Shown here one piece after another: positions 1-64,000 of a stretch of 64,000 nucleotides of DNA; positions within the stretch are counted from its first letter, which is position 1, and every line of letters begins with the position of its first letter. Source of the DNA: Alphaproteobacteria bacterium. GTDB taxonomy: Bacteria; Pseudomonadota; Alphaproteobacteria; UBA828. Location: positions 2,144,001 to 2,208,000 of the forward strand of contig CBDEFM010000002.1 of NCBI GenBank assembly GCA_965237415.1. The letters are read 5' to 3'. The notes under the pieces were generated by a model that was given only the letters and a program-made list of their open reading frames with translations, made no database searches and was not told the origin of the DNA. The position numbers and the translations under genes are program-made.

Positions 1-597
1 ACGGCGCGCGGCGCCCGAACCAGGGCCGCGCCGACGCCACGCACCCGCACGCTTCAGGGCCGGGCGTTGAGCTCCAGGCCGCGCCCTGCCGGGCACCGAC
101 CGGCGTGATGGGACCAATCCAGGATGAACGGGGGAGGTGAGCACCGGGGGCCGCGCGTGCCACGAGTAGTTGGCCGCGCTTGGCGACGATGCCTGCGGAT
201 CTGCCGGGGAAGCGCGCGAGTGCCGGCTGCATGTTCTCCATCGATCCATATCGGGCAGAAGCCCCGTCCACCGGACCGCTCCTGAACGTTTGACTGTCGC
301 CCGCACGCGTCGTTCGGCGGGTGTTTCTGGAGCCGAGGCGACACCAGACACGCAGAGCGCGCCGCATGCAGAACCGCATTCAATTCATTAGGGACACTCG
401 GGCACTTTGAAAAATGCCCACCGCAACAATCTTCATGCCGGAGCGACATGAGGACGTGCCCATCCGCATCGATACCGACCAGCGGCGTCTCCGACCCGCT
501 TGTCACGGAAGAGACCACCGTCCGCCGCTCCCGGTGCGCAGCCTTTCTGTTATAAGCTCATGAACCGACGGTTCCCCTCACCACCGGAGGCAGGTTC

Positions 598-888
598 ATG
601 GCCGACAGTTCCGCGACCAGGATCGACGAACGCGCCCTGACGAAGGGTCAGCGTCGCAAGCTCAATGCCTTGAGGAAGTCGGTGGGAGACGAGATCGGTG
701 CGCAGGCCTTCGCCGCCTGGCTCTCCTCGCAATCGGCGTCAGCGGCGGGCCCGACGGACGAGAACGCCACGCTGATCGTCGACACTCTTTGGCCTCTCGT
801 GCAGCAAGGCACTCTGGCGATCCCGCGCGGCGGCTACCTGCTCAGACGCGGACGCGGACGCATCATCGTCGAGCGCGCAAGCTCATAG
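598..888 (+). CDS. Small hypothetical protein (96 aa)
   Basis: ATG preceded by GGAGG; protein-like composition (ALTKGQRRKLNALRKSVGDEI...GGYLLRRGRGRIIVE); family not recognised. Confidence 0.65.
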   Translation: MADSSATRIDERALTKGQRRKLNALRKSVGDEIGAQAFAAWLSSQSASAAGPTDENATLIVDTLWPLVQQGTLAIPRGGYLLRRGRGRIIVERASS

Positions 889-1399
889 AGCGTCCCACAA
901 CGGCGCCGGCTTCATGACGGCCGCCGCCTCTCAAGCTCCGTCGGATGCGCGCTCTTTCCGGTGTCTGAGATCGACGGGACAAGAGCACCGCACCCCCGTC
1001 CATCTCGCTGGGGACCGAGCCGGAGAATCTCACCGCGCCGGTCGCAGCTGCTCACTCAGCCGACAGTCGCCATCCCTTCATGGCGCGCCACGCCGCCGCA
1101 GTGCTCCAGAGTACGGCGGCCGACAAGTGCCTCCCGTTCCTTCGCGTCTCCCCACCTCGACGCCTCGCAGCGACGCTGCTGCCAAGAGCCGTCGGACACG
1201 CGCGCGACTTCGATTCGCTGTGTTTGCCAATAGTTTTCCGAACGTGGACACGTCCGGGCACGGCAAATCTACGCTCCCCCGAATCACGCCCATTCCGCGC
1301 GGCCCAATCCATCACCTGCTCGGCCAGCTAACCGCTGACCGTCAGGTTACGCATCAGAGAGCACTTGTAACCCACTCATATCCTCCGCACGACATAGCC

Positions 1400-1560
1400 G
1401 CATCTTGCCACTTCGCGGACTCCGGCCTTGACGCACGGCGTGCATTCGGGTTGTGAAGGTTCTGAATGCCGCGATGGTGACGGTTTCCTCGCGCGCAAGA
1501 GCGTCGGTGATGGCCGATAACAGGGCAGCGGCCACGATATCGGCCGTGGCCGAGACGCCG
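1400..1560 (-). pseudogene. HU/IHF-family DNA-binding protein remnant
   Basis: Translation ADIVAAALLSAITDALAREETVTIAAFRTFTTRMHAVRQGRSPRSGK matches the HU core (V.I.GFGTF...R.GRNP.TG) with degenerate residues; N- and C-termini missing; boundaries approximate. Confidence 0.7.
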
Positions 1561-1603
1561 GCCGGGCGCAACGGCGGAATGGTGAGACGGAGCGGGGTAT
1601 ACC

Positions 1604-2782
1604 TCAGTATGTGTCGGGCTCTCCCATCTCGGCCAGTGCCTCGGCGGCCTCGGTGTCGCCCCGCGCGGCGGCCTGGCCGAACCAGTACCGGGCGAGCGCA
1701 AGGTCCTTGGGCACACCCTCTCCATACCGGTAGGTGATGCCGAGGTCGTACTCGGCGTCGGCGAGTCCGCTCTTCACCGCGCGGTCCAGCCACGCGTTCG
1801 CCTTGTCGATGTCCCGGGGCACGCCCTCGCCGTTGAAGTAGTAGATGGCGGTGATGCGCTGCTCGGTCTCGTCGCCCTGCTTCGCCGCCTCTTCGGACCA
1901 GTACGCCGCCTTCTTCAGGTCTTTGGGGTAACCGGGCGCACCCTCGTCGTACACGCCCGCGAGCTCACTCTGCGCGGTCGGGTTCCCCCGTCTCGCCGCG
2001 CGCTCCAGCAGGTCGAGCTCCCTGGCTCCGGGGATGTAGCGGTCGCTTCTCCCGAGCTGGTACTGCGCGTCTGCATTACCTTCTTTCGCCAAGGTCCGCG
2101 TGTGTCCGATCGCCTTCTCGAGACAGGGTGCGAGCGTGCGGTTATCGCAGCGCACCCCGATCACGCCCGCGAGGAACTCGCGCACGGTTCCGGGCGGAAT
2201 GACGCCGGCCATGTTCGCGGTCGATGTCTTCTGGATGCCGACGATATCGTCGTTCGGCGCGAGCACCGCGCCTCCGCTGAATCCGGCCTCGACCATGCGT
2301 TCCATCGGCAGCCGGTAGCTTGCCCTGGTGACGGAGTTCATCTCTTGCGTGGCGCGCAGCGTCGCGAACCGTTCTTTCGGATACCCCACCATGTGGAGCT
2401 GGTCGGCGCGCCCGAGCGGGACGGTGCGCGCGATGCGCAGGTGGCGCGGCATCGATTGCGCCGTCTCGAGCAGGGCGAGATCGTAGGTGGCGGAGATCGC
2501 GATGGGCCCGACGATGTCGACGGTCTCCTGCCCGCGGGCGCGGGTGAGCACGAGGGAAGTGCTGTCCTTGCGCACGAATTCGTAGAGGACATGGGCGTTG
2601 GTGAGTGCGTGCTTCGCCCCGACTGCGACCGCTGTCGCCTGGTTGCGCCGCTTCGTGTCGATGATCTTCCAGACCGCCTGATGGGCGGGATTGTCGGATG
2701 CGTCTTGCGCGGGCTGTGCCGCCGCTACCGTACCCACCGCGATTCCGAGCAGCAGTGCGACCGCGCCTGCAATCCGCTTCAC
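1604..2782 (-). CDS. Secreted trypsin-like serine protease with C-terminal Sel1-like repeats
   Basis: Signal peptide; triad motifs LTNAHV (His), YDLALL (Asp), GFSGG (Ser); several Sel1 repeats (AQYQLG, YFNGEGVPRDIDKA..W, YRYGEGVPKDLALA..W). Confidence 0.85.
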   Translation of the reverse strand: MKRIAGAVALLLGIAVGTVAAAQPAQDASDNPAHQAVWKIIDTKRRNQATAVAVGAKHALTNAHVLYEFVRKDSTSLVLTRARGQETVDIVGPIAISATYDLALLETAQSMPRHLRIARTVPLGRADQLHMVGYPKERFATLRATQEMNSVTRASYRLPMERMVEAGFSGGAVLAPNDDIVGIQKTSTANMAGVIPPGTVREFLAGVIGVRCDNRTLAPCLEKAIGHTRTLAKEGNADAQYQLGRSDRYIPGARELDLLERAARRGNPTAQSELAGVYDEGAPGYPKDLKKAAYWSEEAAKQGDETEQRITAIYYFNGEGVPRDIDKANAWLDRAVKSGLADAEYDLGITYRYGEGVPKDLALARYWFGQAAARGDTEAAEALAEMGEPDTY

Positions 2783-2998
2783 CGGCCGTCCTCCCGTCCT
2801 GGTGCCCCGTGTTCGACTCTACAACCCATCCGTCTCGACACGACAAGTTCCTGCCTGCGGGTCGTTCCGGTCATGCATCCGTCCTCGCTCCCGAACGACC
2901 CATGGCCCTGGCGTCACCACCGCCGCGTGGTCCGGCGTGGAGGAGCGAGACGCGATTCGCGCCGGCCGGTGTGTGCGTAATGCTCCAGCGATACCCGT

Positions 2999-3472
2999 CA
3001 CGGGAAAGCGCTCGAACAGGCCGTCACGAACCATCCGGTTGCCGCCGCACTCCTCGTCGCCCGTCTCTTCTGCCGGCTGGAAGATGAAGCGGACGGTGCC
3101 GTCGAAGCGCCTATTCCGCGACAGGTACCTGGCGGCGCCGAGGAGCATGGTCGAGTGCCCGTCGTGGCCGCAGGCGTGCATCTTGCCGTCGTTCCGGGAA
3201 CGATGCGCGAAGTCGTTCTCCTCCTGCAGAAGCAGCGCGTCCATGTCGGCCCGGAGAGCGATGGCCCTCCCGCTGGTACCGCGTGTCAGCGTCGCCACCA
3301 CGCCCGTGCCGGCGAGGCCCCGGTGCACGTCGAGCCCGAAGCCCGACAGCTTCTCGGCGATGAAATCCGAAGTGCGATGTTCCTCGAAGGCAGTCTCGGG
3401 ATGCTCGTGCAGGTCGCGCCGCCACGCCGTCAGCTCCTCGTGCATCTCTCCAATGTCACGCATCAGATCCAT
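2999..3472 (-). pseudogene. Truncated M20D amidohydrolase (hippurate hydrolase-like), N-terminal ~160 aa only
   Basis: WRRDLHEHPETAFEE, ALRADMDAL, MHACGHDGH and FQPAEE motifs; similarity ends after DGLFERFPV and the ORF runs into unrelated sequence to a stop at 2819. Confidence 0.8.
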
Positions 3473-3569
3473 GATGGGGTGCCCTCCGAGCCATTCTTCC
3501 GCGCATGATCCGACACCAGTGGCGAGCGGACACCGCAGCCGGCACAACCCTATCCACTATCGCCGAGCA

Positions 3570-3625
3570 TGTATCGTACATTACAGAATAATTAATATTG
3601 GCCACACATGTAACGTTCGAGTACA
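3570..3625. promoter_or_regulatory. AT-rich divergent promoter region with two TGTA-N8/9-TACA palindromes (candidate RpiR operators)
   Basis: tgtatcgtacattaca (3570-3585) and tgtaacgttcgagtaca (3609-3625) between the divergent M20 and SBP genes. Confidence 0.45.
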
Positions 3626-3710
3626 TTGACGATGTCGGTCGCCTGAGACCCTGGGGTCGGACTGGACGGGCCGTCGAAACAGGGACCAATAACCAATAGG
3701 GAGGAGCGTC

Positions 3711-4979
3711 ATGCTGAGCATCGGCATAGGAAAGCGCGTCCTGCGCGGAGCGAGGCTGGGTGGCATGGCCGCTCTAGCGCTCGCAATCGCCTCCGGCTTT
3801 TCGATCGGCGAGGCATCTGCCGAAGACAAGCTGGTGAAGATCGGCGTTCTCGCCGCCTTGACCGGCCCTGGTGCCGCAGATGGCGAGGAGACGGTACGCG
3901 GCGCCACAATGGCGTTGGAGGAGTTCCAGGCTGCCGGCGGCATGCCGGGCTACACCTTCGAAATTGAGGTCTCGGACATACGCGATCAGACGTCGGACGC
4001 GGTGATGAGCGGCGTCGAGCGCCTGATGAACGACGACGCGGTCGATTTCATCATGACCGGCTATGCCAGCCTCTCGAACTTCGAGATCGAGTTCATGCGC
4101 GAGGAGGAGATGCCCTACTTCGTCGCGGCCAACTCGCAGCAGACCCGGGAGATCGTGAGCAAGGACCCGGACGCCTACTGGATGGTCTGGTCGCTGACCC
4201 CGTCATACGACGCCTACGAGACCGAGATGCTTCCGGTGGTGGAGGGACTTGCCGCCGGCGGCAAGATCGAGCTCAAGAACAAGAAGCTCGCCATCATCTC
4301 GTCCGACAACGCCTATTCCAAGACGATCTACAACGGGTTGAAAAAGAGCTTCTCCGGCGCCGGCTGGGAGATCGTCGTCGACGAGGTGATTCCGAGCGGC
4401 GAAGTCAACGACTGGCGGGCGTTTCTCGCTAAGGTCCGGCAGGACCCGCCTGACCTCGTGGTCAACACGGATTGGGTGCCGGCCAACGCGTCTACGTTCA
4501 TCACGCAGTTCCTCGAGGACCCGACCGACAGTCTGGTGTTCATCCAGTACGGACCGTCTGTGCCGGAGTTCCTCGACCTGACCAAGGACAAGGCCAATGG
4601 CGTCATCTACAACCTGCTCGGCGGCCATGTTCCCACCATTCCCCGCACCAAGGAGGTGATGGCGAAATACGAGGAGCGCTGGGGCTCGGCCCCCGGTCCC
4701 TATGGGGTTGCTCTCTACGAGATGATGCAGCTCTACCTGGAGGCCGTGCAGAAGGCGGGCGATCCGACCGATCGCCGGGCAATGGCGCAAGCGATTTCAG
4801 AGACGGACAAGCTCGTCTCGGAGGGCCGGCTGGCGTTCGATCCGGCCACCCATCTCGCGCGCCAGGGCAACGACTACATCCCGATCACGTTCTATCAGAT
4901 CTGGGACGGTGAGCGGACGCTGTTCTATCCGGACCAGTGGTCGAACGGCGAGTTCAGGCGCCCGCCCTGGATGCAGTAA
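3711..4979 (+). CDS. Liv-type (HAAT family) ABC transporter substrate-binding protein
   Basis: GGAGGAG RBS, signal peptide, VKIGVLAALTGPGAADG motif; first gene of an ABC operon. Confidence 0.88.
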   Translation: MLSIGIGKRVLRGARLGGMAALALAIASGFSIGEASAEDKLVKIGVLAALTGPGAADGEETVRGATMALEEFQAAGGMPGYTFEIEVSDIRDQTSDAVMSGVERLMNDDAVDFIMTGYASLSNFEIEFMREEEMPYFVAANSQQTREIVSKDPDAYWMVWSLTPSYDAYETEMLPVVEGLAAGGKIELKNKKLAIISSDNAYSKTIYNGLKKSFSGAGWEIVVDEVIPSGEVNDWRAFLAKVRQDPPDLVVNTDWVPANASTFITQFLEDPTDSLVFIQYGPSVPEFLDLTKDKANGVIYNLLGGHVPTIPRTKEVMAKYEERWGSAPGPYGVALYEMMQLYLEAVQKAGDPTDRRAMAQAISETDKLVSEGRLAFDPATHLARQGNDYIPITFYQIWDGERTLFYPDQWSNGEFRRPPWMQ

Positions 4980-5053
4980 GCGGTTCCAGTCGTCGCCCGG
5001 CCACCCTGCGCGGTGGCCGGGCGGCGGCCGCATTCTTCCTGTAGTCTTCCGTC

Positions 5054-5794
5054 GTGGATTCGATCCTCGTCGCCGACAGCGTCTCCAAGTCGTTCGGCTC
5101 GCTGCGCGCCGTCGACGACGTGTCGTTCTCGGTCGCGCAGGGCGAAATATTCGGCATTGCCGGCCCCAACGGCAGCGGCAAGAGCACGCTGTTCAACATC
5201 GTCACGTCCATCCCCTTTCCGGCGGATGCCGGTCGCGTCGTCTTTGAGGGGAAAGACATCCAGCGCATGCGCGCCAACAGGATATGCCGATCGGGCTTGG
5301 CCCGTACCTTCCAGAAGGAAACCGCATTCGACACGCTGTCGACGCTCGACAATGTGATCCTCGGCTCGACCTATGGCCGGGGCACGGACGACAGCGCGGA
5401 GAGCCGGAGGCAGGCCAGCGAGACCCTGGAGTTCGTCGGGATCGGCGCGGACCAGTTCGAAAGGCCCGCGGCGGAGCTCTCCGTATTCGACAAGAAGCGC
5501 CTGATGATCGCGTCCGCCATCGTCACGGAGCCGCGCGTGCTCCTGCTCGACGAGCCCGCATCGGGCCTGACCAAGCCGGAGATCGACGAAACGATCGATC
5601 TGATCCGGCGTCTGAACGAGCGCGGCGTTACGCTGCTCGTCATCGAGCATGTGTTGCCGCTGCTGCTGACGGTGTCGGCGCGTCTGCTCGTGCTCAATCA
5701 CGGGAGCGAGCTCGTCACCGGCACGCCCGACGACGTCATCCGGGATCCCCTTGTCGTGGAAGCCTATCTTGGGTCCCGGGCACGCCATGGGTAA
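5054..5794 (+). CDS. ABC ATP-binding protein (LivG-like)
   Basis: Walker A GPNGSGKST, ARTFQ, LLLDEP, IEH, V.EAYLG. Confidence 0.9.
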   Translation: MDSILVADSVSKSFGSLRAVDDVSFSVAQGEIFGIAGPNGSGKSTLFNIVTSIPFPADAGRVVFEGKDIQRMRANRICRSGLARTFQKETAFDTLSTLDNVILGSTYGRGTDDSAESRRQASETLEFVGIGADQFERPAAELSVFDKKRLMIASAIVTEPRVLLLDEPASGLTKPEIDETIDLIRRLNERGVTLLVIEHVLPLLLTVSARLLVLNHGSELVTGTPDDVIRDPLVVEAYLGSRARHG

Positions 5795-6534
5795 TGGCGA
5801 GGTACCGGCAGCTCATGGCTGAGCCGATCCTCGACGTCCGCGCGCTCTCGGTGGGCTACGGCAAGACCCAGGTCCTCTGGGACATCAGCCTCACGGTGCC
5901 CGAGGATCAGCGGATCGGTCTGTTCGGCCCCAACGGACACGGCAAGACGACCCTGCTGCGTACGATCTCCGGCCTGCTCAGGCCCTGGAGCGGCGAGGTC
6001 CATCTCAGGGGCGAGCGGATCGACAAGGCATTGCCGCGCGCCATCGTCGATCGAGGCGTCGTCCAGGTGCCGCAGGGAAACGTGCTCTTTCCTGAGCTCA
6101 CGGTGGCGGAAAACCTGAGACTGGGCGCCTATTGCCGGCGGGCCCGGCCGCGGTTGGCCGACAATCTGGCGCGGGTCTACGGCTTGTTTCCACGCCTCAA
6201 GGAGCGTCGGCGCCAGCAGGCGAAGACCCTTTCCGGCGGCGAACGCCAGATGCTCGCGATCGGCGCGGGCCTCATGGGCGAGCCGACGATGCTCATGCTG
6301 GACGAGCCGACACTCGGCCTCGCGCCGAAGCTGAAGGACGAGTTGTTGCAGGCAATCGCGGAAATCTCGCGCTCGGGCGTGCCGTTGATGCTGGTGGAGC
6401 AAGATCTGGAGTTCCTGCTCGCGCTCACGGACCGCCTCTACATGATCAACCACGGCGTGGTCGCGCTCGACCTCGACGCCAGCGAAGGGTTCGATCACGA
6501 CCAGATCATTCAGATGTATTTCGGCAAGGAGTGA
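5794..6534 (+). CDS. ABC ATP-binding protein (LivF-like)
   Basis: GPNGHGKTT, LSGGERQMLAIG, MLDEPTLGLAP; TAATG overlap with upstream stop (alternative start 5815). Confidence 0.88.
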   Translation: MARYRQLMAEPILDVRALSVGYGKTQVLWDISLTVPEDQRIGLFGPNGHGKTTLLRTISGLLRPWSGEVHLRGERIDKALPRAIVDRGVVQVPQGNVLFPELTVAENLRLGAYCRRARPRLADNLARVYGLFPRLKERRRQQAKTLSGGERQMLAIGAGLMGEPTMLMLDEPTLGLAPKLKDELLQAIAEISRSGVPLMLVEQDLEFLLALTDRLYMINHGVVALDLDASEGFDHDQIIQMYFGKE

Positions 6535-6537
6535 CGC

Positions 6538-7413
6538 GTGGACATTGGCACCGCGCAATCGGTCCTGCTGAGCGGCATCGTCCTCGGCTCGCTCTACGCC
6601 CTGATGGCGACCGGCCTCTCCCTCATCTGGACCACGCTCGGCATCTTCAACTTCGCCCACGGCGTGTTCATGACGATCGGCGCTTTCGTCGCCTGGCAGA
6701 TCGGCGCCGACCTGGGCTGGGGTATGGGGCCGGCGGCAGGCATCGCCGTCGCCATTGCCGCCCTGATCGGCCTGGGCTGCCTCTCGGAGTTCATTCTGGT
6801 CCGCCCGTTCCTGCGCCGGCCCGATGTGGTCCTCGTTGCGGTGATGACGACGCTGAGTGCCGCCATCTTCCTGGAGAACTCGGCTCTCCTGGTATGGGGT
6901 GGGCGTTACAAGCAGCTTCCTCCCCTGATCGAGGGCAAGGTGGGCATGCTGTCGACAGCGATCTCGACCCACGAGGTGCTGATCATTGCGGTGGCGCCGC
7001 TTACCTTGTTCGCGCTCTGGGCCTTCCTCAAGTTCACGCGCACCGGTTCTGCGATCCGCGCCGTTGCGCAGAACCGGGAATCGGCGCTCCTCATGGGCAT
7101 GAACGTGCCGCTGCTCTACAGCTTGGCGTTCGGGCTCTCGGCGGCGCTCGCCGGCTTTGCCGGCATACTGCTCGGCTCCATCCGCTTCATCACGCCGGGG
7201 CTCGGAAACGAGCCGCTGGTGAAGGCGCTGATCGTCGCCATCTTCGGCGGTCTCGGCAGCCTCGGCGGCACCATCGGCGCGGCCTACGTCATCGGCCTGA
7301 TGGAAGCAATCAGCATGTTCTTCATCGGGCTCTACTGGACGCCTGCGGTCCTTTTCGGCGTGATGATCCTGGTGCTGCTGGGCCGGCCGACCGGCCTGTT
7401 CGGCAAGCGGTAG
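6538..7413 (+). CDS. ABC permease (LivH-like)
   Basis: GSLYALMATGLSLIW...FNFAHG, TG.AIRAVAQN, RPTGLFG; hydrophobic. Confidence 0.9.
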   Translation: MDIGTAQSVLLSGIVLGSLYALMATGLSLIWTTLGIFNFAHGVFMTIGAFVAWQIGADLGWGMGPAAGIAVAIAALIGLGCLSEFILVRPFLRRPDVVLVAVMTTLSAAIFLENSALLVWGGRYKQLPPLIEGKVGMLSTAISTHEVLIIAVAPLTLFALWAFLKFTRTGSAIRAVAQNRESALLMGMNVPLLYSLAFGLSAALAGFAGILLGSIRFITPGLGNEPLVKALIVAIFGGLGSLGGTIGAAYVIGLMEAISMFFIGLYWTPAVLFGVMILVLLGRPTGLFGKR

Positions 7414-7419
7414 GGCGCG

Positions 7420-8415
7420 ATGCGTGAGTTGCTCACCGGGCCGAACCTGGCGAGGCTGATCTGCCTCCTCATCCTGATCCTGCTACCGCTCGTCATCCCT
7501 TCACCTTATATCCGCCACCTGCTGATCATCGCCTTCATCTACGCGATTGTCGCGTCGAATTGGGATCTGAGTCTGGGATATGCCGGCGTGTTCAACTTCG
7601 GCCACATCGCCTTCTTTGCGGCCGGCGTCTATGGCTCGGCGATCATGTCGAAGACGATCGGCATCACGCCCTGGCTAACGATTCCCCTTGCGGGGGTGGT
7701 CGGCGTCATCGCTGCGCTGATCGTCTGCCTGCCGGTGCTGCGGCTGAAGGGCATCTACGTCGTGCTGGTCACCTTCGCCTTCAGCCAACTCTGCTTTCAG
7801 CTTGTCCTGAGCCAGGAGGAGATCACTGGCGGTTCCATGGGCATGCCGCTGCTGCCGCCGCTCAAGATCGGGGACTACAATTTCGCCCGCGACGGCAAGT
7901 TCGGCTACTACTACGTCGGACTGTTCCTGCTTGTCCTCTCCACCATCTACCTCCACCGTCTGGTCCATTCGCGCTTCGGCACGAGCATCATCGCTCTGCG
8001 TGACAACGAGGACTATGCGATCAGCCGAGGCATCTCACTGGCACGCCAGCGCATGCTCACGCTAGGCCTGAGCGCATTCTTCACTGGCGTCGCAGGGGGC
8101 TTCTATTCGACATACGTGCGGGTCGCCTCGCCGGAAATTTTCGGGTTCGGCTTCCTGTCTCTGGCGCTCTCGATGCTGCTGTTAGGCGGGCTCAACAGCA
8201 TCTATGGACCAATTCTCGGCGCCTTCGTGATCACGCTTCTGTCGGAAGCGATGGTCGACCTTGGGCCGATGCGCTTCCTCATCATCTCGGCACTCATCAT
8301 CCTGATGCTGCTGTTCTATCCGGGCGGCCTCATCAATGCTCTTCAGCAGACGTCATCTTTGTTTTCAAAGTCCGGTATGGCCGTAAAGTACATTCGAAGG
8401 CTTGTAGGAAGATGA
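7420..8415 (+). CDS. ABC permease (LivM-like)
   Basis: GYAGVFNFGHIAFFA.G.Y, LRLKGIY, A.RDNE, PGG motifs. Confidence 0.9.
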   Translation: MRELLTGPNLARLICLLILILLPLVIPSPYIRHLLIIAFIYAIVASNWDLSLGYAGVFNFGHIAFFAAGVYGSAIMSKTIGITPWLTIPLAGVVGVIAALIVCLPVLRLKGIYVVLVTFAFSQLCFQLVLSQEEITGGSMGMPLLPPLKIGDYNFARDGKFGYYYVGLFLLVLSTIYLHRLVHSRFGTSIIALRDNEDYAISRGISLARQRMLTLGLSAFFTGVAGGFYSTYVRVASPEIFGFGFLSLALSMLLLGGLNSIYGPILGAFVITLLSEAMVDLGPMRFLIISALIILMLLFYPGGLINALQQTSSLFSKSGMAVKYIRRLVGR

Positions 8416-8815
8416 TGTTCTCTACGTGCGCGACAGGACAAATTACTTCGTGTGGGACTGCCTTTTATGGACGCGTTGGAGGTTCGAACCTTATCGCCGC
8501 CAACCCGCCGAACCTGCCTCTGCGTCTACCACCGTACCCACGTTGCGAACGCTTATTGGATACACACGGTGAAGTCCCCTACGAGATCCGTATACCCCTC
8601 GTCCTCGAAAATACCAGCCGCAGAAAGAGACAATGCGCAGCAGACTTGCACCCGTGCACGATGCAGCCGCCGAAGAGCCTCTCGGCCGACTGACGGTGTC
8701 CTCGCCATATCCTTGGCCACCCGCAGGAGACAGGACCGAGCAGTAAATAGCTTTCCAAATGGACGAGCCGGTGAGGACCGGTCAGGGTAACAAACGAACC
8801 AAGGAGACCGATCAC

Positions 8816-10243
8816 ATGAGCATAGAACTGGAACAATATGACGCCTTGGGTCTGGCTGAACTCGTGGCGCGTAAGGAAGTTAAGCCGATCGAGCTGGTGG
8901 AAGCAGCGATCGAGCGGATCGAACGCGTCAATCCCGAACTCAACTGCGTGATGTTCAAAAACTATGACGCGGCGCGCGCGGCCGCCGAGCAGCCGCTTCC
9001 CGACGGGCCGTTCACCGGCGTGCCCCTGCTCCTCAAGGATCTGTTGACGGCATACCGGGGCCTCCCGCTGACGGGCGGCTGCCGTTACCTCCAGGACTTC
9101 GTCGCGCCCGACGACAGTGTCATTGCCGAGCGCATCGCCGAGGGCGGCTTCATCCGCCTGGCGAAGACCGTCACGCCTGAGATGGGCTATTGCGTCGCAT
9201 CCGAGCCGCCGCTCTACCCGCCGGCGCGCAACCCGTGGAATCCCGATCATACGCCGGGCGGTTCCAGCGGCGGCTCGGGCGCCGCCGTGGCTGCACGCAT
9301 TCTGCCCCTGGCGACCGCCAACGATGGCGGCGGATCGACCCGCATCCCCGCCTCGAACAACGGCCTGGTGGGGCTCAAGCAGTCGCGTGGCCGCACCACG
9401 ACGGCGCCGCTCTACGCGGATCTCTGGTACGGCTGTGTGGTCGAGGGTTGCGTGTCGCTGAGCGTGCGCGACCACGCGGCCTACCACGACCTGACCCAGT
9501 ATGCCGTACCCGGCGACGCCAACGCGCACGCGCGGCCCGAGACGCCGTTCCTGGACGAAGTCGGCAAGGATCCCGGCCGCCTCAAGATCGGGCTGATCAC
9601 GAAGGCCGCCAACGGACGGCCGGTCCATCCGGAGTGTGTGGCGGCGGCGAACAACGCGGCCAGGCTGTGCGCGTCGATGGGCCACGCGATCGAAGAGGTG
9701 GAGTACAGCTTCGATTTCGATGCGCTGGGGGAGGTCTTTTCGCGCATCGCCTGCGCGGCGACGGCGGCCGGCATCCACAGCCTGGAGCCGGTGATGGGAC
9801 GCCCGCCGGGGGAGGGCGAGCTGGGCAACGTGATCCGGGAGATGGTCGAGCGCGGCGAGCGAATTGGCGCTCCGGCCCTGGCCCAGGACATCGAGGCCAT
9901 GCACATGGTGGGCTGGACCATCGCCGGGAACTGCGCACCCTACGACGTGGTCATCACCCCGACCATGCCCAACCCGCCTCACCGGGTCGGCTACTACGAC
10001 ATGTCCCTGCCGTTCAAGAAGTACAACAACGAGCTCTTGATGCCCGAGGTCGTCTTCACGTTGCCGCACAACGTCAGCGGCCTGCCGGCCATCTCGCTGC
10101 CGCTGCACTGGAGCGCGGACGGCCTGCCCTGCGGCGTGCAATTCATCGCAAGCCACGCAAACGACGCGCTCCTGTTTCGCCTGGCGGCGCGCCTGGAGGA
10201 GGCGCAGCCCTGGTTCGACGCACTACCCCCCGTCCACGCCTGA
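8816..10243 (+). CDS. Amidase signature (AS) family enzyme
   Basis: AAGGAG RBS before ATG 8816; GVPLLLKDL (Lys), [19 protein letters not shown]; GLP.GVQ C-terminal motif. Confidence 0.9.
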
Positions 10244-10486
10244 GGCCTCGGCGCTCTGACCTCGCAGGCATTGGTATCGCCGCTGCGAGTACCGCGTGCA
10301 GCAACGGGATTGGATCAGCCGGGCAATGGAACCGATATCTACCAACCTCGTCGCTATGGTTTTTCCAGTTGACCGGTTGCCGCGAGCCGGCGAGTCAGGC
10401 TCTGAATCGATTCGAGCAGGGTCTTCGCATAAGGCTCGTGAGCCCGACGAGGTCGTTCCATACGAGATAGATCAGCTCGCCGCTCG

Positions 10487-11386
10487 TCACGGTCCTTTTT
10501 CCTCGGGGCCTTGCGGGAATTCTTGATCGTCCCAGGTATATCCCTTGCGCAGGTGCTCAAGCGTCGAGATCCGCTGGCGGGTGGCGTCGCCGAGCCGACC
10601 CACGATCCCTGCGACCAGCGCCTCGACCAGCGCAATACAGGGCACCAGGGTGTCGTAGGGCGAGGGGGCATCTATATCTACCGTCAGCACCTGGTCGGCG
10701 AGATCGGCGATGGGGGAGAGCCATGGGTCAGTAATGAGCACGATCGTGCCGCCCCGCTTCTTGGCGGCCTCGGCAAGAGCGATCGTATCCTTCTGATAAC
10801 GGCGCACATCGAACATCACGACCACGTCCCGACGACAAACGTCGAGCAGGGCATCGGCCCTTCCCTGAGGGGTGTAGGCGATGACGCGCGCGCGGGGACG
10901 CAGCTGGTAGAGGTGGGCGTGCAACATCTCTGCACAGGCTTGCGTGAAGCGCCCCCCGCTGGTGTAGACCGTCCGCCGACGGTCCGCGAGAAGGGCGACC
11001 ACCTCATCGAACTCGCCCCGGGGCAGGTTGGCGAAGGTCGATTTGACACTGTGGATGAAGGAATCGCCGGCGATGTCGAGGAGATGTTCGCGGCGTTGCT
11101 CAGGCGGGCTCCGACCATAGAGGCGAAGCGGCGAATCGATGCGCGCGGCCACGTCGCGCTCGAGTGCGCGTTGGAATTCGGCATAGCCGGCGAAGCCGAT
11201 CTTGCTCGCGAACCGCAAGACTGTCGGCCCGCTCACGCCCGAGCGCGCGGCAAGCCCTGCCACGGTGTCGAATCCCGCCATCAGGTTGCTGGCAAACAGC
11301 GCTCTGGCCACCCGCCTCTCTGCCGGTGTCAGGTCGGCCGTCCGCTGGTGGATGAGATCTCCGAGAGTCGTGCCGGGATCGGTCAT
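10487..11386 (-). CDS. MurR/RpiR-family transcriptional regulator
   Basis: LTPAERRVA...LAARSGVSGPTVLRFA.KIGF.GY.EFQ HTH plus SIS domain (ITDPWLSP). Confidence 0.9.
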   Translation of the reverse strand: MTDPGTTLGDLIHQRTADLTPAERRVARALFASNLMAGFDTVAGLAARSGVSGPTVLRFASKIGFAGYAEFQRALERDVAARIDSPLRLYGRSPPEQRREHLLDIAGDSFIHSVKSTFANLPRGEFDEVVALLADRRRTVYTSGGRFTQACAEMLHAHLYQLRPRARVIAYTPQGRADALLDVCRRDVVVMFDVRRYQKDTIALAEAAKKRGGTIVLITDPWLSPIADLADQVLTVDIDAPSPYDTLVPCIALVEALVAGIVGRLGDATRQRISTLEHLRKGYTWDDQEFPQGPEEKGP

Positions 11387-11399
11387 GGCTGGCCCCACG

Positions 11400-11434
11400 T
11401 GTAATACCTATTATATTTCTGGCCACCTATTACA
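11400..11434. promoter_or_regulatory. Candidate RpiR autoregulatory operator
   Basis: tgtaatacctattata...tattaca immediately upstream of rpiR; resembles the palindromes at 3570-3625. Confidence 0.4.
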
Positions 11435-11699
11435 CGACTGTGAGAAATTTCAATGTTCTGATCCTGTGTCCCAATGGCGTGAACGCCGACCCGAGGGCGT
11501 GATTCAGCACTCAGATCAGGACTCGCAAGTCACTTCGGTCGACTTCGGCATGCGTTGCCGAGCCTCCGGCGTCCGTCCGTTCACCGGGTCGGTCGGAGCG
11601 GTTAGATGCGGCGGGAAAGCGCCGAGCAGGCGGTGACCTTGGGGGCCCAAGAGGCCTATCCTTGCGAGTTGAGCGGCGCGTGACCCGCCAACATCTTGG

Positions 11700-11935
11700 G
11701 TATCGATCCCCTCCCGGTGCCGTGTCGCGGCAGGATAGATGGTCTCCCGCTCCGGCCGGTCGTCGACCAGCAGGAAGGCCCGGTCGACGGTCAGCCCCTG
11801 GGCCGAGGCGATGGTCATCGCATAGCCGTAGTCGAGGCGGATGTTGTCGTGAAAGTCGCGGATCTCGTCGTGCTGGAACCTCACCTACCGCCCGTCGTCG
11901 GTGCGGGCGGTGATAACAACGGAGGGCTGTCGGGT
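11700..11935 (-). pseudogene. Fragment of a TraA-like conjugative relaxase/helicase C-terminal domain
   Basis: RLDYGYAMTIASAQGLTVDRAF...YPAATRHR matches the RecD/TraA helicase motifs GYA.T.H.AQG.TVD and Y.A.TR.R; no start or rest of gene; boundaries approximate. Confidence 0.7.
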
Positions 11936-12110
11936 CGCTGCGAACGGACTATCTGATGGGTTCTCAGTCACCCGTCCGGCCCATCCCGGCTTGGCCGAAG
12001 GCTTGCAAACGAGCCGCCGTCTATCGCGGATCCGTAGTCTGGAAGTACCTGGACGGACCTGCAGAGAGATTCCTTGTGATTCCCAATCACGGATCAAAGC
12101 AAGTGGGACA

Positions 12111-12152
12111 AAGAAAAACGCCTCTAACGGGCTGACTTAGATGCGTTTTCTT
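12111..12152. terminator. Imperfect hairpin flanked by A/T tracts directly 3' of the tRNA fragment
   Basis: aagaaaaacgcctctaa-cgggctgac-ttagatgcgttttctt inverted repeat. Confidence 0.5.
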
Positions 12153-12197
12153 TGGTTGCGGGGGTAGGATTTGAACCTACGACCTTCAGGTTATGAG
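12153..12197 (-). mobile_element. att-like site: 3' half of a tRNA-Met(CAT), from the anticodon loop to CCA
   Basis: Reverse complement CTCATAACCTGAAGGTCGTAGGTTCAAATCCTACCCCCGCAACCA has the anticodon loop, T-arm GTTCAAATC and CCA; 5' half absent; 8 bp from the integrase stop codon. Confidence 0.88.
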
Positions 12198-12205
12198 AAA
12201 GAGAA

Positions 12206-13405
12206 TCAAACAGCATCCGAGCGCACCTTTTCCTCCAGGAGATGGGCGCCGATGCTGGCTGCAATCCTGGCAGCTGAGTCCCTGACCGAGTCTCGCGTCA
12301 GGTGGGCGTAGCGAGCCGTGGTCTCTACCTGTGTGTGCCCGAGTAGCTTTCCGATCACCGGCAGGCTCTCCCCGAGAGCCAGCGCTCGGCTGGCGAAGGA
12401 GTGCCTGAGATCGTGAAGTCGCACATCCTCCAATCCCGCTCGCTTTCGCACAATCTCCCACGGGTCGTTGACGTTCCGCATGTGCGTCCCCGGCTTCTTG
12501 CCGGGGATCACCCAGGGACTGCCAGAAAGACGCGGTAGAGTCGCCAGCACTTGTACCGCCGCCGGAGACAATGGAACGGCGCGCGCACCTGTCTTGGTGT
12601 CCTTCAAGTTAAGCTCGCCCGCATCGAGATCGACGCCTTTCCACCGAAGCGTCAGGATCTCATTGCGGCGGCACCCCGTCAGCATCAGCAGCCGGATCGC
12701 TGCAACCGCGTATGCCGACACTCCGCCCTCCGTCTCCGCCTCGACAAGCACCCGTCCCAGACGACGAAACTCCTCCTCGGTCAGGAAGCGCTCGCGCCTG
12801 CGCTCCTTGTACTTGACAGCGGACCGGCAAGGATTGCGTCCCTCCGGAACCACTCCCCAAGCTTCGGCCATACCGTACACGCGCGACAGTGTATCCACGA
12901 CCCGATTGGCCATGGTGGGGACCTCCCGCAACTTGTAATGCAGGTTGGCGACATGCTCTCGCTCAATCTCCGCCAGGGGCATGTCGCCAAGCGCGGGCAG
13001 GATGTGCTTCTCGATGGTCAGACGGTACATCTCCGCCGTCCTCGCCTTGCAGCGTACTGCAACATGCTCGTCGAGATAGCGCGCCGCGATCTCGGCCACC
13101 GTCGGCCCGCCCTTCGGCTTCGACGCCATCGGCTCGGCGATGGGCTCCTCTCCCGCCTTGATCCGGGCGATGATCAGGGCTGCCCGACGACGTGCCTGGT
13201 CAGCGGTGATGACCCCATGTCTGCCGACCGTGACCCGCTTCGGCCCGTCGGGCCCTCGAGTCTGCACGACGTAGTACTTGCTGCCAGACGCATAGACCCG
13301 CACACCGAAGCCCGTCAGCTCGCGGTCCCAGAACACCGTGTCCTTCTCGACTTCGAGCGCCTCCACCGTGCGCCTGGAGATCGTCGTGTTGTGCAGCTTT
13401 GCCAC
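12206..13405 (-). CDS. Tyrosine recombinase/integrase with N-terminal arm-binding domain (copy 1)
   Basis: FWDRELTGFGVRV arm domain; catalytic TGCRRNE, DTKTG, HDLRHSFAS, LLGH...TTARY. Confidence 0.93.
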   Translation of the reverse strand: MAKLHNTTISRRTVEALEVEKDTVFWDRELTGFGVRVYASGSKYYVVQTRGPDGPKRVTVGRHGVITADQARRRAALIIARIKAGEEPIAEPMASKPKGGPTVAEIAARYLDEHVAVRCKARTAEMYRLTIEKHILPALGDMPLAEIEREHVANLHYKLREVPTMANRVVDTLSRVYGMAEAWGVVPEGRNPCRSAVKYKERRRERFLTEEEFRRLGRVLVEAETEGGVSAYAVAAIRLLMLTGCRRNEILTLRWKGVDLDAGELNLKDTKTGARAVPLSPAAVQVLATLPRLSGSPWVIPGKKPGTHMRNVNDPWEIVRKRAGLEDVRLHDLRHSFASRALALGESLPVIGKLLGHTQVETTARYAHLTRDSVRDSAARIAASIGAHLLEEKVRSDAV

Positions 13406-13459
13406 GCCGCCACTCCGTCGCCTTGGTTCTGTCCCGTCGATTGTCCGAACCCGTCTACC

Positions 13460-14644
13460 CTACGCCGCAGCCGCATCCTCCGGCATGATGTCGACGCCGA
13501 TGCTGCCGCCGACCTTGGCAGCCGATGCCCTCTCGGTGTCCCGTGCCAAATGAGCGTAGCGGGCGGTGGTCCCGATCTTGGAATGACCCAACAGCCGGCC
13601 GATCATGCTCAGGCTTTCGCCCAGCGCCAGCGCGCGGCTCGCATATGAATGCCGGAGGTCATGGATCCGAACGTCATCCAGCCCGGCCTTCGCCCGCAGA
13701 CGCCGCCACGCCTCGTCCACGTTCGACAGATGAGCGCCCGGTTTCCTGCCGGCGATCACCCAGGGGTTGCCGGGAACGCGCGGGATGCCGGCGAGTACGT
13801 CTTCAACCGTGGGCGTCAGCGGGATCATGCGCGCGCCCGTCTTGGAATCGCGCAACCGGAACTCTCCCGCCGTCCGGTCTACATCGTCCCACCGCAGCGT
13901 GGCGATTTCGTTGCGCCGACAGCCGGTCAAGATCAGCAAGCGGATCGCATGGATCGAATAGGGCCAGACCGAGCCATCTGCCTCGGCCTCATCCAGCACT
14001 CGGCCGAGGCGGCGGTACTCGTCTTCCGTCAGGAACCGCTCGCGCTTATGCTTCTTGTACATGCGCACGGACCGACAGGGATTCATGCCAGGCGGTGCCA
14101 GTCCCCACGCCTCGGCCAGCGAGAACAGCTTGGACAGCACGTTCAGGACATGGTTGGCCTGATAGGGCTTGTCGCGGAGCTTGTAGTGCAGCGCCATGAC
14201 CTGCGCGCGGTCCACCGCGCCGATGGCAAGCGAGCCCAGCTCGGGCACGATGTAGGAATAGAGCGCATGCCGATAGAGCTCCACGGTCTTCGGACGGCAG
14301 TTCACCTTCACATGCCCGCTCATGCAGCGCTCCGCCAGGTCGGCCACCGTGAGCTCGGGCGCCGGCGGAGCGGGGACCGGATCCATGCCACGCTTAATGC
14401 GGTCGATGATCGTCGCCGCTTCCTTGCGGGCCTGCTCGGCGGCGATATCGCCGTGCCGGCCGATGGTCACGCGCTTCGGGCCGCTCGGTCCGCGCGTCTG
14501 CACGACGTAGGTCTTTCGCCCCGTACGATGGACCCTCACCCCGAAACCGGGGAGATCGCAATCCCAGAAGACGGCATCCTTGCTCTTGACGCGGAGGCCG
14601 TCCACGCTGCGTTTGGAGATCTTGAGCTGGCTCCTCTTCGGCAT
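13460..14644 (-). CDS. Tyrosine recombinase/integrase with N-terminal arm-binding domain (copy 2)
   Basis: FWDCDLPGFGVRV; TGCRRNE, DSKTG, HDLRHSYAS, LLGH...TTARY; clear paralogue of copy 1. Confidence 0.93.
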   Translation of the reverse strand: MPKRSQLKISKRSVDGLRVKSKDAVFWDCDLPGFGVRVHRTGRKTYVVQTRGPSGPKRVTIGRHGDIAAEQARKEAATIIDRIKRGMDPVPAPPAPELTVADLAERCMSGHVKVNCRPKTVELYRHALYSYIVPELGSLAIGAVDRAQVMALHYKLRDKPYQANHVLNVLSKLFSLAEAWGLAPPGMNPCRSVRMYKKHKRERFLTEDEYRRLGRVLDEAEADGSVWPYSIHAIRLLILTGCRRNEIATLRWDDVDRTAGEFRLRDSKTGARMIPLTPTVEDVLAGIPRVPGNPWVIAGRKPGAHLSNVDEAWRRLRAKAGLDDVRIHDLRHSYASRALALGESLSMIGRLLGHSKIGTTARYAHLARDTERASAAKVGGSIGVDIMPEDAAAA

Positions 14645-14954
14645 GGCCCTTCCCGAACCTCAAATTCTGTGTTCCGGCATGCGGCGCGGGCGTGTAATCA
14701 ATCTGCATACGACCGCAATCGAGTCAGGGCTCATTCAAGCGGACCCGTGTCCTCGACGCAAGGGGTTTCTGATGGCGATGAGGGAGAATATTTGCGTAAT
14801 ATCAGCAGTCTATCGCACTACAGCGTATCCAACTGCGTTCGTGACATACCCACACAAGCTTACACCATCTGTGTCGCGTCCAGGCGTTCGATCCGCCAGG
14901 AGCGGGCCGAAAAGCGTAGCGGGGACTACGGTTGAGGCTCGCGACGCCGCGGGC

Positions 14955-15235
14955 GGGCGCTCGATCACGATGGGATTGGCTGCCATGAGGTCGATCAACG
15001 CGCGGCGGGAGAGGCTTTCGTCGGCCATGCCGGCCTCACGGTAGGCGGCCTCCTTCCCCCGCATCGCCGCGCGAGGCTCCAGGCGGAGCTTCGAGAGCAC
15101 GGCATCGATCTCGTCGGCGGACGGCGGTGTCTTCAGATAGTCCACGATTTCCGGCTCGATGCCCCGGTCCCGCAACAACTGCAATGCTTGACGGGACTTG
15201 GAGCAGCGCGGGTTGTGGTAAATAGTCACCGCCAT
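14955..15235 (-). pseudogene. arsC: ArsC-family (glutaredoxin-type) arsenate reductase, C-terminally truncated
   Basis: GGGAGGG RBS; MAVTIYHNPRCSKSR...NPIVIERP, then unrelated sequence instead of the usual IVV....IGRPPE tail; frame continues to a stop at 14810. Confidence 0.75.
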
Positions 15236-15257
15236 GTCGTCCCTCCCGGTGAATCGC

Positions 15258-17669
15258 ATGGCGGCGGGACTCTGGCACGCGCTTCTGCCGGGTGTCCAGA
15301 GGCCGGCCCTGCACGCCCCGCGCGCACTCGTCGCGGCGGCGGCGCTGCTGCTGGCGGCCCTATGGCTCGCGGCGAGCGCACCGGCGCTCGCGCAGGAGAG
15401 CACGACTAGCGCCGACGCGGCCGATGCCCAGGCCCTCGAGAACCTGGTCGAGACCCTCGAATCGCCGGAGCAGCGAGAACGGTTCCTCGCCGACCTGAAG
15501 GCCGCGCTCGCAGCCCAGCAGGCGGCGGCGGAGAGCGAGGACGCGGAGGGCGCGTCCGCCATGCGCGCGATCTCCGACGGCGTCGCCGTGCTCGGCAAGC
15601 ATATTGTCGAGCTCGCGCGGGAGATCGCGGGCATTCCGGATGCCATCGCCTGGCTCATCGAGCACTGGGGCGAGCCCGACGAGCGCGACGCCTGGCTGAT
15701 CTCCTTCGGCAAGCTCGTCGCCGTCCTCGCCGGCGGGATAATCGCCGGCTTGATCGCCTTCTACGCGCTGACCGCGCTCAGGCGCCGGGTGGAGCGGCGG
15801 GAGGCGCCCTCCCCCTGGCTCCGGCCGCTGCTGCTGCTCTATCACGCCCTGCTCAGGGCGGCGCCCAACCTGATCGCGGCCGGCGTGGCCTACGGCGTCC
15901 TCACAGTCATCGCGCCGGGCGATGCTGTGCGGGTGATCGCGCTCGCGATCATCAACGCCCACCTGATCGTGAGCGTCGTCAAGGCGGCGGGCACCCTGGT
16001 TCTCGCGCCCTACGCGCCGCAGCTCCGCCTCGCCCCGCTCACGGACGAGAACGCCGCCTACTGCTCGGTCTGGTGGCGGCGTCTGGTGAACATCGGGGCC
16101 TACGGCTACGTCTTCTGCCAGGCGGCGCTGCTGCTGGGCCTGCCGGAGAGCGGCTATGCCGCGCTGGTGCGGCTGCTTGGCATCCTCCTGGTCGGGCTCC
16201 TCATCACTCTCATCCTGCAGAACCGCGCGCCGCTCGCGCGCTGGCTGCACGAGACCGGGCGGACCAGCGGCACGCGGGCGCACCTCAGGGTCTTTGCCTT
16301 TCTCGGCAAGCTCGCCGATTTCTGGCACATCCCGGCGATCCTCTACGTCGTCGCCGGCGGGCTGCTGGCGGCTGCGGAGGGGCCGGCGGGCTTCCTCTTC
16401 CTGATCAAGGGGAGCGCCGCGACGATCGTCATCGCCTGGGCGACGGGCTTCGGCTTCGCCGGGGTCCGGCGTGGCTTCGAGCGGGGCTTCCGCATCCGCG
16501 CCGAGCTCCGCGAGCGCAATCCGGGGCTTCAGGCGCGGGTCAACCGCTACCTGCCGGTCGCGCGCCGGACGGCGCAGGCGGTGATCCTGCTGCTGGGGCT
16601 CTGCCTCATCCTCGAAGCATGGAACGCCGACATCTTCACCTGGCTCGCGAGCGACACGGGCCGGGCCGTGATCGCCACCCTCGCCTCCATCGTCGCCATC
16701 GCCGTCATCGCCGTCATCGTGCTGGAGGTGGTAACGACTCTCGTCGACCGCTACCTCACTCAAGTCGACGAGAGGGGCGAGCTGGTGGAGAGAAGCCAGC
16801 GCGCCCGCACGTTGCTGCCGCTCGCGCGCAACGCGCTCCGCGTCGTCGTCGGCGTGATCGCGGCCCTGATGATCCTCTCCGAGATCGGCCTCGACATCGC
16901 GCCCGTGCTCGCCGGCGTGGGCGTCGCCGGCCTCGCCATCGGCTTCGGCGCGCAGACCCTGGTGAAGGACATCATCACCGGGCTCTTCATCCTGCTGGAG
17001 GACAGTGTCGCCGTCGGCGATGTCGTGACTGCCGGCAGCCATACCGGCACGGTCGAGGCGATCACGATCCGCACGATCCGGATGCGGGACCTGCAGGGCC
17101 ACGTGCATACCGTGCCCTACAGCTCGGTCGACACGATCTCCAACATGACCAAGGAGTTCTCCTACTACCTGATCGACATGGGCGTGGCCTATCGCGAGGA
17201 CTACGACGAGGTGGTGGCGGTCATGCGCGAGGTGGGCGCGGCGCTGCAGCAGGACCCCGAGTTCGGCCCCAACATGCTGGAGCCGCTGGAGATCATGGGC
17301 CTCAACAGCTTCGGCGATTCGGCCGTCATGGTCCGCGCCCGGCTCAAGACCAAGCCGCTCAAGCAATGGGCGACCGGGCGGGAATACAACCGCCGCCTCA
17401 AGGCCGCCTTCGACGCACACGGCATCGAGATCCCCTTCCCGCACACCACGATCTACTTCGGCGAAGACAAGCAGGGGCAGGCACCCGCAGGCCGGGTGGT
17501 TATCGAGGATGCAAGGGGGAGCACGGACGCCTCCGCCCCGCCCCACTCTGCCGCTGACGCAGAGGGGGAGAGACGGGCGAAGCAGCGTGACCGCACGCCG
17601 CGCGACCGGATCGGCGATGGACCGGAAGACGCAGGGGGGAGCGGTTCGGGCGACGACGCGCCCGGCTAG
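15258..17669 (+). CDS. Large MscS-family mechanosensitive channel
   Basis: Signal peptide, many TM helices, GVAGLAIGFGAQTLVKD..TG, GTVEAI.IR...RD..G, IEIPFP; start uncertain. Confidence 0.88.
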   Translation: MAAGLWHALLPGVQRPALHAPRALVAAAALLLAALWLAASAPALAQESTTSADAADAQALENLVETLESPEQRERFLADLKAALAAQQAAAESEDAEGASAMRAISDGVAVLGKHIVELAREIAGIPDAIAWLIEHWGEPDERDAWLISFGKLVAVLAGGIIAGLIAFYALTALRRRVERREAPSPWLRPLLLLYHALLRAAPNLIAAGVAYGVLTVIAPGDAVRVIALAIINAHLIVSVVKAAGTLVLAPYAPQLRLAPLTDENAAYCSVWWRRLVNIGAYGYVFCQAALLLGLPESGYAALVRLLGILLVGLLITLILQNRAPLARWLHETGRTSGTRAHLRVFAFLGKLADFWHIPAILYVVAGGLLAAAEGPAGFLFLIKGSAATIVIAWATGFGFAGVRRGFERGFRIRAELRERNPGLQARVNRYLPVARRTAQAVILLLGLCLILEAWNADIFTWLASDTGRAVIATLASIVAIAVIAVIVLEVVTTLVDRYLTQVDERGELVERSQRARTLLPLARNALRVVVGVIAALMILSEIGLDIAPVLAGVGVAGLAIGFGAQTLVKDIITGLFILLEDSVAVGDVVTAGSHTGTVEAITIRTIRMRDLQGHVHTVPYSSVDTISNMTKEFSYYLIDMGVAYREDYDEVVAVMREVGAALQQDPEFGPNMLEPLEIMGLNSFGDSAVMVRARLKTKPLKQWATGREYNRRLKAAFDAHGIEIPFPHTTIYFGEDKQGQAPAGRVVIEDARGSTDASAPPHSAADAEGERRAKQRDRTPRDRIGDGPEDAGGSGSGDDAPG

Positions 17670-17803
17670 CGCGTGCTTCCACCGCCGTCGGGACAATCCC
17701 AGCGGCGGCCCGGAGAACTACAAGGTGGGCGACGGTGCAGGACGTGACGGGGGAAGAGGGGCCGGCAAACGTGCCTCGTCGTGCGGCGGCATCGCGCGCA
17801 GCG

Positions 17804-17834
17804 TTGACTTTGGTAGGCCATTGACCTACATCAT
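17804..17834 (+). promoter_or_regulatory. Putative TA promoter with operator palindrome
   Basis: TTGACT at 17804; gtagg-N7-cctac palindrome at 17813-17829 just upstream of the toxin ATG. Confidence 0.5.
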
Positions 17835-17837
17835 GCC

Positions 17838-18119
17838 ATGGAAGTCGAATGGGACGATGCCAAGAGCGATGCCTGTCTCGCGCAGCGCGGCTTCGATTTT
17901 GCCCACGCCATCCGCGCCTTTCTGGATGACGACCGGATCGTCGGCCGGGACCGCCGTTGGGACTACGGCGAGGACCGCTATCGGCTGCTCGGGGCGGTAG
18001 AGGGTCGCGTGTTCGTCGTGATCTACACCGTGCGCGGTTCGGCCATCCGCATCATTTCGGCGCGCAAAGCCAACGGCAAGGAGGTTCGGGAGTATGAGCA
18101 GAACACGCGTCAGGATTGA
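17838..18119 (+). CDS. BrnT-family toxin
   Basis: MEVEWDDAKS...RGFDFA..., DYGEDRY..LG, VVIYT.R...IRIISARKAN.KE. Confidence 0.9.
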   Translation: MEVEWDDAKSDACLAQRGFDFAHAIRAFLDDDRIVGRDRRWDYGEDRYRLLGAVEGRVFVVIYTVRGSAIRIISARKANGKEVREYEQNTRQD

Positions 18120-18429
18120 CCCGGACAATCCGCGCAGCCTTCCTCCGGGACGGGTCGATCATGCGGTGCTGGACGCGACGACCGAGGAGGATATCGCGCG
18201 GCAGGCGCGCGATGACGACGCCGAGGCGATGCAGGATATGGCGCGGTTTGCCCGTCGGGTGCGCAGGCGCCTGGGGCTGACACAGGTAGAGTTCGCTCGC
18301 CGCATCGACGTGCCGCACGAGACGATCCGCAACTGGGAGCAAGGCAAACGCGGGCCCACGGGCGCTGCCAGGGCCTTGCTCAGGATTCTCGACAAAGCGC
18401 CCGAGACGGCCCTGCGCGTGCTCGACTGA
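18094..18429 (+). CDS. XRE-family HTH antitoxin
   Basis: Overlaps toxin; RRRLGLTQVEFARRIDVPHETIRNWEQGKRGPTGAARALL. Confidence 0.88.
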   Translation: MSRTRVRIDPDNPRSLPPGRVDHAVLDATTEEDIARQARDDDAEAMQDMARFARRVRRRLGLTQVEFARRIDVPHETIRNWEQGKRGPTGAARALLRILDKAPETALRVLD

Positions 18430-18651
18430 CTTCCGGGAATTGCGCTCCGCTCCGCCTCGTCATTCTGGCCAGGCTCGCATCGCGCTGGACGCCGGCCGTC
18501 CAGGCCGCAGACCCGGTACGATCCTTCAACTCTTCAAACAGAGGCGTGATCCGCCGGGCCAGCGCGTTGACTTGGGCGCAATGCAGCCGCATCGTGCGCC
18601 GCGCACTTGAGCTGGCGCGGCGGGAGAGATCGCGCCCTGGAAGGGGACTCC

Positions 18652-20319
18652 ATGAAAGCGTCCGATCTTCTGGTCAAATGCCTCGAAACCGAGGGCGTGA
18701 CACACATTTTCGGGATTCCCGGCGAAGAGAACGCCGACGTGATGATGTCGCTGATGGAGAGCGACATCGACTTCGTCCTCTGCCGCCACGAGCAGGCGGC
18801 GGCCTTCATGGCCGATGTCTACGGCCGGCTCACGGGGAAGGCCGGCGTCTGCCTCGGCACCCTCGGCCCCGGTGCCACCAACCTGGTCACCGGCGTCGCC
18901 GATGCCAACATGGACCGCGCGCCGCTGGTCTGCCTCATCGGCCAGGCCGGCACCCAGCGGCTCCATAAGGAAAGCCACCAGAACATGGACTCGGTCTCCA
19001 TGTTCCGCCCCATCACCAAGTGGGCGCAGACGGTGCACCAGCCGGACAGCATCCCCGAGATCGTGCGCAAGGCCTTTAAGGTCGCGGAAGCCGAGAAGCC
19101 CGGCGCGGTGCTGATCGAGCTGCCGGAGGACATCGCCGAGCACGAGGCGAAAGGCGAGCCGATCGCCCCCATCAAGACCCGCCGCCCCGGCGCCGACTAC
19201 AAGGCGGTGGCGCGGGCAGTGGACGCGATCGTGGGCGCCAAGAACCCGATGATCCTCGCCGGCAACGGCGCCATCCGCAAACGCGCCTCGACCCAGCTCA
19301 GGCGCCTCGCCGAACTCACCGGCATCGGCGTCGTCAACACCTTCATGGGCAAGGGCGCGGTACCCAGGGGCGACGAGCATTGTCTCTACACCGTGGGCCT
19401 GCAGGGCAAGGACCACATCATCGCCGCACTGCGCGAGGCCGACGTGATCGTCTCGGTCGGCTACGACCTGGTGGAGTACTCGCCGGCTTTCTGGAACCGC
19501 GGGGTGGAGAAGACCATCGTCCATATCGACTTCTGGCCGGCCGAAGTGGATGGCGACTACGAGGTGGAGGTCGACGTCCAGGGCGACATCGCCGATGCGC
19601 TCTGGCAGATCAACGAGGAGATCGAGCGGCGCGGCGCCGAGGGCGGCGCGAGCCTGCCGCTCTTCGATATCGGCGCGCGGCAAGCGCTCCGACATACCAT
19701 TCACGACGATCTCACCGCCGAGAAGGGCAGCAGCCACTTCCCCATGCGCCCGCAGAAGGTGCTCTACGACGTGCGCGAGGTCATGGGGCCGGGGGACGTG
19801 CTCCTCTCCGACGTGGGCGCGCACAAGATGTGGATCGCCCGCTACTACCAGTGCGACGAGCCGAACACCTGCCTCATCTCCAACGGCTTTTGCACCATGG
19901 GCTTTGCCTTCCCCGGCTCGATCGGGGCCAAGATCGCCATGCCCGACCGCCGGGTTCTTTCGATCAATGGGGACGCCGGGTTCTTCATGAACGCGCAGGA
20001 CATGGAGACCGCGGTCAGGCGCAAGGTCAACGTCGTCGCCATGATCTGGATGGACGGCGCCTACGGCCTGATCGAGTGGAAGCAGCGCAATGCCTTCGAC
20101 GGCCGGCACTTCGATCTCTCCTTCACCAACCCGGACCTGGCGCTCTGGGCCCAGTCCTACGGCGCCTGGGGCCGCACCATCGAGAAGGCGAGCGAGCTCA
20201 CCCCGGCCCTTGAGGAAGCCTTCAAGCAGCCGGGGCCGGCGGTGATCGGCGTGCCCATCGACTACGGCGAGAACATGAAGCTTTCGGCACGCCTCGGGAA
20301 GATCGAATACCCGATCTGA
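18652..20319 (+). CDS. Acetolactate synthase large subunit-like TPP enzyme (no small subunit adjacent)
   Basis: FGIPGEEN, RHEQAAAFMA, TLGPGATNL, SNGF..MG...P, GDAGF TPP motif. Confidence 0.88.
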   Translation: MKASDLLVKCLETEGVTHIFGIPGEENADVMMSLMESDIDFVLCRHEQAAAFMADVYGRLTGKAGVCLGTLGPGATNLVTGVADANMDRAPLVCLIGQAGTQRLHKESHQNMDSVSMFRPITKWAQTVHQPDSIPEIVRKAFKVAEAEKPGAVLIELPEDIAEHEAKGEPIAPIKTRRPGADYKAVARAVDAIVGAKNPMILAGNGAIRKRASTQLRRLAELTGIGVVNTFMGKGAVPRGDEHCLYTVGLQGKDHIIAALREADVIVSVGYDLVEYSPAFWNRGVEKTIVHIDFWPAEVDGDYEVEVDVQGDIADALWQINEEIERRGAEGGASLPLFDIGARQALRHTIHDDLTAEKGSSHFPMRPQKVLYDVREVMGPGDVLLSDVGAHKMWIARYYQCDEPNTCLISNGFCTMGFAFPGSIGAKIAMPDRRVLSINGDAGFFMNAQDMETAVRRKVNVVAMIWMDGAYGLIEWKQRNAFDGRHFDLSFTNPDLALWAQSYGAWGRTIEKASELTPALEEAFKQPGPAVIGVPIDYGENMKLSARLGKIEYPI

Positions 20320-20354
20320 TCCTTCTCCCCTTGGCCGAAAAGCGCCCGCCCGCG

Positions 20355-20383
20355 TTGACTTGAGGAGCCCGCGAACGGATAGT
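20355..20383 (+). promoter_or_regulatory. Putative sigma70 promoter of argD-argF
   Basis: TTGACT-N17-GATAGT upstream of the AAGGAGG RBS. Confidence 0.45.
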
Positions 20384-20414
20384 GCGCGCTTCCCAAATTC
20401 AAGGAGGCGCTGCC

Positions 20415-21584
20415 GTGTCCACCTCATTGATGGCCAACTATGCCCGCATCGGGCTTACCTTCGAGCGGGGCGAGGGGTCGCACCTCTACACGGCCGACGG
20501 CGAGCGCTATCTGGATTTCGGCTGCGGCATCGGCGTGACCAGCCTCGGCCACGCGCATCCGCATGTCGTCGCCGCGCTCGAGGCCCAGAGCAGGCAGCTC
20601 TGGCACGTTTCGAACCTCTACGAGATTCCGCCGCAGGCGCGCCTTGCCGAGCGCCTCACCGCCGCAACCTTTGCCGACCGTGTGCTCTTCTGCAATTCCG
20701 GCGCTGAGGCGATGGAATGCGCGCTCAAGCTCGCGCGCATCTACCAGACGAGCCGGGGCGCGCCCGAGCGCTACCGCGCGGTTACCTTCCGCAACGCCTT
20801 CCACGGGCGGACGTTGGCCACCATCGCGGCGGGCGGGCAGGCCAAGCACCTCAAGGGCTTCGAGCCGGCCATCGATGCCTTCGACCAAGTGGACTTGGGC
20901 GATCTGGATGCGACCCGGGCCGCCATCGGCGACGAGACGGCAGCGCTGCTGGTCGAGCCGGTCCAGGGCGAGGGCGGTGTCTTTCCGGCCAGCGATGACT
21001 TCCTGCGGGGCTTACGCGCGGTCTGTGACGAGGCCGGCCTCGTGCTCATCTTCGACGAGGTGCAGTGCGGCGTGGGGCGCACCGGGCGGCTCTTCGCCCA
21101 TGAGTGGGCGGGCGTCACGCCCGACATCATGGCGGTTGCCAAGGCGCTCGGAAACGGCTTCCCCATCGGTGCCTGCCTCGCGCGGGAGGAGGTCGCGGCC
21201 GCCATGGTCCCCGGCAGTCACGGCACCACCTTCGGCGGCAATCCGCTGGCCTCTGCGGTCGGCAACGCCGTGCTCGAGGTGGTGCTCGGCGATGGCTTCC
21301 TCGACAAGGTGCAGGAGATGGGAACGCTGCTCACCGAGCGCCTCACCGCGCTCGCCGGCAACAAGAGCGTCTACACCGGCGTGCGCGGGCGCGGGCTGAT
21401 GCTGGGCCTGGAGTGCGTCATACCCAACATTGAGCTTCTCACCGCGCTGCGCGAGAACAAGCTGCTGGCGCTGCCGGCGGACGGCAATGTGCTCCGCATG
21501 CTTCCCCCCCTCACCATCGGCGAGGCCGAGGTCGACGAGGCCTGCGACGCGCTGGAACGGGCCTTGGGCCAGGTGGCTACGTGA
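20415..21584 (+). CDS. argD: Acetylornithine aminotransferase
   Basis: AAGGAGG + GTG; FCNSGAEA, FHGRT, EPVQGEGG, DEVQCG.GRTG, AKALGNG, HGTTFGGNP; coupled to argF. Confidence 0.92.
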   Translation: MSTSLMANYARIGLTFERGEGSHLYTADGERYLDFGCGIGVTSLGHAHPHVVAALEAQSRQLWHVSNLYEIPPQARLAERLTAATFADRVLFCNSGAEAMECALKLARIYQTSRGAPERYRAVTFRNAFHGRTLATIAAGGQAKHLKGFEPAIDAFDQVDLGDLDATRAAIGDETAALLVEPVQGEGGVFPASDDFLRGLRAVCDEAGLVLIFDEVQCGVGRTGRLFAHEWAGVTPDIMAVAKALGNGFPIGACLAREEVAAAMVPGSHGTTFGGNPLASAVGNAVLEVVLGDGFLDKVQEMGTLLTERLTALAGNKSVYTGVRGRGLMLGLECVIPNIELLTALRENKLLALPADGNVLRMLPPLTIGEAEVDEACDALERALGQVAT

Positions 21585-22486
21585 CCGCACCGCGCCACTT
21601 CCTCGACTTCGACGGGATCGACGCCGCCACGCTGCGCGCGACCATCGACCGCGCACGCACGCTCAAGGGGCGGAACGGCGCCGCGCCGCTCGCTGGCAAG
21701 ACCCTTGCCGCGATCTTCGAGAGCCCATCGACGCGGACGCGGGTCTCGTTCGAGGTCGCCATGGACGAGCTCGGCGGCAAAACCATCGCCATGACGGCGT
21801 CTGACATGCAGCTCGGCCGCGGCGAGACCATCGAGGACACCGCGCGCGTACTTTCGCGCTATGTCGATGCCATCGCGCTCCGCACACGCTCCCACGAGAC
21901 CCTGATGGCGCTGGCCGAGGGCGCGAGCGTGCCGGTCATCAACGCGCTCTCCGACCGCAGCCACCCCTGCCAGCTCGTGGCCGACGTGATGACCTATGAG
22001 GAGCACCGCGGCCCCATCGCCGGGCGCACGGTCGCCTGGCTCGGCGATGGCAACAACATGGCCGCGACCTGGGTGCAGACGGCCGCGCTCTGCGGCTTCA
22101 GCCTGCGCCTCGCCTGCGCGCCCGGCTTCCCGCCGGAGCCCGCAATCGTCGCCTGGGCCAAGGAGCGGGGCGCGGACGTTGAGGTGGGCACCGACGTGGC
22201 CAGCGCGGTCGCAGGCGTCGATTGCGTGGTGACCGACAGCTGGGTCTCGCTGCATGACGACCCTGCGCGCAAGGGGGACGTCCTGTTCGAGCCCTATCGG
22301 GTGGACGAAGCCGTCATGGCGATGGCGTCGCCCGATGCGATCTTCATGCACTGCCTGCCGGCGAAGCGCGGCTGCGAGGTGACCGACGCGGTGCTCGACG
22401 GCCCGCAATCGGTGGTGCTCGACGAGGCGGCCAACCGCGTGCCCGCCCAGAAGGCGATCCTGCTCTGGTGCCTCGGCGGCGGCTGA
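21581..22486 (+). CDS. argF: Ornithine carbamoyltransferase
   Basis: STRTR, HPCQ, GDGNN, FMHCLP motifs; GTGA overlap with argD. Confidence 0.92.
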   Translation: MTAPRHFLDFDGIDAATLRATIDRARTLKGRNGAAPLAGKTLAAIFESPSTRTRVSFEVAMDELGGKTIAMTASDMQLGRGETIEDTARVLSRYVDAIALRTRSHETLMALAEGASVPVINALSDRSHPCQLVADVMTYEEHRGPIAGRTVAWLGDGNNMAATWVQTAALCGFSLRLACAPGFPPEPAIVAWAKERGADVEVGTDVASAVAGVDCVVTDSWVSLHDDPARKGDVLFEPYRVDEAVMAMASPDAIFMHCLPAKRGCEVTDAVLDGPQSVVLDEAANRVPAQKAILLWCLGGG

Positions 22487-22600
22487 CGCTCTCCGCCCTC
22501 ACCCCGGCCACCCCGGCCACCGAACTAAGTCCCGGCGCCTTCCAAAGGCATCGCCTGCCGTCGGTTGCCGCGGGAGCAACGGTGACTGTCTGCGGGGGAC

Positions 22601-22631
22601 ATGGATGCCCGGAACAAGTCCGTGAGTGACG
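22601..22631. repeat. Degenerate REP-like palindromic element
   Basis: atggatgcccggaacaagtccgtgagtgacg resembles the alphaproteobacterial TGGATGCCCGG..CAAG.CCGGGCATGAC repeat. Confidence 0.45.
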
Positions 22632-22715
22632 CGGAAATGGGCAAGCAGGGGGGTTCGTCATGCCCTGTCGCCGATTCGCCGATCGATCCATGCCGACCAA
22701 TCTCGAAAAATGTCG

Positions 22716-22747
22716 TTGACACTTTAGTTTCTTTGTCACATAGTGAC
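22716..22747 (+). promoter_or_regulatory. sigma70 promoter with operator palindrome overlapping the -10
   Basis: TTGACA(22716)-N17-CATAGT(22739); gtcac-ata-gtgac palindrome at 22735-22747. Confidence 0.6.
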
Positions 22748-22788
22748 TTATAAACATATTCACATCGTCGTGGTTGAGGAATAGAAGC

Positions 22789-23364
22789 GTGCCGACAATC
22801 CGCATTTCGGACGAATCCATGCACCGCCTCAAGGCGTGGGCGGAGCCGCTCGTGGACACGGCGGACTCGGCCCTTGCAAAGGCTTTGGATGCCGCCGAAC
22901 GCTATCGGGAGACGCCCGACCCGACGGAATCTGGTCCCGTCTCACGGTCAGGGCCAGACGGTGAGCCCTCTCCGGAACTGCCGGAGGGGGAGTTTCGAGA
23001 GCCCCTCCTCGAAGTCATCTATGAGCGGGGCGGTAGCGCCCGGGGGCGCGATCTATACCCGGCTCTGAGGGAGCGTATGAAGCGCTATCTGACGCCCGGC
23101 GAGTTCGACCGCGCCAAGTCGGGCGATGAGAGATGGAGAAGTACCGTGAAGTTGGCCCGCGAACACTTGGTTCAAGAGGGATATCTCCGCGAAGACTCGC
23201 CGCGCGGCGTCTGGGCCCTGTCCAACGAAGGCGTCGCGCTGGTCGAGAGCCGGCGTGCGGTATCCTCGGGGAGCTTCGTGGATCACCTCCTGGCGTTCCC
23301 GGAGGTCGGCGACGATTCCGACTTCGATCAGCCGCGCTCCGGGCCGCGGCCGCTCGACCTGTGA
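22789..23364 (+). CDS. Putative antitoxin: RHH-like N-terminus, Mrr_N-like winged helix, VapB-like acidic tail
   Basis: MPTIRISDE; PLLEVI..RGGSA...RW...V..AR..LV.EGYL..DSPRGVW.LS.EG; tail SFVDHLLAFPEVGDDSDFDQPR; GTGA overlap with the PIN gene. Confidence 0.75.
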   Translation: MPTIRISDESMHRLKAWAEPLVDTADSALAKALDAAERYRETPDPTESGPVSRSGPDGEPSPELPEGEFREPLLEVIYERGGSARGRDLYPALRERMKRYLTPGEFDRAKSGDERWRSTVKLAREHLVQEGYLREDSPRGVWALSNEGVALVESRRAVSSGSFVDHLLAFPEVGDDSDFDQPRSGPRPLDL

Positions 23365-23789
23365 GCTATCTCGTCGATACCAATGTGGTCTCCGAACTGC
23401 GGAAGAGGCGCCGCGCCAACCAAAGCGTCGTCGCCTGGTTCGAGGAGCGCGAGCCGGAGGAGCTCTATCTCAGCGTACTGGTGATCGGGGAGCTTCGGCG
23501 CGGCGCCTCCCGCATCCGCCGCCGCGACCCGACCGCCGCAGACTCGCTCGACCGGTGGGTGACACAGATCGGCGAGCGATTCGGCAACCGCGTGCTCGCC
23601 GTGGATCAGGCCGTCGCTGAACGATGGGGCGAGATCACCGCACAGCCGACGGTGCCGGACGTGGACGGCCTTATCGCCGCCACGGCGCTCGTGCACGATC
23701 TCGTCGTCGTGACGCGGAACGTGCGCCATATCGCGCCGACCGGCGCCCGCTGCCTCGATCCGTTCGGCGGAACCGTCGGGATTTGCTAG
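23361..23789 (+). CDS. VapC/PIN-domain toxin
   Basis: YLVDTNVVSELRK, SVLVIGELRRG, DGLIAATALVHDLVVVTRN. Confidence 0.92.
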   Translation: MSYLVDTNVVSELRKRRRANQSVVAWFEEREPEELYLSVLVIGELRRGASRIRRRDPTAADSLDRWVTQIGERFGNRVLAVDQAVAERWGEITAQPTVPDVDGLIAATALVHDLVVVTRNVRHIAPTGARCLDPFGGTVGIC

Positions 23790-23794
23790 TCTAG

Positions 23795-25291
<1,497 letters not shown>

Positions 25292-25348
25292 GGTACGATA
25301 GGGTACGCGGAACAAGAGACGATCGGACACGGCAGGGGAGGCCGAGCG

Positions 25349-25888
25349 ATGAGCAACGACATCATCACGGTGGACGAGTTCGAGAAGACGCGTGTCGCGC
25401 GCTTCGACCAGCTGGAAGGCAGCCGGCTTCCCATGCTGGACGCGGTGATCCCCGGTTGCGAGCGCGAGATCTACCAGATCATCGGCCGCGGCGTCGGCGA
25501 GGACGCGACTCAGAAGGCCGCGATCACCGACAACCGAGATTTCAACGTCGGCGTGGTGCGTTGCGCCCCCGGCAAGGGCACGCTGCACCACGATCACGAG
25601 ACCAACGAGGTCTTCATGCCGCTCAAGGGCCGCTGGAAGATTTTCTGGGGCGACGACGAGGAGAGCCGCTACGTTCTCCTCGATCCCTGGGACGTGGCCT
25701 CCTGCCCACCCCACGTGATGCGGGGCTTCCGCAACGTGGGCGACGAGGAAGGCTTGCTCTTCGTCATCGTCGGCGCCACCGACCCCGGCCGCGTGCAATG
25801 GCGCGACGACGTGCTGGCCGAAGCCGAGCGCCGCGGCCACAAGCTGACCGAGAACGGCATCGAACGGGTGCCGGCAGCAGCCGAGTAG
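25349..25888 (+). CDS. Cupin-domain protein
   Basis: G.LHHDHETNEVFM.LKG.W and PPHVMRGFRN cupin-like motifs; GGGGAGG RBS. Confidence 0.8.
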   Translation: MSNDIITVDEFEKTRVARFDQLEGSRLPMLDAVIPGCEREIYQIIGRGVGEDATQKAAITDNRDFNVGVVRCAPGKGTLHHDHETNEVFMPLKGRWKIFWGDDEESRYVLLDPWDVASCPPHVMRGFRNVGDEEGLLFVIVGATDPGRVQWRDDVLAEAERRGHKLTENGIERVPAAAE

Positions 25889-26033
25889 TCTCGCCGGGCA
25901 ACGCCCCGCGGAGGCGGCATTTTTTCGCTCACGGCAGCCGGCCTGCGGCCGGCGCCTCCGCGAGGGCGCCGCATAAGCGGCGGGCCGCGGTCGCGGCCTG
26001 TCGCGAGTCCGTCAGAAACGGACTCGCTCTAGC

Positions 26034-27482
26034 TTACGAGACGAGCGCCGGCCAGCGGTCGCGCCAGGGGCGGGCAGCCTCGAAGGCGGCAGCGGCCTTG
26101 AGCACCGTCGCATCGTCCAGATGGCGGCCCACGATCTGCAGCCCGACCGGGAGGCCGTCCGCTGTCCAGCCTGCCGGCACGCTCGCCGCCGGCTGGCCCG
26201 TCATGTTCATGGGGAAGGTGAAGGCGAGCCAGGCGAAGGGCGGCACCAGGCGCCCCTCGATGATCTCCGGCCCCTGCATGTAGAGGCCGAAGGGCGGGCA
26301 CGCGAGCGTCGGCGTGAGCAGCAGGTCGTAGCCCCGCATGAAGCGCCACATCTTGTTCACGACCGCCTTCCGCCCGATCACCGCGTCGGTGAGGTCCTCC
26401 GCTGTCCACGGCCGGGTGATGAAATCCACCAGATGGGGCGTCATCCGTGAGCCGTGTTCGGCCACCAGCCGGCGCATCCCGGCGAGGTCGGTCTCCGCCG
26501 CCACCAGACCCCAGAAGGTGAGATAGGGGTCGTCCCAGCCGGGGTCGGCCTCCTCGACCGTGCAGCCGAGCTCGCTCTCGAACACCTTGACTGCATCGCC
26601 CACGATCTGGCGCACCTCGGGGTCGACGGCGGCATAGCCCCAGTCCGCGCTGTAGGCCACGCGCAAGCCCCTGAGGTCGCCGCCGGCAGTCGCGCTTCCG
26701 AGCCAGTCGACGTCGCCGGCGGGCAGCGAGTGGCGGTCGCGATCGTCCGGGCCGGCCATGACCGAGAGCATGAGCGCTGAATCCGCCACGGTCCGCGTCA
26801 TCGGGCCGATATGCTCGATCCCCTCCCAACTGGAGACGCCGGGGTAGCGCTCGTCGCGACAACCGGGATAGAGCGGCACCCGCCCCATCGACGCCTTGAC
26901 CCCCACGAGCCCGCAGAAGGACGACGGAATCCGCACCGAGCCGCCGCCGTCGCTGCCGACCGCGAGCGGCCCGACGCCAGCCGCCACCGCGGCGCCCGAG
27001 CCCGCGCTGGAACCGCCGGGGGAGCGTTCCGGGTTCCAGGGGTTGCGCGTCGCCTCGAACACGGCGTTGTGGCTCGCGCCGCTGTAGCCGAACTCCGGCA
27101 CGTTGGTCTTGCCGAGGATGACGGCGCCGGCCGCCTTCAGGCGCTCGACCGCGACGTCGTCCTCCTCCGGCAAGAAACCCTCGTAGGCGATGGAGCCCGA
27201 GACGGTCGGCAGGTCCTTGGTGCAGACGAGGTCCTTGATGCCGACCGGCACACCCGCGAGCGGCCCCGGGTCCTCGCCCGCCTGGACGCGGGCATCCACC
27301 TGCCGGGCGGCGGCGCGGGCATAGTCGGGCGCAGGCGTGCAGAAGGCGTGCAGGTGAGGCTCCACCTCTTCCATGTGGGCGATCACCGCGTCCGCGACCT
27401 CGATTGCCGAGAGCTCCTTAGCCCGCACCCGCGCCGCCAGCGTGACGGCGTCCATGCGGCAGATTTCGCTTGCTCGCGGCAT
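26034..27482 (-). CDS. Amidase (GatA-like AS family)
   Basis: GVPVGIKDL, GKTNVPEFG, PGGSSAGS, GSDGGGSVRIP, GLPVGLQIVG. Confidence 0.9.
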   Translation of the reverse strand: MPRASEICRMDAVTLAARVRAKELSAIEVADAVIAHMEEVEPHLHAFCTPAPDYARAAARQVDARVQAGEDPGPLAGVPVGIKDLVCTKDLPTVSGSIAYEGFLPEEDDVAVERLKAAGAVILGKTNVPEFGYSGASHNAVFEATRNPWNPERSPGGSSAGSGAAVAAGVGPLAVGSDGGGSVRIPSSFCGLVGVKASMGRVPLYPGCRDERYPGVSSWEGIEHIGPMTRTVADSALMLSVMAGPDDRDRHSLPAGDVDWLGSATAGGDLRGLRVAYSADWGYAAVDPEVRQIVGDAVKVFESELGCTVEEADPGWDDPYLTFWGLVAAETDLAGMRRLVAEHGSRMTPHLVDFITRPWTAEDLTDAVIGRKAVVNKMWRFMRGYDLLLTPTLACPPFGLYMQGPEIIEGRLVPPFAWLAFTFPMNMTGQPAASVPAGWTADGLPVGLQIVGRHLDDATVLKAAAAFEAARPWRDRWPALVS

Positions 27483-27671
27483 GCGACTCCCTCCCCCTCG
27501 GATTGAACCCCTGGGCCCGGCGCCTCGGTCTTGCGATGGGCTTGGCCCTGGGGCGTGGCAGTAAGGATTTGTGTGGCCCGGCAATGCACGAAAGGCAACC
27601 CTGCGCCGCCCTCCCCGCCTGCGGCACCAGGCCCTTACGCATGCAGAGAGCAGGGTCGAGCCGACGGGTGC

Positions 27672-27719
27672 GCACCGCGCGCCGGGGCGCGACCTGCACC
27701 GCGCGCCGGGGCGCGACCT
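27672..27719 (+). repeat. 24-bp tandem direct repeat (2 copies)
   Basis: gcaccgcgcgccggggcgcgacct twice in the amidase/KamA intergenic region. Confidence 0.85.
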
Positions 27720-27790
27720 TCACCTTTCGGGCCGGATGTGATATAAGACCACAGAGGCAAAAAAACCAATGTTTTTGGGGAGATACCAGA

Positions 27791-29188
27791 GTGAGCGTTC
27801 ACGCGATCCCGCGGACAACGGTCCTGCGAGACTGGCCGAGCGCGAACCGTCCGCGTGATCAAAAGGAGTCCGCGCGACCGAGCACCAAGTTTCAGGCGCT
27901 AACACGGAGAAATCTCGATTCGATTTCCCAATATGGGAACGTGACTGGCGACGATCTGTTTGCCATGAAGGTCGTCAGCGCCGTGCTGCCGTTCCGGACC
28001 AACCGCTACGTGATCGAGCGCCTGATCGATTGGGACCGGGTGCCGGACGATCCGGTCTACAAGCTGGTGTTCCCGCAACGGGGCATGCTGGACGACGGCG
28101 ACTTCCGCCGAATCGCCGACCTCATGGTGCAGGGTGCCACGCCGCAGGAGATCGAGCGCGCTGCCGCCGACATCCGCAGCAAGCTCAATCCGCATCCGGC
28201 CGGGCAGCAGGAGCTCAACATTCCCCGTGAAGAAGGCGAGACTTTCGAAGGACTCCAGCACAAATATCGCGAAACCATTCTGTTCTTCCCGAGCCAGGGC
28301 CAGACCTGCCACGCTTACTGCACGTTCTGCTTCCGCTGGGCGCAATTCGTTGGCGAGAAGGAGCTGAAGATCTCGACCAAGGATGCGGTCGGCCTGCACC
28401 GTTACCTCGCCGACCATCCCAAAATCTCGGACGTTCTGTTCACGGGCGGCGACCCGATGATCATGAAGACCCGGGTGCTGGAGAGCTACTTGCGGCCCTT
28501 CGCCGAGGATCCGGCGCTGGCCCATGTGCAGAACATCCGGATCGGCACCAAGGCGCTCACCTTCTGGCCGCATCGCTTCGTCAATGACGCGGATGCGGAC
28601 GATCTGCTGCGCCTGCTGGCGGACCTCGTCCGCGCGGGCCGGCACGTCGCGGTCATGGCCCACTTCAACCATTGGCAGGAGATGCGGACCGACGTGGTGC
28701 AGGACGCGATCCGCCGCATCCGCGATACCGGCGCGGTCATCCGCAGCCAGGCGCCGCTGCTCGCCCACATCAATAACGATCCCGCCATCTGGGCGCGGAT
28801 GTGGCGCGAGCAGGTGCGCCTCGGCGTCATCCCCTACTACATGTTCGTGGAGCGGGATACCGGGCCGAGGCACTATTTCGAAGTGCCGCTGGTGCGCTGC
28901 TGGGAGGTCTTCAGGAGCGCGACCCAGCAGGTCTCGGGCCTGGGCCGCACGGTCCGGGGGCCGAGCATGAGTGCCACGCCCGGCAAGGTCGAGGTGCTGG
29001 GCGTGCAGGAGATCGCGGGCGAAAAGGTGTTCGTGCTGCGCTTCCTGCAAGGCCGCGACCCCGACTGGGTCGGCCAGCCCTTCTTCGCGCGCTTCGATCC
29101 GAAGGCCACCTGGCTCGACCAGCTGGAACCGGCTTTCGGCGAGGACTCGTTCTTCTTCGAAGACGGCCTCCGGGCGCTGACCGCATAG
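27791..29188 (+). CDS. KamA-family radical SAM protein (lysine 2,3-aminomutase-like)
   Basis: GLQHKYRET.L, CHAYCTFCFR (CxxxCxxC), LFTGGDPM, IRIGTK, HFNH, PYYMF, PGKV; GTG start after GGGGAG. Confidence 0.88.
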   Translation: MSVHAIPRTTVLRDWPSANRPRDQKESARPSTKFQALTRRNLDSISQYGNVTGDDLFAMKVVSAVLPFRTNRYVIERLIDWDRVPDDPVYKLVFPQRGMLDDGDFRRIADLMVQGATPQEIERAAADIRSKLNPHPAGQQELNIPREEGETFEGLQHKYRETILFFPSQGQTCHAYCTFCFRWAQFVGEKELKISTKDAVGLHRYLADHPKISDVLFTGGDPMIMKTRVLESYLRPFAEDPALAHVQNIRIGTKALTFWPHRFVNDADADDLLRLLADLVRAGRHVAVMAHFNHWQEMRTDVVQDAIRRIRDTGAVIRSQAPLLAHINNDPAIWARMWREQVRLGVIPYYMFVERDTGPRHYFEVPLVRCWEVFRSATQQVSGLGRTVRGPSMSATPGKVEVLGVQEIAGEKVFVLRFLQGRDPDWVGQPFFARFDPKATWLDQLEPAFGEDSFFFEDGLRALTA

Positions 29189-29378
29189 CGCAGGCGCCGG
29201 GGGCCCACCCTCGGCCGGCGGCGGGGCACCGCTCTGCGGCGCGCCCGTAATCCATTCCCACGACCGGCGCGTCGTTGCGGAATCCGCGACCCTGCGCCAT
29301 CCTCGGCCTGTTGTGGGCGAGTCGGCATACGCCGGCTGCTATGTTTGTGCTGCGGGCCGTGTGGGGGGAAGCCGCTCG

Positions 29379-30272
29379 ATGTTGCGCATCGTCCTCGAGA
29401 ACAACCTGAAGATTCTGCCCACGCTTGGCACGGGCAGCATCGACCTGATCTATATCGACCCGCCCTTCAACACCGGAAAGACGCAAAAGCGGGTCGCGAT
29501 CCAGACGGAGCGGGATGCGGACGGCGACAGGACCGGCTTCCAAGGCCAGCGCTATCGCACGACCACGCTCGGTGCCACCAGCTATGCTGACCGCTTTGAC
29601 GACTACCTGGCTTTCCTCGAGCCGCGCCTTGCGGAGGCCCACAGGGTGCTCGCCGATTCAGGCTCGCTCTTCTTCCACATCGACTACCGCGAGGCACACT
29701 ACTGCAAGGTGATGCTGGACGGCATCTTCGGGCGCGAGAGCTTCATCAACGAGATTATCTGGGCCTACGACTATGGTGGGCGGCCCAAGAACCGCTGGCC
29801 GGCCAAGCACGACACCATCCTCTGGTACGCCAAGGACCCGGCAACTTACACCTTCCATTTCGATGCGATGGACCGCATCCCTTACATGGCGCCGGCGCTG
29901 GTAGGGGCAGAAAAGGCCTCGCGCGGCAAGACGCCGACGGATGTCTGGTGGCACACCATCGTGCCCACCAACTCGAAGGAGAAAACCGGCTACGCCACCC
30001 AGAAGCCCCTCGGGCTTCTGGAGCGTATCGTCAAGGTCCATTCCTCGCCTGAGGACACGCTGATGGATTTCTTCGCGGGCTCCGGCACCTTCGGTGAAGC
30101 TGCCGCCAAGCACGGCCGCTCGTGTCTCCTCATCGACAACAACCCCGAGGCAGCGCGCGTCATGGCACGTCGCCTCGCTCGCTTCGCCCCCTGCCTGGAG
30201 GGCTTTGAGCCGGACTTCGACCAACCCGTCGAACCGCAAAGTCAGCTATCGTTTGGAGGCGATTTTGCCTAG
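29379..30272 (+). CDS. Beta-class N4C/N6A DNA methyltransferase
   Basis: Motif IV DLIYIDPPF precedes TQKP..LL.RI and motif I DFFAGSGT. Confidence 0.92.
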   Translation: MLRIVLENNLKILPTLGTGSIDLIYIDPPFNTGKTQKRVAIQTERDADGDRTGFQGQRYRTTTLGATSYADRFDDYLAFLEPRLAEAHRVLADSGSLFFHIDYREAHYCKVMLDGIFGRESFINEIIWAYDYGGRPKNRWPAKHDTILWYAKDPATYTFHFDAMDRIPYMAPALVGAEKASRGKTPTDVWWHTIVPTNSKEKTGYATQKPLGLLERIVKVHSSPEDTLMDFFAGSGTFGEAAAKHGRSCLLIDNNPEAARVMARRLARFAPCLEGFEPDFDQPVEPQSQLSFGGDFA

Positions 30273-30828
30273 ATCGCGGGAGATAACCGACCCGGATGTT
30301 AGGCTCCTGGCGGGCCTTGCCGCAACGCTTGAGGCTGACTACGGAGACGACTCTTTGGATTGGGAAGGCAGTCCTTTCGCATGGATTAAGTCGCGCCCTT
30401 CAAGACAGGTTGGTGCGATAGGAGAGCGGCTAGTTGCCGGATGGCTCGCGGCCCGGGATTTCGCAGTCGGGCCCGCCGGCGACAACGAGGCTGACCGCAT
30501 TGTGAACAACAAGCGTGTTGAGGTAAAGTTTTCAACGCTATGGGCGGGGGGACACTATAAATTTCAACAAATAAGGAACCAGAGATACGATCTATTGATT
30601 TACTTAGGTGTAAGTCCTTTTGATGCGCACTCTTGGGTGTTTACAAAGGACTTCCTGCTCGATGGCTGGGGTAATCTTCAGGGGTTCAGTCCACAACACG
30701 GCGGACGTGCAGGCATAGATACAGCATGGATCCAAGTGGATCCAGCGGCGCCCCAACCGTGGATCATACCGCACGGTGGGACGCTGCGAGACTCGATCAA
30801 TACGCTAGCTCAACTGCTGTCGAGGTAA
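30265..30828 (+). CDS. Putative type II restriction endonuclease (PD-(D/E)XK)
   Basis: GGAGG + TTG overlapping the MTase stop; GAIGE...EADRIV...VEVKFS pattern; visibly AT-richer than flanks. Confidence 0.65.
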   Translation: MPRSREITDPDVRLLAGLAATLEADYGDDSLDWEGSPFAWIKSRPSRQVGAIGERLVAGWLAARDFAVGPAGDNEADRIVNNKRVEVKFSTLWAGGHYKFQQIRNQRYDLLIYLGVSPFDAHSWVFTKDFLLDGWGNLQGFSPQHGGRAGIDTAWIQVDPAAPQPWIIPHGGTLRDSINTLAQLLSR

Positions 30829-30906
30829 ATCTCAGCTGCGCGGCCAACGAGTCGGCTTTGTTCGGCAACGGCAATCTGCTTGCGTTCACGAGCATGTCGA
30901 GCGTGG

Positions 30907-31245
30907 TCAGTATTTTGGCGACATCGCGCCGCCCTGCTCGCCAATGCTATCGATATACGCGGGCGCCCGGTCGGGGAGCTCGACGACCAGCAGGAGCTTT
31001 CCGCCCATGCTTTCGATGTAGCCGCGCAGTGTGGAGGTCTTGAGGTCGCTGCGCTCTTCCATCTGGGCGACCGAAGCTTGGCGGATGTTCAGCGCCTTGG
31101 CGATCTCGATCTGGGTGAGTTCCCGCGCCTTGCGAAGCTCTTGAAGGGTCTTGTATTCGTAGTACAGGCGGTCGGTCTCGGCGTCGATGCGCGCCCGCCT
31201 CTCCGGCGACAAGCCCTTAATCTTGTCTCTTAGAGTCGTTGCCAT
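30907..31245 (-). CDS. XRE-family HTH antitoxin (HigA-like), orphaned
   Basis: LSPERRARI...LQELRKARELTQ..IA..L.IRQ.SV..ME.RSDL..STLR.YI...GG.L. Confidence 0.88.
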   Translation of the reverse strand: MATTLRDKIKGLSPERRARIDAETDRLYYEYKTLQELRKARELTQIEIAKALNIRQASVAQMEERSDLKTSTLRGYIESMGGKLLLVVELPDRAPAYIDSIGEQGGAMSPKY

Positions 31246-31249
31246 CGGT

Positions 31250-31297
31250 CTATCCCTTCATCGCCGCGAGATGACGATCGAAGCGCTCATCGGCCTT
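31250..31297 (-). pseudogene. Last codons of a deleted RelE/HigB-like toxin
   Basis: KADERFDRHLAAMKG* ends 4 bp before the antitoxin ATG; resembles the C-terminus of this toxin class; no upstream ORF. Confidence 0.6.
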
Positions 31298-31318
31298 GCC
31301 GACAAATACTACAGACCA

Positions 31319-31338
31319 ATTATAGGCCTCAACCTATA
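31319..31338 (-). promoter_or_regulatory. TATAAT -10 box overlapped by an operator palindrome
   Basis: Minus-strand TATAAT at 31319-31324; tatagg-N6-cctata at 31321-31338. Confidence 0.55.
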
Positions 31339-31587
31339 CACCGTTGAGCGTGACTCCCTGGACCATGGTGCGGTGCACAGGGCACGTCGCCTGCGTAAGG
31401 ATCGCGCCGTGCAGAGCGAGAGCAAGCGGGCCGGGGCAGGCGGAGGCGACCCTGCTCTTGCGCCCGCGACCCAATCTACTGCGCCCGCGACTTCATCTAC
31501 CGAGCCCGCGACTCTGCGGGCGCTGCCGACGCGGGCGCGGGCGATGCGGGCGTGCAAGATCCCGTCTACCGCGTGCACAACCTTATC

Positions 31588-31623
31588 TGACGCGCGCGTG
31601 ACCTTTCAGGCACGCGCGCGTCA
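31588..31623. repeat. Perfect 13-bp inverted repeat (hairpin)
   Basis: tgacgcgcgcgtg-acctttcagg-cacgcgcgcgtca. Confidence 0.8.
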
Positions 31624-31646
31624 GGCATGCGCAACCCCGTCCCTCG

Positions 31647-31694
31647 GAATCCCACTTATCCCACTTAATCCCACTTAATCCCGGCGAATCCCGC
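31647..31694 (+). repeat. Phased ATCCC array, copy 1
   Basis: gaatcccacttatcccacttaatcccacttaatcccggcgaatcccgc; 47/48 identical to the reverse complement of 52782-52829. Confidence 0.9.
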
Positions 31695-31849
31695 TTTAGG
31701 AAAAGTTGTGGGACTCGCACGGCGGCCCGAGAGCGCCGCCCTCGCGCCTCCGCCCCCGCCTCCCGAGTGCCCTTCCGCCCAGGCGGCATCTGCGCCATGA
31801 TCCGGCCCTCGCGCGGCACGCGCGGCACGGCACGGATGGGGAGTGGGTC

Positions 31850-32614
31850 ATGGCCAAGGTACTCGTAATCGTTCCCTTCGCCTTCGACGAGAAGGGGCTT
31901 GCGAACCGGCGCTCGCAGCTGGAATCGGTCGCGCTCGGGCCGGACATTGAGTTCGACTTTCGCGGCGTCAAGGCGGGGCCGGCGCTGCTCGACTGCTATC
32001 ACGACTATGTCATGGGCGACATCGCGCTCTTCGAAGCCGGCTTGAGCGCCGAGGACGACGGCTACGACGCCGTCTGCATCGACACGATGAGCGATTCCGG
32101 CATGAACGCGCTCCGCTCCGTGCTCGACATCCCGGTGATCGGGCCGGGGCGGGCCTCCTTCATGACCGCGCTGATGCTCGGCAACCGCTTCTCGGTTGTG
32201 ACCCAGTGGGACGGCTGGATCCCGCTTTACAAGAAGGGCACGCAGGAATACGGCGTCGCCGACAGGCTCGCCTCCATCCGCTCCATCAACGTGATGCCGG
32301 ACGTCGAGAACCTGCTCGGCGGCAAGGAGGAGGTGGTCTTCCCCAAGCTGGTGGACTGCGCCATGCGCTGCATCGAGGAAGACGGCGCCGAGGTGATCCT
32401 GCTGGGCTCCACCACCATGCACCAGGCGCACGGCCACATGGCCGCCAACCTGCCGGTGCCGGTCATCAACCCCGGCCCGCTCACCTACAAGCTCGCCGAG
32501 TTTGTGCTCGGCTTAGGGCTAACCCACAGCCGCAAGGCCTACCCCAAGCCGAGCGTGCCGAAGCCCGCCATGATCCACGCGATGATGGACGGCGCGGCCT
32601 CGGTCGGCGACTGA
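31850..32614 (+). CDS. Asp/Glu/hydantoin racemase family protein
   Basis: GYDAVCIDTMSDSG..ALRS.LDIPVIGP, GAEVILLGSTTM, PVINP. Confidence 0.85.
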   Translation: MAKVLVIVPFAFDEKGLANRRSQLESVALGPDIEFDFRGVKAGPALLDCYHDYVMGDIALFEAGLSAEDDGYDAVCIDTMSDSGMNALRSVLDIPVIGPGRASFMTALMLGNRFSVVTQWDGWIPLYKKGTQEYGVADRLASIRSINVMPDVENLLGGKEEVVFPKLVDCAMRCIEEDGAEVILLGSTTMHQAHGHMAANLPVPVINPGPLTYKLAEFVLGLGLTHSRKAYPKPSVPKPAMIHAMMDGAASVGD

Positions 32615-32632
32615 CCAGCGGGGGAGCATAGG

Positions 32633-33424
32633 ATGGCAGGACGACTGGAGGGCCGCGTCGCGCTCGTCACCGGTGCTGCGAAGGGCATCGGCAAGGCCTG
32701 CGCCCGCGCGCTCGCGGCGGAGGACGCGCCGGTCGCGCTCGCCGATATCGACAGGGAGGGAGGCGAGGCGCTCGCGGCCGAACTCGCGGCGGGCGGTGCG
32801 GAGACGATGTTCGTCGCCCTCGACGTCACCCAGGAAGCCGATTGGGAGGCCGCGATCCCGGCCATCGTCGACCGCTTCGGCGGCCTCGACGTGCTCGTGA
32901 ACAATGCCGGCGTCGGCATCATCGAGCCGCTGCCGGAGGTGACGCTGGAGAGCTGGCGCAAGAGCATGTCGGTCAACGTCGACGGCGTCTTCCTCGGCAC
33001 CAAGCACGCCATGGGCGCGATGCGCGCGGGCGGCTCGATCATCAACATCTCGTCGATCCTCGGTTTCACCAGCATCCCGGGGCTCTCCGCCTACAGCGCG
33101 ACCAAGGGGGCGGTCAGGCTCTTCAGCAAGGGGGCGGCGCTCGACGGCGCCAAGGACGAGCGGCGCATCCGGGTGAACTCGATCCACCCCGGCTACATCC
33201 ATACCGAGATGATGGAGGCCACCTGCTACCGCGACTACGGCAGCCTGGAGGCGGGGCTGGCGGCGCTCGCCAAGCAGCACCCCATCGGCCGGGTCGGCAA
33301 GCCCGAGGACATCGCCAACGGCGTGGTCTTCCTCGCGTCCGAGGAATCGAGCTTCATCACCGGCACCGAGCTGGTGATCGATGGCGGCTACCTGGCGGTC
33401 GGCGGCTATTCGGTCGTGCCGTAG
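32633..33424 (+). CDS. Short-chain dehydrogenase/reductase
   Basis: TGAAKGIG, NNAG, YSATK, NSIHPG, ITG..LVIDGG. Confidence 0.92.
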   Translation: MAGRLEGRVALVTGAAKGIGKACARALAAEDAPVALADIDREGGEALAAELAAGGAETMFVALDVTQEADWEAAIPAIVDRFGGLDVLVNNAGVGIIEPLPEVTLESWRKSMSVNVDGVFLGTKHAMGAMRAGGSIINISSILGFTSIPGLSAYSATKGAVRLFSKGAALDGAKDERRIRVNSIHPGYIHTEMMEATCYRDYGSLEAGLAALAKQHPIGRVGKPEDIANGVVFLASEESSFITGTELVIDGGYLAVGGYSVVP

Positions 33425-33484
33425 ACGGCGCGCTGATGATGGCGACGGCGACAGCCTCTGTCGTCATTTGTCGGGGAGAACGAA

Positions 33485-33609
33485 GAGAAACACCCCCACC
33501 TCACCCCGGCCCTCTCCTCCCCGAGGGGAGGAGAGGGAGCACGCGCAGGTGCCGCCTGCGTCCCCCCTCCGCCTTTGGGGGAGGGGGACAGGGGGAGGTG
33601 GGGTTTCTC
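33485..33609. repeat. Composite palindromic intergenic repeat (REP-like)
   Basis: Outer IR gagaaac.ccccacctc / gaggtggggtttctc enclosing hairpins ccctctcctcccc-ga-ggggaggagaggg and tcccccctcc...ggagggggac. Confidence 0.7.
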
Positions 33610-33640
33610 GGCCCAGGCCGAAGCGAGCGGAGGGAGCATC

Positions 33641-34657
33641 ATGAACGCGGTCACCAATCGCCAGATCAGGCTCGCGGCGCGGCCGGTGGGCATGCCGAAA
33701 GGGAGCGACTTTTCGCTGGCCGAGGAGCCGGTGCCCGAGCCCCGGCCCGGCCAGGCGCTGGTGCGGGTACTCTATCTCTCCCTCGACCCCTACATGCGGG
33801 GGCGGATGAGCGCAGCGAAGTCCTACGCGGCGCCGGTCGCCATCGGCGACGTGATGACAGGCGGCGCGGTGGGGGAGGTCGTCCGCTCGGAGGCCGCGGG
33901 CCTCAAGCCGGGCGATCTGGTGGAGGGCATGTTCGGCTGGCAGGAATACGCGCTCTGCTCGCGCGGCAGCGCGCGGGTGCTGCCCGAGTCCGGCCATCCG
34001 GCTTCTTACGCGCTCGGCATTCTCGGCATGCCCGGCGCCACCGCCTATTTCGGCCTGCTGGAGGTGGGCCAGCCGCACCCCGGCGACACGGTGGTGGTCT
34101 CTGCGGCCTCGGGTGCCGTCGGCGCGGCGGTGGGCCAGATCGCCAAGATCGGCGGCTGCCGTGTCGTCGGCACGGTCGGCAGTGATGAGAAAGCCGCGTA
34201 TGTGACCGAGGAGCTGGGCTTCGACGCCGCGATCAACTACCGCACGGCGAACGACATCGGCGCCGCACTGGACGAGGCCTGCCCCGATGGCGTGGATGTC
34301 AATTTCGACAACGTCGGCGGCCCGATGACCGATGCGGTGATGCAACGCCTCGCCTTCAAGGCGCGTGTAGTGGTCTGCGGCAATATCCACCACTACACGC
34401 TGACCGAGCCTTACGTCGGGCCAAGCCATCTGCGCTACATCCTCATCAACCGGGCGCGGGTCGAAGGCTTCCTCGTGCTCGACTGGCTCGATCGTTATCC
34501 GGAGGCCTTCGCCCGGCTCGCCGCGTGGCTCGACGAGGGCCGGATGTCTTACAAGGAACATGTGATCGAGGGGCTGGAGAACGCGCCCGAGGGGCTTGGC
34601 ATGCTCTTCGAGGGACGCAACTTCGGCAAGCTCGTGGTCAAGGTGGCGGAGCGCTGA
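33641..34657 (+). CDS. NADP-dependent oxidoreductase (CurA/PTGR-like MDR family)
   Basis: LAARP.G.P, YLSLDPYMRGRM, LGMPG.TAYFGL, SAASGAVG..VGQIAK, N.GKLVV. Confidence 0.9.
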   Translation: MNAVTNRQIRLAARPVGMPKGSDFSLAEEPVPEPRPGQALVRVLYLSLDPYMRGRMSAAKSYAAPVAIGDVMTGGAVGEVVRSEAAGLKPGDLVEGMFGWQEYALCSRGSARVLPESGHPASYALGILGMPGATAYFGLLEVGQPHPGDTVVVSAASGAVGAAVGQIAKIGGCRVVGTVGSDEKAAYVTEELGFDAAINYRTANDIGAALDEACPDGVDVNFDNVGGPMTDAVMQRLAFKARVVVCGNIHHYTLTEPYVGPSHLRYILINRARVEGFLVLDWLDRYPEAFARLAAWLDEGRMSYKEHVIEGLENAPEGLGMLFEGRNFGKLVVKVAER

Positions 34658-34661
34658 AACG

Positions 34662-35762
34662 ATGCCTCCGGCGACGACCCAGACGGGGGTCAACGCCCCG
34701 GAATCGACGGTCGTCCTGCTTATCGAGGACATCTTCGGGGCCCTCGGCTTCACCGGGCCTGAGCGCGCGGTGCTGACCGAGACCCTGCTGGAAGCGAGCC
34801 GCGCGGGCTATCACTCTCACGGCGTGATGCGCATCCCCACCTTCGCCGAAAACACGCGGGACGGGATGATCGCGCCGGCGGCGGCGCCGGTCGTGGTGCA
34901 CGAGACCGAGGCTGCGGCGATGATCGATGCTCGCCATTGCCTCGGCCCGGTCTCCTGCGTCTTCGCCGTGGAGCGGGCCAGTGCCAAGGCGCGGGCTCAG
35001 GGCATCGGCTGTGCCGCCGTGCGCAATGGCAACGACGTGGCCCGCCTGGGTGCCTATGTCGGCGGGCCGGCACGGGCGGGCCTCATGACGCTCCTCCTGG
35101 TGAACGACGCGGGCGGCGGCGCCTGCGTCGCGCCCTTCGGCAGCGCCGCGCCCTTCCTCAGCACCAATCCCTTGGCCTGCGGCATCCCGCGCGCGCCCGG
35201 CACGCCGCCGCTGGTGATCGACATCTCGACCTCCGTCGTGGCCCTCGGCAAGATCCGGATGGCCGTGAACCAGGGCGAGGCCGTGCCCGAGGGCTGGCTC
35301 ATCGACCGCGCGGGCAAGACGACCACGGAGCCTGGCGGCTTCTTCGACACGCCCCGGAGCGCGTCGCTCCTGCCGCTCGGCGGCGCGGCGGACGGCCACA
35401 AGGGTTTTCTGCTCAGCCTGATTATCGAGGCGTTCGCCGGCGCGCTCGCCGGTGCGGGCATGAGCCGGGGCAATGAGAATGAGGACCAGGGCAACGGCCT
35501 CTTCGTGCTCGCCGCCGACCCGCAGGCGCTCGGCATGGGGCCTGAGTTCGTGCGGGCAATGGAGGAATTCGTCGCCGGGCTGGAGGCGCTCCCGCCCGCC
35601 GAAGGCAGCACGGGCGTGCGCCTCCCCGGCGTGCGTGCCGGGAGCGAGCCCGGCGGCAGCTTCCCCATCGACGGGCGCACCTGGGCGCGGATCACGGCGA
35701 TCCTCGACGCCCTCTCGCTCGGCACCGACTACGCGGTGACGCCCGCCGCGGGCGGGGAGTAG
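34662..35762 (+). CDS. Ldh_2-family oxidoreductase
   Basis: G..SHGV.R, STNPL, DISTS..A.GK, LLPLGG...GHKG..L. Confidence 0.85.
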
Positions 35763-35770
35763 CAGCCCCC

Positions 35771-36622
35771 GTGAGCGACACGAGCGACGCCACGGCGCGA
35801 AAGGAACGCGCTCGCACGTGGTTCGAAGCGCTCCGGGACCAAATCTGCGCCGCCTTCGAGGCGATCGAGGACGAGGCGGCGTCAGCGGGCGAGCGGCCCG
35901 GCCGCTTCGAGCGTAAGCCTTGGGAGCGCCCCGGCGGCGGCGGCGGCGTGATGTCGATCATGCGGGGCCGGGTGTTCGAGAAAGTCGGCGTCAACGTCTC
36001 GACCGTGCACGGCACCTTCTCCGAGACCTTCCGCCAGGCGGTGACAGGCGCCGCAGAGGACGGCCGCTTCTGGGCGAGCGGCATTTCCGTCGTGGCTCAC
36101 ATGCGCTCGCCGCTCGTGCCGGCGGTCCACATGAACACGCGCCACATCGTCACCAGCACGTGGTGGTTCGGCGGCGGCAGCGATCTCACGCCCACCTATC
36201 CAGACGAGCGCGACACGGCAGACTTTCACACCGCGATGAGAGAGGCCTGCGAGCGCCACGACGCGGCTTACTATCCGCGCTTCAAGGCGTGGTGCGATCG
36301 CTACTTCCACCTCGCCCACCGAAATGAATCCCGCGGCGTCGGCGGCATCTTCTACGACGACCTCAACAGCGGCGATTGGGAGGCGGACTTCGCCTTCACC
36401 CAGGATGTCGGCCGCGCCTTCCTCGTTGTCTATCCGGCGATCGTGCGCCGCCGCATGGCGGAGCCCTGGACCGAGGAACAGCGCCAGCACCAGCTCGTGC
36501 GCCGCGGCCGGTATGTCGAGTTCAACCTGCTCTACGACCGCGGCACGCGCTTCGGGCTGGAGACCGGCGGCAATCCTGAGGCGATCCTGATGTCGCTCCC
36601 GCCCGAGGTGCACTGGCCCTGA
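35771..36622 (+). CDS. hemF: Oxygen-dependent coproporphyrinogen III oxidase
   Basis: [54 protein letters not shown]. Confidence 0.95.
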
Positions 36623-36675
36623 CCGGCGCCGGCCACTCTCTTGCGGCGGTTGCGGCGGCCTCGTAGCGTATCCGC

Positions 36676-37974
36676 ATGCAGAACGCGGGAAACGAGGGCG
36701 GAGCCGAAGCCAGCGCAGCGCTCAGCGGCAAGCGGGTACTGCTGGTGATCGCAGGCGGCATCGCCGCCTACAAATGCCTCGACCTCATCAGGCGGCTCAG
36801 GGAGAGCGGCGCCCAGGTGCGCTGCATCCTGACCCGTGCCGGCGCCGAATTCGTGACTCCGCTGTCGGTCGAGACCCTCGCCGGCGGGACGGCCTTCACC
36901 GACACGCTCGCGCTGACCGCCGAGAGCGACATCGCCCACATCCGGCTGGGGCAGGAGGCCGATATCGTGGTGGTGGCGCCTGCGACCGCCGACATCATGG
37001 CGAAGATGGCGCACGGCATCGCGGACGATCTGGCGACCTCGACGCTGCTCGCCACCGACAAGCCAGTGCTCGCGGCGCCCGCGATGAACACGCGGATGTG
37101 GCACCATCCCGCGACGGCGCGCAATCGCGCGCGGCTGGAAGCCGACGGTGTGCGCTTCGTCGGCCCCAATGACGGCCCGCTGGCGGAGGGCGAAAGCGGC
37201 CCCGGCCGGATGGCGGAGGTGCCGGAGATTGTGGCCGCCATCGCCGACATCCTGAACGCGACCCGGCCCCGCCCGCTCGCCGGCCTGCGTGTGCTCGTCA
37301 CCAGCGGCCCGACCTATGAGCCCATCGACCCGGTGCGCTTCCTCGGCAACCGGTCTTCCGGCAAGCAGGGCCACGCGATCGCGGCCGCCTGCGCCGAGGC
37401 GGGCGCCCGCGTGATGCTCGTCTCGGGCCCGACCGGGCAGCCGGCACCGGCCGGCGTCGAGACGGTGCGAATCGAGACCGCCGAGGAGATGCTAACCGCC
37501 TGCGAGCAGGGCCTCCCCGCCGACATCGCCATCTGCGCGGCGGCGGTCTCCGACTGGCGGGCGGCGGCGCCCCAGGAGCGGAAGATCAAGAAGCCCCGAG
37601 GGGGCGCGGGCCGCGGCGACGGCGCTCCAACCCTGGAACTTGCCGAAAACCCGGACATCCTGGCCCACCTGAGTGCCCCCGGCCCGAAGCGCCCGCGCCT
37701 GGTGATCGGCTTCGCCGCCGAGACCGAGGACTTGGAGGCGAACGCCGCCGCCAAGCTCGCGGCCAAGGGCTGCGACTGGATTCTTGCCAATCAGGTGGCG
37801 GAGGGCGGCAACGTCTTCGGCAGCGACGACAATCTCATCCACCTCCTCACGCGCACCGAGGGCGATGGGGCGCCGGCAGTCGAGCGCTGGCCCCGCATGA
37901 GCAAGGCCGAGGTCGCGGCGCGGCTGGTCGCGCACATCGCGCAAGCACTCTCCGCCGGCGCCGACCCCGCATGA
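36676..37974 (+). CDS. coaBC: Bifunctional phosphopantothenoylcysteine decarboxylase/synthetase
   Basis: [49 protein letters not shown]. Confidence 0.95.
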
Positions 37975-38450
37975 GCGCAGCGGTGGAGACACCGGTCGAG
38001 GTCACGGTCACGCGCCTCGCCCATGGGCAGGACCTGCCGCTGCCGGGCTACGCCAGCGCCGGCAGCGCCGGCCTCGATCTCTACGCCGCCGCCGGCCCGC
38101 TCTCTCTCGCACCGGGGGCGCGCACCCTGGTTGCGACCGGGCTCGTGCTCGCGCTGCCTGAGGGCTTCGAGGGCCAGATCAGGCCGCGCTCGGGCCTTGC
38201 GCTGGAGCATGGCGTGACCGTGCTCAACAGCCCCGGCACGATCGATTCGGACTATCGGGGCGAGATCGGCGTGCTGCTCGTCAATCTGGGCGAGGTCCCG
38301 TTCGTCGTGGAGCGCGGCATGCGCATCGCCCAGCTCGTGATCGCGCCGGTTTGCCGGGCGCGGCTGGTGGAGGGCGAAGTGCCGCCGAGCGACAGGGGCG
38401 CCGGCGGCTTCGGCTCGACCGGATCAGGCCTTCCCGAGGGTGACGCCTGA
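37971..38450 (+). CDS. dut: dUTPase
   Basis: [35 protein letters not shown]. Confidence 0.96.
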
Positions 38451-38498
38451 CCGACGGGAAGGGTGTGGCTCGTTCTCCCCGTCATTGAGAAATGCGGG

Positions 38499-39014
38499 TT
38501 AATCGAGCGGCGGCCGGCGATCCGTCGTGGGAAAGGCTTCCTGATAGGCCCGTGCCGCGCGTAGCGTGCGCGCATCGTCGTAGATGGGGCCGACGATCTG
38601 CAGACCGACCGGCAGCCCGCCGGCGGTAAAGCCGCACGGAACCGTGGCCGCCGGCTGGCGAGAGAAGTTGAAGGGAAAGGTCGGCAACTCCCACACCCAG
38701 GCGCGCTCGCGATCCCACTCGGGCGGGAACGCATGCGCGATCCCGAACGGCGAGACGATCGCCGTCGGTGTCAGCAGCAGGTCGTAGGTCTCGTGAAACT
38801 CGCGCATGCGATGGGCAAGAAGATCCCGCTGGCGCTCGGCTTCGACGAAGTCCTCGAGGGCGATGTCCTTCACCTCCTCAAGCGCCTCGCGCGTCTCGTC
38901 TCCCAAGTCGGCGAGCCGATCGTCGGAGAACCGGGCCTTGAGCCCGGCCGCGAGGATCGGCGACCAGATGGTGTTGAAGATGTGAATGGGATCGTCGAAC
39001 GGCGGCGCAACCTC
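38499..39014 (-). pseudogene. C-terminal third of an AS-family amidase
   Basis: YDLLLTPT, TFPFN...QPA.TVPCG....GLPVGLQIVG...DD...L; catalytic N-terminal region absent. Confidence 0.8.
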
Positions 39015-39909
39015 GCACCATCCTGTGTTCGTCGCGCTGATTGGCGTAGATCGACGTGTTCTGACCATCCCAGCGGGGCGGCATGGGGCAGGGCCGTGGA
39101 TCGACATGGGGTTCCGCCACGGGCGCACCGCGCACGACTTCGCCGCCATGAACCGACCGCGCCGGCGGATCGAGCTCGGTGTAGGGCGTTGCGTCCGCCG
39201 CGGCGTAGGCGTTGAGCAGCAGGGGGCGGCCCTCGTCGCTGTCGCTCGGCGGCGAGCCGTGGATCGTGCGGCAGTTGTGAACGGTGAGCGAGCCCGCCGG
39301 CGCGGTCAGATATCTGGCCTTCGCCAGGTCCAGAGTCGCGACATCGGCTTCCGACAGGCATCCCGCCCAATGGCCGTCCGCGTCGTAGTGGTCGTAGAGA
39401 GGCTCCTCGTGGCTCCCGTCGATCACGGCGACCGGGCCATGCGCCATCTCGGTGTCGGCCAGATAGAGGCCGATCGTAAGCGGGCTGTAATTGCTGTGGG
39501 GATAGAACGGAATGTCCTGATGCCATCCGACCCCATCCGCACCGTCGTTCCACTTGAAGTTGAGCTTCGAGTGGTGAAAGACGGCGTTGCTCCCGACCAG
39601 GTCGGCGGCGATATCGGCAACGATCCCCGTTGCGAACGCCCAATAGTCGTCGTGCCGCTGGTCGGGCGTGTTCAGGCGGCGGAGCCGCGGCTTTGCGGCG
39701 CTATGGCCGGGCGCGAGGTCGAAGGCGCCGTCTTCCGGGGTCACGGTACGGCTCGCCTCTACGAACGAGGCCGTCACTGCGCGAAGCCGTTCGAGCCATG
39801 CCGGCTCGATGAGGTGTTCCAGCAACAGATATCCACGCTGGAAGTAGAACTCCCGCTGGTCCTGGGTTAGCACCCTGGCCCGCTGGGCGAAGATTTCTTG
39901 GGTCAACAT
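38878..39909 (-). CDS. Phytanoyl-CoA dioxygenase (PhyH) family protein with read-through tail
   Basis: FY..RGYL, HHSKLNFK, WHQD.PF.PH, HNCR..HGS; natural end near 39020 (TSIYANQ), then runs out of frame over the amidase fragment. Confidence 0.82.
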   Translation of the reverse strand: MLTQEIFAQRARVLTQDQREFYFQRGYLLLEHLIEPAWLERLRAVTASFVEASRTVTPEDGAFDLAPGHSAAKPRLRRLNTPDQRHDDYWAFATGIVADIAADLVGSNAVFHHSKLNFKWNDGADGVGWHQDIPFYPHSNYSPLTIGLYLADTEMAHGPVAVIDGSHEEPLYDHYDADGHWAGCLSEADVATLDLAKARYLTAPAGSLTVHNCRTIHGSPPSDSDEGRPLLLNAYAAADATPYTELDPPARSVHGGEVVRGAPVAEPHVDPRPCPMPPRWDGQNTSIYANQRDEHRMVRGCAAVRRSHSHLQHHLVADPRGRAQGPVLRRSARRLGRRDARGA

Positions 39910-39931
39910 GGCGCCATATCCCGCGCGCCCG

Positions 39932-40696
39932 CTATTCGTTTCCGCCGCCGAAGCTCTTCACCCGCTCGGCCGTCTCGGGGTCGAGGAAGCGCCGTACCGT
40001 CGCCTCGGTCTCGAGCGCCAGCGCGCCCTCGACATCGAGGGAGCCCGCCCGGTTGAGCACCCGCTTGAGGTCGCGCACAGCGGCCTGGGGCAGGGCGGCA
40101 ATGCGCGCCGCCGTCTCGTGCGCCGTCTCGAACACGGCGTCGTCCGGCACCACCCGCCAGGCAAGGCCCATCTCGTGGGCCTCCGCCGCGCTGAAGGTTT
40201 CGCCGAGCAGCATGAGCTCGCGGGTCTTCGCCAGTCCCACGATGCGGGGCAGGATCGCCGTCACGCCCCCGGTCGGGAACATGCCCCACCTGATCTCGGG
40301 GAAGAAGCACTTCGCGCTCTCGGCGAAGACGGCGAGGTCGCAGTTGATCGCCCATTCCAGCCCGCCGCCCACGGCCCAGCCGTGGATCGCGCCAACCACC
40401 ACCTTGTCGCCCAGAACGAGGCGGCGCGAGACGTCCTGGATCGCCTCGATGAAGGCCCGTGTCTCCGCTTCGCCGGCGGTCTGGTTCTCGATGTCCTTGA
40501 GATCGTCCCCCGAGCAGAAGGCGCGCCCCGCTCCGCGCAGGACCAGCGCGCCGACCTTGTCGTCGGCGAGCGCCCTATCGAGCGCCGCGCAGAGATCCGC
40601 AAGCAGCACGGCATTCAACGCGTTCAGCCGCTCCGGCCGGTTGAGGGTCAGCGTCGCGACGCCATCCGTGATTCCTGTGAGAACAGTGCCTGCCAT
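39932..40696 (-). CDS. Enoyl-CoA hydratase/isomerase family protein
   Basis: LNRPERLNALN, GRAFCSGDDL, GWAVGGGLE, FPE. Confidence 0.9.
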   Translation of the reverse strand: MAGTVLTGITDGVATLTLNRPERLNALNAVLLADLCAALDRALADDKVGALVLRGAGRAFCSGDDLKDIENQTAGEAETRAFIEAIQDVSRRLVLGDKVVVGAIHGWAVGGGLEWAINCDLAVFAESAKCFFPEIRWGMFPTGGVTAILPRIVGLAKTRELMLLGETFSAAEAHEMGLAWRVVPDDAVFETAHETAARIAALPQAAVRDLKRVLNRAGSLDVEGALALETEATVRRFLDPETAERVKSFGGGNE

Positions 40697-40698
40697 CG

Positions 40699-41997
40699 TC
40701 AGTCCTCCCGGATCAGGCGCTTCGTCTTGCCGCCCGTACGCGGCATCGATGCCGCAGGCAGCAGCGTCACGCTGGCCGAGGCGCGGAGCGTGGCCTTGAT
40801 CGCGTCTTCCACGCTGAGGGCGAGCGCGCCCGAGGCCTCGGCACCCTCCGCAAGCTCCACCTCCACCGGCAGCCGATCATAGGGGCCGCTGCCCTTGAGG
40901 CGGATACGGAACTCGCCGGACAGCGCGTCGAACCCGCCGATCGCCCCGCCGACGGCAGTGGGGAAGACGTTGATGCCCCGCACCACCACCATATCGTCGC
41001 TGCGGCCGAGAACCCGGAAGCGGGTCGCCTCGCGCCCGCAGGCGCAGGCGCCCTCGCCAGTGATGGCGATCACGTCGTTGGTGCGAAAGCGCACCAGCGG
41101 CTGCGCCTCCCTGGCGAGGTGGGTCAGCACCAGCTCGCCGCTCGCGCCCTCCCGCCACGGCACGACGTCGCCGTTCTCCGGCTCGATCAGCTCCGCATGG
41201 AGCACGTCGTGGCCCAGGAAGTGAAGGTCGTTGTTCGCCGCGCACTGGCTCGCGAAGTTACTGAATACGTCGGAGATGCCGTAGTTGGCATTGCGCGGGG
41301 CGAACCCCCACACCGCTTCGAGGCGCGCACGGAAGCTCGGCTCGTCAAGGCCGGCCTCGCCGCCGAAGAGGGCGAGCCTGAGCCCGAGGTCGCGCGGCGC
41401 AAGGCCGGGGAACTGCTCGGCGATGGTGCGTTCCAGGGCGGCGGGGTAGGAGGGCGTGCAATGGATCGCGGCGACCTTGAGGTCCAGGATCGTGCGCACC
41501 AGCAGCGCACTGTCTCCCACGCCGAAGGGGATCACCGTCGCGCCCGCCGCCTCCAGGGCGAGGTGGTCGCTCACGCCCCCCATCCACATCTGATAGTTTA
41601 GGCAATGGACCGTGAGTGTGCCGGGCGTCAGCCCCGCGGTGCGGAAGGAGCGGGCGCCGACCTCGGCCGTCTGTGCCGCGTCGGCCTCGGTCTGGGCAAT
41701 GTTCATCGCCTGGCCGGTGGTGCCGGAGGTGCGGTGCAGGCGGACGACGCGCTCGGGCGCGGCCGCGAGATAGTCGCCGAAGGGCGGATGCGCAGACTGG
41801 GACTCCCGCAGCATCCCCTTATCGCAGAAGGGGAGAGCGGGCAGATCCTCCAGCCGCTCCGGCACCCGTTGGCCGGCCCAAAGCCGGGCCAAGAAGGGTG
41901 ATCGCTCGAAGACGTAGGCTCGCTGGACGCGCCAGCGCTCCTGCCGCAGCGTGGCGATGTCGTCCGGTGAAGGAGAGCCCTCGTCTACACGGCTCAC
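40699..41997 (-). CDS. Phenylacetate-CoA ligase family protein
   Basis: GGGAG + GTG; TSGTTG, YGISD, GELVLT.L.REAQPLVRFRT.D, GRSDDM...RG.NVFP. Confidence 0.85.
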   Translation of the reverse strand: MSRVDEGSPSPDDIATLRQERWRVQRAYVFERSPFLARLWAGQRVPERLEDLPALPFCDKGMLRESQSAHPPFGDYLAAAPERVVRLHRTSGTTGQAMNIAQTEADAAQTAEVGARSFRTAGLTPGTLTVHCLNYQMWMGGVSDHLALEAAGATVIPFGVGDSALLVRTILDLKVAAIHCTPSYPAALERTIAEQFPGLAPRDLGLRLALFGGEAGLDEPSFRARLEAVWGFAPRNANYGISDVFSNFASQCAANNDLHFLGHDVLHAELIEPENGDVVPWREGASGELVLTHLAREAQPLVRFRTNDVIAITGEGACACGREATRFRVLGRSDDMVVVRGINVFPTAVGGAIGGFDALSGEFRIRLKGSGPYDRLPVEVELAEGAEASGALALSVEDAIKATLRASASVTLLPAASMPRTGGKTKRLIRED

Positions 41998-42109
41998 ATG
42001 GCGCACTCCCTGGAGGCCTCGATTAATTCCTTCGATCTTCCCGGTATCGTCATCGTATCGTGGTGGGCCGTCCGAGACGACACAAGGCCCGATCCAGCGC
42101 GCAGGAACG

Positions 42110-42439
42110 ATGAGACCAGCCGCAGACAGCGATAGGGAGAAGGGGACCGCCGAGCCGGTGCTGCGCGTGCGCGGCCTGACGACCCATTTCGAGCTGTCGA
42201 CACATACAATAAGGGCCGTCGACGGCGTCGATCTCGATGTCGCTCGCGGGCAGACCGTTTGCCTGGTGGGCGAGTCAGGCTCCGGCAAGTCCGCTACCGG
42301 CCTGTCGATCCTTCGGCTGGTCCCGGCTCCTGGGAGGATCGTCGAGGGCGAAATCACGCTTAACGGCGTCAACCTGCTCGATCTCGACAGCAAGGCGATG
42401 GAAGCGGTGCGCGGGTCCGAGGCGACCATGGTCTTCCAG
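42110..42439 (+). pseudogene. N-terminal fragment of a DppD/OppD-type ABC ATPase
   Basis: AVDGV.L....G....LVGESGSGKS...RG....MVFQ, then similarity stops; no signature or Walker B. Confidence 0.85.
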
Positions 42440-42839
42440 CATCATCGAGCTGCCCTTCATGGCCAGGCTCGTCTACACCGAGACATCCCTGATGCGTCAA
42501 AAGCCGTTCGTAACGGCAGCGCGGGTGAGCGGCAGCAGTACGGTCCAGATCATGGCCCGCGAGGTGCTGCCCAATGTGCTGGGTTCCCTGGTCGTCTACT
42601 CGACGACGATCGTGGGTGCCATGATCGTCATCGGGGCGGGGTTCAGCTTCCTCGGAATCGGTATCCAACCGCCCACGGCCGACTGGGGCATCATGACCGC
42701 CGACGGCACGCCGGTCCTCGACAGCTCGCCCCACATCTCGCTGCTGCCCGGCGTGGCGATCATCATCGTTGCCCTGGCCTTTGCCTGGATCGGCGACGGA
42801 CTAAGGCTGGCCGTCGATCCGAGAAAACGCGTGTCCTGA
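42438..42839 (+). pseudogene. C-terminal fragment of a DppC/OppC-type permease
   Basis: P.MARLV, FV.AAR..G.S (EAA loop), LPN, SFLG.GIQPP..DWG.M, GDGLR.A.DPR; begins abruptly in another frame. Confidence 0.85.
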
Positions 42840-42974
42840 TCCGCCTTAAGCCGCGGGGGTTCCTGGCAAACCGGGTCACAGTCCGATCGACGGCGTGCTT
42901 GACCCGCCGCGGGTGCAGGTTCAAAACGAGCAGCGCGGCCGAACGGCCGTATGAGCGAACGATCCGGGCGGATC

Positions 42975-43976
42975 ATGGCACGAGACCACCCTGACGAGGC
43001 TGCCGTTCCCGCCGTCACAGCGCCTGCGCCGGCCGTGCGCGGACGCATCTACGGCAGCATCGCCGAGACCATAGGCTCGACGCCGCTGGTGCGCTTCAAC
43101 CGCCTGCCCGCCGAGGCCGGCTGCGGCGCCGAAATCGTCGGCAAGCTCGAGTTCTTCAATCCCCTCGCCTCGGTCAAGGACCGTATCGGCGTCTCCATGA
43201 TCGAGGCGGCGGAGGCCGAAGGCAGGATCGACCCCGGCCGCTCGGTGCTGGTCGAGCCGACCTCGGGCAACACCGGCATCGCGCTCGCCTTCGTGGCGGC
43301 GGCGAAGGGCTACCGGCTCATCCTCACCATGCCCGAGAGCATGTCGATCGAGCGGCGGCGCATTCTGCTGTTCCTCGGAGCCGAGCTCGAACTCACCCCT
43401 GCAGAAAAGGGAATTCCGGGTGCTCTGGCGCGCGCCATCGAGCTCGTCGACGAGATCGAGGGCGCGGTGATGCTCCAGCAGTTCGAGAACCCGGCGAACC
43501 CGGCGATTCATCGCGTCACCACCGCTGAGGAAATCTGGCGCGACACCGGCGGCGTGTTGGACGCCATCGTCTGCGGCGTCGGCACCGGCGGCACGGTGAC
43601 CGGCATCGGCCAGGCGCTGAAGCCGCGCCTCCCGGCGCTCAAGCTGATCGGGGTCGAGCCCGAGGCGAGCGCCGTTCTTTCCGGCGCGCCTGCGGGGCCG
43701 CACAAGATCCAGGGCATCGGCGCGGGCTTCGTGCCGGGCGTGCTCGACTGCTCGGTGATCGACGAGCTGATCCAGATCAGTGACGAGACCGCCTTCGAGA
43801 CCGCCCGGCGGGTGGCGCGGCTGGAGGGCATTCCGGTGGGCATTTCATCCGGCGCCGCCATCGCCGCCGCGCTCCAGGTCGGTGCGCGCGAGGAGATGGC
43901 AGGCAAGCGCATCCTCGTCATCGTGCCCTCCTTCGCTGAGCGCTACCTCTCCACCGACCTCTTCGCGGGCCTTTAG
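42975..43976 (+). CDS. cysK: Cysteine synthase A
   Basis: [45 protein letters not shown]; start may be 42951. Confidence 0.94.
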
Positions 43977-44003
43977 GCAGCAGCCGGAAAGCCGGACAAC
44001 CCC

Positions 44004-44819
44004 ATGTTCAACGAACGCCAGCTTGAGCGCTACGCCCGCCACATCCTGCTGCAAGAGGTGGGCGGGCCGGGCCAGCAGAAGCTGCTCGACTCCAAGGTGC
44101 TCGTCGTCGGCGCGGGCGGCCTCGGCTCCCCGCTCATGCTCTATCTCGCGGCGGCCGGCGTTGGCACCATCGGCGTCGTCGACGACGATGCGGTGGCGCT
44201 CTCCAACCTGCAGCGGCAGATTGCCCACACCGAGGCCCGGATCGGCCACCCCAAGACCGAAAGCGCGGCCGAGACGGTGGCGCGCATCAACCCGGATGTG
44301 TCGGTCGAATGTCACTCGGTTCGCCTCGACCCCGACAATGCCATGGACCTGATCGGACGCTACGACCTGGTCGCGGACGGCAGCGATAATTTTGCGACGC
44401 GCTTCCTCATCAACGATGCCTGCTACCTGTCGCGCACGACCCTGGTCTCGGCCTCGATCCTCCGTTTCGACGGGCAGCTTGCGACCTTCAAGGCCCATCT
44501 CGGGGGCGATAACCCGTGCTATCGCTGCATCTTCCCCGAAGCGCCGCCACCGGGGCTGATCCCCTCTTGTGCGGAAGGCGGCATCCTCGGCGCCGTGGCT
44601 GGCTCCATGGGCTCGCTACAGGCGACCGAGGTACTGAAGGAGCTGCTGGGGATCGGCGAGAGCCTGTCGGGCAACCTGATCGTCTATGACGGGCTGGCTG
44701 CGATCTTCCGCAAGATCAAGGTCAAGCCCGACCCGGCTTGCGCGCTCTGTGGCGAGCAGCCCAGCATCGTCGATCTCTCCGGCCACGTGGGCGCCGACGC
44801 CGACCACTGCGCCGCCTGA
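44004..44819 (+). CDS. moeB: MoeB/ThiF-family adenylyltransferase
   Basis: RYARH, VGAGGLG, SNLQRQ, DGSDNF.TR, CYRC, C.E.G, C..C. Confidence 0.88.
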   Translation: MFNERQLERYARHILLQEVGGPGQQKLLDSKVLVVGAGGLGSPLMLYLAAAGVGTIGVVDDDAVALSNLQRQIAHTEARIGHPKTESAAETVARINPDVSVECHSVRLDPDNAMDLIGRYDLVADGSDNFATRFLINDACYLSRTTLVSASILRFDGQLATFKAHLGGDNPCYRCIFPEAPPPGLIPSCAEGGILGAVAGSMGSLQATEVLKELLGIGESLSGNLIVYDGLAAIFRKIKVKPDPACALCGEQPSIVDLSGHVGADADHCAA

Positions 44820-44826
44820 GCACAGA

Positions 44827-45834
44827 CTACCCCCCGGCGCTTACCACGCGGATCATCTCGTCGCGTGCGAAGCGCGGCACCTCACCGCCCGACTCGAAGC
44901 TGACGCCGCCCCCCGCTTCGGCGCGGGCGATGGGCGCGCAGGGAAAACCCTCCGCGGCGAGCGTCGCCAGTACTAACTCGGCGGTACCGGCGGGAAAGGC
45001 CGCGAGCAGCGCCCCGGAGGCGAGCAGTCCCCAGGGGTCGATCCCGAGCGCCTCAGACAGGATGCGGCCCGGCTCGTACCAGAGCACGGCGTCGGCCGCG
45101 ACCACGAGCCGGACGCCCGCCGTCTCCGCCATCTCGTAGAGCCCAGCCGAGAGACCGCCCTCGGTCGGGTCGTGCATGGCGCTCGCACCGAGCGTGGTGG
45201 CGCGCAATGCGGCGTCCACCACCGAAATGCCGGGATCGGTCAGCGCGCCGGCGGCCTCCGCCAGCGTCGCGGCGTCGACCTTGCCGCGCAGCATGTCCCC
45301 GGCTTCCGCCGCAAGCACGGCAGCGCCCTCGACCGGCGCGGGGCCGATCTGCGCCACCACCTGCCCCGGCTCCAGCGCGGCTGTGCGGGTGAAGGCGCCA
45401 TCCTCCCGGAGACCCATCATGTGGCCGACGACCACGGTGCGGCGGACCGCATCGGTGATCTCGACATGACCCCCTACCAGCACCGCGTCCAGTGCCGCCA
45501 GCGCCTCGTGCATCCGCCGGTAGAGCGCGCGCACCTCGGCCTCGGTGATCCCCGGCGGTAGCAGGACCGTCGCGGTGAACCAGCGCGGCTTGGCGCCCAT
45601 GACCGCGATGTCGTTTGCGTTCACAAGCACCGCATGGGCGCCGACATCCTGCCCGGTCAGCGTCACGGGGTCGCTCGCGGCAATGAGCGCTCCGCCGCGC
45701 ACGGCGATGACGCCGGCGTCCTCGCCGACCGTCGGCGGCAGCAGCAGCTCGGGCGGCACAGGCCGCCCCGTCACCAACACCTCGGCGAGCAGTTTCGGCG
45801 GCAGCTTGCCGACCTTGAGAACACTGTCGCTCAT
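44827..45834 (-). CDS. AIR synthase/HypE-related PurM-superfamily protein
   Basis: GKLP, GEDAG, SDP.T, NANDIA..GA.P, GGH.E, MHDPTEGGL, SGALL. Confidence 0.85.
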   Translation of the reverse strand: MSDSVLKVGKLPPKLLAEVLVTGRPVPPELLLPPTVGEDAGVIAVRGGALIAASDPVTLTGQDVGAHAVLVNANDIAVMGAKPRWFTATVLLPPGITEAEVRALYRRMHEALAALDAVLVGGHVEITDAVRRTVVVGHMMGLREDGAFTRTAALEPGQVVAQIGPAPVEGAAVLAAEAGDMLRGKVDAATLAEAAGALTDPGISVVDAALRATTLGASAMHDPTEGGLSAGLYEMAETAGVRLVVAADAVLWYEPGRILSEALGIDPWGLLASGALLAAFPAGTAELVLATLAAEGFPCAPIARAEAGGGVSFESGGEVPRFARDEMIRVVSAGG

Positions 45835-46040
45835 TCGCTCTGGCCTCGCACGTATAGCCGCCGCCGATGACGACGGCGGCGGGTAACAGACGACCTGAGA
45901 GTGTACCACCGCCGCGCCCTCCGATGCTTGCCTGCGGCTCGGGATGGGCGCATTCTGGCATCGGCCCGCTGTGAGGCACGCGCGGAACCGGCGCGACTGA
46001 ACTCCATACGCAGGCGCATCCCCCGGAAGGAGCCTCGGCC

Positions 46041-47369
46041 ATGGCGTATCCCGATCCGCACTCGCGTTCCGCCGCGCTTGGCGCGAGAGCACGCGCTGTG
46101 TTCCCCGGCGGCGGCACGCGCGGCCTCACCCAGCTCGCGCCCTACCCGATCTACGCGCAAGAGGCCCACGGCTGCCGCATCACCGACGTGGACGGCGTGG
46201 AGCGGATCGACTTCATCAACAACTACACGGTCCAGCTCTTCGGCCACTCGCACCCGGCCATCGTCGAGGCGGTGGTGAAACAGGCCGAGCGCTTCATGTC
46301 GCTCACGCTTGCGACCGAGAGCGAGATCGAGCTTGCCGAGGCGATCTGCGGCCGGGTGCCGTCGTTCCAGCACATCCGCTTCACCAACACCGGCACCGAG
46401 GCGGTAATGCACGCCATCAAGGGCGCCCGCGCCTACACCGGGCGGCCCAAGATCGCCAAGTGCGAGGGCGTCTACCACGGCGCCTACGACTATGCCGAGG
46501 CGAGCCTCGACCCGGACCCGCAGAGCTGGGGCACCGACCGGCCGCGCGCGGTCGGCTACGCGAAAGGCACGCCGGCCGGGCTGCTCCAGGATGCGGTGAT
46601 CATCCCCTTCAACGACGTGGCCGGGAGCCGCGAGATCCTCGACCGCCATGCGGGCGATCTGGCGGCCGTGCTGGTGGACCTTGTGCCGTCCCGCTGCGGC
46701 GGCGCGCCGATGAGCCCTGCCTACATCGAGATGCTGCACGAGTTCCGCCGCGACTCCGGCGCGCTCATCATCGACGACGAGGTGATTACCTTCCGCCTGC
46801 ACGAGGGCGGCGCCCAGACACTCTACGGCCTGGAGCCCGACCTCACGACGCTCGGCAAGGTGATCGGCGGCGGCCTGCCCATCGGCGCCGTGGCGGGCAC
46901 CGCCGACGCGATGGCCGTTTACGACAGCAGCGCGGGCAAGGCTGCCTGCCCGCAATCCGGCACGTTCACGGCCAACCCTCTCTCCATGGCCGCCGGCGTC
47001 GCCGCAATGCGCATGTTCACGCGCGAGACGGTCGAGAGGCTGAATGCCCTTGGCGAGACCGCGCGTGCCCGGCTGCGCGAGGCTTTCCGCATCGCCGGCT
47101 GCAAGGGGCAGATCACCGGCGAAGGCTCGCTCATCCTCTTCCACATGAGCGACGAGTCGCTCACCGATTATCGCGCCGTCTACCGCGCCGGGACGGAGGG
47201 ACGTGCGCGCCGGCTCGAAGGGCTGTTCCGCGCGCTGCTCAACCACGGCGTCGTGACCTCCGTGTCGGGTATGGCGTGCCTCTCCACCCCGATGGAGGAA
47301 GCGGAGATCGACCACTTGGCCGATGCCGTGCTGGCGAGCCTGCGGACGGTTGCGCGCGAGGCCGCCTGA
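46041..47369 (+). CDS. Class III aminotransferase (glutamate-1-semialdehyde aminomutase-like)
   Basis: PGG.TR, RFTN.GTEA, YHG, DEVIT, LGKVIGGGLPIGA, SGTF..NP. Confidence 0.85.
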   Translation: MAYPDPHSRSAALGARARAVFPGGGTRGLTQLAPYPIYAQEAHGCRITDVDGVERIDFINNYTVQLFGHSHPAIVEAVVKQAERFMSLTLATESEIELAEAICGRVPSFQHIRFTNTGTEAVMHAIKGARAYTGRPKIAKCEGVYHGAYDYAEASLDPDPQSWGTDRPRAVGYAKGTPAGLLQDAVIIPFNDVAGSREILDRHAGDLAAVLVDLVPSRCGGAPMSPAYIEMLHEFRRDSGALIIDDEVITFRLHEGGAQTLYGLEPDLTTLGKVIGGGLPIGAVAGTADAMAVYDSSAGKAACPQSGTFTANPLSMAAGVAAMRMFTRETVERLNALGETARARLREAFRIAGCKGQITGEGSLILFHMSDESLTDYRAVYRAGTEGRARRLEGLFRALLNHGVVTSVSGMACLSTPMEEAEIDHLADAVLASLRTVAREAA

Positions 47370-47397
47370 GGGCGGCACGGCCCAGCGGCCCTTCACC

Positions 47398-47733
47398 ATG
47401 AATCGCCGCGTTCTCTGCCGTCTCACCGAGATTCCCGATCCGGGGTCCAGGGGCTTCGACTTCAGAGACGGCGAAGACCTGCGCTCGGTCTTCGTCGTGC
47501 GCGCCGGCGCCACGCTGCGGGCCTACGAGAACTCTTGCCCCCACACCAGAGGCCCCCTCGACTGGGTGCCGGACCAGTTCCTGACCCGCGAGAAGGACAT
47601 GATCCTCTGCGCCACCCACGGCGCTCTCTTCCGGATCGCGGACGGGCACTGCCTCTCCGGCCCCTGCATCGGCGAGCAGCTCCGGCAACTCCCGGTCTCG
47701 GTCGAGGGCGATTCGGTCGCCGTGGTCCTCTAA
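47398..47733 (+). CDS. Rieske [2Fe-2S] ferredoxin
   Basis: CPH...C..HG motifs, G.C..GPC. Confidence 0.88.
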
Positions 47734-47795
47734 CCGTATATAATCCCGCCGCGCTGAGACGGTCGGCCAATCCATCAGGGAGGCGTTGCGCCACG

Positions 47796-49739
47796 ATGTC
47801 GGAGACTGAACTGTTCCCCGTGCCCGAGGGCCTCGACCAATCGGCCCACTGCGACGACGCAACCTACAGGGCCTGGTACGCCCGCTCGATCGAGGACCCG
47901 GAGGGGTTTTGGGGCGAGCACGGCGAGCGGATCGACTGGATCAGGCCCTATAGCAAGGTCAAGGACGTCTCCTTCCAGGCCGACGACCTCCACATCCGCT
48001 GGTTCGAGGACGGTACGCTCAACGCCTGCGCCAACTGCGTCGACCGCCACCTCGCGGACCGCGGCGACCAAGTGGCGATCATCTGGGAGGGCGACGACCC
48101 GGCTGAGGATTCGACGCTTACCTACCGCGCGCTTCACGAGGCGGTCTCGCGCTTCGCCAACGGCCTCCTCTCGCTCGGCGCGAAGAAAGGCGACCGCATC
48201 ACGATCTACCTGCCCATGATCCCGGAGGCGGCCATCGCCATGCTGGCCTGCGCGCGGATCGGCGCCATCCACTCCGTGGTGTTCGGCGGCTTCTCGCCGG
48301 ATTCGCTCGCGGGCCGCATTCAGGACTGCGATTCCTCGCTCATCATCACCGCCGACGAGGGCCTGCGCGGCGGCCGCGCGATCCCGCTCAAGGCCAACAC
48401 CGACGCGGCCCTGGAAAGCTGCCCCAGCATCCAGAAATGCGTCGTGGTGAAGCGCACCGGCGGCGAGATCGGCTGGGTGGACGGCCGCGACGTCTGGTAT
48501 CACGACCTCGTCGCCGGCGCCTCTGCCGACTGCCCGCCGGCGGAGATGGCGGCCGAAGACCCGCTCTTCATCCTCTACACCTCGGGCTCAACGGGGAAGC
48601 CCAAGGGCGTGCTGCATACGACCGGCGGCTACATGGTCTACGCCTCCATGACCCACCAGTACGTCTTCGACTACCACGATGGCGAGACCTACTGGTGCAC
48701 CGCCGATGTCGGCTGGGTCACCGGCCACAGCTACATCCTCTACGGGCCCCTCGCCAACGGGGCGACGACGCTGATGTTCGAGGGCGTGCCCAACTACCCG
48801 GATGCCTCACGCCACTGGCAGGTCTGCGACAAGCACGGCGTCAACATCTACTACACCGCGCCGACCGCGATCCGTGCGCTCATGCGCGAGGGCGAGGCGC
48901 CGGTGACAAAGACCTCGCGCGCCTCGCTCCGACTGCTGGGCTCGGTGGGCGAGCCGATCAACCCCGAGGCCTGGCTCTGGTACCACCGGGTGGTGGGCGA
49001 CGGACGCTGCCCCATCGTCGACACGTGGTGGCAGACCGAGACCGGCGGCATCCTCATCACACCGCTGCCGGGTGCGACGGCGCTGAAACCGGGCTCGGCC
49101 ACGCGCCCCTTCTTCGGCGTGCAGCCCTTGATCGTCGATCAGGAGGGGAACGAGCTCGAAGGCGCGTGCTCGGGCCTGCTCTGCCTCGCCGATTCCTGGC
49201 CGGGGCAGATGCGCACGGTCTATGGCGACCACAAGCGCTTCTTCGACACCTACTTCTCGCAGTATCCGGGCCGCTACTTCACCGGCGACGGCGCCCGGCG
49301 CGACGAGGACGGCTATTACTGGATCACCGGCCGCGTCGACGACGTGCTCAACGTCTCCGGCCACCGCATGGGAACGGCGGAGGTCGAAAGCGCGCTGGTG
49401 GCGCATCCGGCGGTCTCGGAATCGGCGGTGGTGGGCTACCCCCACGACATCAAGGGCCAGGGCATCTATGCCTATGTGACGCTGACCGTGGGCCGTGAGC
49501 CCAGCGAGGACCTGCGCGGCGAGCTCGTCCGCTGGGTGCGGAAGGAGATCGGCCCCATCGCGACGCCCGATCTCATCCAGTGGGCGCCGGGGCTGCCCAA
49601 GACCCGCTCGGGCAAGATCATGCGCCGCATCCTGCGCAAGATCGCCGCCAACGAGCACGACCAGCTCGGCGACACCTCCACCCTCGCCGACCCGGCGGTG
49701 TTGGACGATCTGGTCGACAACCGGATGAACCGCGCGTGA
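47796..49739 (+). CDS. acs: Acetyl-CoA synthetase
   Basis: [45 protein letters not shown]. Confidence 0.96.
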
Positions 49740-49781
49740 GAGCCTCCCCCGCGCACCCTTCACAGTTGGCGGCTGGGAGCC

Positions 49782-51302
49782 ATGTCTGAGCCGACAGACA
49801 TCCACGCGCTGCTGGAACGGGGCGCGCGCGACGATATCGCCATCGCGGCGCCGGAGCGTGAGCCGCTGACCTACGGGGGCTTGCGCGAGCAGGTCGGGCG
49901 GACGGGCGATGCGCTCGCTGGCACGGGCATTGGCCCGGGCGATAGGGTGGCGATCGTGCTCCCCAACGGGCCGGAGATGGCGACGGCTTTCCTCGGCGCG
50001 GCCGCGCACGCCACGGCGGCGCCGCTCAACCCCGCTTACCGTGTGGACGAGTTCGCCTTCTACCTCGAAGACCTGCGCGCCAAGGCACTGATCCTGAAGG
50101 CAGGGGCGGAGAGCCCGGCCATCGAGGCAGCAGCGCGTGTGGGCGTCCCGATCATCGGCCTCACGCCCGAGCCCGGCGCGGGTGCCGGCTGCTTCGGCCT
50201 CGACATTCCGTCCGGCACGGCCAAGCGGGGCAATTGCGACGAGGCGGACGACGCTGCGCTGGTGCTCCACACCTCGGGCACCACATCCCGGCCCAAGATC
50301 GTGCCGCTGACCGGCGCGAACCTCTGCGCGTCGGCACGCAATATCGCCGACTGGATCTCCCTCCGCCCCGGCGACCGCTGCCTCAACATCATGCCGCTCT
50401 TCCACATCCACGGGTTGATGGCAGGCGTGATGGCCTCGCTCCACGCGGGCGCCTGCGTGATCTGCACGCCGGGCTTCAACGGGCTCCGCGTCTTCGCGTG
50501 GCTCGACGAGATGGCGCCCACCTGGCTCACCGCCGTGCCCACCATGCACCAGGCGATCCTCGCCCGCGCCCCGCGCAACAAGGAGATCATCGCGCACCGC
50601 AGGCTGAGACTGCTGCGCTCGTCCTCCTCCTCGCTGCCGGCGCCGGTGATGGGCGAGCTCGAGGCGACCTTCGACGCGCCGGTGCTCGAGTCCTATGGGA
50701 TGACCGAGGCCTCCCACCAGATGACCAGCAACCCGATGCCGCCGGCGGAGCGCAGGCCCGGCGGAGTCGGGATCGCCGCAGGGCCCGAGGTCGCGATCAT
50801 GGACAAGGCCGGCACCTTGCTGGCGTCGGGCGCCACGGGCGAGGTAGTGATCCGCGGCCCGAACGTCACCCATGGCTACGAGAACAACCCGGAGGCCAAC
50901 GCGGCGGCGTTCGCCGACGGCTGGTTCCGCACCGGCGACCAGGGGGTGATCGATAAGGCCGGGTATCTCACGCTCACCGGCCGGCTCAAGGAGATCATCA
51001 ACCGGGGCGGCGAGAAGATCGCGCCCCGCGAGGTGGACGACGTGCTGATGACTCATCCCGCCGTGGCCCAAGCGGTGGCCTTCGCCGTGCCGCACCCGAA
51101 GCTCGGCGAGGATGTGGCGGCGGTGATCGTGCTGCGCGAGGGCGCCGAGGCAGGCGAGCGGGAGCTCCGCGCCTTCGCAGCCGACTCCCTCGCCGACTTC
51201 AAGGTCCCGCGCACGATCCTCTTCCGTGACGAGATCCCCAAGGGAGCGACCGGCAAGCTGCAGCGCATCGGGCTCGCCGAGAAGCTGGGCATCACGACGT
51301 GA
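49782..51302 (+). CDS. Acyl-CoA ligase, oxalate--CoA ligase-like
   Basis: LHTSGTTSRPK.VPL, MPLFHIHGL, YGMTEA.HQM.SNP, INRGGEKI, PKGATGKLQR. Confidence 0.82.
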   Translation: MSEPTDIHALLERGARDDIAIAAPEREPLTYGGLREQVGRTGDALAGTGIGPGDRVAIVLPNGPEMATAFLGAAAHATAAPLNPAYRVDEFAFYLEDLRAKALILKAGAESPAIEAAARVGVPIIGLTPEPGAGAGCFGLDIPSGTAKRGNCDEADDAALVLHTSGTTSRPKIVPLTGANLCASARNIADWISLRPGDRCLNIMPLFHIHGLMAGVMASLHAGACVICTPGFNGLRVFAWLDEMAPTWLTAVPTMHQAILARAPRNKEIIAHRRLRLLRSSSSSLPAPVMGELEATFDAPVLESYGMTEASHQMTSNPMPPAERRPGGVGIAAGPEVAIMDKAGTLLASGATGEVVIRGPNVTHGYENNPEANAAAFADGWFRTGDQGVIDKAGYLTLTGRLKEIINRGGEKIAPREVDDVLMTHPAVAQAVAFAVPHPKLGEDVAAVIVLREGAEAGERELRAFAADSLADFKVPRTILFRDEIPKGATGKLQRIGLAEKLGITT

Positions 51303-51342
51303 GGGGCCGTCGGCGTGATGCGGACTAAGAACTGAAGCCCTC

Positions 51343-51729
51343 ATGGGTCGTTCGGTCGCGCGCATAAAGAAGCGGCTCGAGAAAAAGGCCCGACGGGGCT
51401 TCCGCGGCTACCCACTCGCCACTGTGGCCTTTTATGGCCCGGATGACCAACGCGCCTCGAAGGTGGTCGCATCGGTCATGGACAGCCAGGACGAGGGCCC
51501 CGTACAGATGCGAAAGTGGTACAGCGAACATGCGGACGTGCGCCACGACGCCGATATCTTGGAGGAAGTGATCGCGTTCATTGCGGAGTTCGGCGCCCTC
51601 AGCGTGGCGATGCCCGACGGGATCATCGGCTGTCCTCACGAGGAAGAAATCGACTACGAAGGGTCCGTCTGCCCGGAGTGCCCGTTCTGGGCCAATCGCG
51701 ATCGCTGGACGGGCGAAGTCGTTCACTAG
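51343..51729 (+). CDS. Hypothetical protein with C-terminal Cys/His cluster
   Basis: GYPLAT.AFYGPDD..ASK; GCPHEE.IDY...CPECPFW; fills the gap between two genes. Confidence 0.75.
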   Translation: MGRSVARIKKRLEKKARRGFRGYPLATVAFYGPDDQRASKVVASVMDSQDEGPVQMRKWYSEHADVRHDADILEEVIAFIAEFGALSVAMPDGIIGCPHEEEIDYEGSVCPECPFWANRDRWTGEVVH

Positions 51730-51736
51730 GGGTGAC

Positions 51737-52726
51737 ATGAAGATCTGCATCGTCGGCGCTGGCGCGATCGGCGCCTATTTCGGCCTGGAGCTTGCGCAGG
51801 GCGGGGCGGAGGTCTCGCTGATCGCGCGCGGGGCCCATCTCGCGGCGATGCAGGAGAGCGGCGTCCGCGTGCGCGCCGGCGGCGAGGAGCGCCGGGCGCA
51901 GATTCGTGCGACCGACGATCCGGCGGAACTCGGGCCGCAGGACGCCGTCATCATCACCCTCAAGGCCCATTCCGTGCCGGGCATCTGCGACCGCCTGCAG
52001 CCGCTGCTCGGGCCGGAGACGGCCGTGGTCACGGCCTCCAACGGCATCCCCTGGTGGTATTTCCACAAGCTGGAAGGCCCCTACGAGGGCCGGCGCATCG
52101 CCGCGGTCGACCCCGGCGGCATCCAGTGGGACCTGATCGGGCCGGAACGCGCCATCGGCTGCGTCATCTTCGCCGCGGGCGAGATCGTCGAGCCCGGCGT
52201 GATCGAGGTCTCCGCCCATCTGAGCCAGAAGCGGCTGCCCTTCGGCGAGCCGGACGGGACGCGTAGCGAGCGGGTGCAGACGCTGAGCCGGGCCTTCATC
52301 GCCGCCGGCTTCAAGTCGCCGGTGCGGACCGACATCCGCTCGGACATCTGGGTCAAGCTCTGGGGCAACCTCGCCTTCAACCCCGTGAGCGCGCTTACCG
52401 GCGCCACGCTTGAGGACATCGCGCGCGACGCCGGCACCCGCGCCGTGATCCGCGCCATGATGGTGGAGGGGCAGGCGGTGGGCGAGGCGCTCAGCGCGCG
52501 CTTCGCCATCGACGTGGACAAGCGCATCGAGGGCGCCGAGCAGGTGGGCGCCCACCGGACCTCGATGCTTCAGGACTTGATGCTGGGCCGGCCCATGGAG
52601 ATCGAGGCGCTGGTAGGCGTGATCGCCGAGCTGGGCCGTCTGGTGGGCGTGCCGACCCCCACCATCGACATGGTCTATGCGCTGGTGAAGCAGCGCGCGG
52701 TCGAGGCGGGGTGTATGCCCGGCTGA
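51737..52726 (+). CDS. Ketopantoate reductase family protein (PanE2/oxalyl-CoA reductase-like)
   Basis: GAGAIG, KAH, NG.PWWYF, W.KLWGN..FNP, TSMLQD...GRP.E. Confidence 0.85.
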   Translation: MKICIVGAGAIGAYFGLELAQGGAEVSLIARGAHLAAMQESGVRVRAGGEERRAQIRATDDPAELGPQDAVIITLKAHSVPGICDRLQPLLGPETAVVTASNGIPWWYFHKLEGPYEGRRIAAVDPGGIQWDLIGPERAIGCVIFAAGEIVEPGVIEVSAHLSQKRLPFGEPDGTRSERVQTLSRAFIAAGFKSPVRTDIRSDIWVKLWGNLAFNPVSALTGATLEDIARDAGTRAVIRAMMVEGQAVGEALSARFAIDVDKRIEGAEQVGAHRTSMLQDLMLGRPMEIEALVGVIAELGRLVGVPTPTIDMVYALVKQRAVEAGCMPG

Positions 52727-52781
52727 CCCGAATTTCTCGGCGCATCCACGGCCTGTCCCGCGCGCGAGACACATTTTCAAT

Positions 52782-52829
52782 GCGGGATTCGCCGGGATTA
52801 AGTGGGATTAAGTGGGATAAGCGGGATTC
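52782..52829 (-). repeat. Phased ATCCC array, copy 2 (inverted)
   Basis: gcgggattcgccgggattaagtgggattaagtgggataagcgggattc is the reverse complement of copy 1 with one mismatch. Confidence 0.9.
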
Positions 52830-53025
52830 TGCGGCACAAGCGTCGGCAATGACGTGGGCTGCGGCCCGCTCGCTGTTGTGCTGCATGACGCGATCCTGGC
52901 ACAGACACCGTGTACCGTGCTCCGCACCATGATCCGGAGCGTCAACCCAGCCTTCTCACGACTGTCTCGGCCTGCGTCGCGGGTCGCGAGACGCCGCGAA
53001 CGGGCGCCTCGGCACGGCACCGTTT

Positions 53026-54612
53026 TCAGATAGCCAGCGCGCAGCCGTCCTTGCGCGGGTCTGAGCCGCCGGTGAGCACGCCGGTCTCGCGGTCGATGGC
53101 AATCGCCTGGCCGCCGCCGTGGGGCATGTCCGCCCATTCGACCGCGTGGCCGAGGCCCGCGAGACGCTGGGCGGTCTCCTCGGCGATCGTGGTCTCCAGC
53201 GTCAGCACGCCGCCGAAGTGGAAGGCGCGGGGGCAATCCAGCGCCGCCTGCGGGTCTAGGCGATAGTCGATCACGTTGGTGAGGAAGTGGGCGTGGCCGC
53301 AGGCCTGGAAGTGCCCGCCCATCACGCCGAAGGGCATCACGGCATGATCGCCCTGCCCCACCATGCCGGGGATGATCGTGTGCATCGGCCGCTTGCCGCC
53401 GGCGATGCGGTTGGGGTGATCCGGGTCGATGACGAAGCTCGCGCCCCGGTTCTGCAGCATCACGCCCGAGGACGTGCAGAGGCCCGAGCCGAAGGACGAG
53501 AACAGCGAGTTGATGAAGGAGATCGCGTTGCCCTCGCCATCCACCACGGTGAGGTAGATGGTATCGCCGTGGGCCGGGTAGCCGGGCGGCAGCTCCGCCG
53601 GCATGGCGCGCGCCGGGTCGATGTGGCGGCGCATGGCGTCGGCGTAGCCGGCCGAGAGCAGCCCCTCCACCGGCACGTCCACCGTGTCGGGGTCGGCGAT
53701 CAGCGCCGCACGGTCGCGATAGCCGAGGCGCGAGGCCTCGGCCTCCAGATGCAACCGTTCGGCACCCACCGGGTCGAGCCCGGCCAGCTCGAAGCCCTCG
53801 AGGATGTTGAGGATGAGCAGCGCGATGATCCCCTGCCCGTTGGGCGGGCACTCGTAGATGTCGAAGCCCCGGTAGTTCGCGCTGATGGGCTCCACCGCCT
53901 GCGGCTGGAAGGCGGCGAGGTCGTCCGCCGTCATCAGGCTGCCGTGGTCCTGAAGGTGGGCCACGATGTCGTCGGCGATGGAGCCGCGATAGAAGGCTTG
54001 AGCGCCCTCCTTCGCGATCAGGCGGAGCGTCTTCGCCAGCGCCGGCAGGCGATGGAGATCGCCGGCTCGGGGCGCCCGCCCGCCGGGCAGGTAGATAGCG
54101 CGCGCGTTCTCGCAGGCGTGGAGCTTCCCCGCGGCGCTCCCCCAGTCGTGCGCGACCCGGCTATGGACGACGTATCCCTCCTCGGCATAGCGGATGGCGG
54201 GCTGCAGGACCTCGTCGAGGCCCTTGGTCCCGTGGTCCGCGAGCAACCGCTCCCACGTGCCGACAGCGCCCGGCACGGTGACGGCGTGCGGGCTCTCGAA
54301 GTCGATGGCGTCGATGCCCTGCTCCTGGAACCATTCGACGCTCGCCGCAGCCGGCGCCCGGCCTGAGCCGTTGATGGCGTAAGGCGGCACCCGGCCGCCG
54401 GGGGCATAGAGGGCGAAGCAGTCGCCGCCGATGCCGGTGGATTGCGGCTCGACCACGCCTTGCACGGCACAGGCCGCGACCGCCGCATCCACGGCGTTGC
54501 CGTCCGCGCGCAGCACCTCGATCGCGGTTCCCGTGGCCAGCGGATGCGAGGTCGCCGCCACGCCGCGCGTGCCGTGGACCATGGACCGCCCCGGACGCTG
54601 AAAATCACGCAT
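53026..54612 (-). CDS. Gamma-glutamyltransferase family protein
   Basis: GNAVDAA, GIGGD.F, VPG, PPNGQG, nucleophile Thr in GDTIY...D, KRP.HTIIP, GVMGG, SDPRKDG. Confidence 0.92.
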   Translation of the reverse strand: MRDFQRPGRSMVHGTRGVAATSHPLATGTAIEVLRADGNAVDAAVAACAVQGVVEPQSTGIGGDCFALYAPGGRVPPYAINGSGRAPAAASVEWFQEQGIDAIDFESPHAVTVPGAVGTWERLLADHGTKGLDEVLQPAIRYAEEGYVVHSRVAHDWGSAAGKLHACENARAIYLPGGRAPRAGDLHRLPALAKTLRLIAKEGAQAFYRGSIADDIVAHLQDHGSLMTADDLAAFQPQAVEPISANYRGFDIYECPPNGQGIIALLILNILEGFELAGLDPVGAERLHLEAEASRLGYRDRAALIADPDTVDVPVEGLLSAGYADAMRRHIDPARAMPAELPPGYPAHGDTIYLTVVDGEGNAISFINSLFSSFGSGLCTSSGVMLQNRGASFVIDPDHPNRIAGGKRPMHTIIPGMVGQGDHAVMPFGVMGGHFQACGHAHFLTNVIDYRLDPQAALDCPRAFHFGGVLTLETTIAEETAQRLAGLGHAVEWADMPHGGGQAIAIDRETGVLTGGSDPRKDGCALAI

Positions 54613-54808
54613 CGACCTCTCCTCCCGCCTGTGCGCCGCCGCGTTGCCGGGGTTTTAGACCGTTTAGCGGCCGCACGAAATGGCCGGTCCGGCGACGACG
54701 AAAGCTTGCCGCCGAAGACCTCTTCCGCAGCCGGTCGGCTTGACGGTCCCGACCCTGAGGCATAGCCTTTCAAAAATAGCGTTCTGGGATGGGGGAGGCA
54801 CGAAGGCC

Positions 54809-56083
54809 ATGTTCATGAAATCAACCGACAAATCGAGCCTTCGGGGATGGCTGAAGCGGTCATTCGCGATGGCAATTATCGCTTGCGCGGTTGCGCTTGC
54901 CGCTCCGGCGCAGGCGAACGACACCATCAAGATCGGCTTCAGCATGGCGCTGACCGGCGGTCTTGCCGGTGCCGGCAAGGGTGCGCTCATCGCCATGCAG
55001 GTGTGGGCCGAGGACGTCAACGCCGCGGGCGGGCTGCTCGGCAAGCAGGTCGAGCTCATCTACTACGACGATCAAACCAACCCTGCGACCGTACCCGCGA
55101 TCTACACGAAGCTGCTCGACATCGACGATGTCGACTTCGTTGTGTCCGGCTATGGCACGAATCTGATCGCGCCGGCGATGCCGATCGTCATGCAGCGGGA
55201 TCTGGTGTTTCCGGCGCTGTTCGGCCTCGCGGTCAACGAAAAGTTCAACTATCCGAACTACTTCCAAATCATGCCGGCGGGACCGGAGCCGATGACGGAC
55301 TGGTCTAAGGGATTTTTCGACGTTGCCATGGCGCAGGATCCGCCGCCGAAGACGATTGCGCTCATCGGCGCCGATGCCGAGTTCGCCCGCAATGCGGTGA
55401 ATGGCGCGCGGACCAATGCGGAGAACCTCGGGCTCGAGATCGTCTATGACGAGTCCTATCCGCCGAAGACTCCGGACTACACGCCCATCGTCAATGCGAT
55501 TCAGGCGCGCAATCCGGATATCGTTTATGTCGGCTCCTATCCGCCCGATTCGGTCGGGATGGTGAAGGCGGCCACCGAGGTCGGTCTCACGGCTAAGATG
55601 TTCGGCGGCGGCATGGTGGGGCTTCAGTTCGCCTCGATCATGAAGGCGCTCGGGCCGAAGCTGAACGGCATCGTGAACTACGATTTCTGGGTGCCGGAGC
55701 CGACGCTGAAGTTCGAGGGCGTCGAGGCGTTCCTCGCCAAGTACCAGAAGGCGGCCGAGGGACAGGGCGTGGACCCGCTGGGCTATTATCTCCAACCCTA
55801 CGCCTATGCCTATCTGCAAATACTCGGGGATGCGATCGCCGCTACCGACAGCATGGATCACGCTGCCATCGGCGAATACATTCGCAACTCCGAGTTCGAC
55901 ACCGTCGTCGGCAAGGTGAGCTTCGCGCCGAACGGCGAGTGGGCGAAGACCCGCGTGCTGATGGTGCAGTACCAGGGGATCGAGGATAACGAGCTCGCGA
56001 CCTTCACCAAGGCGGGGACGCGTGTCGTGCTCTATCCGGCGGAATGGAAGTCGGGGGACATCAACTACCCCTACGCCGAATAG
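54809..56083 (+). CDS. Liv-type ABC substrate-binding protein
   Basis: Signal peptide; IKIGFSMALTGGLA, NA.GGLLG..V....YDD. Confidence 0.88.
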   Translation: MFMKSTDKSSLRGWLKRSFAMAIIACAVALAAPAQANDTIKIGFSMALTGGLAGAGKGALIAMQVWAEDVNAAGGLLGKQVELIYYDDQTNPATVPAIYTKLLDIDDVDFVVSGYGTNLIAPAMPIVMQRDLVFPALFGLAVNEKFNYPNYFQIMPAGPEPMTDWSKGFFDVAMAQDPPPKTIALIGADAEFARNAVNGARTNAENLGLEIVYDESYPPKTPDYTPIVNAIQARNPDIVYVGSYPPDSVGMVKAATEVGLTAKMFGGGMVGLQFASIMKALGPKLNGIVNYDFWVPEPTLKFEGVEAFLAKYQKAAEGQGVDPLGYYLQPYAYAYLQILGDAIAATDSMDHAAIGEYIRNSEFDTVVGKVSFAPNGEWAKTRVLMVQYQGIEDNELATFTKAGTRVVLYPAEWKSGDINYPYAE

Positions 56084-56121
56084 CCCGCGCTCCCGAGAGG
56101 AGCCGAACAGCGGCTGAAGAT

Positions 56122-56158
56122 GGAAATGTCATCCCGCGCTCGACGGGATGACATTTCC
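56122..56158. repeat. Perfect 15-bp inverted repeat between SBP and permease genes
   Basis: ggaaatgtcatcccg-cgctcga-cgggatgacatttcc; position typical of an mRNA-stabilising or attenuating hairpin. Confidence 0.7.
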
Positions 56159-56182
56159 TGTTCCCGGTAGGGCGGACTACCG

Positions 56183-57055
56183 TTGTTCTCCGTCGATCTT
56201 CTTCTGAACGCGTTGATAGCCGGCGTGCTGCTCGGCGGCTTTTACGCCGCGGTCAGCCTCGGGCTGACCGTCTCGTTCGGGCAGCTCAACATCGTCAATA
56301 TCGCGCATCCGGCATTCGTCATCCTGGGCTCCTATATCGCCTACATGTGCAACGATCTTTGGGGGCTGGATCCAATTCTGGCGGGACTCATATTCATTCC
56401 TGTGTTCTTCCTGATCGGTGCCGGCGCTTATCGGCTTTACTACGAGAGTTTCGAGCGCAAGGACGACGAAGCGCTGCGCGGCCTCGCCTTCTTCTTCGGC
56501 GTCATGTTCATCATCGAGGTCGGGCTGATCATGGTTTACGGCGTGGATTTCCGCACGGTGCAGGCATCCTACATCGGGCAAAGCTGGAAAGCCGGCGCGG
56601 TCGGGGTGCCGACCCGCATGTTCGTGCCGTTTTGCGTCTCCATCGCGATGTTCACGGCCGTCTATCTCTACATGTCGCGCACCTTCAACGGCCGCGCCAT
56701 CAAGGCCGTGGCGCAGGATCGCCTCGCGCTGCAGCTCATGGGCGCCGACCCGGTCAAGATCAAGCAGCTCGGCTTCGGCATCAGCATCGGGACCGCTGCG
56801 CTCGCCGGTGCGCTGCTGATCATCATCATCCCGGTCGAGCCGTCGGTCGGCCGGCTCTATATCGGCCAGGTGTTTGCGATTGCGGTGCTCGCCGGACTCG
56901 GATCGATTCCCGGCACGCTGGTCGCAGGCATCGTCCTCGGCGTCGCCGAGAGCTTGGTCTCGACGTTCTTCGGCCCCTCATGGGCGCCTGCCGTGGCCTT
57001 CGGCATTCTGCTGCTGGCCCTCGCCTTCCGACCGCAGGGGCTGTTCGGCCGATGA
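56183..57055 (+). CDS. ABC permease (LivH-like)
   Basis: GG.YA..SLGL...FG....VN.AH, GRAIKAVAQD, RPQGLFG. Confidence 0.9.
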   Translation: MFSVDLLLNALIAGVLLGGFYAAVSLGLTVSFGQLNIVNIAHPAFVILGSYIAYMCNDLWGLDPILAGLIFIPVFFLIGAGAYRLYYESFERKDDEALRGLAFFFGVMFIIEVGLIMVYGVDFRTVQASYIGQSWKAGAVGVPTRMFVPFCVSIAMFTAVYLYMSRTFNGRAIKAVAQDRLALQLMGADPVKIKQLGFGISIGTAALAGALLIIIIPVEPSVGRLYIGQVFAIAVLAGLGSIPGTLVAGIVLGVAESLVSTFFGPSWAPAVAFGILLLALAFRPQGLFGR

Positions 57056-58023
57056 GAATGCCTGCGGTGAAGCTCTCCGCCTTCTGGATCTGCGCCGCAG
57101 CCGTCGCACTGATAGGCGCCGCAGTGACGATCTTCGACGCGTTCGCCATCAACAAGTTCATCTTTTTCGCGGGCTATGTCGTCCTGCAATACGTGATTCT
57201 CGCGACCGCCTGGAACATCATGGGCGGCTACATGGGGTATGTGAATTTCGGCACCGCGGGGTTCTTTGCGGTGGGCGCATACAGCTCCGTCGTCCTCTAC
57301 AACCTGTTCGAAGCGCCCTTGGCGCTGATGATCCCCTTCTCGGGCGTGGTCTGTGCGTTGCTCGGGCTCGCCATGGGCTACCTGACGCTCCGGCTGCGGG
57401 GTGTCTTCTTCGCCATCGCGACGCTCGCCATGGCCATCGTCCTCGAGACCTTGATGATTAACTGGGATTACGTGGGCGGTGCCACCGGCGCCTACATCCT
57501 CCGCTCGCGGGAAATGGCGCCGTTCGGCGACTACGTCGAGTACCTGTTCTTCGTGATGCTCCTGCTCGCGATTTTCGCGGTCGCGGTTGCGCGCTGGATC
57601 GAGCTGTCGAAGGCGGGGCGCGGCTTTGCCGCCATCCGCGACGATGAGATTGCGGCCGAATGCGCCGGCGTTCCGACCCTTCGGCTCAAGCTGATCGCGA
57701 CGACGGTTTCCGGATTCCTGATGGGTGTCGCCGGCTCACCGTTCGCGCTCTACGTGGGCTTTGTCGAGCCCTCGTCGGCGTTCAATCTCATCTATGCGGT
57801 GAACGCCATTGCGATGCCGATGATCGGCGGCGCCACCACGTGGCTCGGCCCGCTGATCGGTGCGCTGCTGCTCGGCACCGTCCAGCAGGTCGCGACGGTG
57901 ACAATCTCGTCCGAGCTCAACCTCCTGATCGTCGGCGTGGTACTCGTATTCTTCGTCATCGTCGCGCCCGAAGGCATCGTCGGGCTGCTCCGAAAGTGGT
58001 GGAGGCCGCGCGATGACAAGTGA
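57052..58023 (+). CDS. ABC permease (LivM-like)
   Basis: ATGA overlap; WNI.GGY.GYVNFG, LRLRG.FFAIATL, AIRDDE.AA, PEGIVG. Confidence 0.9.
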   Translation: MRMPAVKLSAFWICAAAVALIGAAVTIFDAFAINKFIFFAGYVVLQYVILATAWNIMGGYMGYVNFGTAGFFAVGAYSSVVLYNLFEAPLALMIPFSGVVCALLGLAMGYLTLRLRGVFFAIATLAMAIVLETLMINWDYVGGATGAYILRSREMAPFGDYVEYLFFVMLLLAIFAVAVARWIELSKAGRGFAAIRDDEIAAECAGVPTLRLKLIATTVSGFLMGVAGSPFALYVGFVEPSSAFNLIYAVNAIAMPMIGGATTWLGPLIGALLLGTVQQVATVTISSELNLLIVGVVLVFFVIVAPEGIVGLLRKWWRPRDDK

Positions 58024-58735
58024 CTCGTTGCTCGATGTGCGGACCGTCTCCAAGCGTTTCGGCGGCTTCACGGCGCTGGACAAGATCAGCATGGAGGTCC
58101 GGGCGGGCGAGCGCTTCGGGATGATCGGCCCGAACGGCTCAGGCAAGACCACCATGATCAACTGCATCTCAGGCACGCTGGCGAACGACGGCGGCGAGAT
58201 CGTCTTCAAGGGCGTAAAGCTCGACGGCAAGAAGCCCCATCTACGCACGCGATTGGGAATCTCGCGGTCGTTCCAGATTCCCAAGCCGTTCCGCTCGATG
58301 ACGGTGCTGGAGAACCTGGGCGTCGCGCTCGAATTCGCGACCGGCACGAGCCGGGGCGAAGTCCGGGAACGCGGCATGGCGATTCTGGAGACGATCGGCC
58401 TTGCGGACCGCGCCGGCGCGAACGCGGGCGCGCTGACGCAAATCGACATGCGCAAGCTCGAGCTCGCCCGCGCTATGGCAACCCAACCGGAATTGCTGAT
58501 TTCCGACGAAGCGATGGCCGGCCTCTCGTCGACCGAGGTCGACGACATCCTCGACATTCTGTTCAAGCTGAATGAAGGCGGCATCACCATCATCATGATC
58601 GAGCACATCATGCGGGCGGTGATGCGATTCTCGACGCGGATCGTGGTGTTGGACGCGGGCCAGAAGATCGCGGAGGGCAAGCCCGACGAGATCGTAAACG
58701 ACCCCGAGGTAGAGAGGGCCTATCTCGGTGAGTAG
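58013..58735 (+). CDS. ABC ATP-binding protein (LivG-like)
   Basis: GPNGSGKTT, RSFQ, DEAMAGL, IEH, AYLG. Confidence 0.9.
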   Translation: MTSDSLLDVRTVSKRFGGFTALDKISMEVRAGERFGMIGPNGSGKTTMINCISGTLANDGGEIVFKGVKLDGKKPHLRTRLGISRSFQIPKPFRSMTVLENLGVALEFATGTSRGEVRERGMAILETIGLADRAGANAGALTQIDMRKLELARAMATQPELLISDEAMAGLSSTEVDDILDILFKLNEGGITIIMIEHIMRAVMRFSTRIVVLDAGQKIAEGKPDEIVNDPEVERAYLGE

Positions 58736-59459
58736 GATCGTCGTCGATAACATCGAAGCGGGCTACGGCTCCGTGCGCGTGTTGCACGGCGTCTCGGTCT
58801 CCGTCGATCCCGGCGAGACGGTCGTCCTGCTCGGCACGAACGGCAACGGCAAGTCGACACTCATCAGTTGCATCATGGGGATCGTCTCTCCGTCCGCCGG
58901 GTCCATCACGTTCGAGACCGAGGACGGCGATCGGATCGAGCTGGTCGGGAAGACGCCTCAGCAGGTGGTCGAGCTCGGCATCTCGCTGGTACCGGAAGGC
59001 CGGCGCCTGTTCCCCCAACTCACGGTGTCTGAAAACCTGATGCTCGGCGCCTATCGGAAATCGGCGCGGCAGCGGATCGGCGCCAATCTGGAGTTTGCGT
59101 TCGAGGCCTTCCCGGTTCTTGCCGAGCGCCGGCGCCAGCTCGCGGGCTCCATGTCGGGCGGCGAGCAGCAAATGCTGGCCATCGCCCGCGCGCTGATGTC
59201 GGAACCCCGCATCCTGCTGATCGACGAGCCCTCCGTCGGGCTCGCGCCGATCCTGGTGAGCCGCGTGATCGCCAAGATCAGGGAGCTGAAAGAGCGGCGC
59301 AATCTGACCGTGCTGATGGCCGAGCAGAACTTCAATCAGGCCATCAAGATCGCGGATCGCGGCTACATCATCGTTCACGGTGAAATTGCGTTCGCCGCGG
59401 CAACCGCCGCCGATCTGTCCGAAAACGAGATGGTCAAGCGATACTATCTCGGCGCCTGA
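58728..59459 (+). CDS. ABC ATP-binding protein (LivF-like)
   Basis: GTNGNGKST, VPEGRRLF, MSGGEQQMLAI.RALM, DEPS.GLAP. Confidence 0.9.
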   Translation: MSRIVVDNIEAGYGSVRVLHGVSVSVDPGETVVLLGTNGNGKSTLISCIMGIVSPSAGSITFETEDGDRIELVGKTPQQVVELGISLVPEGRRLFPQLTVSENLMLGAYRKSARQRIGANLEFAFEAFPVLAERRRQLAGSMSGGEQQMLAIARALMSEPRILLIDEPSVGLAPILVSRVIAKIRELKERRNLTVLMAEQNFNQAIKIADRGYIIVHGEIAFAAATAADLSENEMVKRYYLGA

Positions 59460-59712
59460 CGCGCGCATCCGTCCGGGGCGCCTCCCGGTGTACGGCCGGC
59501 GCAGCCGCGGCCTTTCACGAAATGTTGCGCAGCTCTGCCACCCGCCCGTATGGCAGGGGCATGGTGCTTTTGTTAATGTCCGCCGATGGCTGTGGAACCG
59601 ATCGCTATGCTTGAGTTTGGAGCCGCCACAGCCAATATCACGACAAGGGGCTGCGCGAGGCTATCGCGCTGAAAGCCGCCTGACGAGGACAGCAACGCAG
59701 GGGGTCGAGAAC

Positions 59713-60162
59713 ATGCGCTTGATAGGAGTGGCGGTCGCCGGCATGGCCGCAGGAGCGATCGCGCTCAGCGCCGTCGCCACGGCGCCGGCATCGGCGGCGT
59801 CGGAACCGCAGCGGGTCACGGTGACCGGCGAGGTCATCGATTCCTGGTGCTATCTGAGCGAGATCATGTGGGCGGAAGGCTCGGCCCATCACCGCTGCGC
59901 GGTCTGGTGCGCGCGCGGCGGCGTGCCGGTGGGCATCCTCGGTGAGGACGAGGAGGTCTATATCGTGCTCATGATGGAGAACGATCCCAACGTGATCGGC
60001 AACAAGGCGGTGTTCCGCATCCAGACCAAGGAGGTCGTCGTCACCGGCGATCTCTACGAGCGCGACAGCGTCAAGTATCTCGCCGTCAGCGAGATCGTCG
60101 AAGACCACGGGATCGTGAACTACTCCCACGAAGACTTCGACATCCAGCCGGGAGGGCTCTGA
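59713..60162 (+). CDS. Secreted Cys/His-containing hypothetical protein A
   Basis: Signal peptide; VTVTGEVIDSWCY...HHRCAVWCARGGVPVGIL...V.VTG. Confidence 0.78.
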   Translation: MRLIGVAVAGMAAGAIALSAVATAPASAASEPQRVTVTGEVIDSWCYLSEIMWAEGSAHHRCAVWCARGGVPVGILGEDEEVYIVLMMENDPNVIGNKAVFRIQTKEVVVTGDLYERDSVKYLAVSEIVEDHGIVNYSHEDFDIQPGGL

Positions 60163-60164
60163 TC

Positions 60165-60710
60165 ATGTGGGCCAATCGCACCCTCGTCCGCCTCGCCGCC
60201 GCGCTCGCGGTGGCAGGCTCCATGGCGGTCTCCGGCATCGCGGCCGCGGCCAACAGCTGGGGGCTGCCCGACGAAGTCGAGGCGCGCTTCGACGCCACGG
60301 TCACCGACGTGCTCTGCGTGCTCGGCGGCGATTGTCCCGAGGACTGCGGCGCCGGCAATCGCCTGCTGGGCCTGCTGCAGGATGACGGCACTTTGGTGCT
60401 GCCGCTCAAGAACGCGGGCCCCTTCACCGGCCCGACGGTCGATCTCATCGCCTTCTGCAATCAGCGGGTGACGGTCGACGGCCTCTTCACGACCAACTAC
60501 GGCGTCACCACCTTCGCCGTCCAGTTCGTGCGGCCCGAGGGCGGCAAGTGGCGCGGCGCTAACGGGTTCGTCCGTCAATGGGCCAAGGAGCGCGGCCTGG
60601 AGACGAAGGACAAGAAGGCGCGGCGCTGGATGCGCAACGACGAGACGATCCTCGAGCTGATCGAGGAGCAGGGCGTGCTCGGCCTCAAGAGCGAGGGAAT
60701 CACCCCCTAG
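60165..60710 (+). CDS. Secreted Cys-containing hypothetical protein B
   Basis: Signal peptide; VTDVLC..GGDCPEDCG.G.R.LGLL..DG...C...VTVDG; 2 bp after protein A. Confidence 0.78.
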   Translation: MWANRTLVRLAAALAVAGSMAVSGIAAAANSWGLPDEVEARFDATVTDVLCVLGGDCPEDCGAGNRLLGLLQDDGTLVLPLKNAGPFTGPTVDLIAFCNQRVTVDGLFTTNYGVTTFAVQFVRPEGGKWRGANGFVRQWAKERGLETKDKKARRWMRNDETILELIEEQGVLGLKSEGITP

Positions 60711-60808
60711 CCCAGCCGGAAGGGCGGCGCGCGGAGCCCGTGCGCCGCCGGCAGGCTGCAGATTGACCGCCGGTGCCGGCGCCGGGCGGCGCGACAGATG
60801 AGCCTGCG

Positions 60809-61432
60809 ATGAGCCGGTTCCCGCTCGATTCATCCGGCCTCTGGCGCGAGGTGCGTATCGGGGGGCCGGCGGCACCCGCCCCTGGGCTCTTCCTCGACCG
60901 CGACGGCTCGCTCATCGAGCTGGTTGACTATCTCAGACGTGCCGACGAGGTCGTGCCGATCCCCGGCGCCTTCGAGAGCCTGGCTCAGGCTGCGCGCTGC
61001 GGCTATCGCGTGGTCATCGTCACCAACCAGTCGGGCGTCGACCGCGGCTACTATGGGTGGGATGCGTTCGCCGCGGTCCAGGAGCGTGTGATCGCACTCG
61101 CAGACGCCGCCGGCGGCCGGATCGACGCGGTCTACGCCTGCCCGGCGCTGCCGGGGAGCGGCGCCCCATGCCGCAAGCCGGCGCCCGGCATGATCCTCGC
61201 CGGCGCCGCCGATCTCGGGATCGACCTCGGCGCAAGCTGGATCGTTGGCGATTCGGCAAGCGATCTGGAGGCCGGTCGCCGCGCCGGCCTCGCGCGCGGC
61301 TGGCTGGTACCGATCGGCTATGGCGCGCGCGACCGGGGCCTCGCTGCGGGCTTGGCGCGCGGCGACTTCCGCGTCACCATCGGGCGACCGATCGCTGCAC
61401 TCGGCGCGGCGCTCGCCGCAGATCGGGCCTGA
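60809..61432 (+). CDS. HAD-IIIA phosphatase (GmhB-like heptose bisphosphate phosphatase)
   Basis: FLDRDG, VTNQSG..RG, CRKP.PGM, VGD..SD..AG. Confidence 0.85.
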   Translation: MSRFPLDSSGLWREVRIGGPAAPAPGLFLDRDGSLIELVDYLRRADEVVPIPGAFESLAQAARCGYRVVIVTNQSGVDRGYYGWDAFAAVQERVIALADAAGGRIDAVYACPALPGSGAPCRKPAPGMILAGAADLGIDLGASWIVGDSASDLEAGRRAGLARGWLVPIGYGARDRGLAAGLARGDFRVTIGRPIAALGAALAADRA

Positions 61433-61449
61433 CCGGCGGAGCGGACTTC

Positions 61450-62070
61450 ATGACCTTCCCCGACAAAGGCTATTCGTCGATCGCGGACTACTGCGATGAC
61501 TATCTCGCTCGGCTGGCACGGGCCGGCGCCTCCATCGACTGCGCTCGGCTCGGCGAGACCTGCGACCTGCTCGATGCGGCGTTTGCCCGCAGCGCGTGGC
61601 TCTTCGTCTGCGGCAATGGCGGCTCGGCGGCGATCGCCAACCACCTGCTCTGCGATGTCGCCAAGGGGGTGCAGACCGACACTGGCGTGCTGCCGCGGGT
61701 GATGAGCCTGAGCGCGAACATGGAGATCGTTACGGCGATCGCCAACGACATCGCGTTCGAAGATTGCTTCGTCTACCAGGTCAGGACCGCAGCCCGGCCC
61801 GGCGACGTGCTGATGACCGTTTCGGCCTCGGGCGACTCGGAGAATATCGTTCGCGCGCTCGATTGGGCCGGTGCGAACGGGCTCGAGAGCATCGCACTAA
61901 CGGGCTTCGACGGCGGTCGCGCGGCGGCGCTCGCCACCATCAACCTACACGTCGACGGCGACAATTACGGCGTGATCGAGGACACCCACCAGTCGATCAT
62001 GCACATGCTCTCGCAATACCTGCGCCAGGCGAAGATGCCGGACGCGCTCATCGCCGAGCGGAAGTTCTAG
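61450..62070 (+). CDS. SIS-domain sugar-phosphate isomerase (GmhA-like)
   Basis: CGNGGS, TAIAND, S.SG.S.N, LTGFDGG, ED.H...H. Confidence 0.85.
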   Translation: MTFPDKGYSSIADYCDDYLARLARAGASIDCARLGETCDLLDAAFARSAWLFVCGNGGSAAIANHLLCDVAKGVQTDTGVLPRVMSLSANMEIVTAIANDIAFEDCFVYQVRTAARPGDVLMTVSASGDSENIVRALDWAGANGLESIALTGFDGGRAAALATINLHVDGDNYGVIEDTHQSIMHMLSQYLRQAKMPDALIAERKF

Positions 62071-62684
62071 CCGACGAAGCGGATCGCCAACACGGCGGCG
62101 GCGAGCACGACGAAGGCGCCCAAAGCCACCCAGCCCAGGTGCCGCTCGATGAAGGCGCGGGCCGGCGGGCCGAACTGCCAGAGAAGCGCCGCCACGATAT
62201 AGAAGCGCAAGCCCCGCGCGACCAGCGAGGCGAGGATGAACACGCCGATGTCGAGCTTCCCGGCCCCACTCGCGATGGTGATGAGCTTGTAGGGGAGCGG
62301 GGTGAAGCCGCCGGCGACGACGATCCAGGCACCCCATTCGTCCCGGTAACGCTCGAAGATCGAGAGCTTCTCCTCATTGCCCCAGAGCTCGAGGAGCGGG
62401 CCGCCGAAGGCATCGAAGAGATAGTAGCCGATGGCGTAGCCGAAGAGGCCGCCGGCCATCGATGACACTGTGCAGACACCGGCCAGCAGCCATGCCTTTG
62501 CGCGGCGCGCCAGGACCATGGGGATGAGCAGCAGGTCCGGCGGGATCGGGAAGAACGAGCTTTCCGCGAACGCGACGGCAGCGAGCGCCCAGACGGCATG
62601 CCGCTTGCCGGCAAGCGCCAGCGTCCAATCGTAGAGCCTGCGGAGCGGCCCCGGGCTCCGCCCCCCCTCAGGCCCCCTCGTCAC
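62067..62684 (-). CDS. YqaA/DedA-family membrane protein
   Basis: LRRLYDW, FAESSFFPIPPD, GFTP.PYK..TI.SG, R..RF; start approximate. Confidence 0.88.
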   Translation of the reverse strand: MTRGPEGGRSPGPLRRLYDWTLALAGKRHAVWALAAVAFAESSFFPIPPDLLLIPMVLARRAKAWLLAGVCTVSSMAGGLFGYAIGYYLFDAFGGPLLELWGNEEKLSIFERYRDEWGAWIVVAGGFTPLPYKLITIASGAGKLDIGVFILASLVARGLRFYIVAALLWQFGPPARAFIERHLGWVALGAFVVLAAAVLAIRFVG

Positions 62685-62765
62685 GCGCCCGGCTCTCCCG
62701 CGCCCGGTTGACCGTCGCCCACCCCGGCCCAACAATGCCGGGAGCGTTCCGGACGGGCACCCTTC

Positions 62766-63857
62766 ATGCAGTCTAAACTCATTCTCTTCGCCGCCTCGGC
62801 CGGCATTGCCGCGCTCACCGTTTACCTGTTGATCTCCGGGCGGGACATCCTGATCCCGATCGCCATCGCCGTTATGGCCTGGTACCTGGTCAACGCCATC
62901 GCCCGCGGGATCATGAAGCTCAGCATACGCGGCGTTCGCCCGCCGCGCTGGGCGGCGCTCGCGCTCACGGTGCTCGCGGCCATCGCGGCGGTCATGTCGC
63001 TGGCCGAGATGGTGAGCGGCAACTTCACCGCAGTCGTCGATGCCATCCCCACCTATCAAGCCAATCTCCAGCGGCTGATCGGAGAGGCAGCCGCGCTGTT
63101 CGGGCTCCAGGAAACGCCGAACCTGACCGAGCTCGTCGATCGCGTCGACTTCAGGGCGGTCGTCAGCAGCCTCGCCGCGACGCTGACCGGAATCGCCGGC
63201 GAGGCCGGGCTCATCCTGGTCTACGTGCTCTTTCTCTTCGTCGAGCAGGGCAGCTTCAACCGCAAGATGAACGCGCTCTTTCCAGACCGGGAACGTGAAG
63301 AGCGGGTGCGCAGCATCCTCAGCCACATGACCCAGGAGATTCAGAACTATCTCTGGATCAAGACCTTCACCAGCGCGCTGACGGCGGGCCTGAGCTTTGC
63401 CGTGCTGGCGTCGGTGGGCGTCGACTACGCGGGCTTCTGGGCTGTCATCATCTTCCTGCTGAACTACATCCCGACCATCGGCTCGCTGCTGGGCATCCTC
63501 TTCCCTGCGCTTCTGGCGCTCGTCCAGTTCGATACCGTCGTGCCCTTCCTCATCGTCACGCCGAGCCTCGCCGTCATCCAGGTCTTCATCGGCAATTTTC
63601 TGGAGCCGATGATGATGGGGTCCTCGCTCAACATCAGCCCCTTCGCGACCCTGGTCTCGCTTGCGGTGTGGGGCTCGATTTGGGGTATACCAGGGATGTT
63701 CCTCTGCGTGCCCATCACCGTGATCGCCATGATCATCTTCGCCCACTTCCCGCGCACGCGGCCCGTCGCGGTCATGCTATCGACCGACGGCCGCGTCGCC
63801 TGGGGCGAGACCGAGCCCCGACCGCCGCCCGACCCCCGCCCGCCGCCTGGAGCCTAA
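62766..63857 (+). CDS. AI-2E family transporter
   Basis: Hydrophobic; LNYIP.IG, GN.LEP..MG.SL..SP, WG..WG.PGM.L.VP. Confidence 0.9.
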   Translation: MQSKLILFAASAGIAALTVYLLISGRDILIPIAIAVMAWYLVNAIARGIMKLSIRGVRPPRWAALALTVLAAIAAVMSLAEMVSGNFTAVVDAIPTYQANLQRLIGEAAALFGLQETPNLTELVDRVDFRAVVSSLAATLTGIAGEAGLILVYVLFLFVEQGSFNRKMNALFPDREREERVRSILSHMTQEIQNYLWIKTFTSALTAGLSFAVLASVGVDYAGFWAVIIFLLNYIPTIGSLLGILFPALLALVQFDTVVPFLIVTPSLAVIQVFIGNFLEPMMMGSSLNISPFATLVSLAVWGSIWGIPGMFLCVPITVIAMIIFAHFPRTRPVAVMLSTDGRVAWGETEPRPPPDPRPPPGA

Positions 63858-63859
63858 AC

Positions 63860-64000
63860 ATGACCGCTACCCAGGAAGACGCCCTCGCGATCGACGCCGG
63901 GCGGCTGAGGGAGGCCGTTGCCGCGATCTTCCAGGCCGCCGGTTGCGACGAGGCCGAGGGCGCGCGCATCGCCCGCTACCTGGTCGAGTCCAACCTCACC
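63860..64000 (+). CDS. Ldh_2-family oxidoreductase, 5' part (runs off the window)
   Basis: MTATQEDALAIDAGRLREAVAAIFQAAGCDEAEGARIARYLVESNLT resembles the N-terminus preceding the G.DSHG motif. Confidence 0.65.
   Translation, partial: MTATQEDALAIDAGRLREAVAAIFQAAGCDEAEGARIARYLVESNLT

Follow-up and report, generated by a model that had tools for sequence, protein, structure and literature searches.

A conserved pair of paralogous arm-type tyrosine integrases at one end of a 48.5-kb genomic island

The integrase pair and its island

Two co-oriented tyrosine integrase genes, int1 and int2, lie 54 bp apart in the window, the whole stretch of 64,000 nucleotides of alphaproteobacterial DNA that was analysed (Table 1). 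The open reading frames bear out an earlier note on this DNA, which had described co-oriented genes of 394 and 399 aa with this spacing. Its view of the two proteins as related but diverged agrees with our alignment, which gave 57% identity over 385 aa. As the note had also stated, each protein has an arm-DNA-binding domain (PF13356, Arm-DNA-bind_3; 43.0 bits in int1 and 41.2 bits in int2, cut-off 27) and a PF00589 domain with all six catalytic residues (R243, K268, H328, R331, H354 and Y363 in P0001 numbering). The core-binding (SAM-like) domain of int2 passes both PF14659 and PF22022, while int1 scores 20.1 bits on PF22022 (cut-off 27). Judged by PF00589 plus PF13356 and the residues R-K-H-R-H/W-Y, both proteins are arm-type tyrosine integrases. 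No NCBIfam model reached its cut-off against the pair, and a PDB search returned only remote relatives of the catalytic domain.

The terminator scan found no terminator-like site in the gap between the genes, and the sigma-70 promoter scan returned 0 sites. Direct and inverted repeats were sought around the pair (11400-15800), which yielded nothing except the int1/int2 paralogy. The leader upstream of int1 is conserved over ~220 bp, with a median outer limit of homology among loci at -219. Leaders from different lineages have the motifs CCCCTTGC.., GCTTGAAT and ..CGTATGC..TTGATTAC in common (alignment A1, 8 loci; the window was matched by eye), and a leader copy (81%) is found at the remnant C2:355032-355308. 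The leader probably comprises the promoter and arm-type sites, both putative.

Table 1. Features of the integrase pair and of the island ends (window positions unless marked C2)
Feature	Position	Strand	Basis
Composite island (48,454 bp), part inside the window	1..14868		Empty sites in G004, G026, G027; Pfam; GC 62.9% against 66.7%
122-aa ORF, weak C-terminal SF1 helicase match (fragment)	11516..11884	-	PF01443 E 3e-4, PF13538 E 1.5e-3
Inverted repeat AAAACGC/GCGTTTT beyond the tRNA-fMet fragment	12110..12152	-	Alignment
tRNA-fMet 3' fragment, 45 nt, anticodon loop to CCA	12153..12197	-	ARAGORN, Rfam, alignments; 8 bp from int2 stop
int2 (P0002), P2-type arm-type tyrosine integrase, 399 aa	12206..13405	-	ORF; PF00589 87 bits, PF13356 41 bits, PF14659, PF22022; catalytic residues; position-2 clade
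int1-int2 spacer, 54 bp	13406..13459	-	GGAG 7 nt ahead of int2 GTG start; no terminator-like site
int1 (P0001), P1-type arm-type tyrosine integrase, 394 aa	13460..14644	-	ORF; PF00589 77 bits, PF13356 43 bits; catalytic R-K-H-R-H-Y; position-1 clade
Leader, 224 nt, upstream of int1	14645..14868	-	8-locus alignment A1; window matched by eye
Right att core CTGTGTCGCG	14869..14878		26 repeat copies aligned with both island ends; junction sequences
Left att core CTGCGTCGCG, partner of CTGTGTCGCG	C2:2110405-2110414, outside the window		Same 26-copy alignment, junction sequences
Dispersed repeat (~162 nt), right part, split by the island, without its last ~40 nt	14869..14960		Genome copies, alignment, full-length unit
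ArsC/YffB-family gene, 3' end removed by the insertion	14954..15235	-	PF03960 positions 1-59 of 79 only

All three relatives fetched for that purpose (G004, G026 and G027) have an empty site, in which C2:..2110374 is joined to C2:2158954.. with 38 bp between. The pair is thus the inward-reading end of a composite island of ~48.5 kb (C2:2110415-2158868). Contrary to the earlier note, which had seen no cargo, Pfam identified a Sel1/trypsin protein, an M20 fragment, a Liv-type ABC transporter, an amidase and RpiR in the part of the island inside the window. The note had also seen no excisionase, and indeed Xis/AlpA-type families had no match among 36 small ORFs from around the island ends. The 122-aa helicase-fragment ORF gave no TrwC match.

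A 10-bp core, CTGYGTCGCG, is common to both island junctions, and it lies within a dispersed repeat of which the genome has about 30 copies. The left island end consists of the first 40 nt of the repeat, with CTGCGTCGCG as the last letters, and the right end of CTGTGTCGCG plus the remainder. The earlier note had proposed to map the element ends; they lie in this split repeat and not at the tRNA-Met stretch that it had taken for the att site. In the relatives, the ArsC/YffB gene reads across the empty site to ...GRPPENVLSIL and a stop. G002, the G005 orthologue and the remnant at C2:355105 have this junction of leader, core and repeat as well. Logan contigs were short, and paralogues, tRNAs and the repeat confounded them; they yielded no excision product, but their loose-end consensus at 14869 pointed to the repeat's left part. 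A search of Rfam with the repeat gave nothing below E 0.7.

With its empty site and a split target that has a common core, the insertion is a site-specifically integrated genomic island. In addition, the inner arm is present in a second copy (83% identical), directly next to an HU gene fragment that is cut at TGTCGCG; this is more in keeping with site-specific recombination than with transposon ends. The insertion was not clean, as 38 bp of the empty site were lost and the outer ~40 nt of the repeat are absent, and the relatives have no repeat at the empty site. Therefore, the repeat halves could be the element's own ends. Moreover, the island is a mosaic with the second arm copy, IS66 and IS3, so that one of its present ends may be unrelated to the int1-int2 pair.

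Conservation of the pair and selection on both genes

Homologous loci were retrieved with int2 peptides alone, which gave 79 loci from 46 assemblies, 76 of them assessable. An int1-type gene stands directly upstream of int2 in 68 of these 76, and the reversed order was found in 0. By type, P1 and P2 are both full in 60 loci, P1 is partial in 6, and P2 is partial but accompanied by P1 in 2; the others are full P2 genes alone (5), partial P2 genes alone (3) or loci at a contig edge (3). In a census of five genomes, 8 adjacent pairs were counted: 5 clearly in the order P1 to P2, 0 in the reverse order, and 3 whose first member was ambiguous. The conserved two-recombinase unit that the earlier note had suggested is thus found in most loci, and the observation that it had named as a refutation, homologues occurring mostly singly, was not made.

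The note had further proposed to check whether proteins of the two positions form separate clades and whether dN/dS stays below 1, and both expectations held. Our tree contains 101 proteins, with two mislabelled rows corrected and with 40 genus loci picked by whole-pair DNA similarity. One clade comprises 45 position-1 proteins and 1 single, the other 45 position-2 proteins and 3 singles (SH-aLRT 95 each), while 7 rows are basal. The P1 and P2 trees mirror each other (Mantel r 0.907; 0 of 999 permutations as high). P1 and P2 are about as similar within a locus (identity 0.548) as between loci (0.541), which points to one old duplication. Values of dN/dS were below 1 in 14 of 14 comparisons, at 0.116-0.418 for P1 and 0.100-0.348 for P2. 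Any given one of the six catalytic residues is retained by 46-47 of 47 proteins, in the P1 and P2 clades alike. By these measures, both genes are under purifying selection with intact active sites, and the int1-int2 pair is a unit co-inherited in many uncultured marine bacteria.

The adjacency of the two genes might alternatively be explained by chance, if two unrelated elements integrated in succession and left their integrases side by side, one of them decaying. Integrase arrays in this genome do include a third member, fragments are numerous, and the island itself is a mosaic. However, the fixed order, the mirrored clades and dN/dS values below 0.42 in both genes contradict such an accretion, as do the tight spacing and the near-equal P1-P2 identities that indicate a single old duplication. 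We consider it extremely improbable.

Another explanation might be a division of labour, in which one integrase has stayed the recombinase while its partner has turned into a directionality or regulatory factor, so that integration and excision are divided between them and a separate excisionase is replaced. The result for the 36 small ORFs would suit this idea, as would the conservation of the pair and the apparent co-transcription of its genes. Yet excisionases are small and easily missed, and the scan covered the island ends only. Moreover, a purely architectural partner would not need the six catalytic residues, which are kept under purifying selection in both proteins. Hence, this division of labour seems quite unlikely.

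Within genomes, copies of the pair (L117/L120 and L116/L123) share 93-97% identity over no more than the stretch between about -230 of int1 and +30 of int2, and their flanks are unrelated. The leader and the two genes are the only parts kept between copies. Other copies have long downstream blocks in common. Genomes of this genus contain up to 89 matches each. Insertion of the module into other integrase genes at the HDLRH codons would suit L117 and L116, but not this genome's own array B, where the fragment begins earlier.

Such copies raise the question of whether the module, at 2.6 kb, could move by itself as a minimal mobile element similar to RIT elements but with two arm-type integrases, and stands at the island end by coincidence. 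The sharp limits of the L117/L120 and L116/L123 copies and the numerous matches per genome would be consistent with this. In the available excerpts of the literature, RIT elements are likewise described as multi-copy tyrosine recombinase genes in a fixed order, with one family per position, catalytic motifs and unproven mobility (PMC3414803). As far as these excerpts go, however, RIT elements have three genes (ritA, ritB and ritC) with 4-8-bp overlaps (PMC3414803), and RitA, RitB and RitC are placed among the 'simple' tyrosine recombinases (PMC8138268), whereas here two close paralogues (57%) with arm-binding domains are separated by 54 bp. Against a minimal element, no direct or inverted repeats were found as termini around the module in the window or at the L117/L120 boundaries. 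Both here and in G005, the DNA between int2 and the next core or flank is cargo, and the downstream blocks common to other copies extend beyond the module. A minimal element of this kind is therefore very unlikely.

The tRNA-fMet fragment beside int2

The earlier note had placed a tRNA-Met att site next to int2. ARAGORN found 0 tRNA genes in the window and Rfam 0 at the gathering score, and the stretch in question is a 45-nt fragment of tRNA-fMet. The distance of 8 bp that the note gave between the int2 stop and an att core is correct for this tRNA-like stretch, but the stretch is not the att core. The sequence of the adjoining inverted repeat, which the terminator scan did not call, resembles the DNA 3' of the genuine tRNA-fMet gene and of fragment B. 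Only one full gene matches the 45-mer (43/45), and it is 170 kb distant (C2 c[2326353-2326429]). Its location downstream of a tRNA-Ile/tRNA-Ala pair (C2:2329903-2330085) suggests that it probably ends an rRNA operon. The tRNA list of the genome contains none between C2:2110375 and 2158953.

This genome has four tRNA-fMet fragments, all beside integrases of the int1/int2 family and with the same anticodon-loop cut; the one in array C has the opposite orientation and is grouped with a third integrase. A related pair in G021 (75% identical) is followed by a degenerate tRNA-fMet-like copy, where homology extends to window position 12153. Downstream of int2 in L085 and L123, a fragment is found at distances of 0.6 and 2.4 kb, respectively. 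Overall, the fragment occurs near int2 in only 4 loci: OWN_A, L085 and L123 in a scan of 127 loci from two partly overlapping sets, and L024 in a separate alignment. The closest orthologue, in G005, lacks it. ARAGORN found no tRNA gene adjoining a pair in the 79 fetched loci and the genus loci. Its three calls were two of odd length (L082 and L093, fetched set), neither of them next to a pair, and one tRNA-Gly at more than 3.5 kb from the pair (L006, genus set).

The fragment might indicate that the pair has two attachment specificities, with an int1 homotetramer acting on CTGYGTCGCG by the leader and an int2 homotetramer on a tRNA-fMet-type site by its stop. If so, the element would have alternative landing sites or could capture the DNA between both sites. 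The position of the 45-mer directly after int2, its traces near int2 in G021, L085 and L123, the identical cut of all four genomic fragments beside family integrases and the separate core at the module's other end would fit this scenario. So would the DNA past the fragment, which looks chromosomal, its Liv/amidase cluster being 87% identical to a chromosomal region of G004. Conversely, the small number of loci with the fragment, its absence from G005, the lack of tRNA genes adjoining pairs, and the array C fragment, oppositely oriented and tied to a third integrase, argue against two specificities, and we regard them as unlikely. In the parts of the source available, Islander-type islands are described as tRNA-gene islands with a displaced 3' fragment (PMC4383910). 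To the extent of that description, a 45-nt tRNA 3' fragment from the anticodon loop beside an integrase resembles the situation at attR, but here the other island end has no intact tRNA and the ends lie in a split dispersed repeat. We interpret the fragment as a fossil of an earlier junction or as a second att specificity of the lineage, and not as the present att site.

Proposed joint action of the two integrases and known systems

Our preferred reading, with a probability of about 0.55, is that the island is ended by a co-inherited bicistronic module in which both integrases are needed and act jointly at the att sites of the island. The module would consist of the ~220-nt leader, a P1-type and a P2-type integrase. 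An arm-type (P4/SXT-like) tyrosine integrase would have been duplicated once, long ago, and the resulting pair would later have spread as a unit. The island would have entered by site-specific recombination at the CTGYGTCGCG core, inside one copy of the ~162-nt repeat that interrupts the ArsC/YffB-family gene, and the multi-copy repeat would offer many landing sites.

XerC and XerD are paralogous tyrosine recombinases that work together in a single heterotetramer. They are the model for the joint action that we infer, and its simplest form may be a mixed tetramer of this kind. To our knowledge, xerC and xerD are usually not linked as genes. Xer proteins also lack the arm domains present in int1 and int2, which score only 55-65 bits against the NCBIfam XerC/XerD models (cut-offs 330-335). 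A second analogy might be Tn554, for which the available excerpts describe TnpA and TnpB as adjacent tyrosine recombinases that are both required for transposition (PMC3414803). Tn554-type elements have a third gene, tnpC, some have one abnormally long recombinase, and the likeness to int1-int2 is one of description only. Prediction of an int1-int2 complex (alignments A3 and A2) gave a score of 0.23 where the mark is 0.32, which counts neither way.

Several observations weigh against joint action. Mirrored trees are expected from linkage alone. Single genes may suffice, since five full P2 genes and one P1-clade gene stand alone. Divergence between the P1 and P2 clades is not domain-specific, with a between/within identity ratio of 0.84-0.89 in all three domains, and the sole column fixed differently is R257 versus L. 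Likewise, the attB core is flanked by the symmetric GCCTG/CAGGC (by eye, in the repeat alignment), and neither this symmetry nor the uniform divergence suggests two distinct half-site specificities. Finally, the doubts about the island ends apply here as well, because the repeat halves could be element ends and the present ends may not both be those of the pair.

Typical islands encode one integrase. The pair resembles the arm-type (P4/SXT-like, DUF4102) integrases of such islands in its Arm-DNA-bind_3 domain and R-K-H-R-H-Y catalytic domain, for int2 also in its core-binding region, and in its inward-reading location at the island end with a short core common to attL and attR. It differs from them in having two co-evolving paralogues instead of one gene, and a multi-copy dispersed repeat instead of a tRNA gene as target. 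Tripartite ICEs also depend on several tyrosine recombinases, namely three integrases that are unlinked and have separate att sites, in contrast to the single two-gene operon found here. Dependence on more than one tyrosine recombinase, as proposed here, is also described for GInt and strand-biased circularizing elements (SE) in the excerpts available, which define them by a four-gene operon, whereas the int1-int2 operon has two genes. A literature search that covered few subscription journals found no description of conserved arm-type integrase pairs.

A further step would be to regard P1-P2 as an obligate two-integrase machine of an undescribed kind, with the host's multi-copy dispersed repeats of ~160 nt as attB. 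This extension is tentative, and we consider it rather doubtful. If true, it would provide islands with dozens of landing sites per genome. The amplification that has left tens of pairs in single genomes of this genus would then be explained, and so would the module's passage between symbiont-type lineages of alpha- and gammaproteobacteria.

As a rule, a genomic island is driven by a single arm-type integrase gene. If the enzyme is instead kept as a fixed pair whose active sites have both been preserved through a long common history, some island mobility would depend on a two-protein recombinase or on two-site logic; we know of no worked-out example of the latter. If the use of a dispersed repeat as target were general, it would give a simple reason for the tens of such integrases in some uncultured symbiont-type genomes. 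Such islands would be mapped wrongly by island finders built to expect a tRNA target and a lone integrase, as happened in the earlier note.

On plasmids of cultured bacteria, 8 records contain relatives that are at most 48% identical, seven of them with one place and Paracoccus with two. In some of the loci retrieved with int2, a TrwC relaxase gene converges on int2 (13 of 79 within 3 kb).

The integrase pair and its recurrence

The position-1 gene (int1) and the position-2 gene (int2) are co-oriented and separated by a spacer of 54 bp, in which a terminator scan found no terminator-like site. Their proteins share 57% identity over 385 residues. Both exceed the Pfam cut-offs for the phage-integrase catalytic domain and the Arm-DNA-bind_3 domain, and both contain R243, K268, H328, R331, H354 and Y363 (P0001 numbering). 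ORFs, Pfam matches and residues thus agree with the earlier note, which had described two intact, related, co-oriented integrase genes with an arm-binding domain and the full R-K-H-R-H-Y set. The two genes, with these features, are real; taken singly, each protein is an unremarkable arm-type integrase.

Features of the pair, its island and related loci (bare coordinates, window positions; C1 and C2, contigs of the same genome)
Feature	Position	Strand	Remarks
int1 (P0001)	13460-14644	-	ORF, 394 aa
int2 (P0002)	12206-13405	-	ORF, 399 aa; GTG start, GGAG 7 nt upstream
tRNA-fMet 3' fragment A	12153-12197	-	last 45 nt of initiator-type tRNA-Met, anticodon loop to CCA
tRNA-fMet fragment	C2:2290641-2290685	+	
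tRNA-fMet fragment	C2:3588935-3588979	+	
tRNA-fMet fragment	C1:697017-697061	+	
Element proper	C2:2110415-2158868		48,454 bp
P1-like then P2-like locus	C1:541217-543601		
P1-like then P2-like locus	C1:699782-697296		
P1-like then P2-like locus	C2:3102608-3100123		
P1-like then P2-like locus	C2:3850915-3848636		

In the same genome 53 ORFs match the two proteins, among them those of the four P1-like/P2-like loci in the table, and matches occurred in all 12 genus genomes first searched (6 to 89 each). An unbiased census of five genomes (E<=1e-60) yielded eight adjacent same-strand pairs. Five were clearly P1-type then P2-type, and in three a P2-type gene followed a first member of ambiguous type; the reverse order did not occur. 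The other matches were singles or fragments, mostly less similar. A one-genome-per-species scan with int2 peptides only gave 79 loci in 46 assemblies (by accession prefix) from the best 80 of 160 relatives: 60 with full P1 and full P2, 6 with a partial P1, 2 with a partial P2 and P1, 5 with a full P2 alone, 3 with a partial P2 alone and 3 at contig edges. The order P1 then P2 was also found in 46 of 50 pairs of a similarity-picked set. Forty of the loci in the tree were selected for DNA likeness to the pair as a whole, which builds this order into them; the claim on order rests on the five-genome census and the int2-peptide scan.

All record titles of the int2-peptide loci but one, a 'Spongia' genome bin, are marked MAG. 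The labels are Alphaproteobacteria (Rhodospirillaceae, Micropepsaceae, Rhodobacterales, Thalassobaculaceae and others) and, for some, Gammaproteobacteria (Ca. Rariloculaceae, Ca. Poriferihabitaceae); several of the gammaproteobacterial loci lie on multi-megabase chromosomes. Nitrospinota-labelled loci lie on short contigs, and these labels may be binning errors. Among plasmids of cultured bacteria, relatives reached 48% identity at most, in eight records (seven with one place, one with two).

Two of the four P1-like/P2-like loci of the same genome have a third integrase behind the pair (arrays at C1:695627-700750 and C2:3846867-3850915); in the tree, these third-position proteins cluster with the single integrase adjoining a second tRNA-fMet fragment, B. 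An otherwise intact pair in another relative (G003:C2:2512403-2513590) has an in-frame TAG in its P1-type gene, so the first gene is broken in some pairs. In 13 loci, L118:4180-7017(-) among them, int2 faces a convergent gene for a TrwC-type relaxase/helicase across 0-2.1 kb of variable DNA (e.g. a TetR gene), an arrangement suggesting that mobilizable or conjugative elements carry some of the pairs. C-terminal integrase fragments lie right behind int2-type genes at L117:4190-4372, L116:~4200-4290 and C1:543616-543867. In L117 and L116 they start exactly at the HDLRH codons and overlap the int2 stop codon, and many more integrase fragments of the genome studied here begin near residue 306-330. 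They may mark a junction, or the conserved end may merely stay detectable.

Evolution of the pair and its possible joint action

The tree of 101 proteins contains two clades (SH-aLRT 95 each), one of 45 position-1 proteins and one single, the other of 45 position-2 proteins and three singles, with position labels corrected for L039 and L040, whose ORF starts were misleading. The seven basal rows are the G025 and G028 pairs, two third-position proteins and one single. Internal topology is the same in both clades, and distances between position-1 proteins rise and fall with those between their position-2 counterparts (Mantel r 0.907 over 45 loci, equalled in 0 of 999 permutations). Members of one pair resemble each other no more closely than members of different pairs (P1-P2 identity 0.548 vs 0.541), which indicates a single ancient duplication without gene conversion. 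dN/dS was 0.116-0.418 at position 1 and 0.100-0.348 at position 2 in all 14 sister comparisons. Separate clades by position and dN/dS below 1 in both genes, the checks proposed in the earlier note, were thus both found. In each clade, 46-47 of the 47 proteins retain any given catalytic residue. Both int1 and int2 look catalytically competent, both genes are under purifying selection, and the two have been inherited as a pair from a time before the diversification of the family. Plain accretion of two integrases carries less weight, as it is contradicted by the separate clades, the dN/dS values, the mirrored distances and the P1-P2 counts of the int2-peptide scan.

Upstream of int1 lies an AT-richer leader of ~220 nt, with motifs kept across lineages and a median outer limit of homology at -219. 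Within-genome copies often share just ~-230 of int1 to ~+30 of int2. A free-standing 2.6-kb element is an explanation to which we give less weight.

A two-recombinase unit, as the earlier note had proposed, is supported by the comparative evidence (fixed order, mirrored clades, dN/dS, intact catalytic residues); the tRNA att site and the cargo-free element that went with the proposal did not stand. Most likely, both proteins would be needed for recombination of the element, and a mixed tetramer would be the simplest form of joint action. One integrase with one directionality factor is given less weight.

RIT elements, as outlined in the available passages of PMC3414803 and PMC8138268, consist of three 'simple' recombinases with overlapping genes, and by that account the pair falls outside this class. 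A BIM, in the corresponding passages of PMC3414803, is one recombinase with an unrelated protein; int1 and int2, two related recombinases, differ from it. The sole likeness to Tn554, as treated there, is the need, perhaps, for two adjacent recombinases. Profile comparison showed that the pair is not of the XerC/XerD kind. A full-text literature search, with most subscription journals outside its reach, gave no description of conserved arm-type integrase pairs.

Ends of the island and the tRNA-fMet fragments

Three relatives, G004 (96% identity), G026 and G027, have an empty site: the sequence from C2:2158954 onward, on the ArsC/MscS side, is joined to that ending at C2:2110374, with only 38 bp in between. 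The genome studied here therefore carries a 48.6-kb insertion, of which the integrase pair forms the right end, reading inward. The ArsC/YffB-family gene loses its 3' end to the insertion (Pfam match 1-59 of 79 only); that of the relatives continues to ...GRPPENVLSIL and a stop.

The outermost 92 bp (14869-14960) are part of a dispersed repeat with ~30 genomic copies and, from an alignment of 26 copies and both island ends, a full unit of ~162 nt. The left end (C2:2110375-2110414) is the first 40 nt of the repeat, closing with CTGCGTCGCG; the right end opens with CTGTGTCGCG (14869-14878), followed by the remaining repeat without its last ~40 nt. The two repeat halves share a 10-bp core, as is the pattern when site-specific recombination has divided a target. 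The leader/core/repeat junction recurs in a remnant at C2:355105, in the orthologous pair of G005 and, in G002, at a pair from a different lineage. The empty site of the relatives has no repeat, 38 bp are lost and the repeat lacks its outer end; both halves could therefore be termini of the element itself and not attB. A second copy of the inner left arm (83% identical) within the island, at C2:2123363, argues against this: in front of it stands a C-terminal HU-family gene fragment (PF00216 positions 55-89 of 90), cut at TGTCGCG, in place of the repeat. This second arm also makes the island composite.

The repeat is GC-rich and hairpin-rich, without an Rfam match, and has further copies at, e.g., C2:3148808 and C2:2089827, some copies with a ~27-nt insert. 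Four of five relatives searched have 12-29 copies, and G025 none. In G003 and G004, several copies break off at this core or beside it (query positions 48-171, or 12-53), and may be marks of other inserted elements.

The earlier note had placed the att site at a tRNA-Met beside the pair. The mapped ends lie instead in the split repeat, and in the 64-kb window ARAGORN found no tRNA gene and Rfam gave no match at gathering score; what begins 8 bp past the int2 stop is a 3' piece only. The genome contains this 45-mer three times exactly and once more with a single deletion, in no case within a tRNA gene. The sole matching full tRNA-fMet gene (C2 c[2326353-2326429]) lies 170 kb from fragment A and differs at two compensating T-arm positions (CAGG..CCTG vs TAGG..CCTA in the fragments). 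Because all four fragments start at the identical anticodon-loop position, each adjoins an integrase of this broad family (at 8-160 bp, in two different geometries), and the DNA 3' of fragments A and B resembles that 3' of the genuine gene, they look like displaced target pieces.

A serious rival to joint action is a division by site, in which int2 would act on a tRNA-fMet-type site at its own 3' end and int1 on a CTGYGTCGCG site at the leader. A degenerate form of the 45-mer comes after int2 in the G021 pair (75% identical), and two further loci have the 45-mer 0.6-2.4 kb downstream of int2; the closest orthologue and the other scanned loci, however, are without it.

Cargo and neighbourhood of the island

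The island has a GC content of 62.9% vs 66.7% for the chromosome. It is not without cargo, as had been supposed, and contains IS66, IS3, a patatin, HU, a SMODS-domain protein, a QueC-like protein, oxidoreductases, ABC transporters, a further simple tyrosine recombinase, a Liv-type transporter, an amidase and RpiR. The supposed lack of an excisionase held: none of 36 small ORFs near the island ends and the inner arm matched an Xis/AlpA-type family. No conjugation genes were seen in the island.

The SMODS-domain nucleotidyltransferase and the QueC-like protein lie outside the window in a low-GC patch (50-55%; C2:2125671-2129408, L022:17671-19893, L023:788-1408), with the patatin-like phospholipase upstream (C2:2118007-2119029, L022:10007-11029); all three may be defence cargo. 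Beyond the island, a BrnT/BrnA-type toxin-antitoxin pair (17838-18429) lies between the MscS-like gene and a TPP enzyme gene, in a stretch unmatched in the closest relative, G004 (gap, query 11670 to 12515). In G005 (L005:11300-16200), ~5 kb of low-GC DNA (HIRAN-domain protein, P-loop ATPase, unknowns) and then glyA lie behind the orthologous pair; this locus is a small island with the same module and different cargo.

Follow-up and report, generated by a model that had tools for sequence, protein, structure and literature searches.

A probable FitAB/VapBC-like toxin-antitoxin operon whose antitoxin carries a central Mrr_N winged helix

The DNA-binding domains of known VapB antitoxins are of the ribbon-helix-helix (RHH), AbrB, Phd/YefM or Xre types, and Mrr_N serves restriction enzymes aimed at modified DNA as their DNA-binding module. 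In the available parts of the literature on Mrr_N/PF14338 and antitoxins, no description of a VapB carrying Mrr_N was found, and titles and abstracts concerning VapB with a winged helix or RHH contained nothing relevant. The closest comparison for the locus reported here is offered by FitAB of Neisseria gonorrhoeae (PDB 2H1C, 2H1O, 2BSQ), which consists of the RHH antitoxin FitA and the PIN toxin FitB.

The locus lies in a 64-kb window (the whole stretch of DNA analysed, 64,000 nucleotides), flanked on one side by arginine-biosynthesis genes (argF) and on the other by a dihydropyrimidinase gene, with no defence island in these flanks. It comprises the following features:

22716..22744, + strand: sigma-70-type promoter, -35 box TTGACA (22716-22721), 17-nt spacer, -10 box CATAGT (22739-22744), matching at 10 of 12 positions
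22735..22747, no strand assigned: candidate operator palindrome GTCAC-ATA-GTGAC, of the form GTNAC-N3-GTNAC, overlapping the -10 box
22776..22780, + strand: Shine-Dalgarno sequence GAGGA, 8 nt ahead of the GTG start, from sequence reading
22789..23364, + strand: three-part antitoxin gene (P0001), 191 aa, GTG start, from open reading frame, domain and homologue analysis
22789..22908, + strand: antitoxin head, residues 1-40, a proposed RHH-like dimerisation and operator-binding domain of strand-helix-helix topology
22909..22980, + strand: variable disordered linker, residues 41-64, with pLDDT below 50 for residues 42-62
22981..23265, + strand: Mrr_N winged helix (PF14338), residues 65-159 (Pfam match 68-153, 22990-23247)
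23266..23361, + strand: antitoxin tail, residues 160-191, with a PIN-binding segment predicted by the complex model at residues 162-183 (23272-23337)
23361..23789, + strand: FitB-like PIN-domain toxin gene (P0002), 142 aa, identified by its PF01850 match

As the preliminary description had reported, the two genes are translationally coupled: both open reading frames are present in the window sequence, and the antitoxin stop overlaps the GTG start of the PIN gene as GTGA. A TTG start at 22774, which would give an antitoxin of 196 aa, was rejected; the start at 22789 is favoured because homologues open with MPTIRISD or MPVIRISD, and their N-termini fit this position. The protein had also been described as about twice the normal antitoxin size, which is borne out by the comparison of its 191 aa with the 86-88 aa of a natural form lacking Mrr_N. 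The promoter and operator palindrome announced ahead of the gene are likewise present, with GTCAC-ATA-GTGAC lying over the -10 box of TTGACA-17-CATAGT. In a promoter/terminator scan, two promoter-like sites were seen against 0.2 expected from shuffles, and no terminator-like site was found downstream of the PIN gene. The G+C content, about 68% in the genome, drops to about 50% around the promoter, whose TTGACA is kept in related loci. Rfam over 22300-24000 returned a single chance-level match (E 0.6).

The operon resembles FitAB in several respects. Its PIN profile matches FitB, a coupled antitoxin gene lies upstream, a candidate palindromic operator is placed at the promoter, and the antitoxin combines a head of strand-helix-helix topology with a C-terminal tail that is predicted to lie over the PIN active site. 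It differs from FitAB in that a 95-aa Mrr_N domain and a linker stand between head and tail of the 191-aa antitoxin, whereas FitA has about 78 aa. Moreover, the antitoxin has no detectable sequence similarity to FitA or to solved antitoxins: searched as profiles against the PDB, the long antitoxin, the head alone and the short antitoxin retrieved nothing but designed proteins, coiled coils or insignificant matches, with no solved antitoxin among them and FitA undetected.

The PIN gene product matches PF01850 with E 1.6e-15 (58.2 bits, cut-off 23.6), and its profile found FitB (2H1C) as the closest solved protein, nearly full length and with E 5.7e-17. Three of the four acidic positions are present, D6, E44 and D102 being invariant in 16 PIN sequences, whereas the fourth is occupied by N120 in the window PIN and by D in FitB and in the partners of short-form antitoxins. 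Activity of this PIN protein is therefore not assured. Unlike the tRNA(fMet)-specific VapC equivalog, NF047863, with its cut-off of 140 bits, the window PIN reaches only 39.9 bits against this model; membership was rejected, and the RNA target cannot be inferred from it.

The last 30 or so residues of the antitoxin had been taken for a PIN-neutralising tail, and the evidence agrees with this proposal. Across 25 sequences, H166, L167, P171, G174, D178 and F179 do not vary, and the 86-88-aa antitoxins, which pair with the same PIN family, end in a homologous tail. The modelling of the complex that had been suggested placed residues 162-183 over the active-site face of PIN, around D6, E44 and D102, with an ipSAE of 0.86 against 0.02 for the best of three controls, at least 89% contact agreement between runs and a partner pLDDT of at least 65. 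Of 157 solved complexes, 116 attain the ipSAE mark applied, as do 2 of 215 mismatched pairs; these counts are rough, since own alignments were used. The score may also reflect likeness to VapBC and FitAB, because complexes of both have already been solved. In this model, the C-terminus of the antitoxin is predicted to bind and block PIN.

The RHH-like nature of the head, also put forward in the preliminary description, is less secure. The topology predicted in AF2 models fits, with residues 1-7 extended and helices at residues 8-18 and 25-40/41, but no curated RHH model was reached and a Foldseek search with a 46-aa head model, probably too short, gave no match, making the head the weakest element of the architecture. 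Among 19 members, all Pfam matches of the head fell under their cut-offs: DUF7557 in 17 (best E 9.5e-4), SeqA_N in two, and VAPB_antitox and RHH_1 (E 0.075) in one each. In the PDB profile search with the head alone, designed proteins and coiled coils were the only matches. The head is common to long, short and tail-less forms of the protein, and nine of its residues (R13, L14, K15, W17, A18, E19, P20, L21 and D23) are invariant in an alignment of 25 sequences. It is probably a ribbon-helix-helix-like dimer. A match to NCBIfam NF047386, the T4SS effector SepA family, scored 29.1 bits against a cut-off of 110 and was limited to residues 2-45 aligned with model positions 2-45 of 182; membership in that family was rejected, the similarity being one of the N-terminal module only.

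The central part stands on firmer ground, and its description as an Mrr_N-like winged helix devoid of nuclease was confirmed. PF14338 matches with E 6.1e-10 and 39.5 bits, above the cut-off of 29.5, over profile positions 3-86 of 87, and the AF2 model is confident over residues 67-159 (pLDDT about 90), with low-confidence linkers on either side; the linker between head and Mrr_N differs in length and sequence among homologues. The best Foldseek matches were generic winged-helix proteins (F-93, PadR and MarR; probability 1.0, best E 3.3e-3), and the model of the whole antitoxin gave no match at E<=1e-3. In the 25-sequence alignment, W116, G131, R134, D136, R139, G140 and W142 are invariant, the wing and recognition helix being strongly conserved. 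The window protein shares with Mrr-type restriction enzymes (Mrr_N plus Mrr_cat) and other defence proteins bearing Mrr_N a bona fide PF14338 domain with a confident winged-helix model. It differs from the type IV Mrr restriction endonuclease in lacking the C-terminal PD-(D/E)xK nuclease or any other enzymatic domain, Mrr_N being the only Pfam domain found in the antitoxin even at E<=10, and its predicted effector, the PIN RNase, would be a protein of its own, bound through a peptide tail.

From 431 candidates, homologues of the antitoxin in 136 protein clusters were recovered at E<=1e-3. Of 120 homologues listed, 117 carry PF14338, and full-length matches extend down to 47% identity; a search for shorter homologues yielded mainly fragments, and the ESM Atlas no more than leads scoring 0.80-0.85. 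The three-part collinear architecture occurs in 26 further loci from Alphaproteobacteria, Pseudomonadales, other Gammaproteobacteria and Thermodesulfobacteriota/Dadabacteria, and in 20 of them the gene abuts a PIN homologue, the outcome of the search in other genomes that the preliminary description had suggested. A 4-nt overlap with the next open reading frame is found in 19 of the 26 loci, and 18 of these 19 reading frames match PIN over residues 1-104 or more in tblastn. In L002 the end of the contig truncates the match at residue 112, the match in L023 comes in two pieces, L018 has a 110-aa reading frame matching PIN residues 1-108, and L001 was added by tblastn. The preliminary description had offered a chance deletion fusion as an alternative, that is, an arrangement peculiar to this genome and without selected function. 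Nothing was found in favour of such an event, and the idea was rejected as vanishingly improbable in view of the 26 other collinear loci, 20 with the same gene order, the 136 homologous clusters and the invariant residues in all three parts. The recurrence of the three-part design in many bacteria indicates a real variant and no accident. By sequence criteria, the family is a conserved but uncharacterised FitAB/VapBC-like variant.

Natural variants reveal which parts of the antitoxin go together. Five short forms of 86-88 aa (L045, L049, L052, L057 and L058) consist of head and tail without Mrr_N, and all of them except L058 are coupled to a PIN protein 55-57% identical to that of the window; the short antitoxin forms a family of 45 clusters. 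Short P0173 is 71% identical to long P0121 over residues 142-189, which include the last Mrr_N helix, and the retention of this helix in P0173 implies that Mrr_N was deleted at least once. As these antitoxins keep both PIN pairing and operator, Mrr_N is apparently unnecessary for core toxin-antitoxin function. The dispensability of the winged helix, which the preliminary description had named as an outcome that would tell against its proposal, therefore holds in a weak form, based on these natural Mrr_N-less antitoxins. Nevertheless, Mrr_N is strongly conserved also in alleles without PIN, which argues for a selected function that the word accessory does not explain.

The palindrome provides a further link between the different forms. 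GTNAC-N3-GTNAC occurs only once in the whole window, and it is present upstream of 13 of 32 toxin-antitoxin-type relatives (9 of 27 long forms and 4 of 5 short forms) and of 4 of 16 tail-less head-plus-Mrr_N genes, the latter from Dehalococcoidia, Spirochaetales and Alphaproteobacteria. Overall, 17 of 48 upstream regions, representing all three forms, contain it, against none in 245,276 nt of other locus sequence used as background and a mean of 0.05 regions in shuffles. The exact pattern is missing from 19 of the 32 toxin-antitoxin-type upstream regions, among them those of the ten closest relatives (L001-L010), where variants of the palindrome such as GTCAC-ATT-ATCAC are found instead. With arms of 5 nt, the palindrome was missed by a repeat search using 6-nt seeds and was found by sequence reading and pattern search. 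Because the head is the only part common to all three forms, the presumed operator binding is assigned to the head and not to Mrr_N.

Taken together, these data are best explained, and in our judgement probably so, by a type II toxin-antitoxin operon of the FitAB/VapBC-like kind with a three-module antitoxin, in which Mrr_N is an accessory part that the core pair apparently does not need. A dimer of the head would bind GTNAC-N3-GTNAC over the -10 box and repress the operon, and residues 162-183 of the tail are predicted to shield the PIN RNase at its active-site face and so to neutralise a presumed toxicity. The Mrr_N domain, of about 95 aa and joined to head and tail by flexible linkers, would have been inherited from the larger two-domain family of head-plus-Mrr_N proteins. 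It would serve as an accessory nucleic-acid-binding module, most likely acting on DNA other than the operator, and its binding may anchor the complex on DNA or, when particular DNA appears, draw the repressor-antitoxin away from the operator by titration.

The size of that two-domain family points to a different reading. A profile search retrieved 3597 proteins at E<=1e-3, and the best 150 of them are mostly of 150-200 aa, cover profile positions 1 to about 160 and have no tail, only a few covering positions 1-195; proteins with head and Mrr_N but without tail or PIN thus form a far larger family than the three-part one. These proteins, annotated as 'Mrr N-terminal domain-containing' (about 150-170 aa), are collinear with the window antitoxin over residues 1 to about 155 and have the palindrome upstream in the 4 of 16 cases given above, whereas they lack the PIN-binding tail and PIN, other genes following them. 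The head-plus-Mrr_N core, with dimerising head, flexible linker and DNA-binding domain in a SeqA-like arrangement, could then be a transcription factor or DNA-organising protein that regulates itself and whichever gene follows, with the PIN-binding tail acquired and the toxin a dispensable passenger. In addition to the predominance of tail-less proteins among the best matches and the operator kept upstream of tail-less genes, the weak matches to the SeqA N-terminus would agree with this reading, as would the fate of the toxin gene. PIN is missing in 7 of 32 toxin-antitoxin-type loci (L008, L015, L016, L020, L022, L024 and L058), while L023 has a frameshifted and L018 a short PIN gene, and the antitoxin gene is kept in all of them. 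Among these, the orphans L015, L016 and L020 share one common deletion junction and have diverged to 56-65% identity, with the motifs of head, Mrr_N and tail retained. However, the conservation of the tail in orphans fits equally well with neutralisation in trans of related PIN proteins, and loss of the toxin with retention of the antitoxin is the usual path of toxin-antitoxin decay. Furthermore, tight coupling to an intact PIN gene through the 4-nt overlap, which 23 related loci show, prevails among the toxin-antitoxin-type loci (23 of 32). On balance, a transcription factor with a passenger toxin seems distinctly improbable.

The preferred reading, a FitAB/VapBC-like pair with an accessory Mrr_N, must also be weighed against a role in defence, which was the central proposal of the preliminary description. 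According to it, the protein would be a sensor-antitoxin: recognition of foreign or modified DNA, for example that of a phage, by Mrr_N would pull the antitoxin off PIN or off the operator, or expose it to proteolysis, and the PIN RNase so freed would bring about abortive infection. The role of Mrr_N in restriction of modified DNA speaks for it, as do the strong conservation of the wing and recognition helix and the pattern of divergence, since in genomes that have the cassette at this same chromosomal site it differs far more than the flanking genes do (identity in L016 is 97% for ArgF and 58% for the antitoxin). For the Menshen defence protein NsnA, Mrr_N has also been named as one of the winged-helix domains predicted to act as sensors (PMC12065111).

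Relatives of the antitoxin next to defence genes add to this argument. In L077, the tail-less head-plus-Mrr_N gene immediately precedes that of a PD-T4-6 kinase (E 8.6e-94), with a GmrSD_N protein encoded alongside, and in L034 the gene of the same type immediately precedes that of an HKD plus Snf2 helicase (E 6.7e-59), and relatives with Mrr_N only are found upstream of DndD/PbeC (E about 1e-135; L069 and L073) and of HEC-05 (L043). Other tail-less head-plus-Mrr_N relatives precede proteins of 662-803 aa without assigned function. Nevertheless, defence or mobile-element neighbours occur in only 7 of 19 tail-less relatives and purely metabolic or housekeeping ones in 5 of 19, both raw counts without a background rate, and the window locus itself lies between argF and the dihydropyrimidinase gene. 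The 5027 models of PADLOC-DB 2.0 gave no family for antitoxin or PIN at E<=1, a phage collection contained no family match, and a plasmid collection yielded only two weak matches, restricted to the Mrr_N part and located inside DNA methyltransferase genes. Moreover, antitoxins without Mrr_N retain PIN and operator, and no mechanism connects Mrr_N binding with release of the tail. Sensing of foreign DNA by this antitoxin for the purpose of defence is thus regarded as unlikely. A broader version, in which head and Mrr_N would form a widespread, portable operator-binding control module whose Mrr_N senses foreign or modified DNA and sets expression or activity of the effector that follows, here wired through the tail to PIN for anti-phage defence and elsewhere standing ahead of the HKD-Snf2 helicase, the PD-T4-6-type kinase and the large proteins of 662-803 aa, is likewise rather unlikely.

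If Mrr_N is only an accessory DNA tether, the operon would be an ordinary VapBC/FitAB variant. For the signal that frees the toxin, most type II antitoxins have no candidate sensing domain that could be tested, and this antitoxin family offers one. The conserved head and the GTNAC-N3-GTNAC sequence occur as a pair in Pseudomonadota, Chloroflexota and Spirochaetota, a distribution suggesting that these small proteins make up a so far unrecognised autoregulator family, with some members standing ahead of defence genes. Finally, the family provides a natural deletion series, comprising head, Mrr_N and tail with PIN, head and tail with PIN, head and Mrr_N with other effectors, and orphans without PIN, so that the contribution of each module becomes testable with natural sequences instead of engineered truncations.

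The antitoxin of the window (P0001) and its PIN toxin (P0002) lie with argF on one side and a dihydropyrimidinase gene on the other. Judged by its sequence features, the module is a FitAB/VapBC-like toxin-antitoxin with an unusual, conserved antitoxin made of three parts (head, Mrr_N domain and tail). Its features are:

22716-22744: promoter-like site TTGACA-17-CATAGT, 10/12 positions matched
22735-22747: palindrome GTCAC-ATA-GTGAC, overlapping the -10 box
22776-22780, + strand: GAGGA ahead of P0001
22789-23364, + strand: P0001 open reading frame (ORF), 191 aa, GTG start
23361-23789, + strand: P0002 ORF, 142 aa, GTG start

The stop codon of P0001 and the GTG start of P0002 share a GTGA overlap (23361-23364). 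P0002 is a PIN-domain protein (PF01850, E 1.6e-15, 58.2 bits), and residues 68-153 of P0001 match Mrr_N (PF14338) with E 6.1e-10 and 39.5 bits against a curated cut-off of 29.5, no further Pfam match being found in P0001 even at E ≤ 10. Two promoter-like sites were found in the scan versus 0.2 expected, and the promoter coincides with a G+C trough (~50%) within a region of ~68% G+C. Since the ORFs, PIN, Mrr_N, promoter and palindrome are all present, the preliminary description of a PIN-coupled gene with an Mrr_N-like centre, preceded by a promoter with an operator palindrome, was confirmed throughout.

Among 431 candidates, 136 proteins qualified as homologues of P0001 at E ≤ 1e-3; among the matches listed, 117 of 120 carry PF14338, and full-length homologues (~190 aa) extend to identities as low as 47%. 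The alignment of 25 antitoxins revealed three conserved blocks with variable linkers between them: the head (residues 1-40; R13, L14, K15, W17, A18, E19, P20, L21 and D23 invariant), Mrr_N (residues 65-155; W116, G131, R134, D136, R139, G140 and W142 invariant) and the tail (residues 162-191; H166, L167, P171, G174, D178 and F179 invariant). With one genome scanned per species, 78 related loci were obtained. In 19 of the 26 long-form loci (head, Mrr_N and tail), tblastn and an ORF script place the downstream ORF in a 4-nt overlap with the three-part gene, and 18 of these ORFs match the PIN over residues 1-104 or more (tblastn). The match in L002 ends at residue 112, which is the contig end; the PIN of L018 is short (110-aa ORF, residues 1-108 matched, 45% identity); that of L023 matches in two pieces and appears frameshifted; and L001 is an additional PIN-paired long-form locus, identified from the tblastn position. 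Long-form loci with a PIN occur in Alphaproteobacteria and Rhodospirillales, Pseudomonadales, Ca. Azotimanducaceae, other Gammaproteobacteria, and Thermodesulfobacteriota/Dadabacteria. The conserved blocks, the distant homologues and the same gene order in many loci rule out the chance deletion fusion that had been offered as an alternative, and these comparisons identify the three-part antitoxin as a conserved family, not an accident. The literature searches made gave no description of an Mrr_N-bearing antitoxin.

Within the 64-kb window, GTNAC-N3-GTNAC occurs once, at the promoter. The motif was found upstream of TA-type genes (long and short forms) in 13 of 32 regions (long 9/27, window included; short 4/5), compared with a mean of 0.05 regions in shuffled upstream regions, and had no occurrence in the remaining 245,276 nt of locus sequence. 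It also precedes 4 of 16 tail-less genes (head and Mrr_N only; L027, L029, L030 and L034, from Alphaproteobacteria, Dehalococcoidia and Spirochaetales), again just 3' of TTGACA, while the ten closest relatives (L001-L010) show variants such as GTCAC-ATT-ATCAC, not the exact operator form. Because the head is the sole module common to all three forms with the operator, we infer that it is the part that recognises GTNAC-N3-GTNAC. A second short motif, CACATCGTC, lies at 22760-22769, ~20-45 nt 5' of the start codon; it is kept upstream in the close relatives L001-L009 and appears again in two distant gammaproteobacterial loci, exactly in L018 and as GCATCGTC in L021.

Ribbon-helix-helix proteins have a strand-helix-helix order, and the topology of the head in AF2 models (residues 1-7 extended, helices 8-18 and 25-40/41) fits it. 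The resemblance proposed earlier thus holds for topology, whereas all database matches of the head were sub-threshold and Foldseek with the head model found nothing. Sub-threshold Pfam matches in 19 heads were DUF7557 (17), SeqA_N (2), RHH_1 (1) and VAPB_antitox (1); L035 has a weak match to the SeqA N-terminus, and SeqA_N in 16% of the members of one Atlas cluster is a lead only. The N-terminus of the NCBIfam SepA-family model gave 29.1 bits (cut-off 110) and recurs in relatives. Residues 2-45 of P0001 (22792-22923) resemble the first ~45 positions of this model (NF047386, 'T4SS effector SepA family'), as do 12 of the 16 relatives scanned (23-42 bits against 110), a likeness suggesting that NF047386 proteins may carry this small strand-helix-helix module at their start.

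For the tail, complex prediction with antitoxin residues 150-191 and the PIN, each from its own alignment, gave a score of 0.86 versus 0.02 for the best control, with contact agreement of at least 89% between runs and partner pLDDT of at least 65. Of 157 solved complexes, 116 attained the score mark, as did 2 of 215 mismatched pairs; with the custom alignments used here, these counts apply only roughly. Part of the score may reflect likeness to VapBC and FitAB complexes, for which solved structures exist. Modelled contacts place tail residues 162-183 on PIN residues 5-16, 24-35, 44-52, 56-77 and 99-102, a face bearing D6, E44 and D102, which are invariant in 16 PIN sequences; the PIN-neutralising tail postulated earlier is thereby supported at the level of prediction. 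The window PIN profile found FitB (2H1C, 2H1O, 2BSQ; E 5.7e-17), but the fourth acidic position is Asn in all 12 long-form PINs and acidic in FitB and short-form partners. Around this position (PIN residues 120-123; 23718-23729), Asn is present in 12/12 partners of Mrr_N antitoxins and Asp in 4/4 partners of short antitoxins, as in FitB, and His123 in 15/16 sequences. The window PIN reaches 39.9 bits against the cut-off of 140 for the tRNA(fMet)-VapC equivalog, far too low for an RNA target to be inferred. Overall, a core mechanism in which the head would repress the operon at GTNAC-N3-GTNAC and the tail would neutralise the PIN is well supported in silico.

Short-form antitoxins (head and tail; 86-88 aa) were found in L045, L049, L052, L057 and L058 and constitute their own family of 45 clusters. 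In the alignment, their head corresponds to window residues 1-41 and their tail to residues 162-191, with just a short linker between. In four of the five loci the antitoxin gene has a 4-nt overlap with that of a PIN 55-57% identical to the window PIN, about as near to it as distant long-form PINs (57-62%). The short-form P0173 is 71% identical to residues 142-189 of the long-form P0121, last Mrr_N helix included, and therefore at least this short form arose by Mrr_N deletion. Searched with a profile, 1.84 billion representative proteins gave 3597 matches at E ≤ 1e-3 (92 at E ≤ 1e-30); among the best 150 of the 3597, most have 150-200 aa and cover profile positions 1 to ~160, corresponding to head and Mrr_N without tail, and few cover positions 1-195. 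Given this predominance, the window protein can be viewed as a head+Mrr_N protein plus a PIN-binding tail. Head identity to the window head is 61-76% in TA-type and 27-48% in tail-less proteins.

Seven of 32 TA-type loci lack a PIN (L008, L015, L016, L020, L022, L024 and L058). L015, L016 and L020 share the chromosomal position of the antitoxin (argD-argF / antitoxin / dihydropyrimidinase) and a deletion (equivalent to window ~23328-23700) of the last tail residues and PIN codons 1 to ~113, with one deletion junction in common to these orphan-locus segments:

L015: 4001-4690
L016: 4001-4735
L020: 4001-4738

Identity among these orphan genes has since fallen to 56-65%, with the invariant head, Mrr_N and tail residues kept. 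That the protein is a regulator merely carrying a dispensable toxin is nevertheless considered unlikely.

We also consider it unlikely, though somewhat less so, that the Mrr_N antitoxin is a DNA-sensing defence antitoxin. Relatives, tail-less or Mrr_N-only, immediately precede a PD-T4-6-type kinase in L077 (PADLOC E 8.6e-94; GmrSD_N protein nearby), an HKD+Snf2 helicase in L034 (E 6.7e-59; Fic protein nearby), DndD/PbeC ATPases in L069 and L073 (E ~1e-135) and HEC-05 in L043; neighbours in L067, L072 and L075 include a DNA methylase and an Mrr_N-fused integrase; and the cassette at the shared chromosomal site is far more diverged than its flanks (ArgF 97% and antitoxin 58% identical between window and L016; 90-92% and 75-81% for L001-L010). 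However, PADLOC had no match for either window protein, the phage collection had none either and plasmids only methyltransferase Mrr_N domains, and the window locus sits between argF and a dihydropyrimidinase gene. Among 19 tail-less head+Mrr_N loci, the neighbours are of defence or mobile-element type in 7, purely metabolic or housekeeping in 5 and of unassigned type in the rest, as raw counts with no background rate.

At the DNA level, 20001-27000 and L016 share 94-97% identity in the flanks and 67-80% in the antitoxin region, a pattern that points to allele replacement, or to divergent alleles maintained for a long time, at this one site. In L077:230-6384 (Roseicella aquatilis NZ_SKBM01000032.1), the gene for a head+Mrr_N protein of 153 aa, with the GmrSD_N gene upstream, ends 2 nt before that for the 640-aa Ser/Thr kinase. 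In L034:2672-7709, the gene for a 169-aa head+Mrr_N protein, with the promoter motif GTTAC-ATT-GTGAC, lies between the Fic-domain gene and the 1049-aa HKD(PLD)+Snf2 helicase (PADLOC C3a139). At three loci from Solirubrobacterales MAGs (L067:1732-3699, L072:2071-3696, L075:332-2008), a tyrosine recombinase (Phage_integrase) with C-terminal Mrr_N is directly upstream of the head+Mrr_N gene, the methylase gene lying upstream of the recombinase in L067 and L072. Proteins of 662-803 aa without a match in Pfam or PADLOC follow head+Mrr_N genes in L032:4534-6873, L035:4498-6906, L036:4531-6870 (4-nt overlap) and L027:1554-3539 (42-nt gap), and may be effectors under a head+Mrr_N regulator.

The Mrr_N fold itself is modelled confidently by AF2 (pLDDT ~90, flanked by low-confidence linkers) and resembles generic winged-helix proteins in structure search. 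As short forms keep PIN and operator, Mrr_N seems unneeded for operator recognition and PIN neutralisation; the winged helix would thus be dispensable for the core pair, yet it is conserved even in orphans. Mrr_N is probably accessory, a DNA-binding module carried by a toxin-antitoxin pair that is ordinary in other respects, and the interest of the three-part antitoxin centres on the role of this domain.
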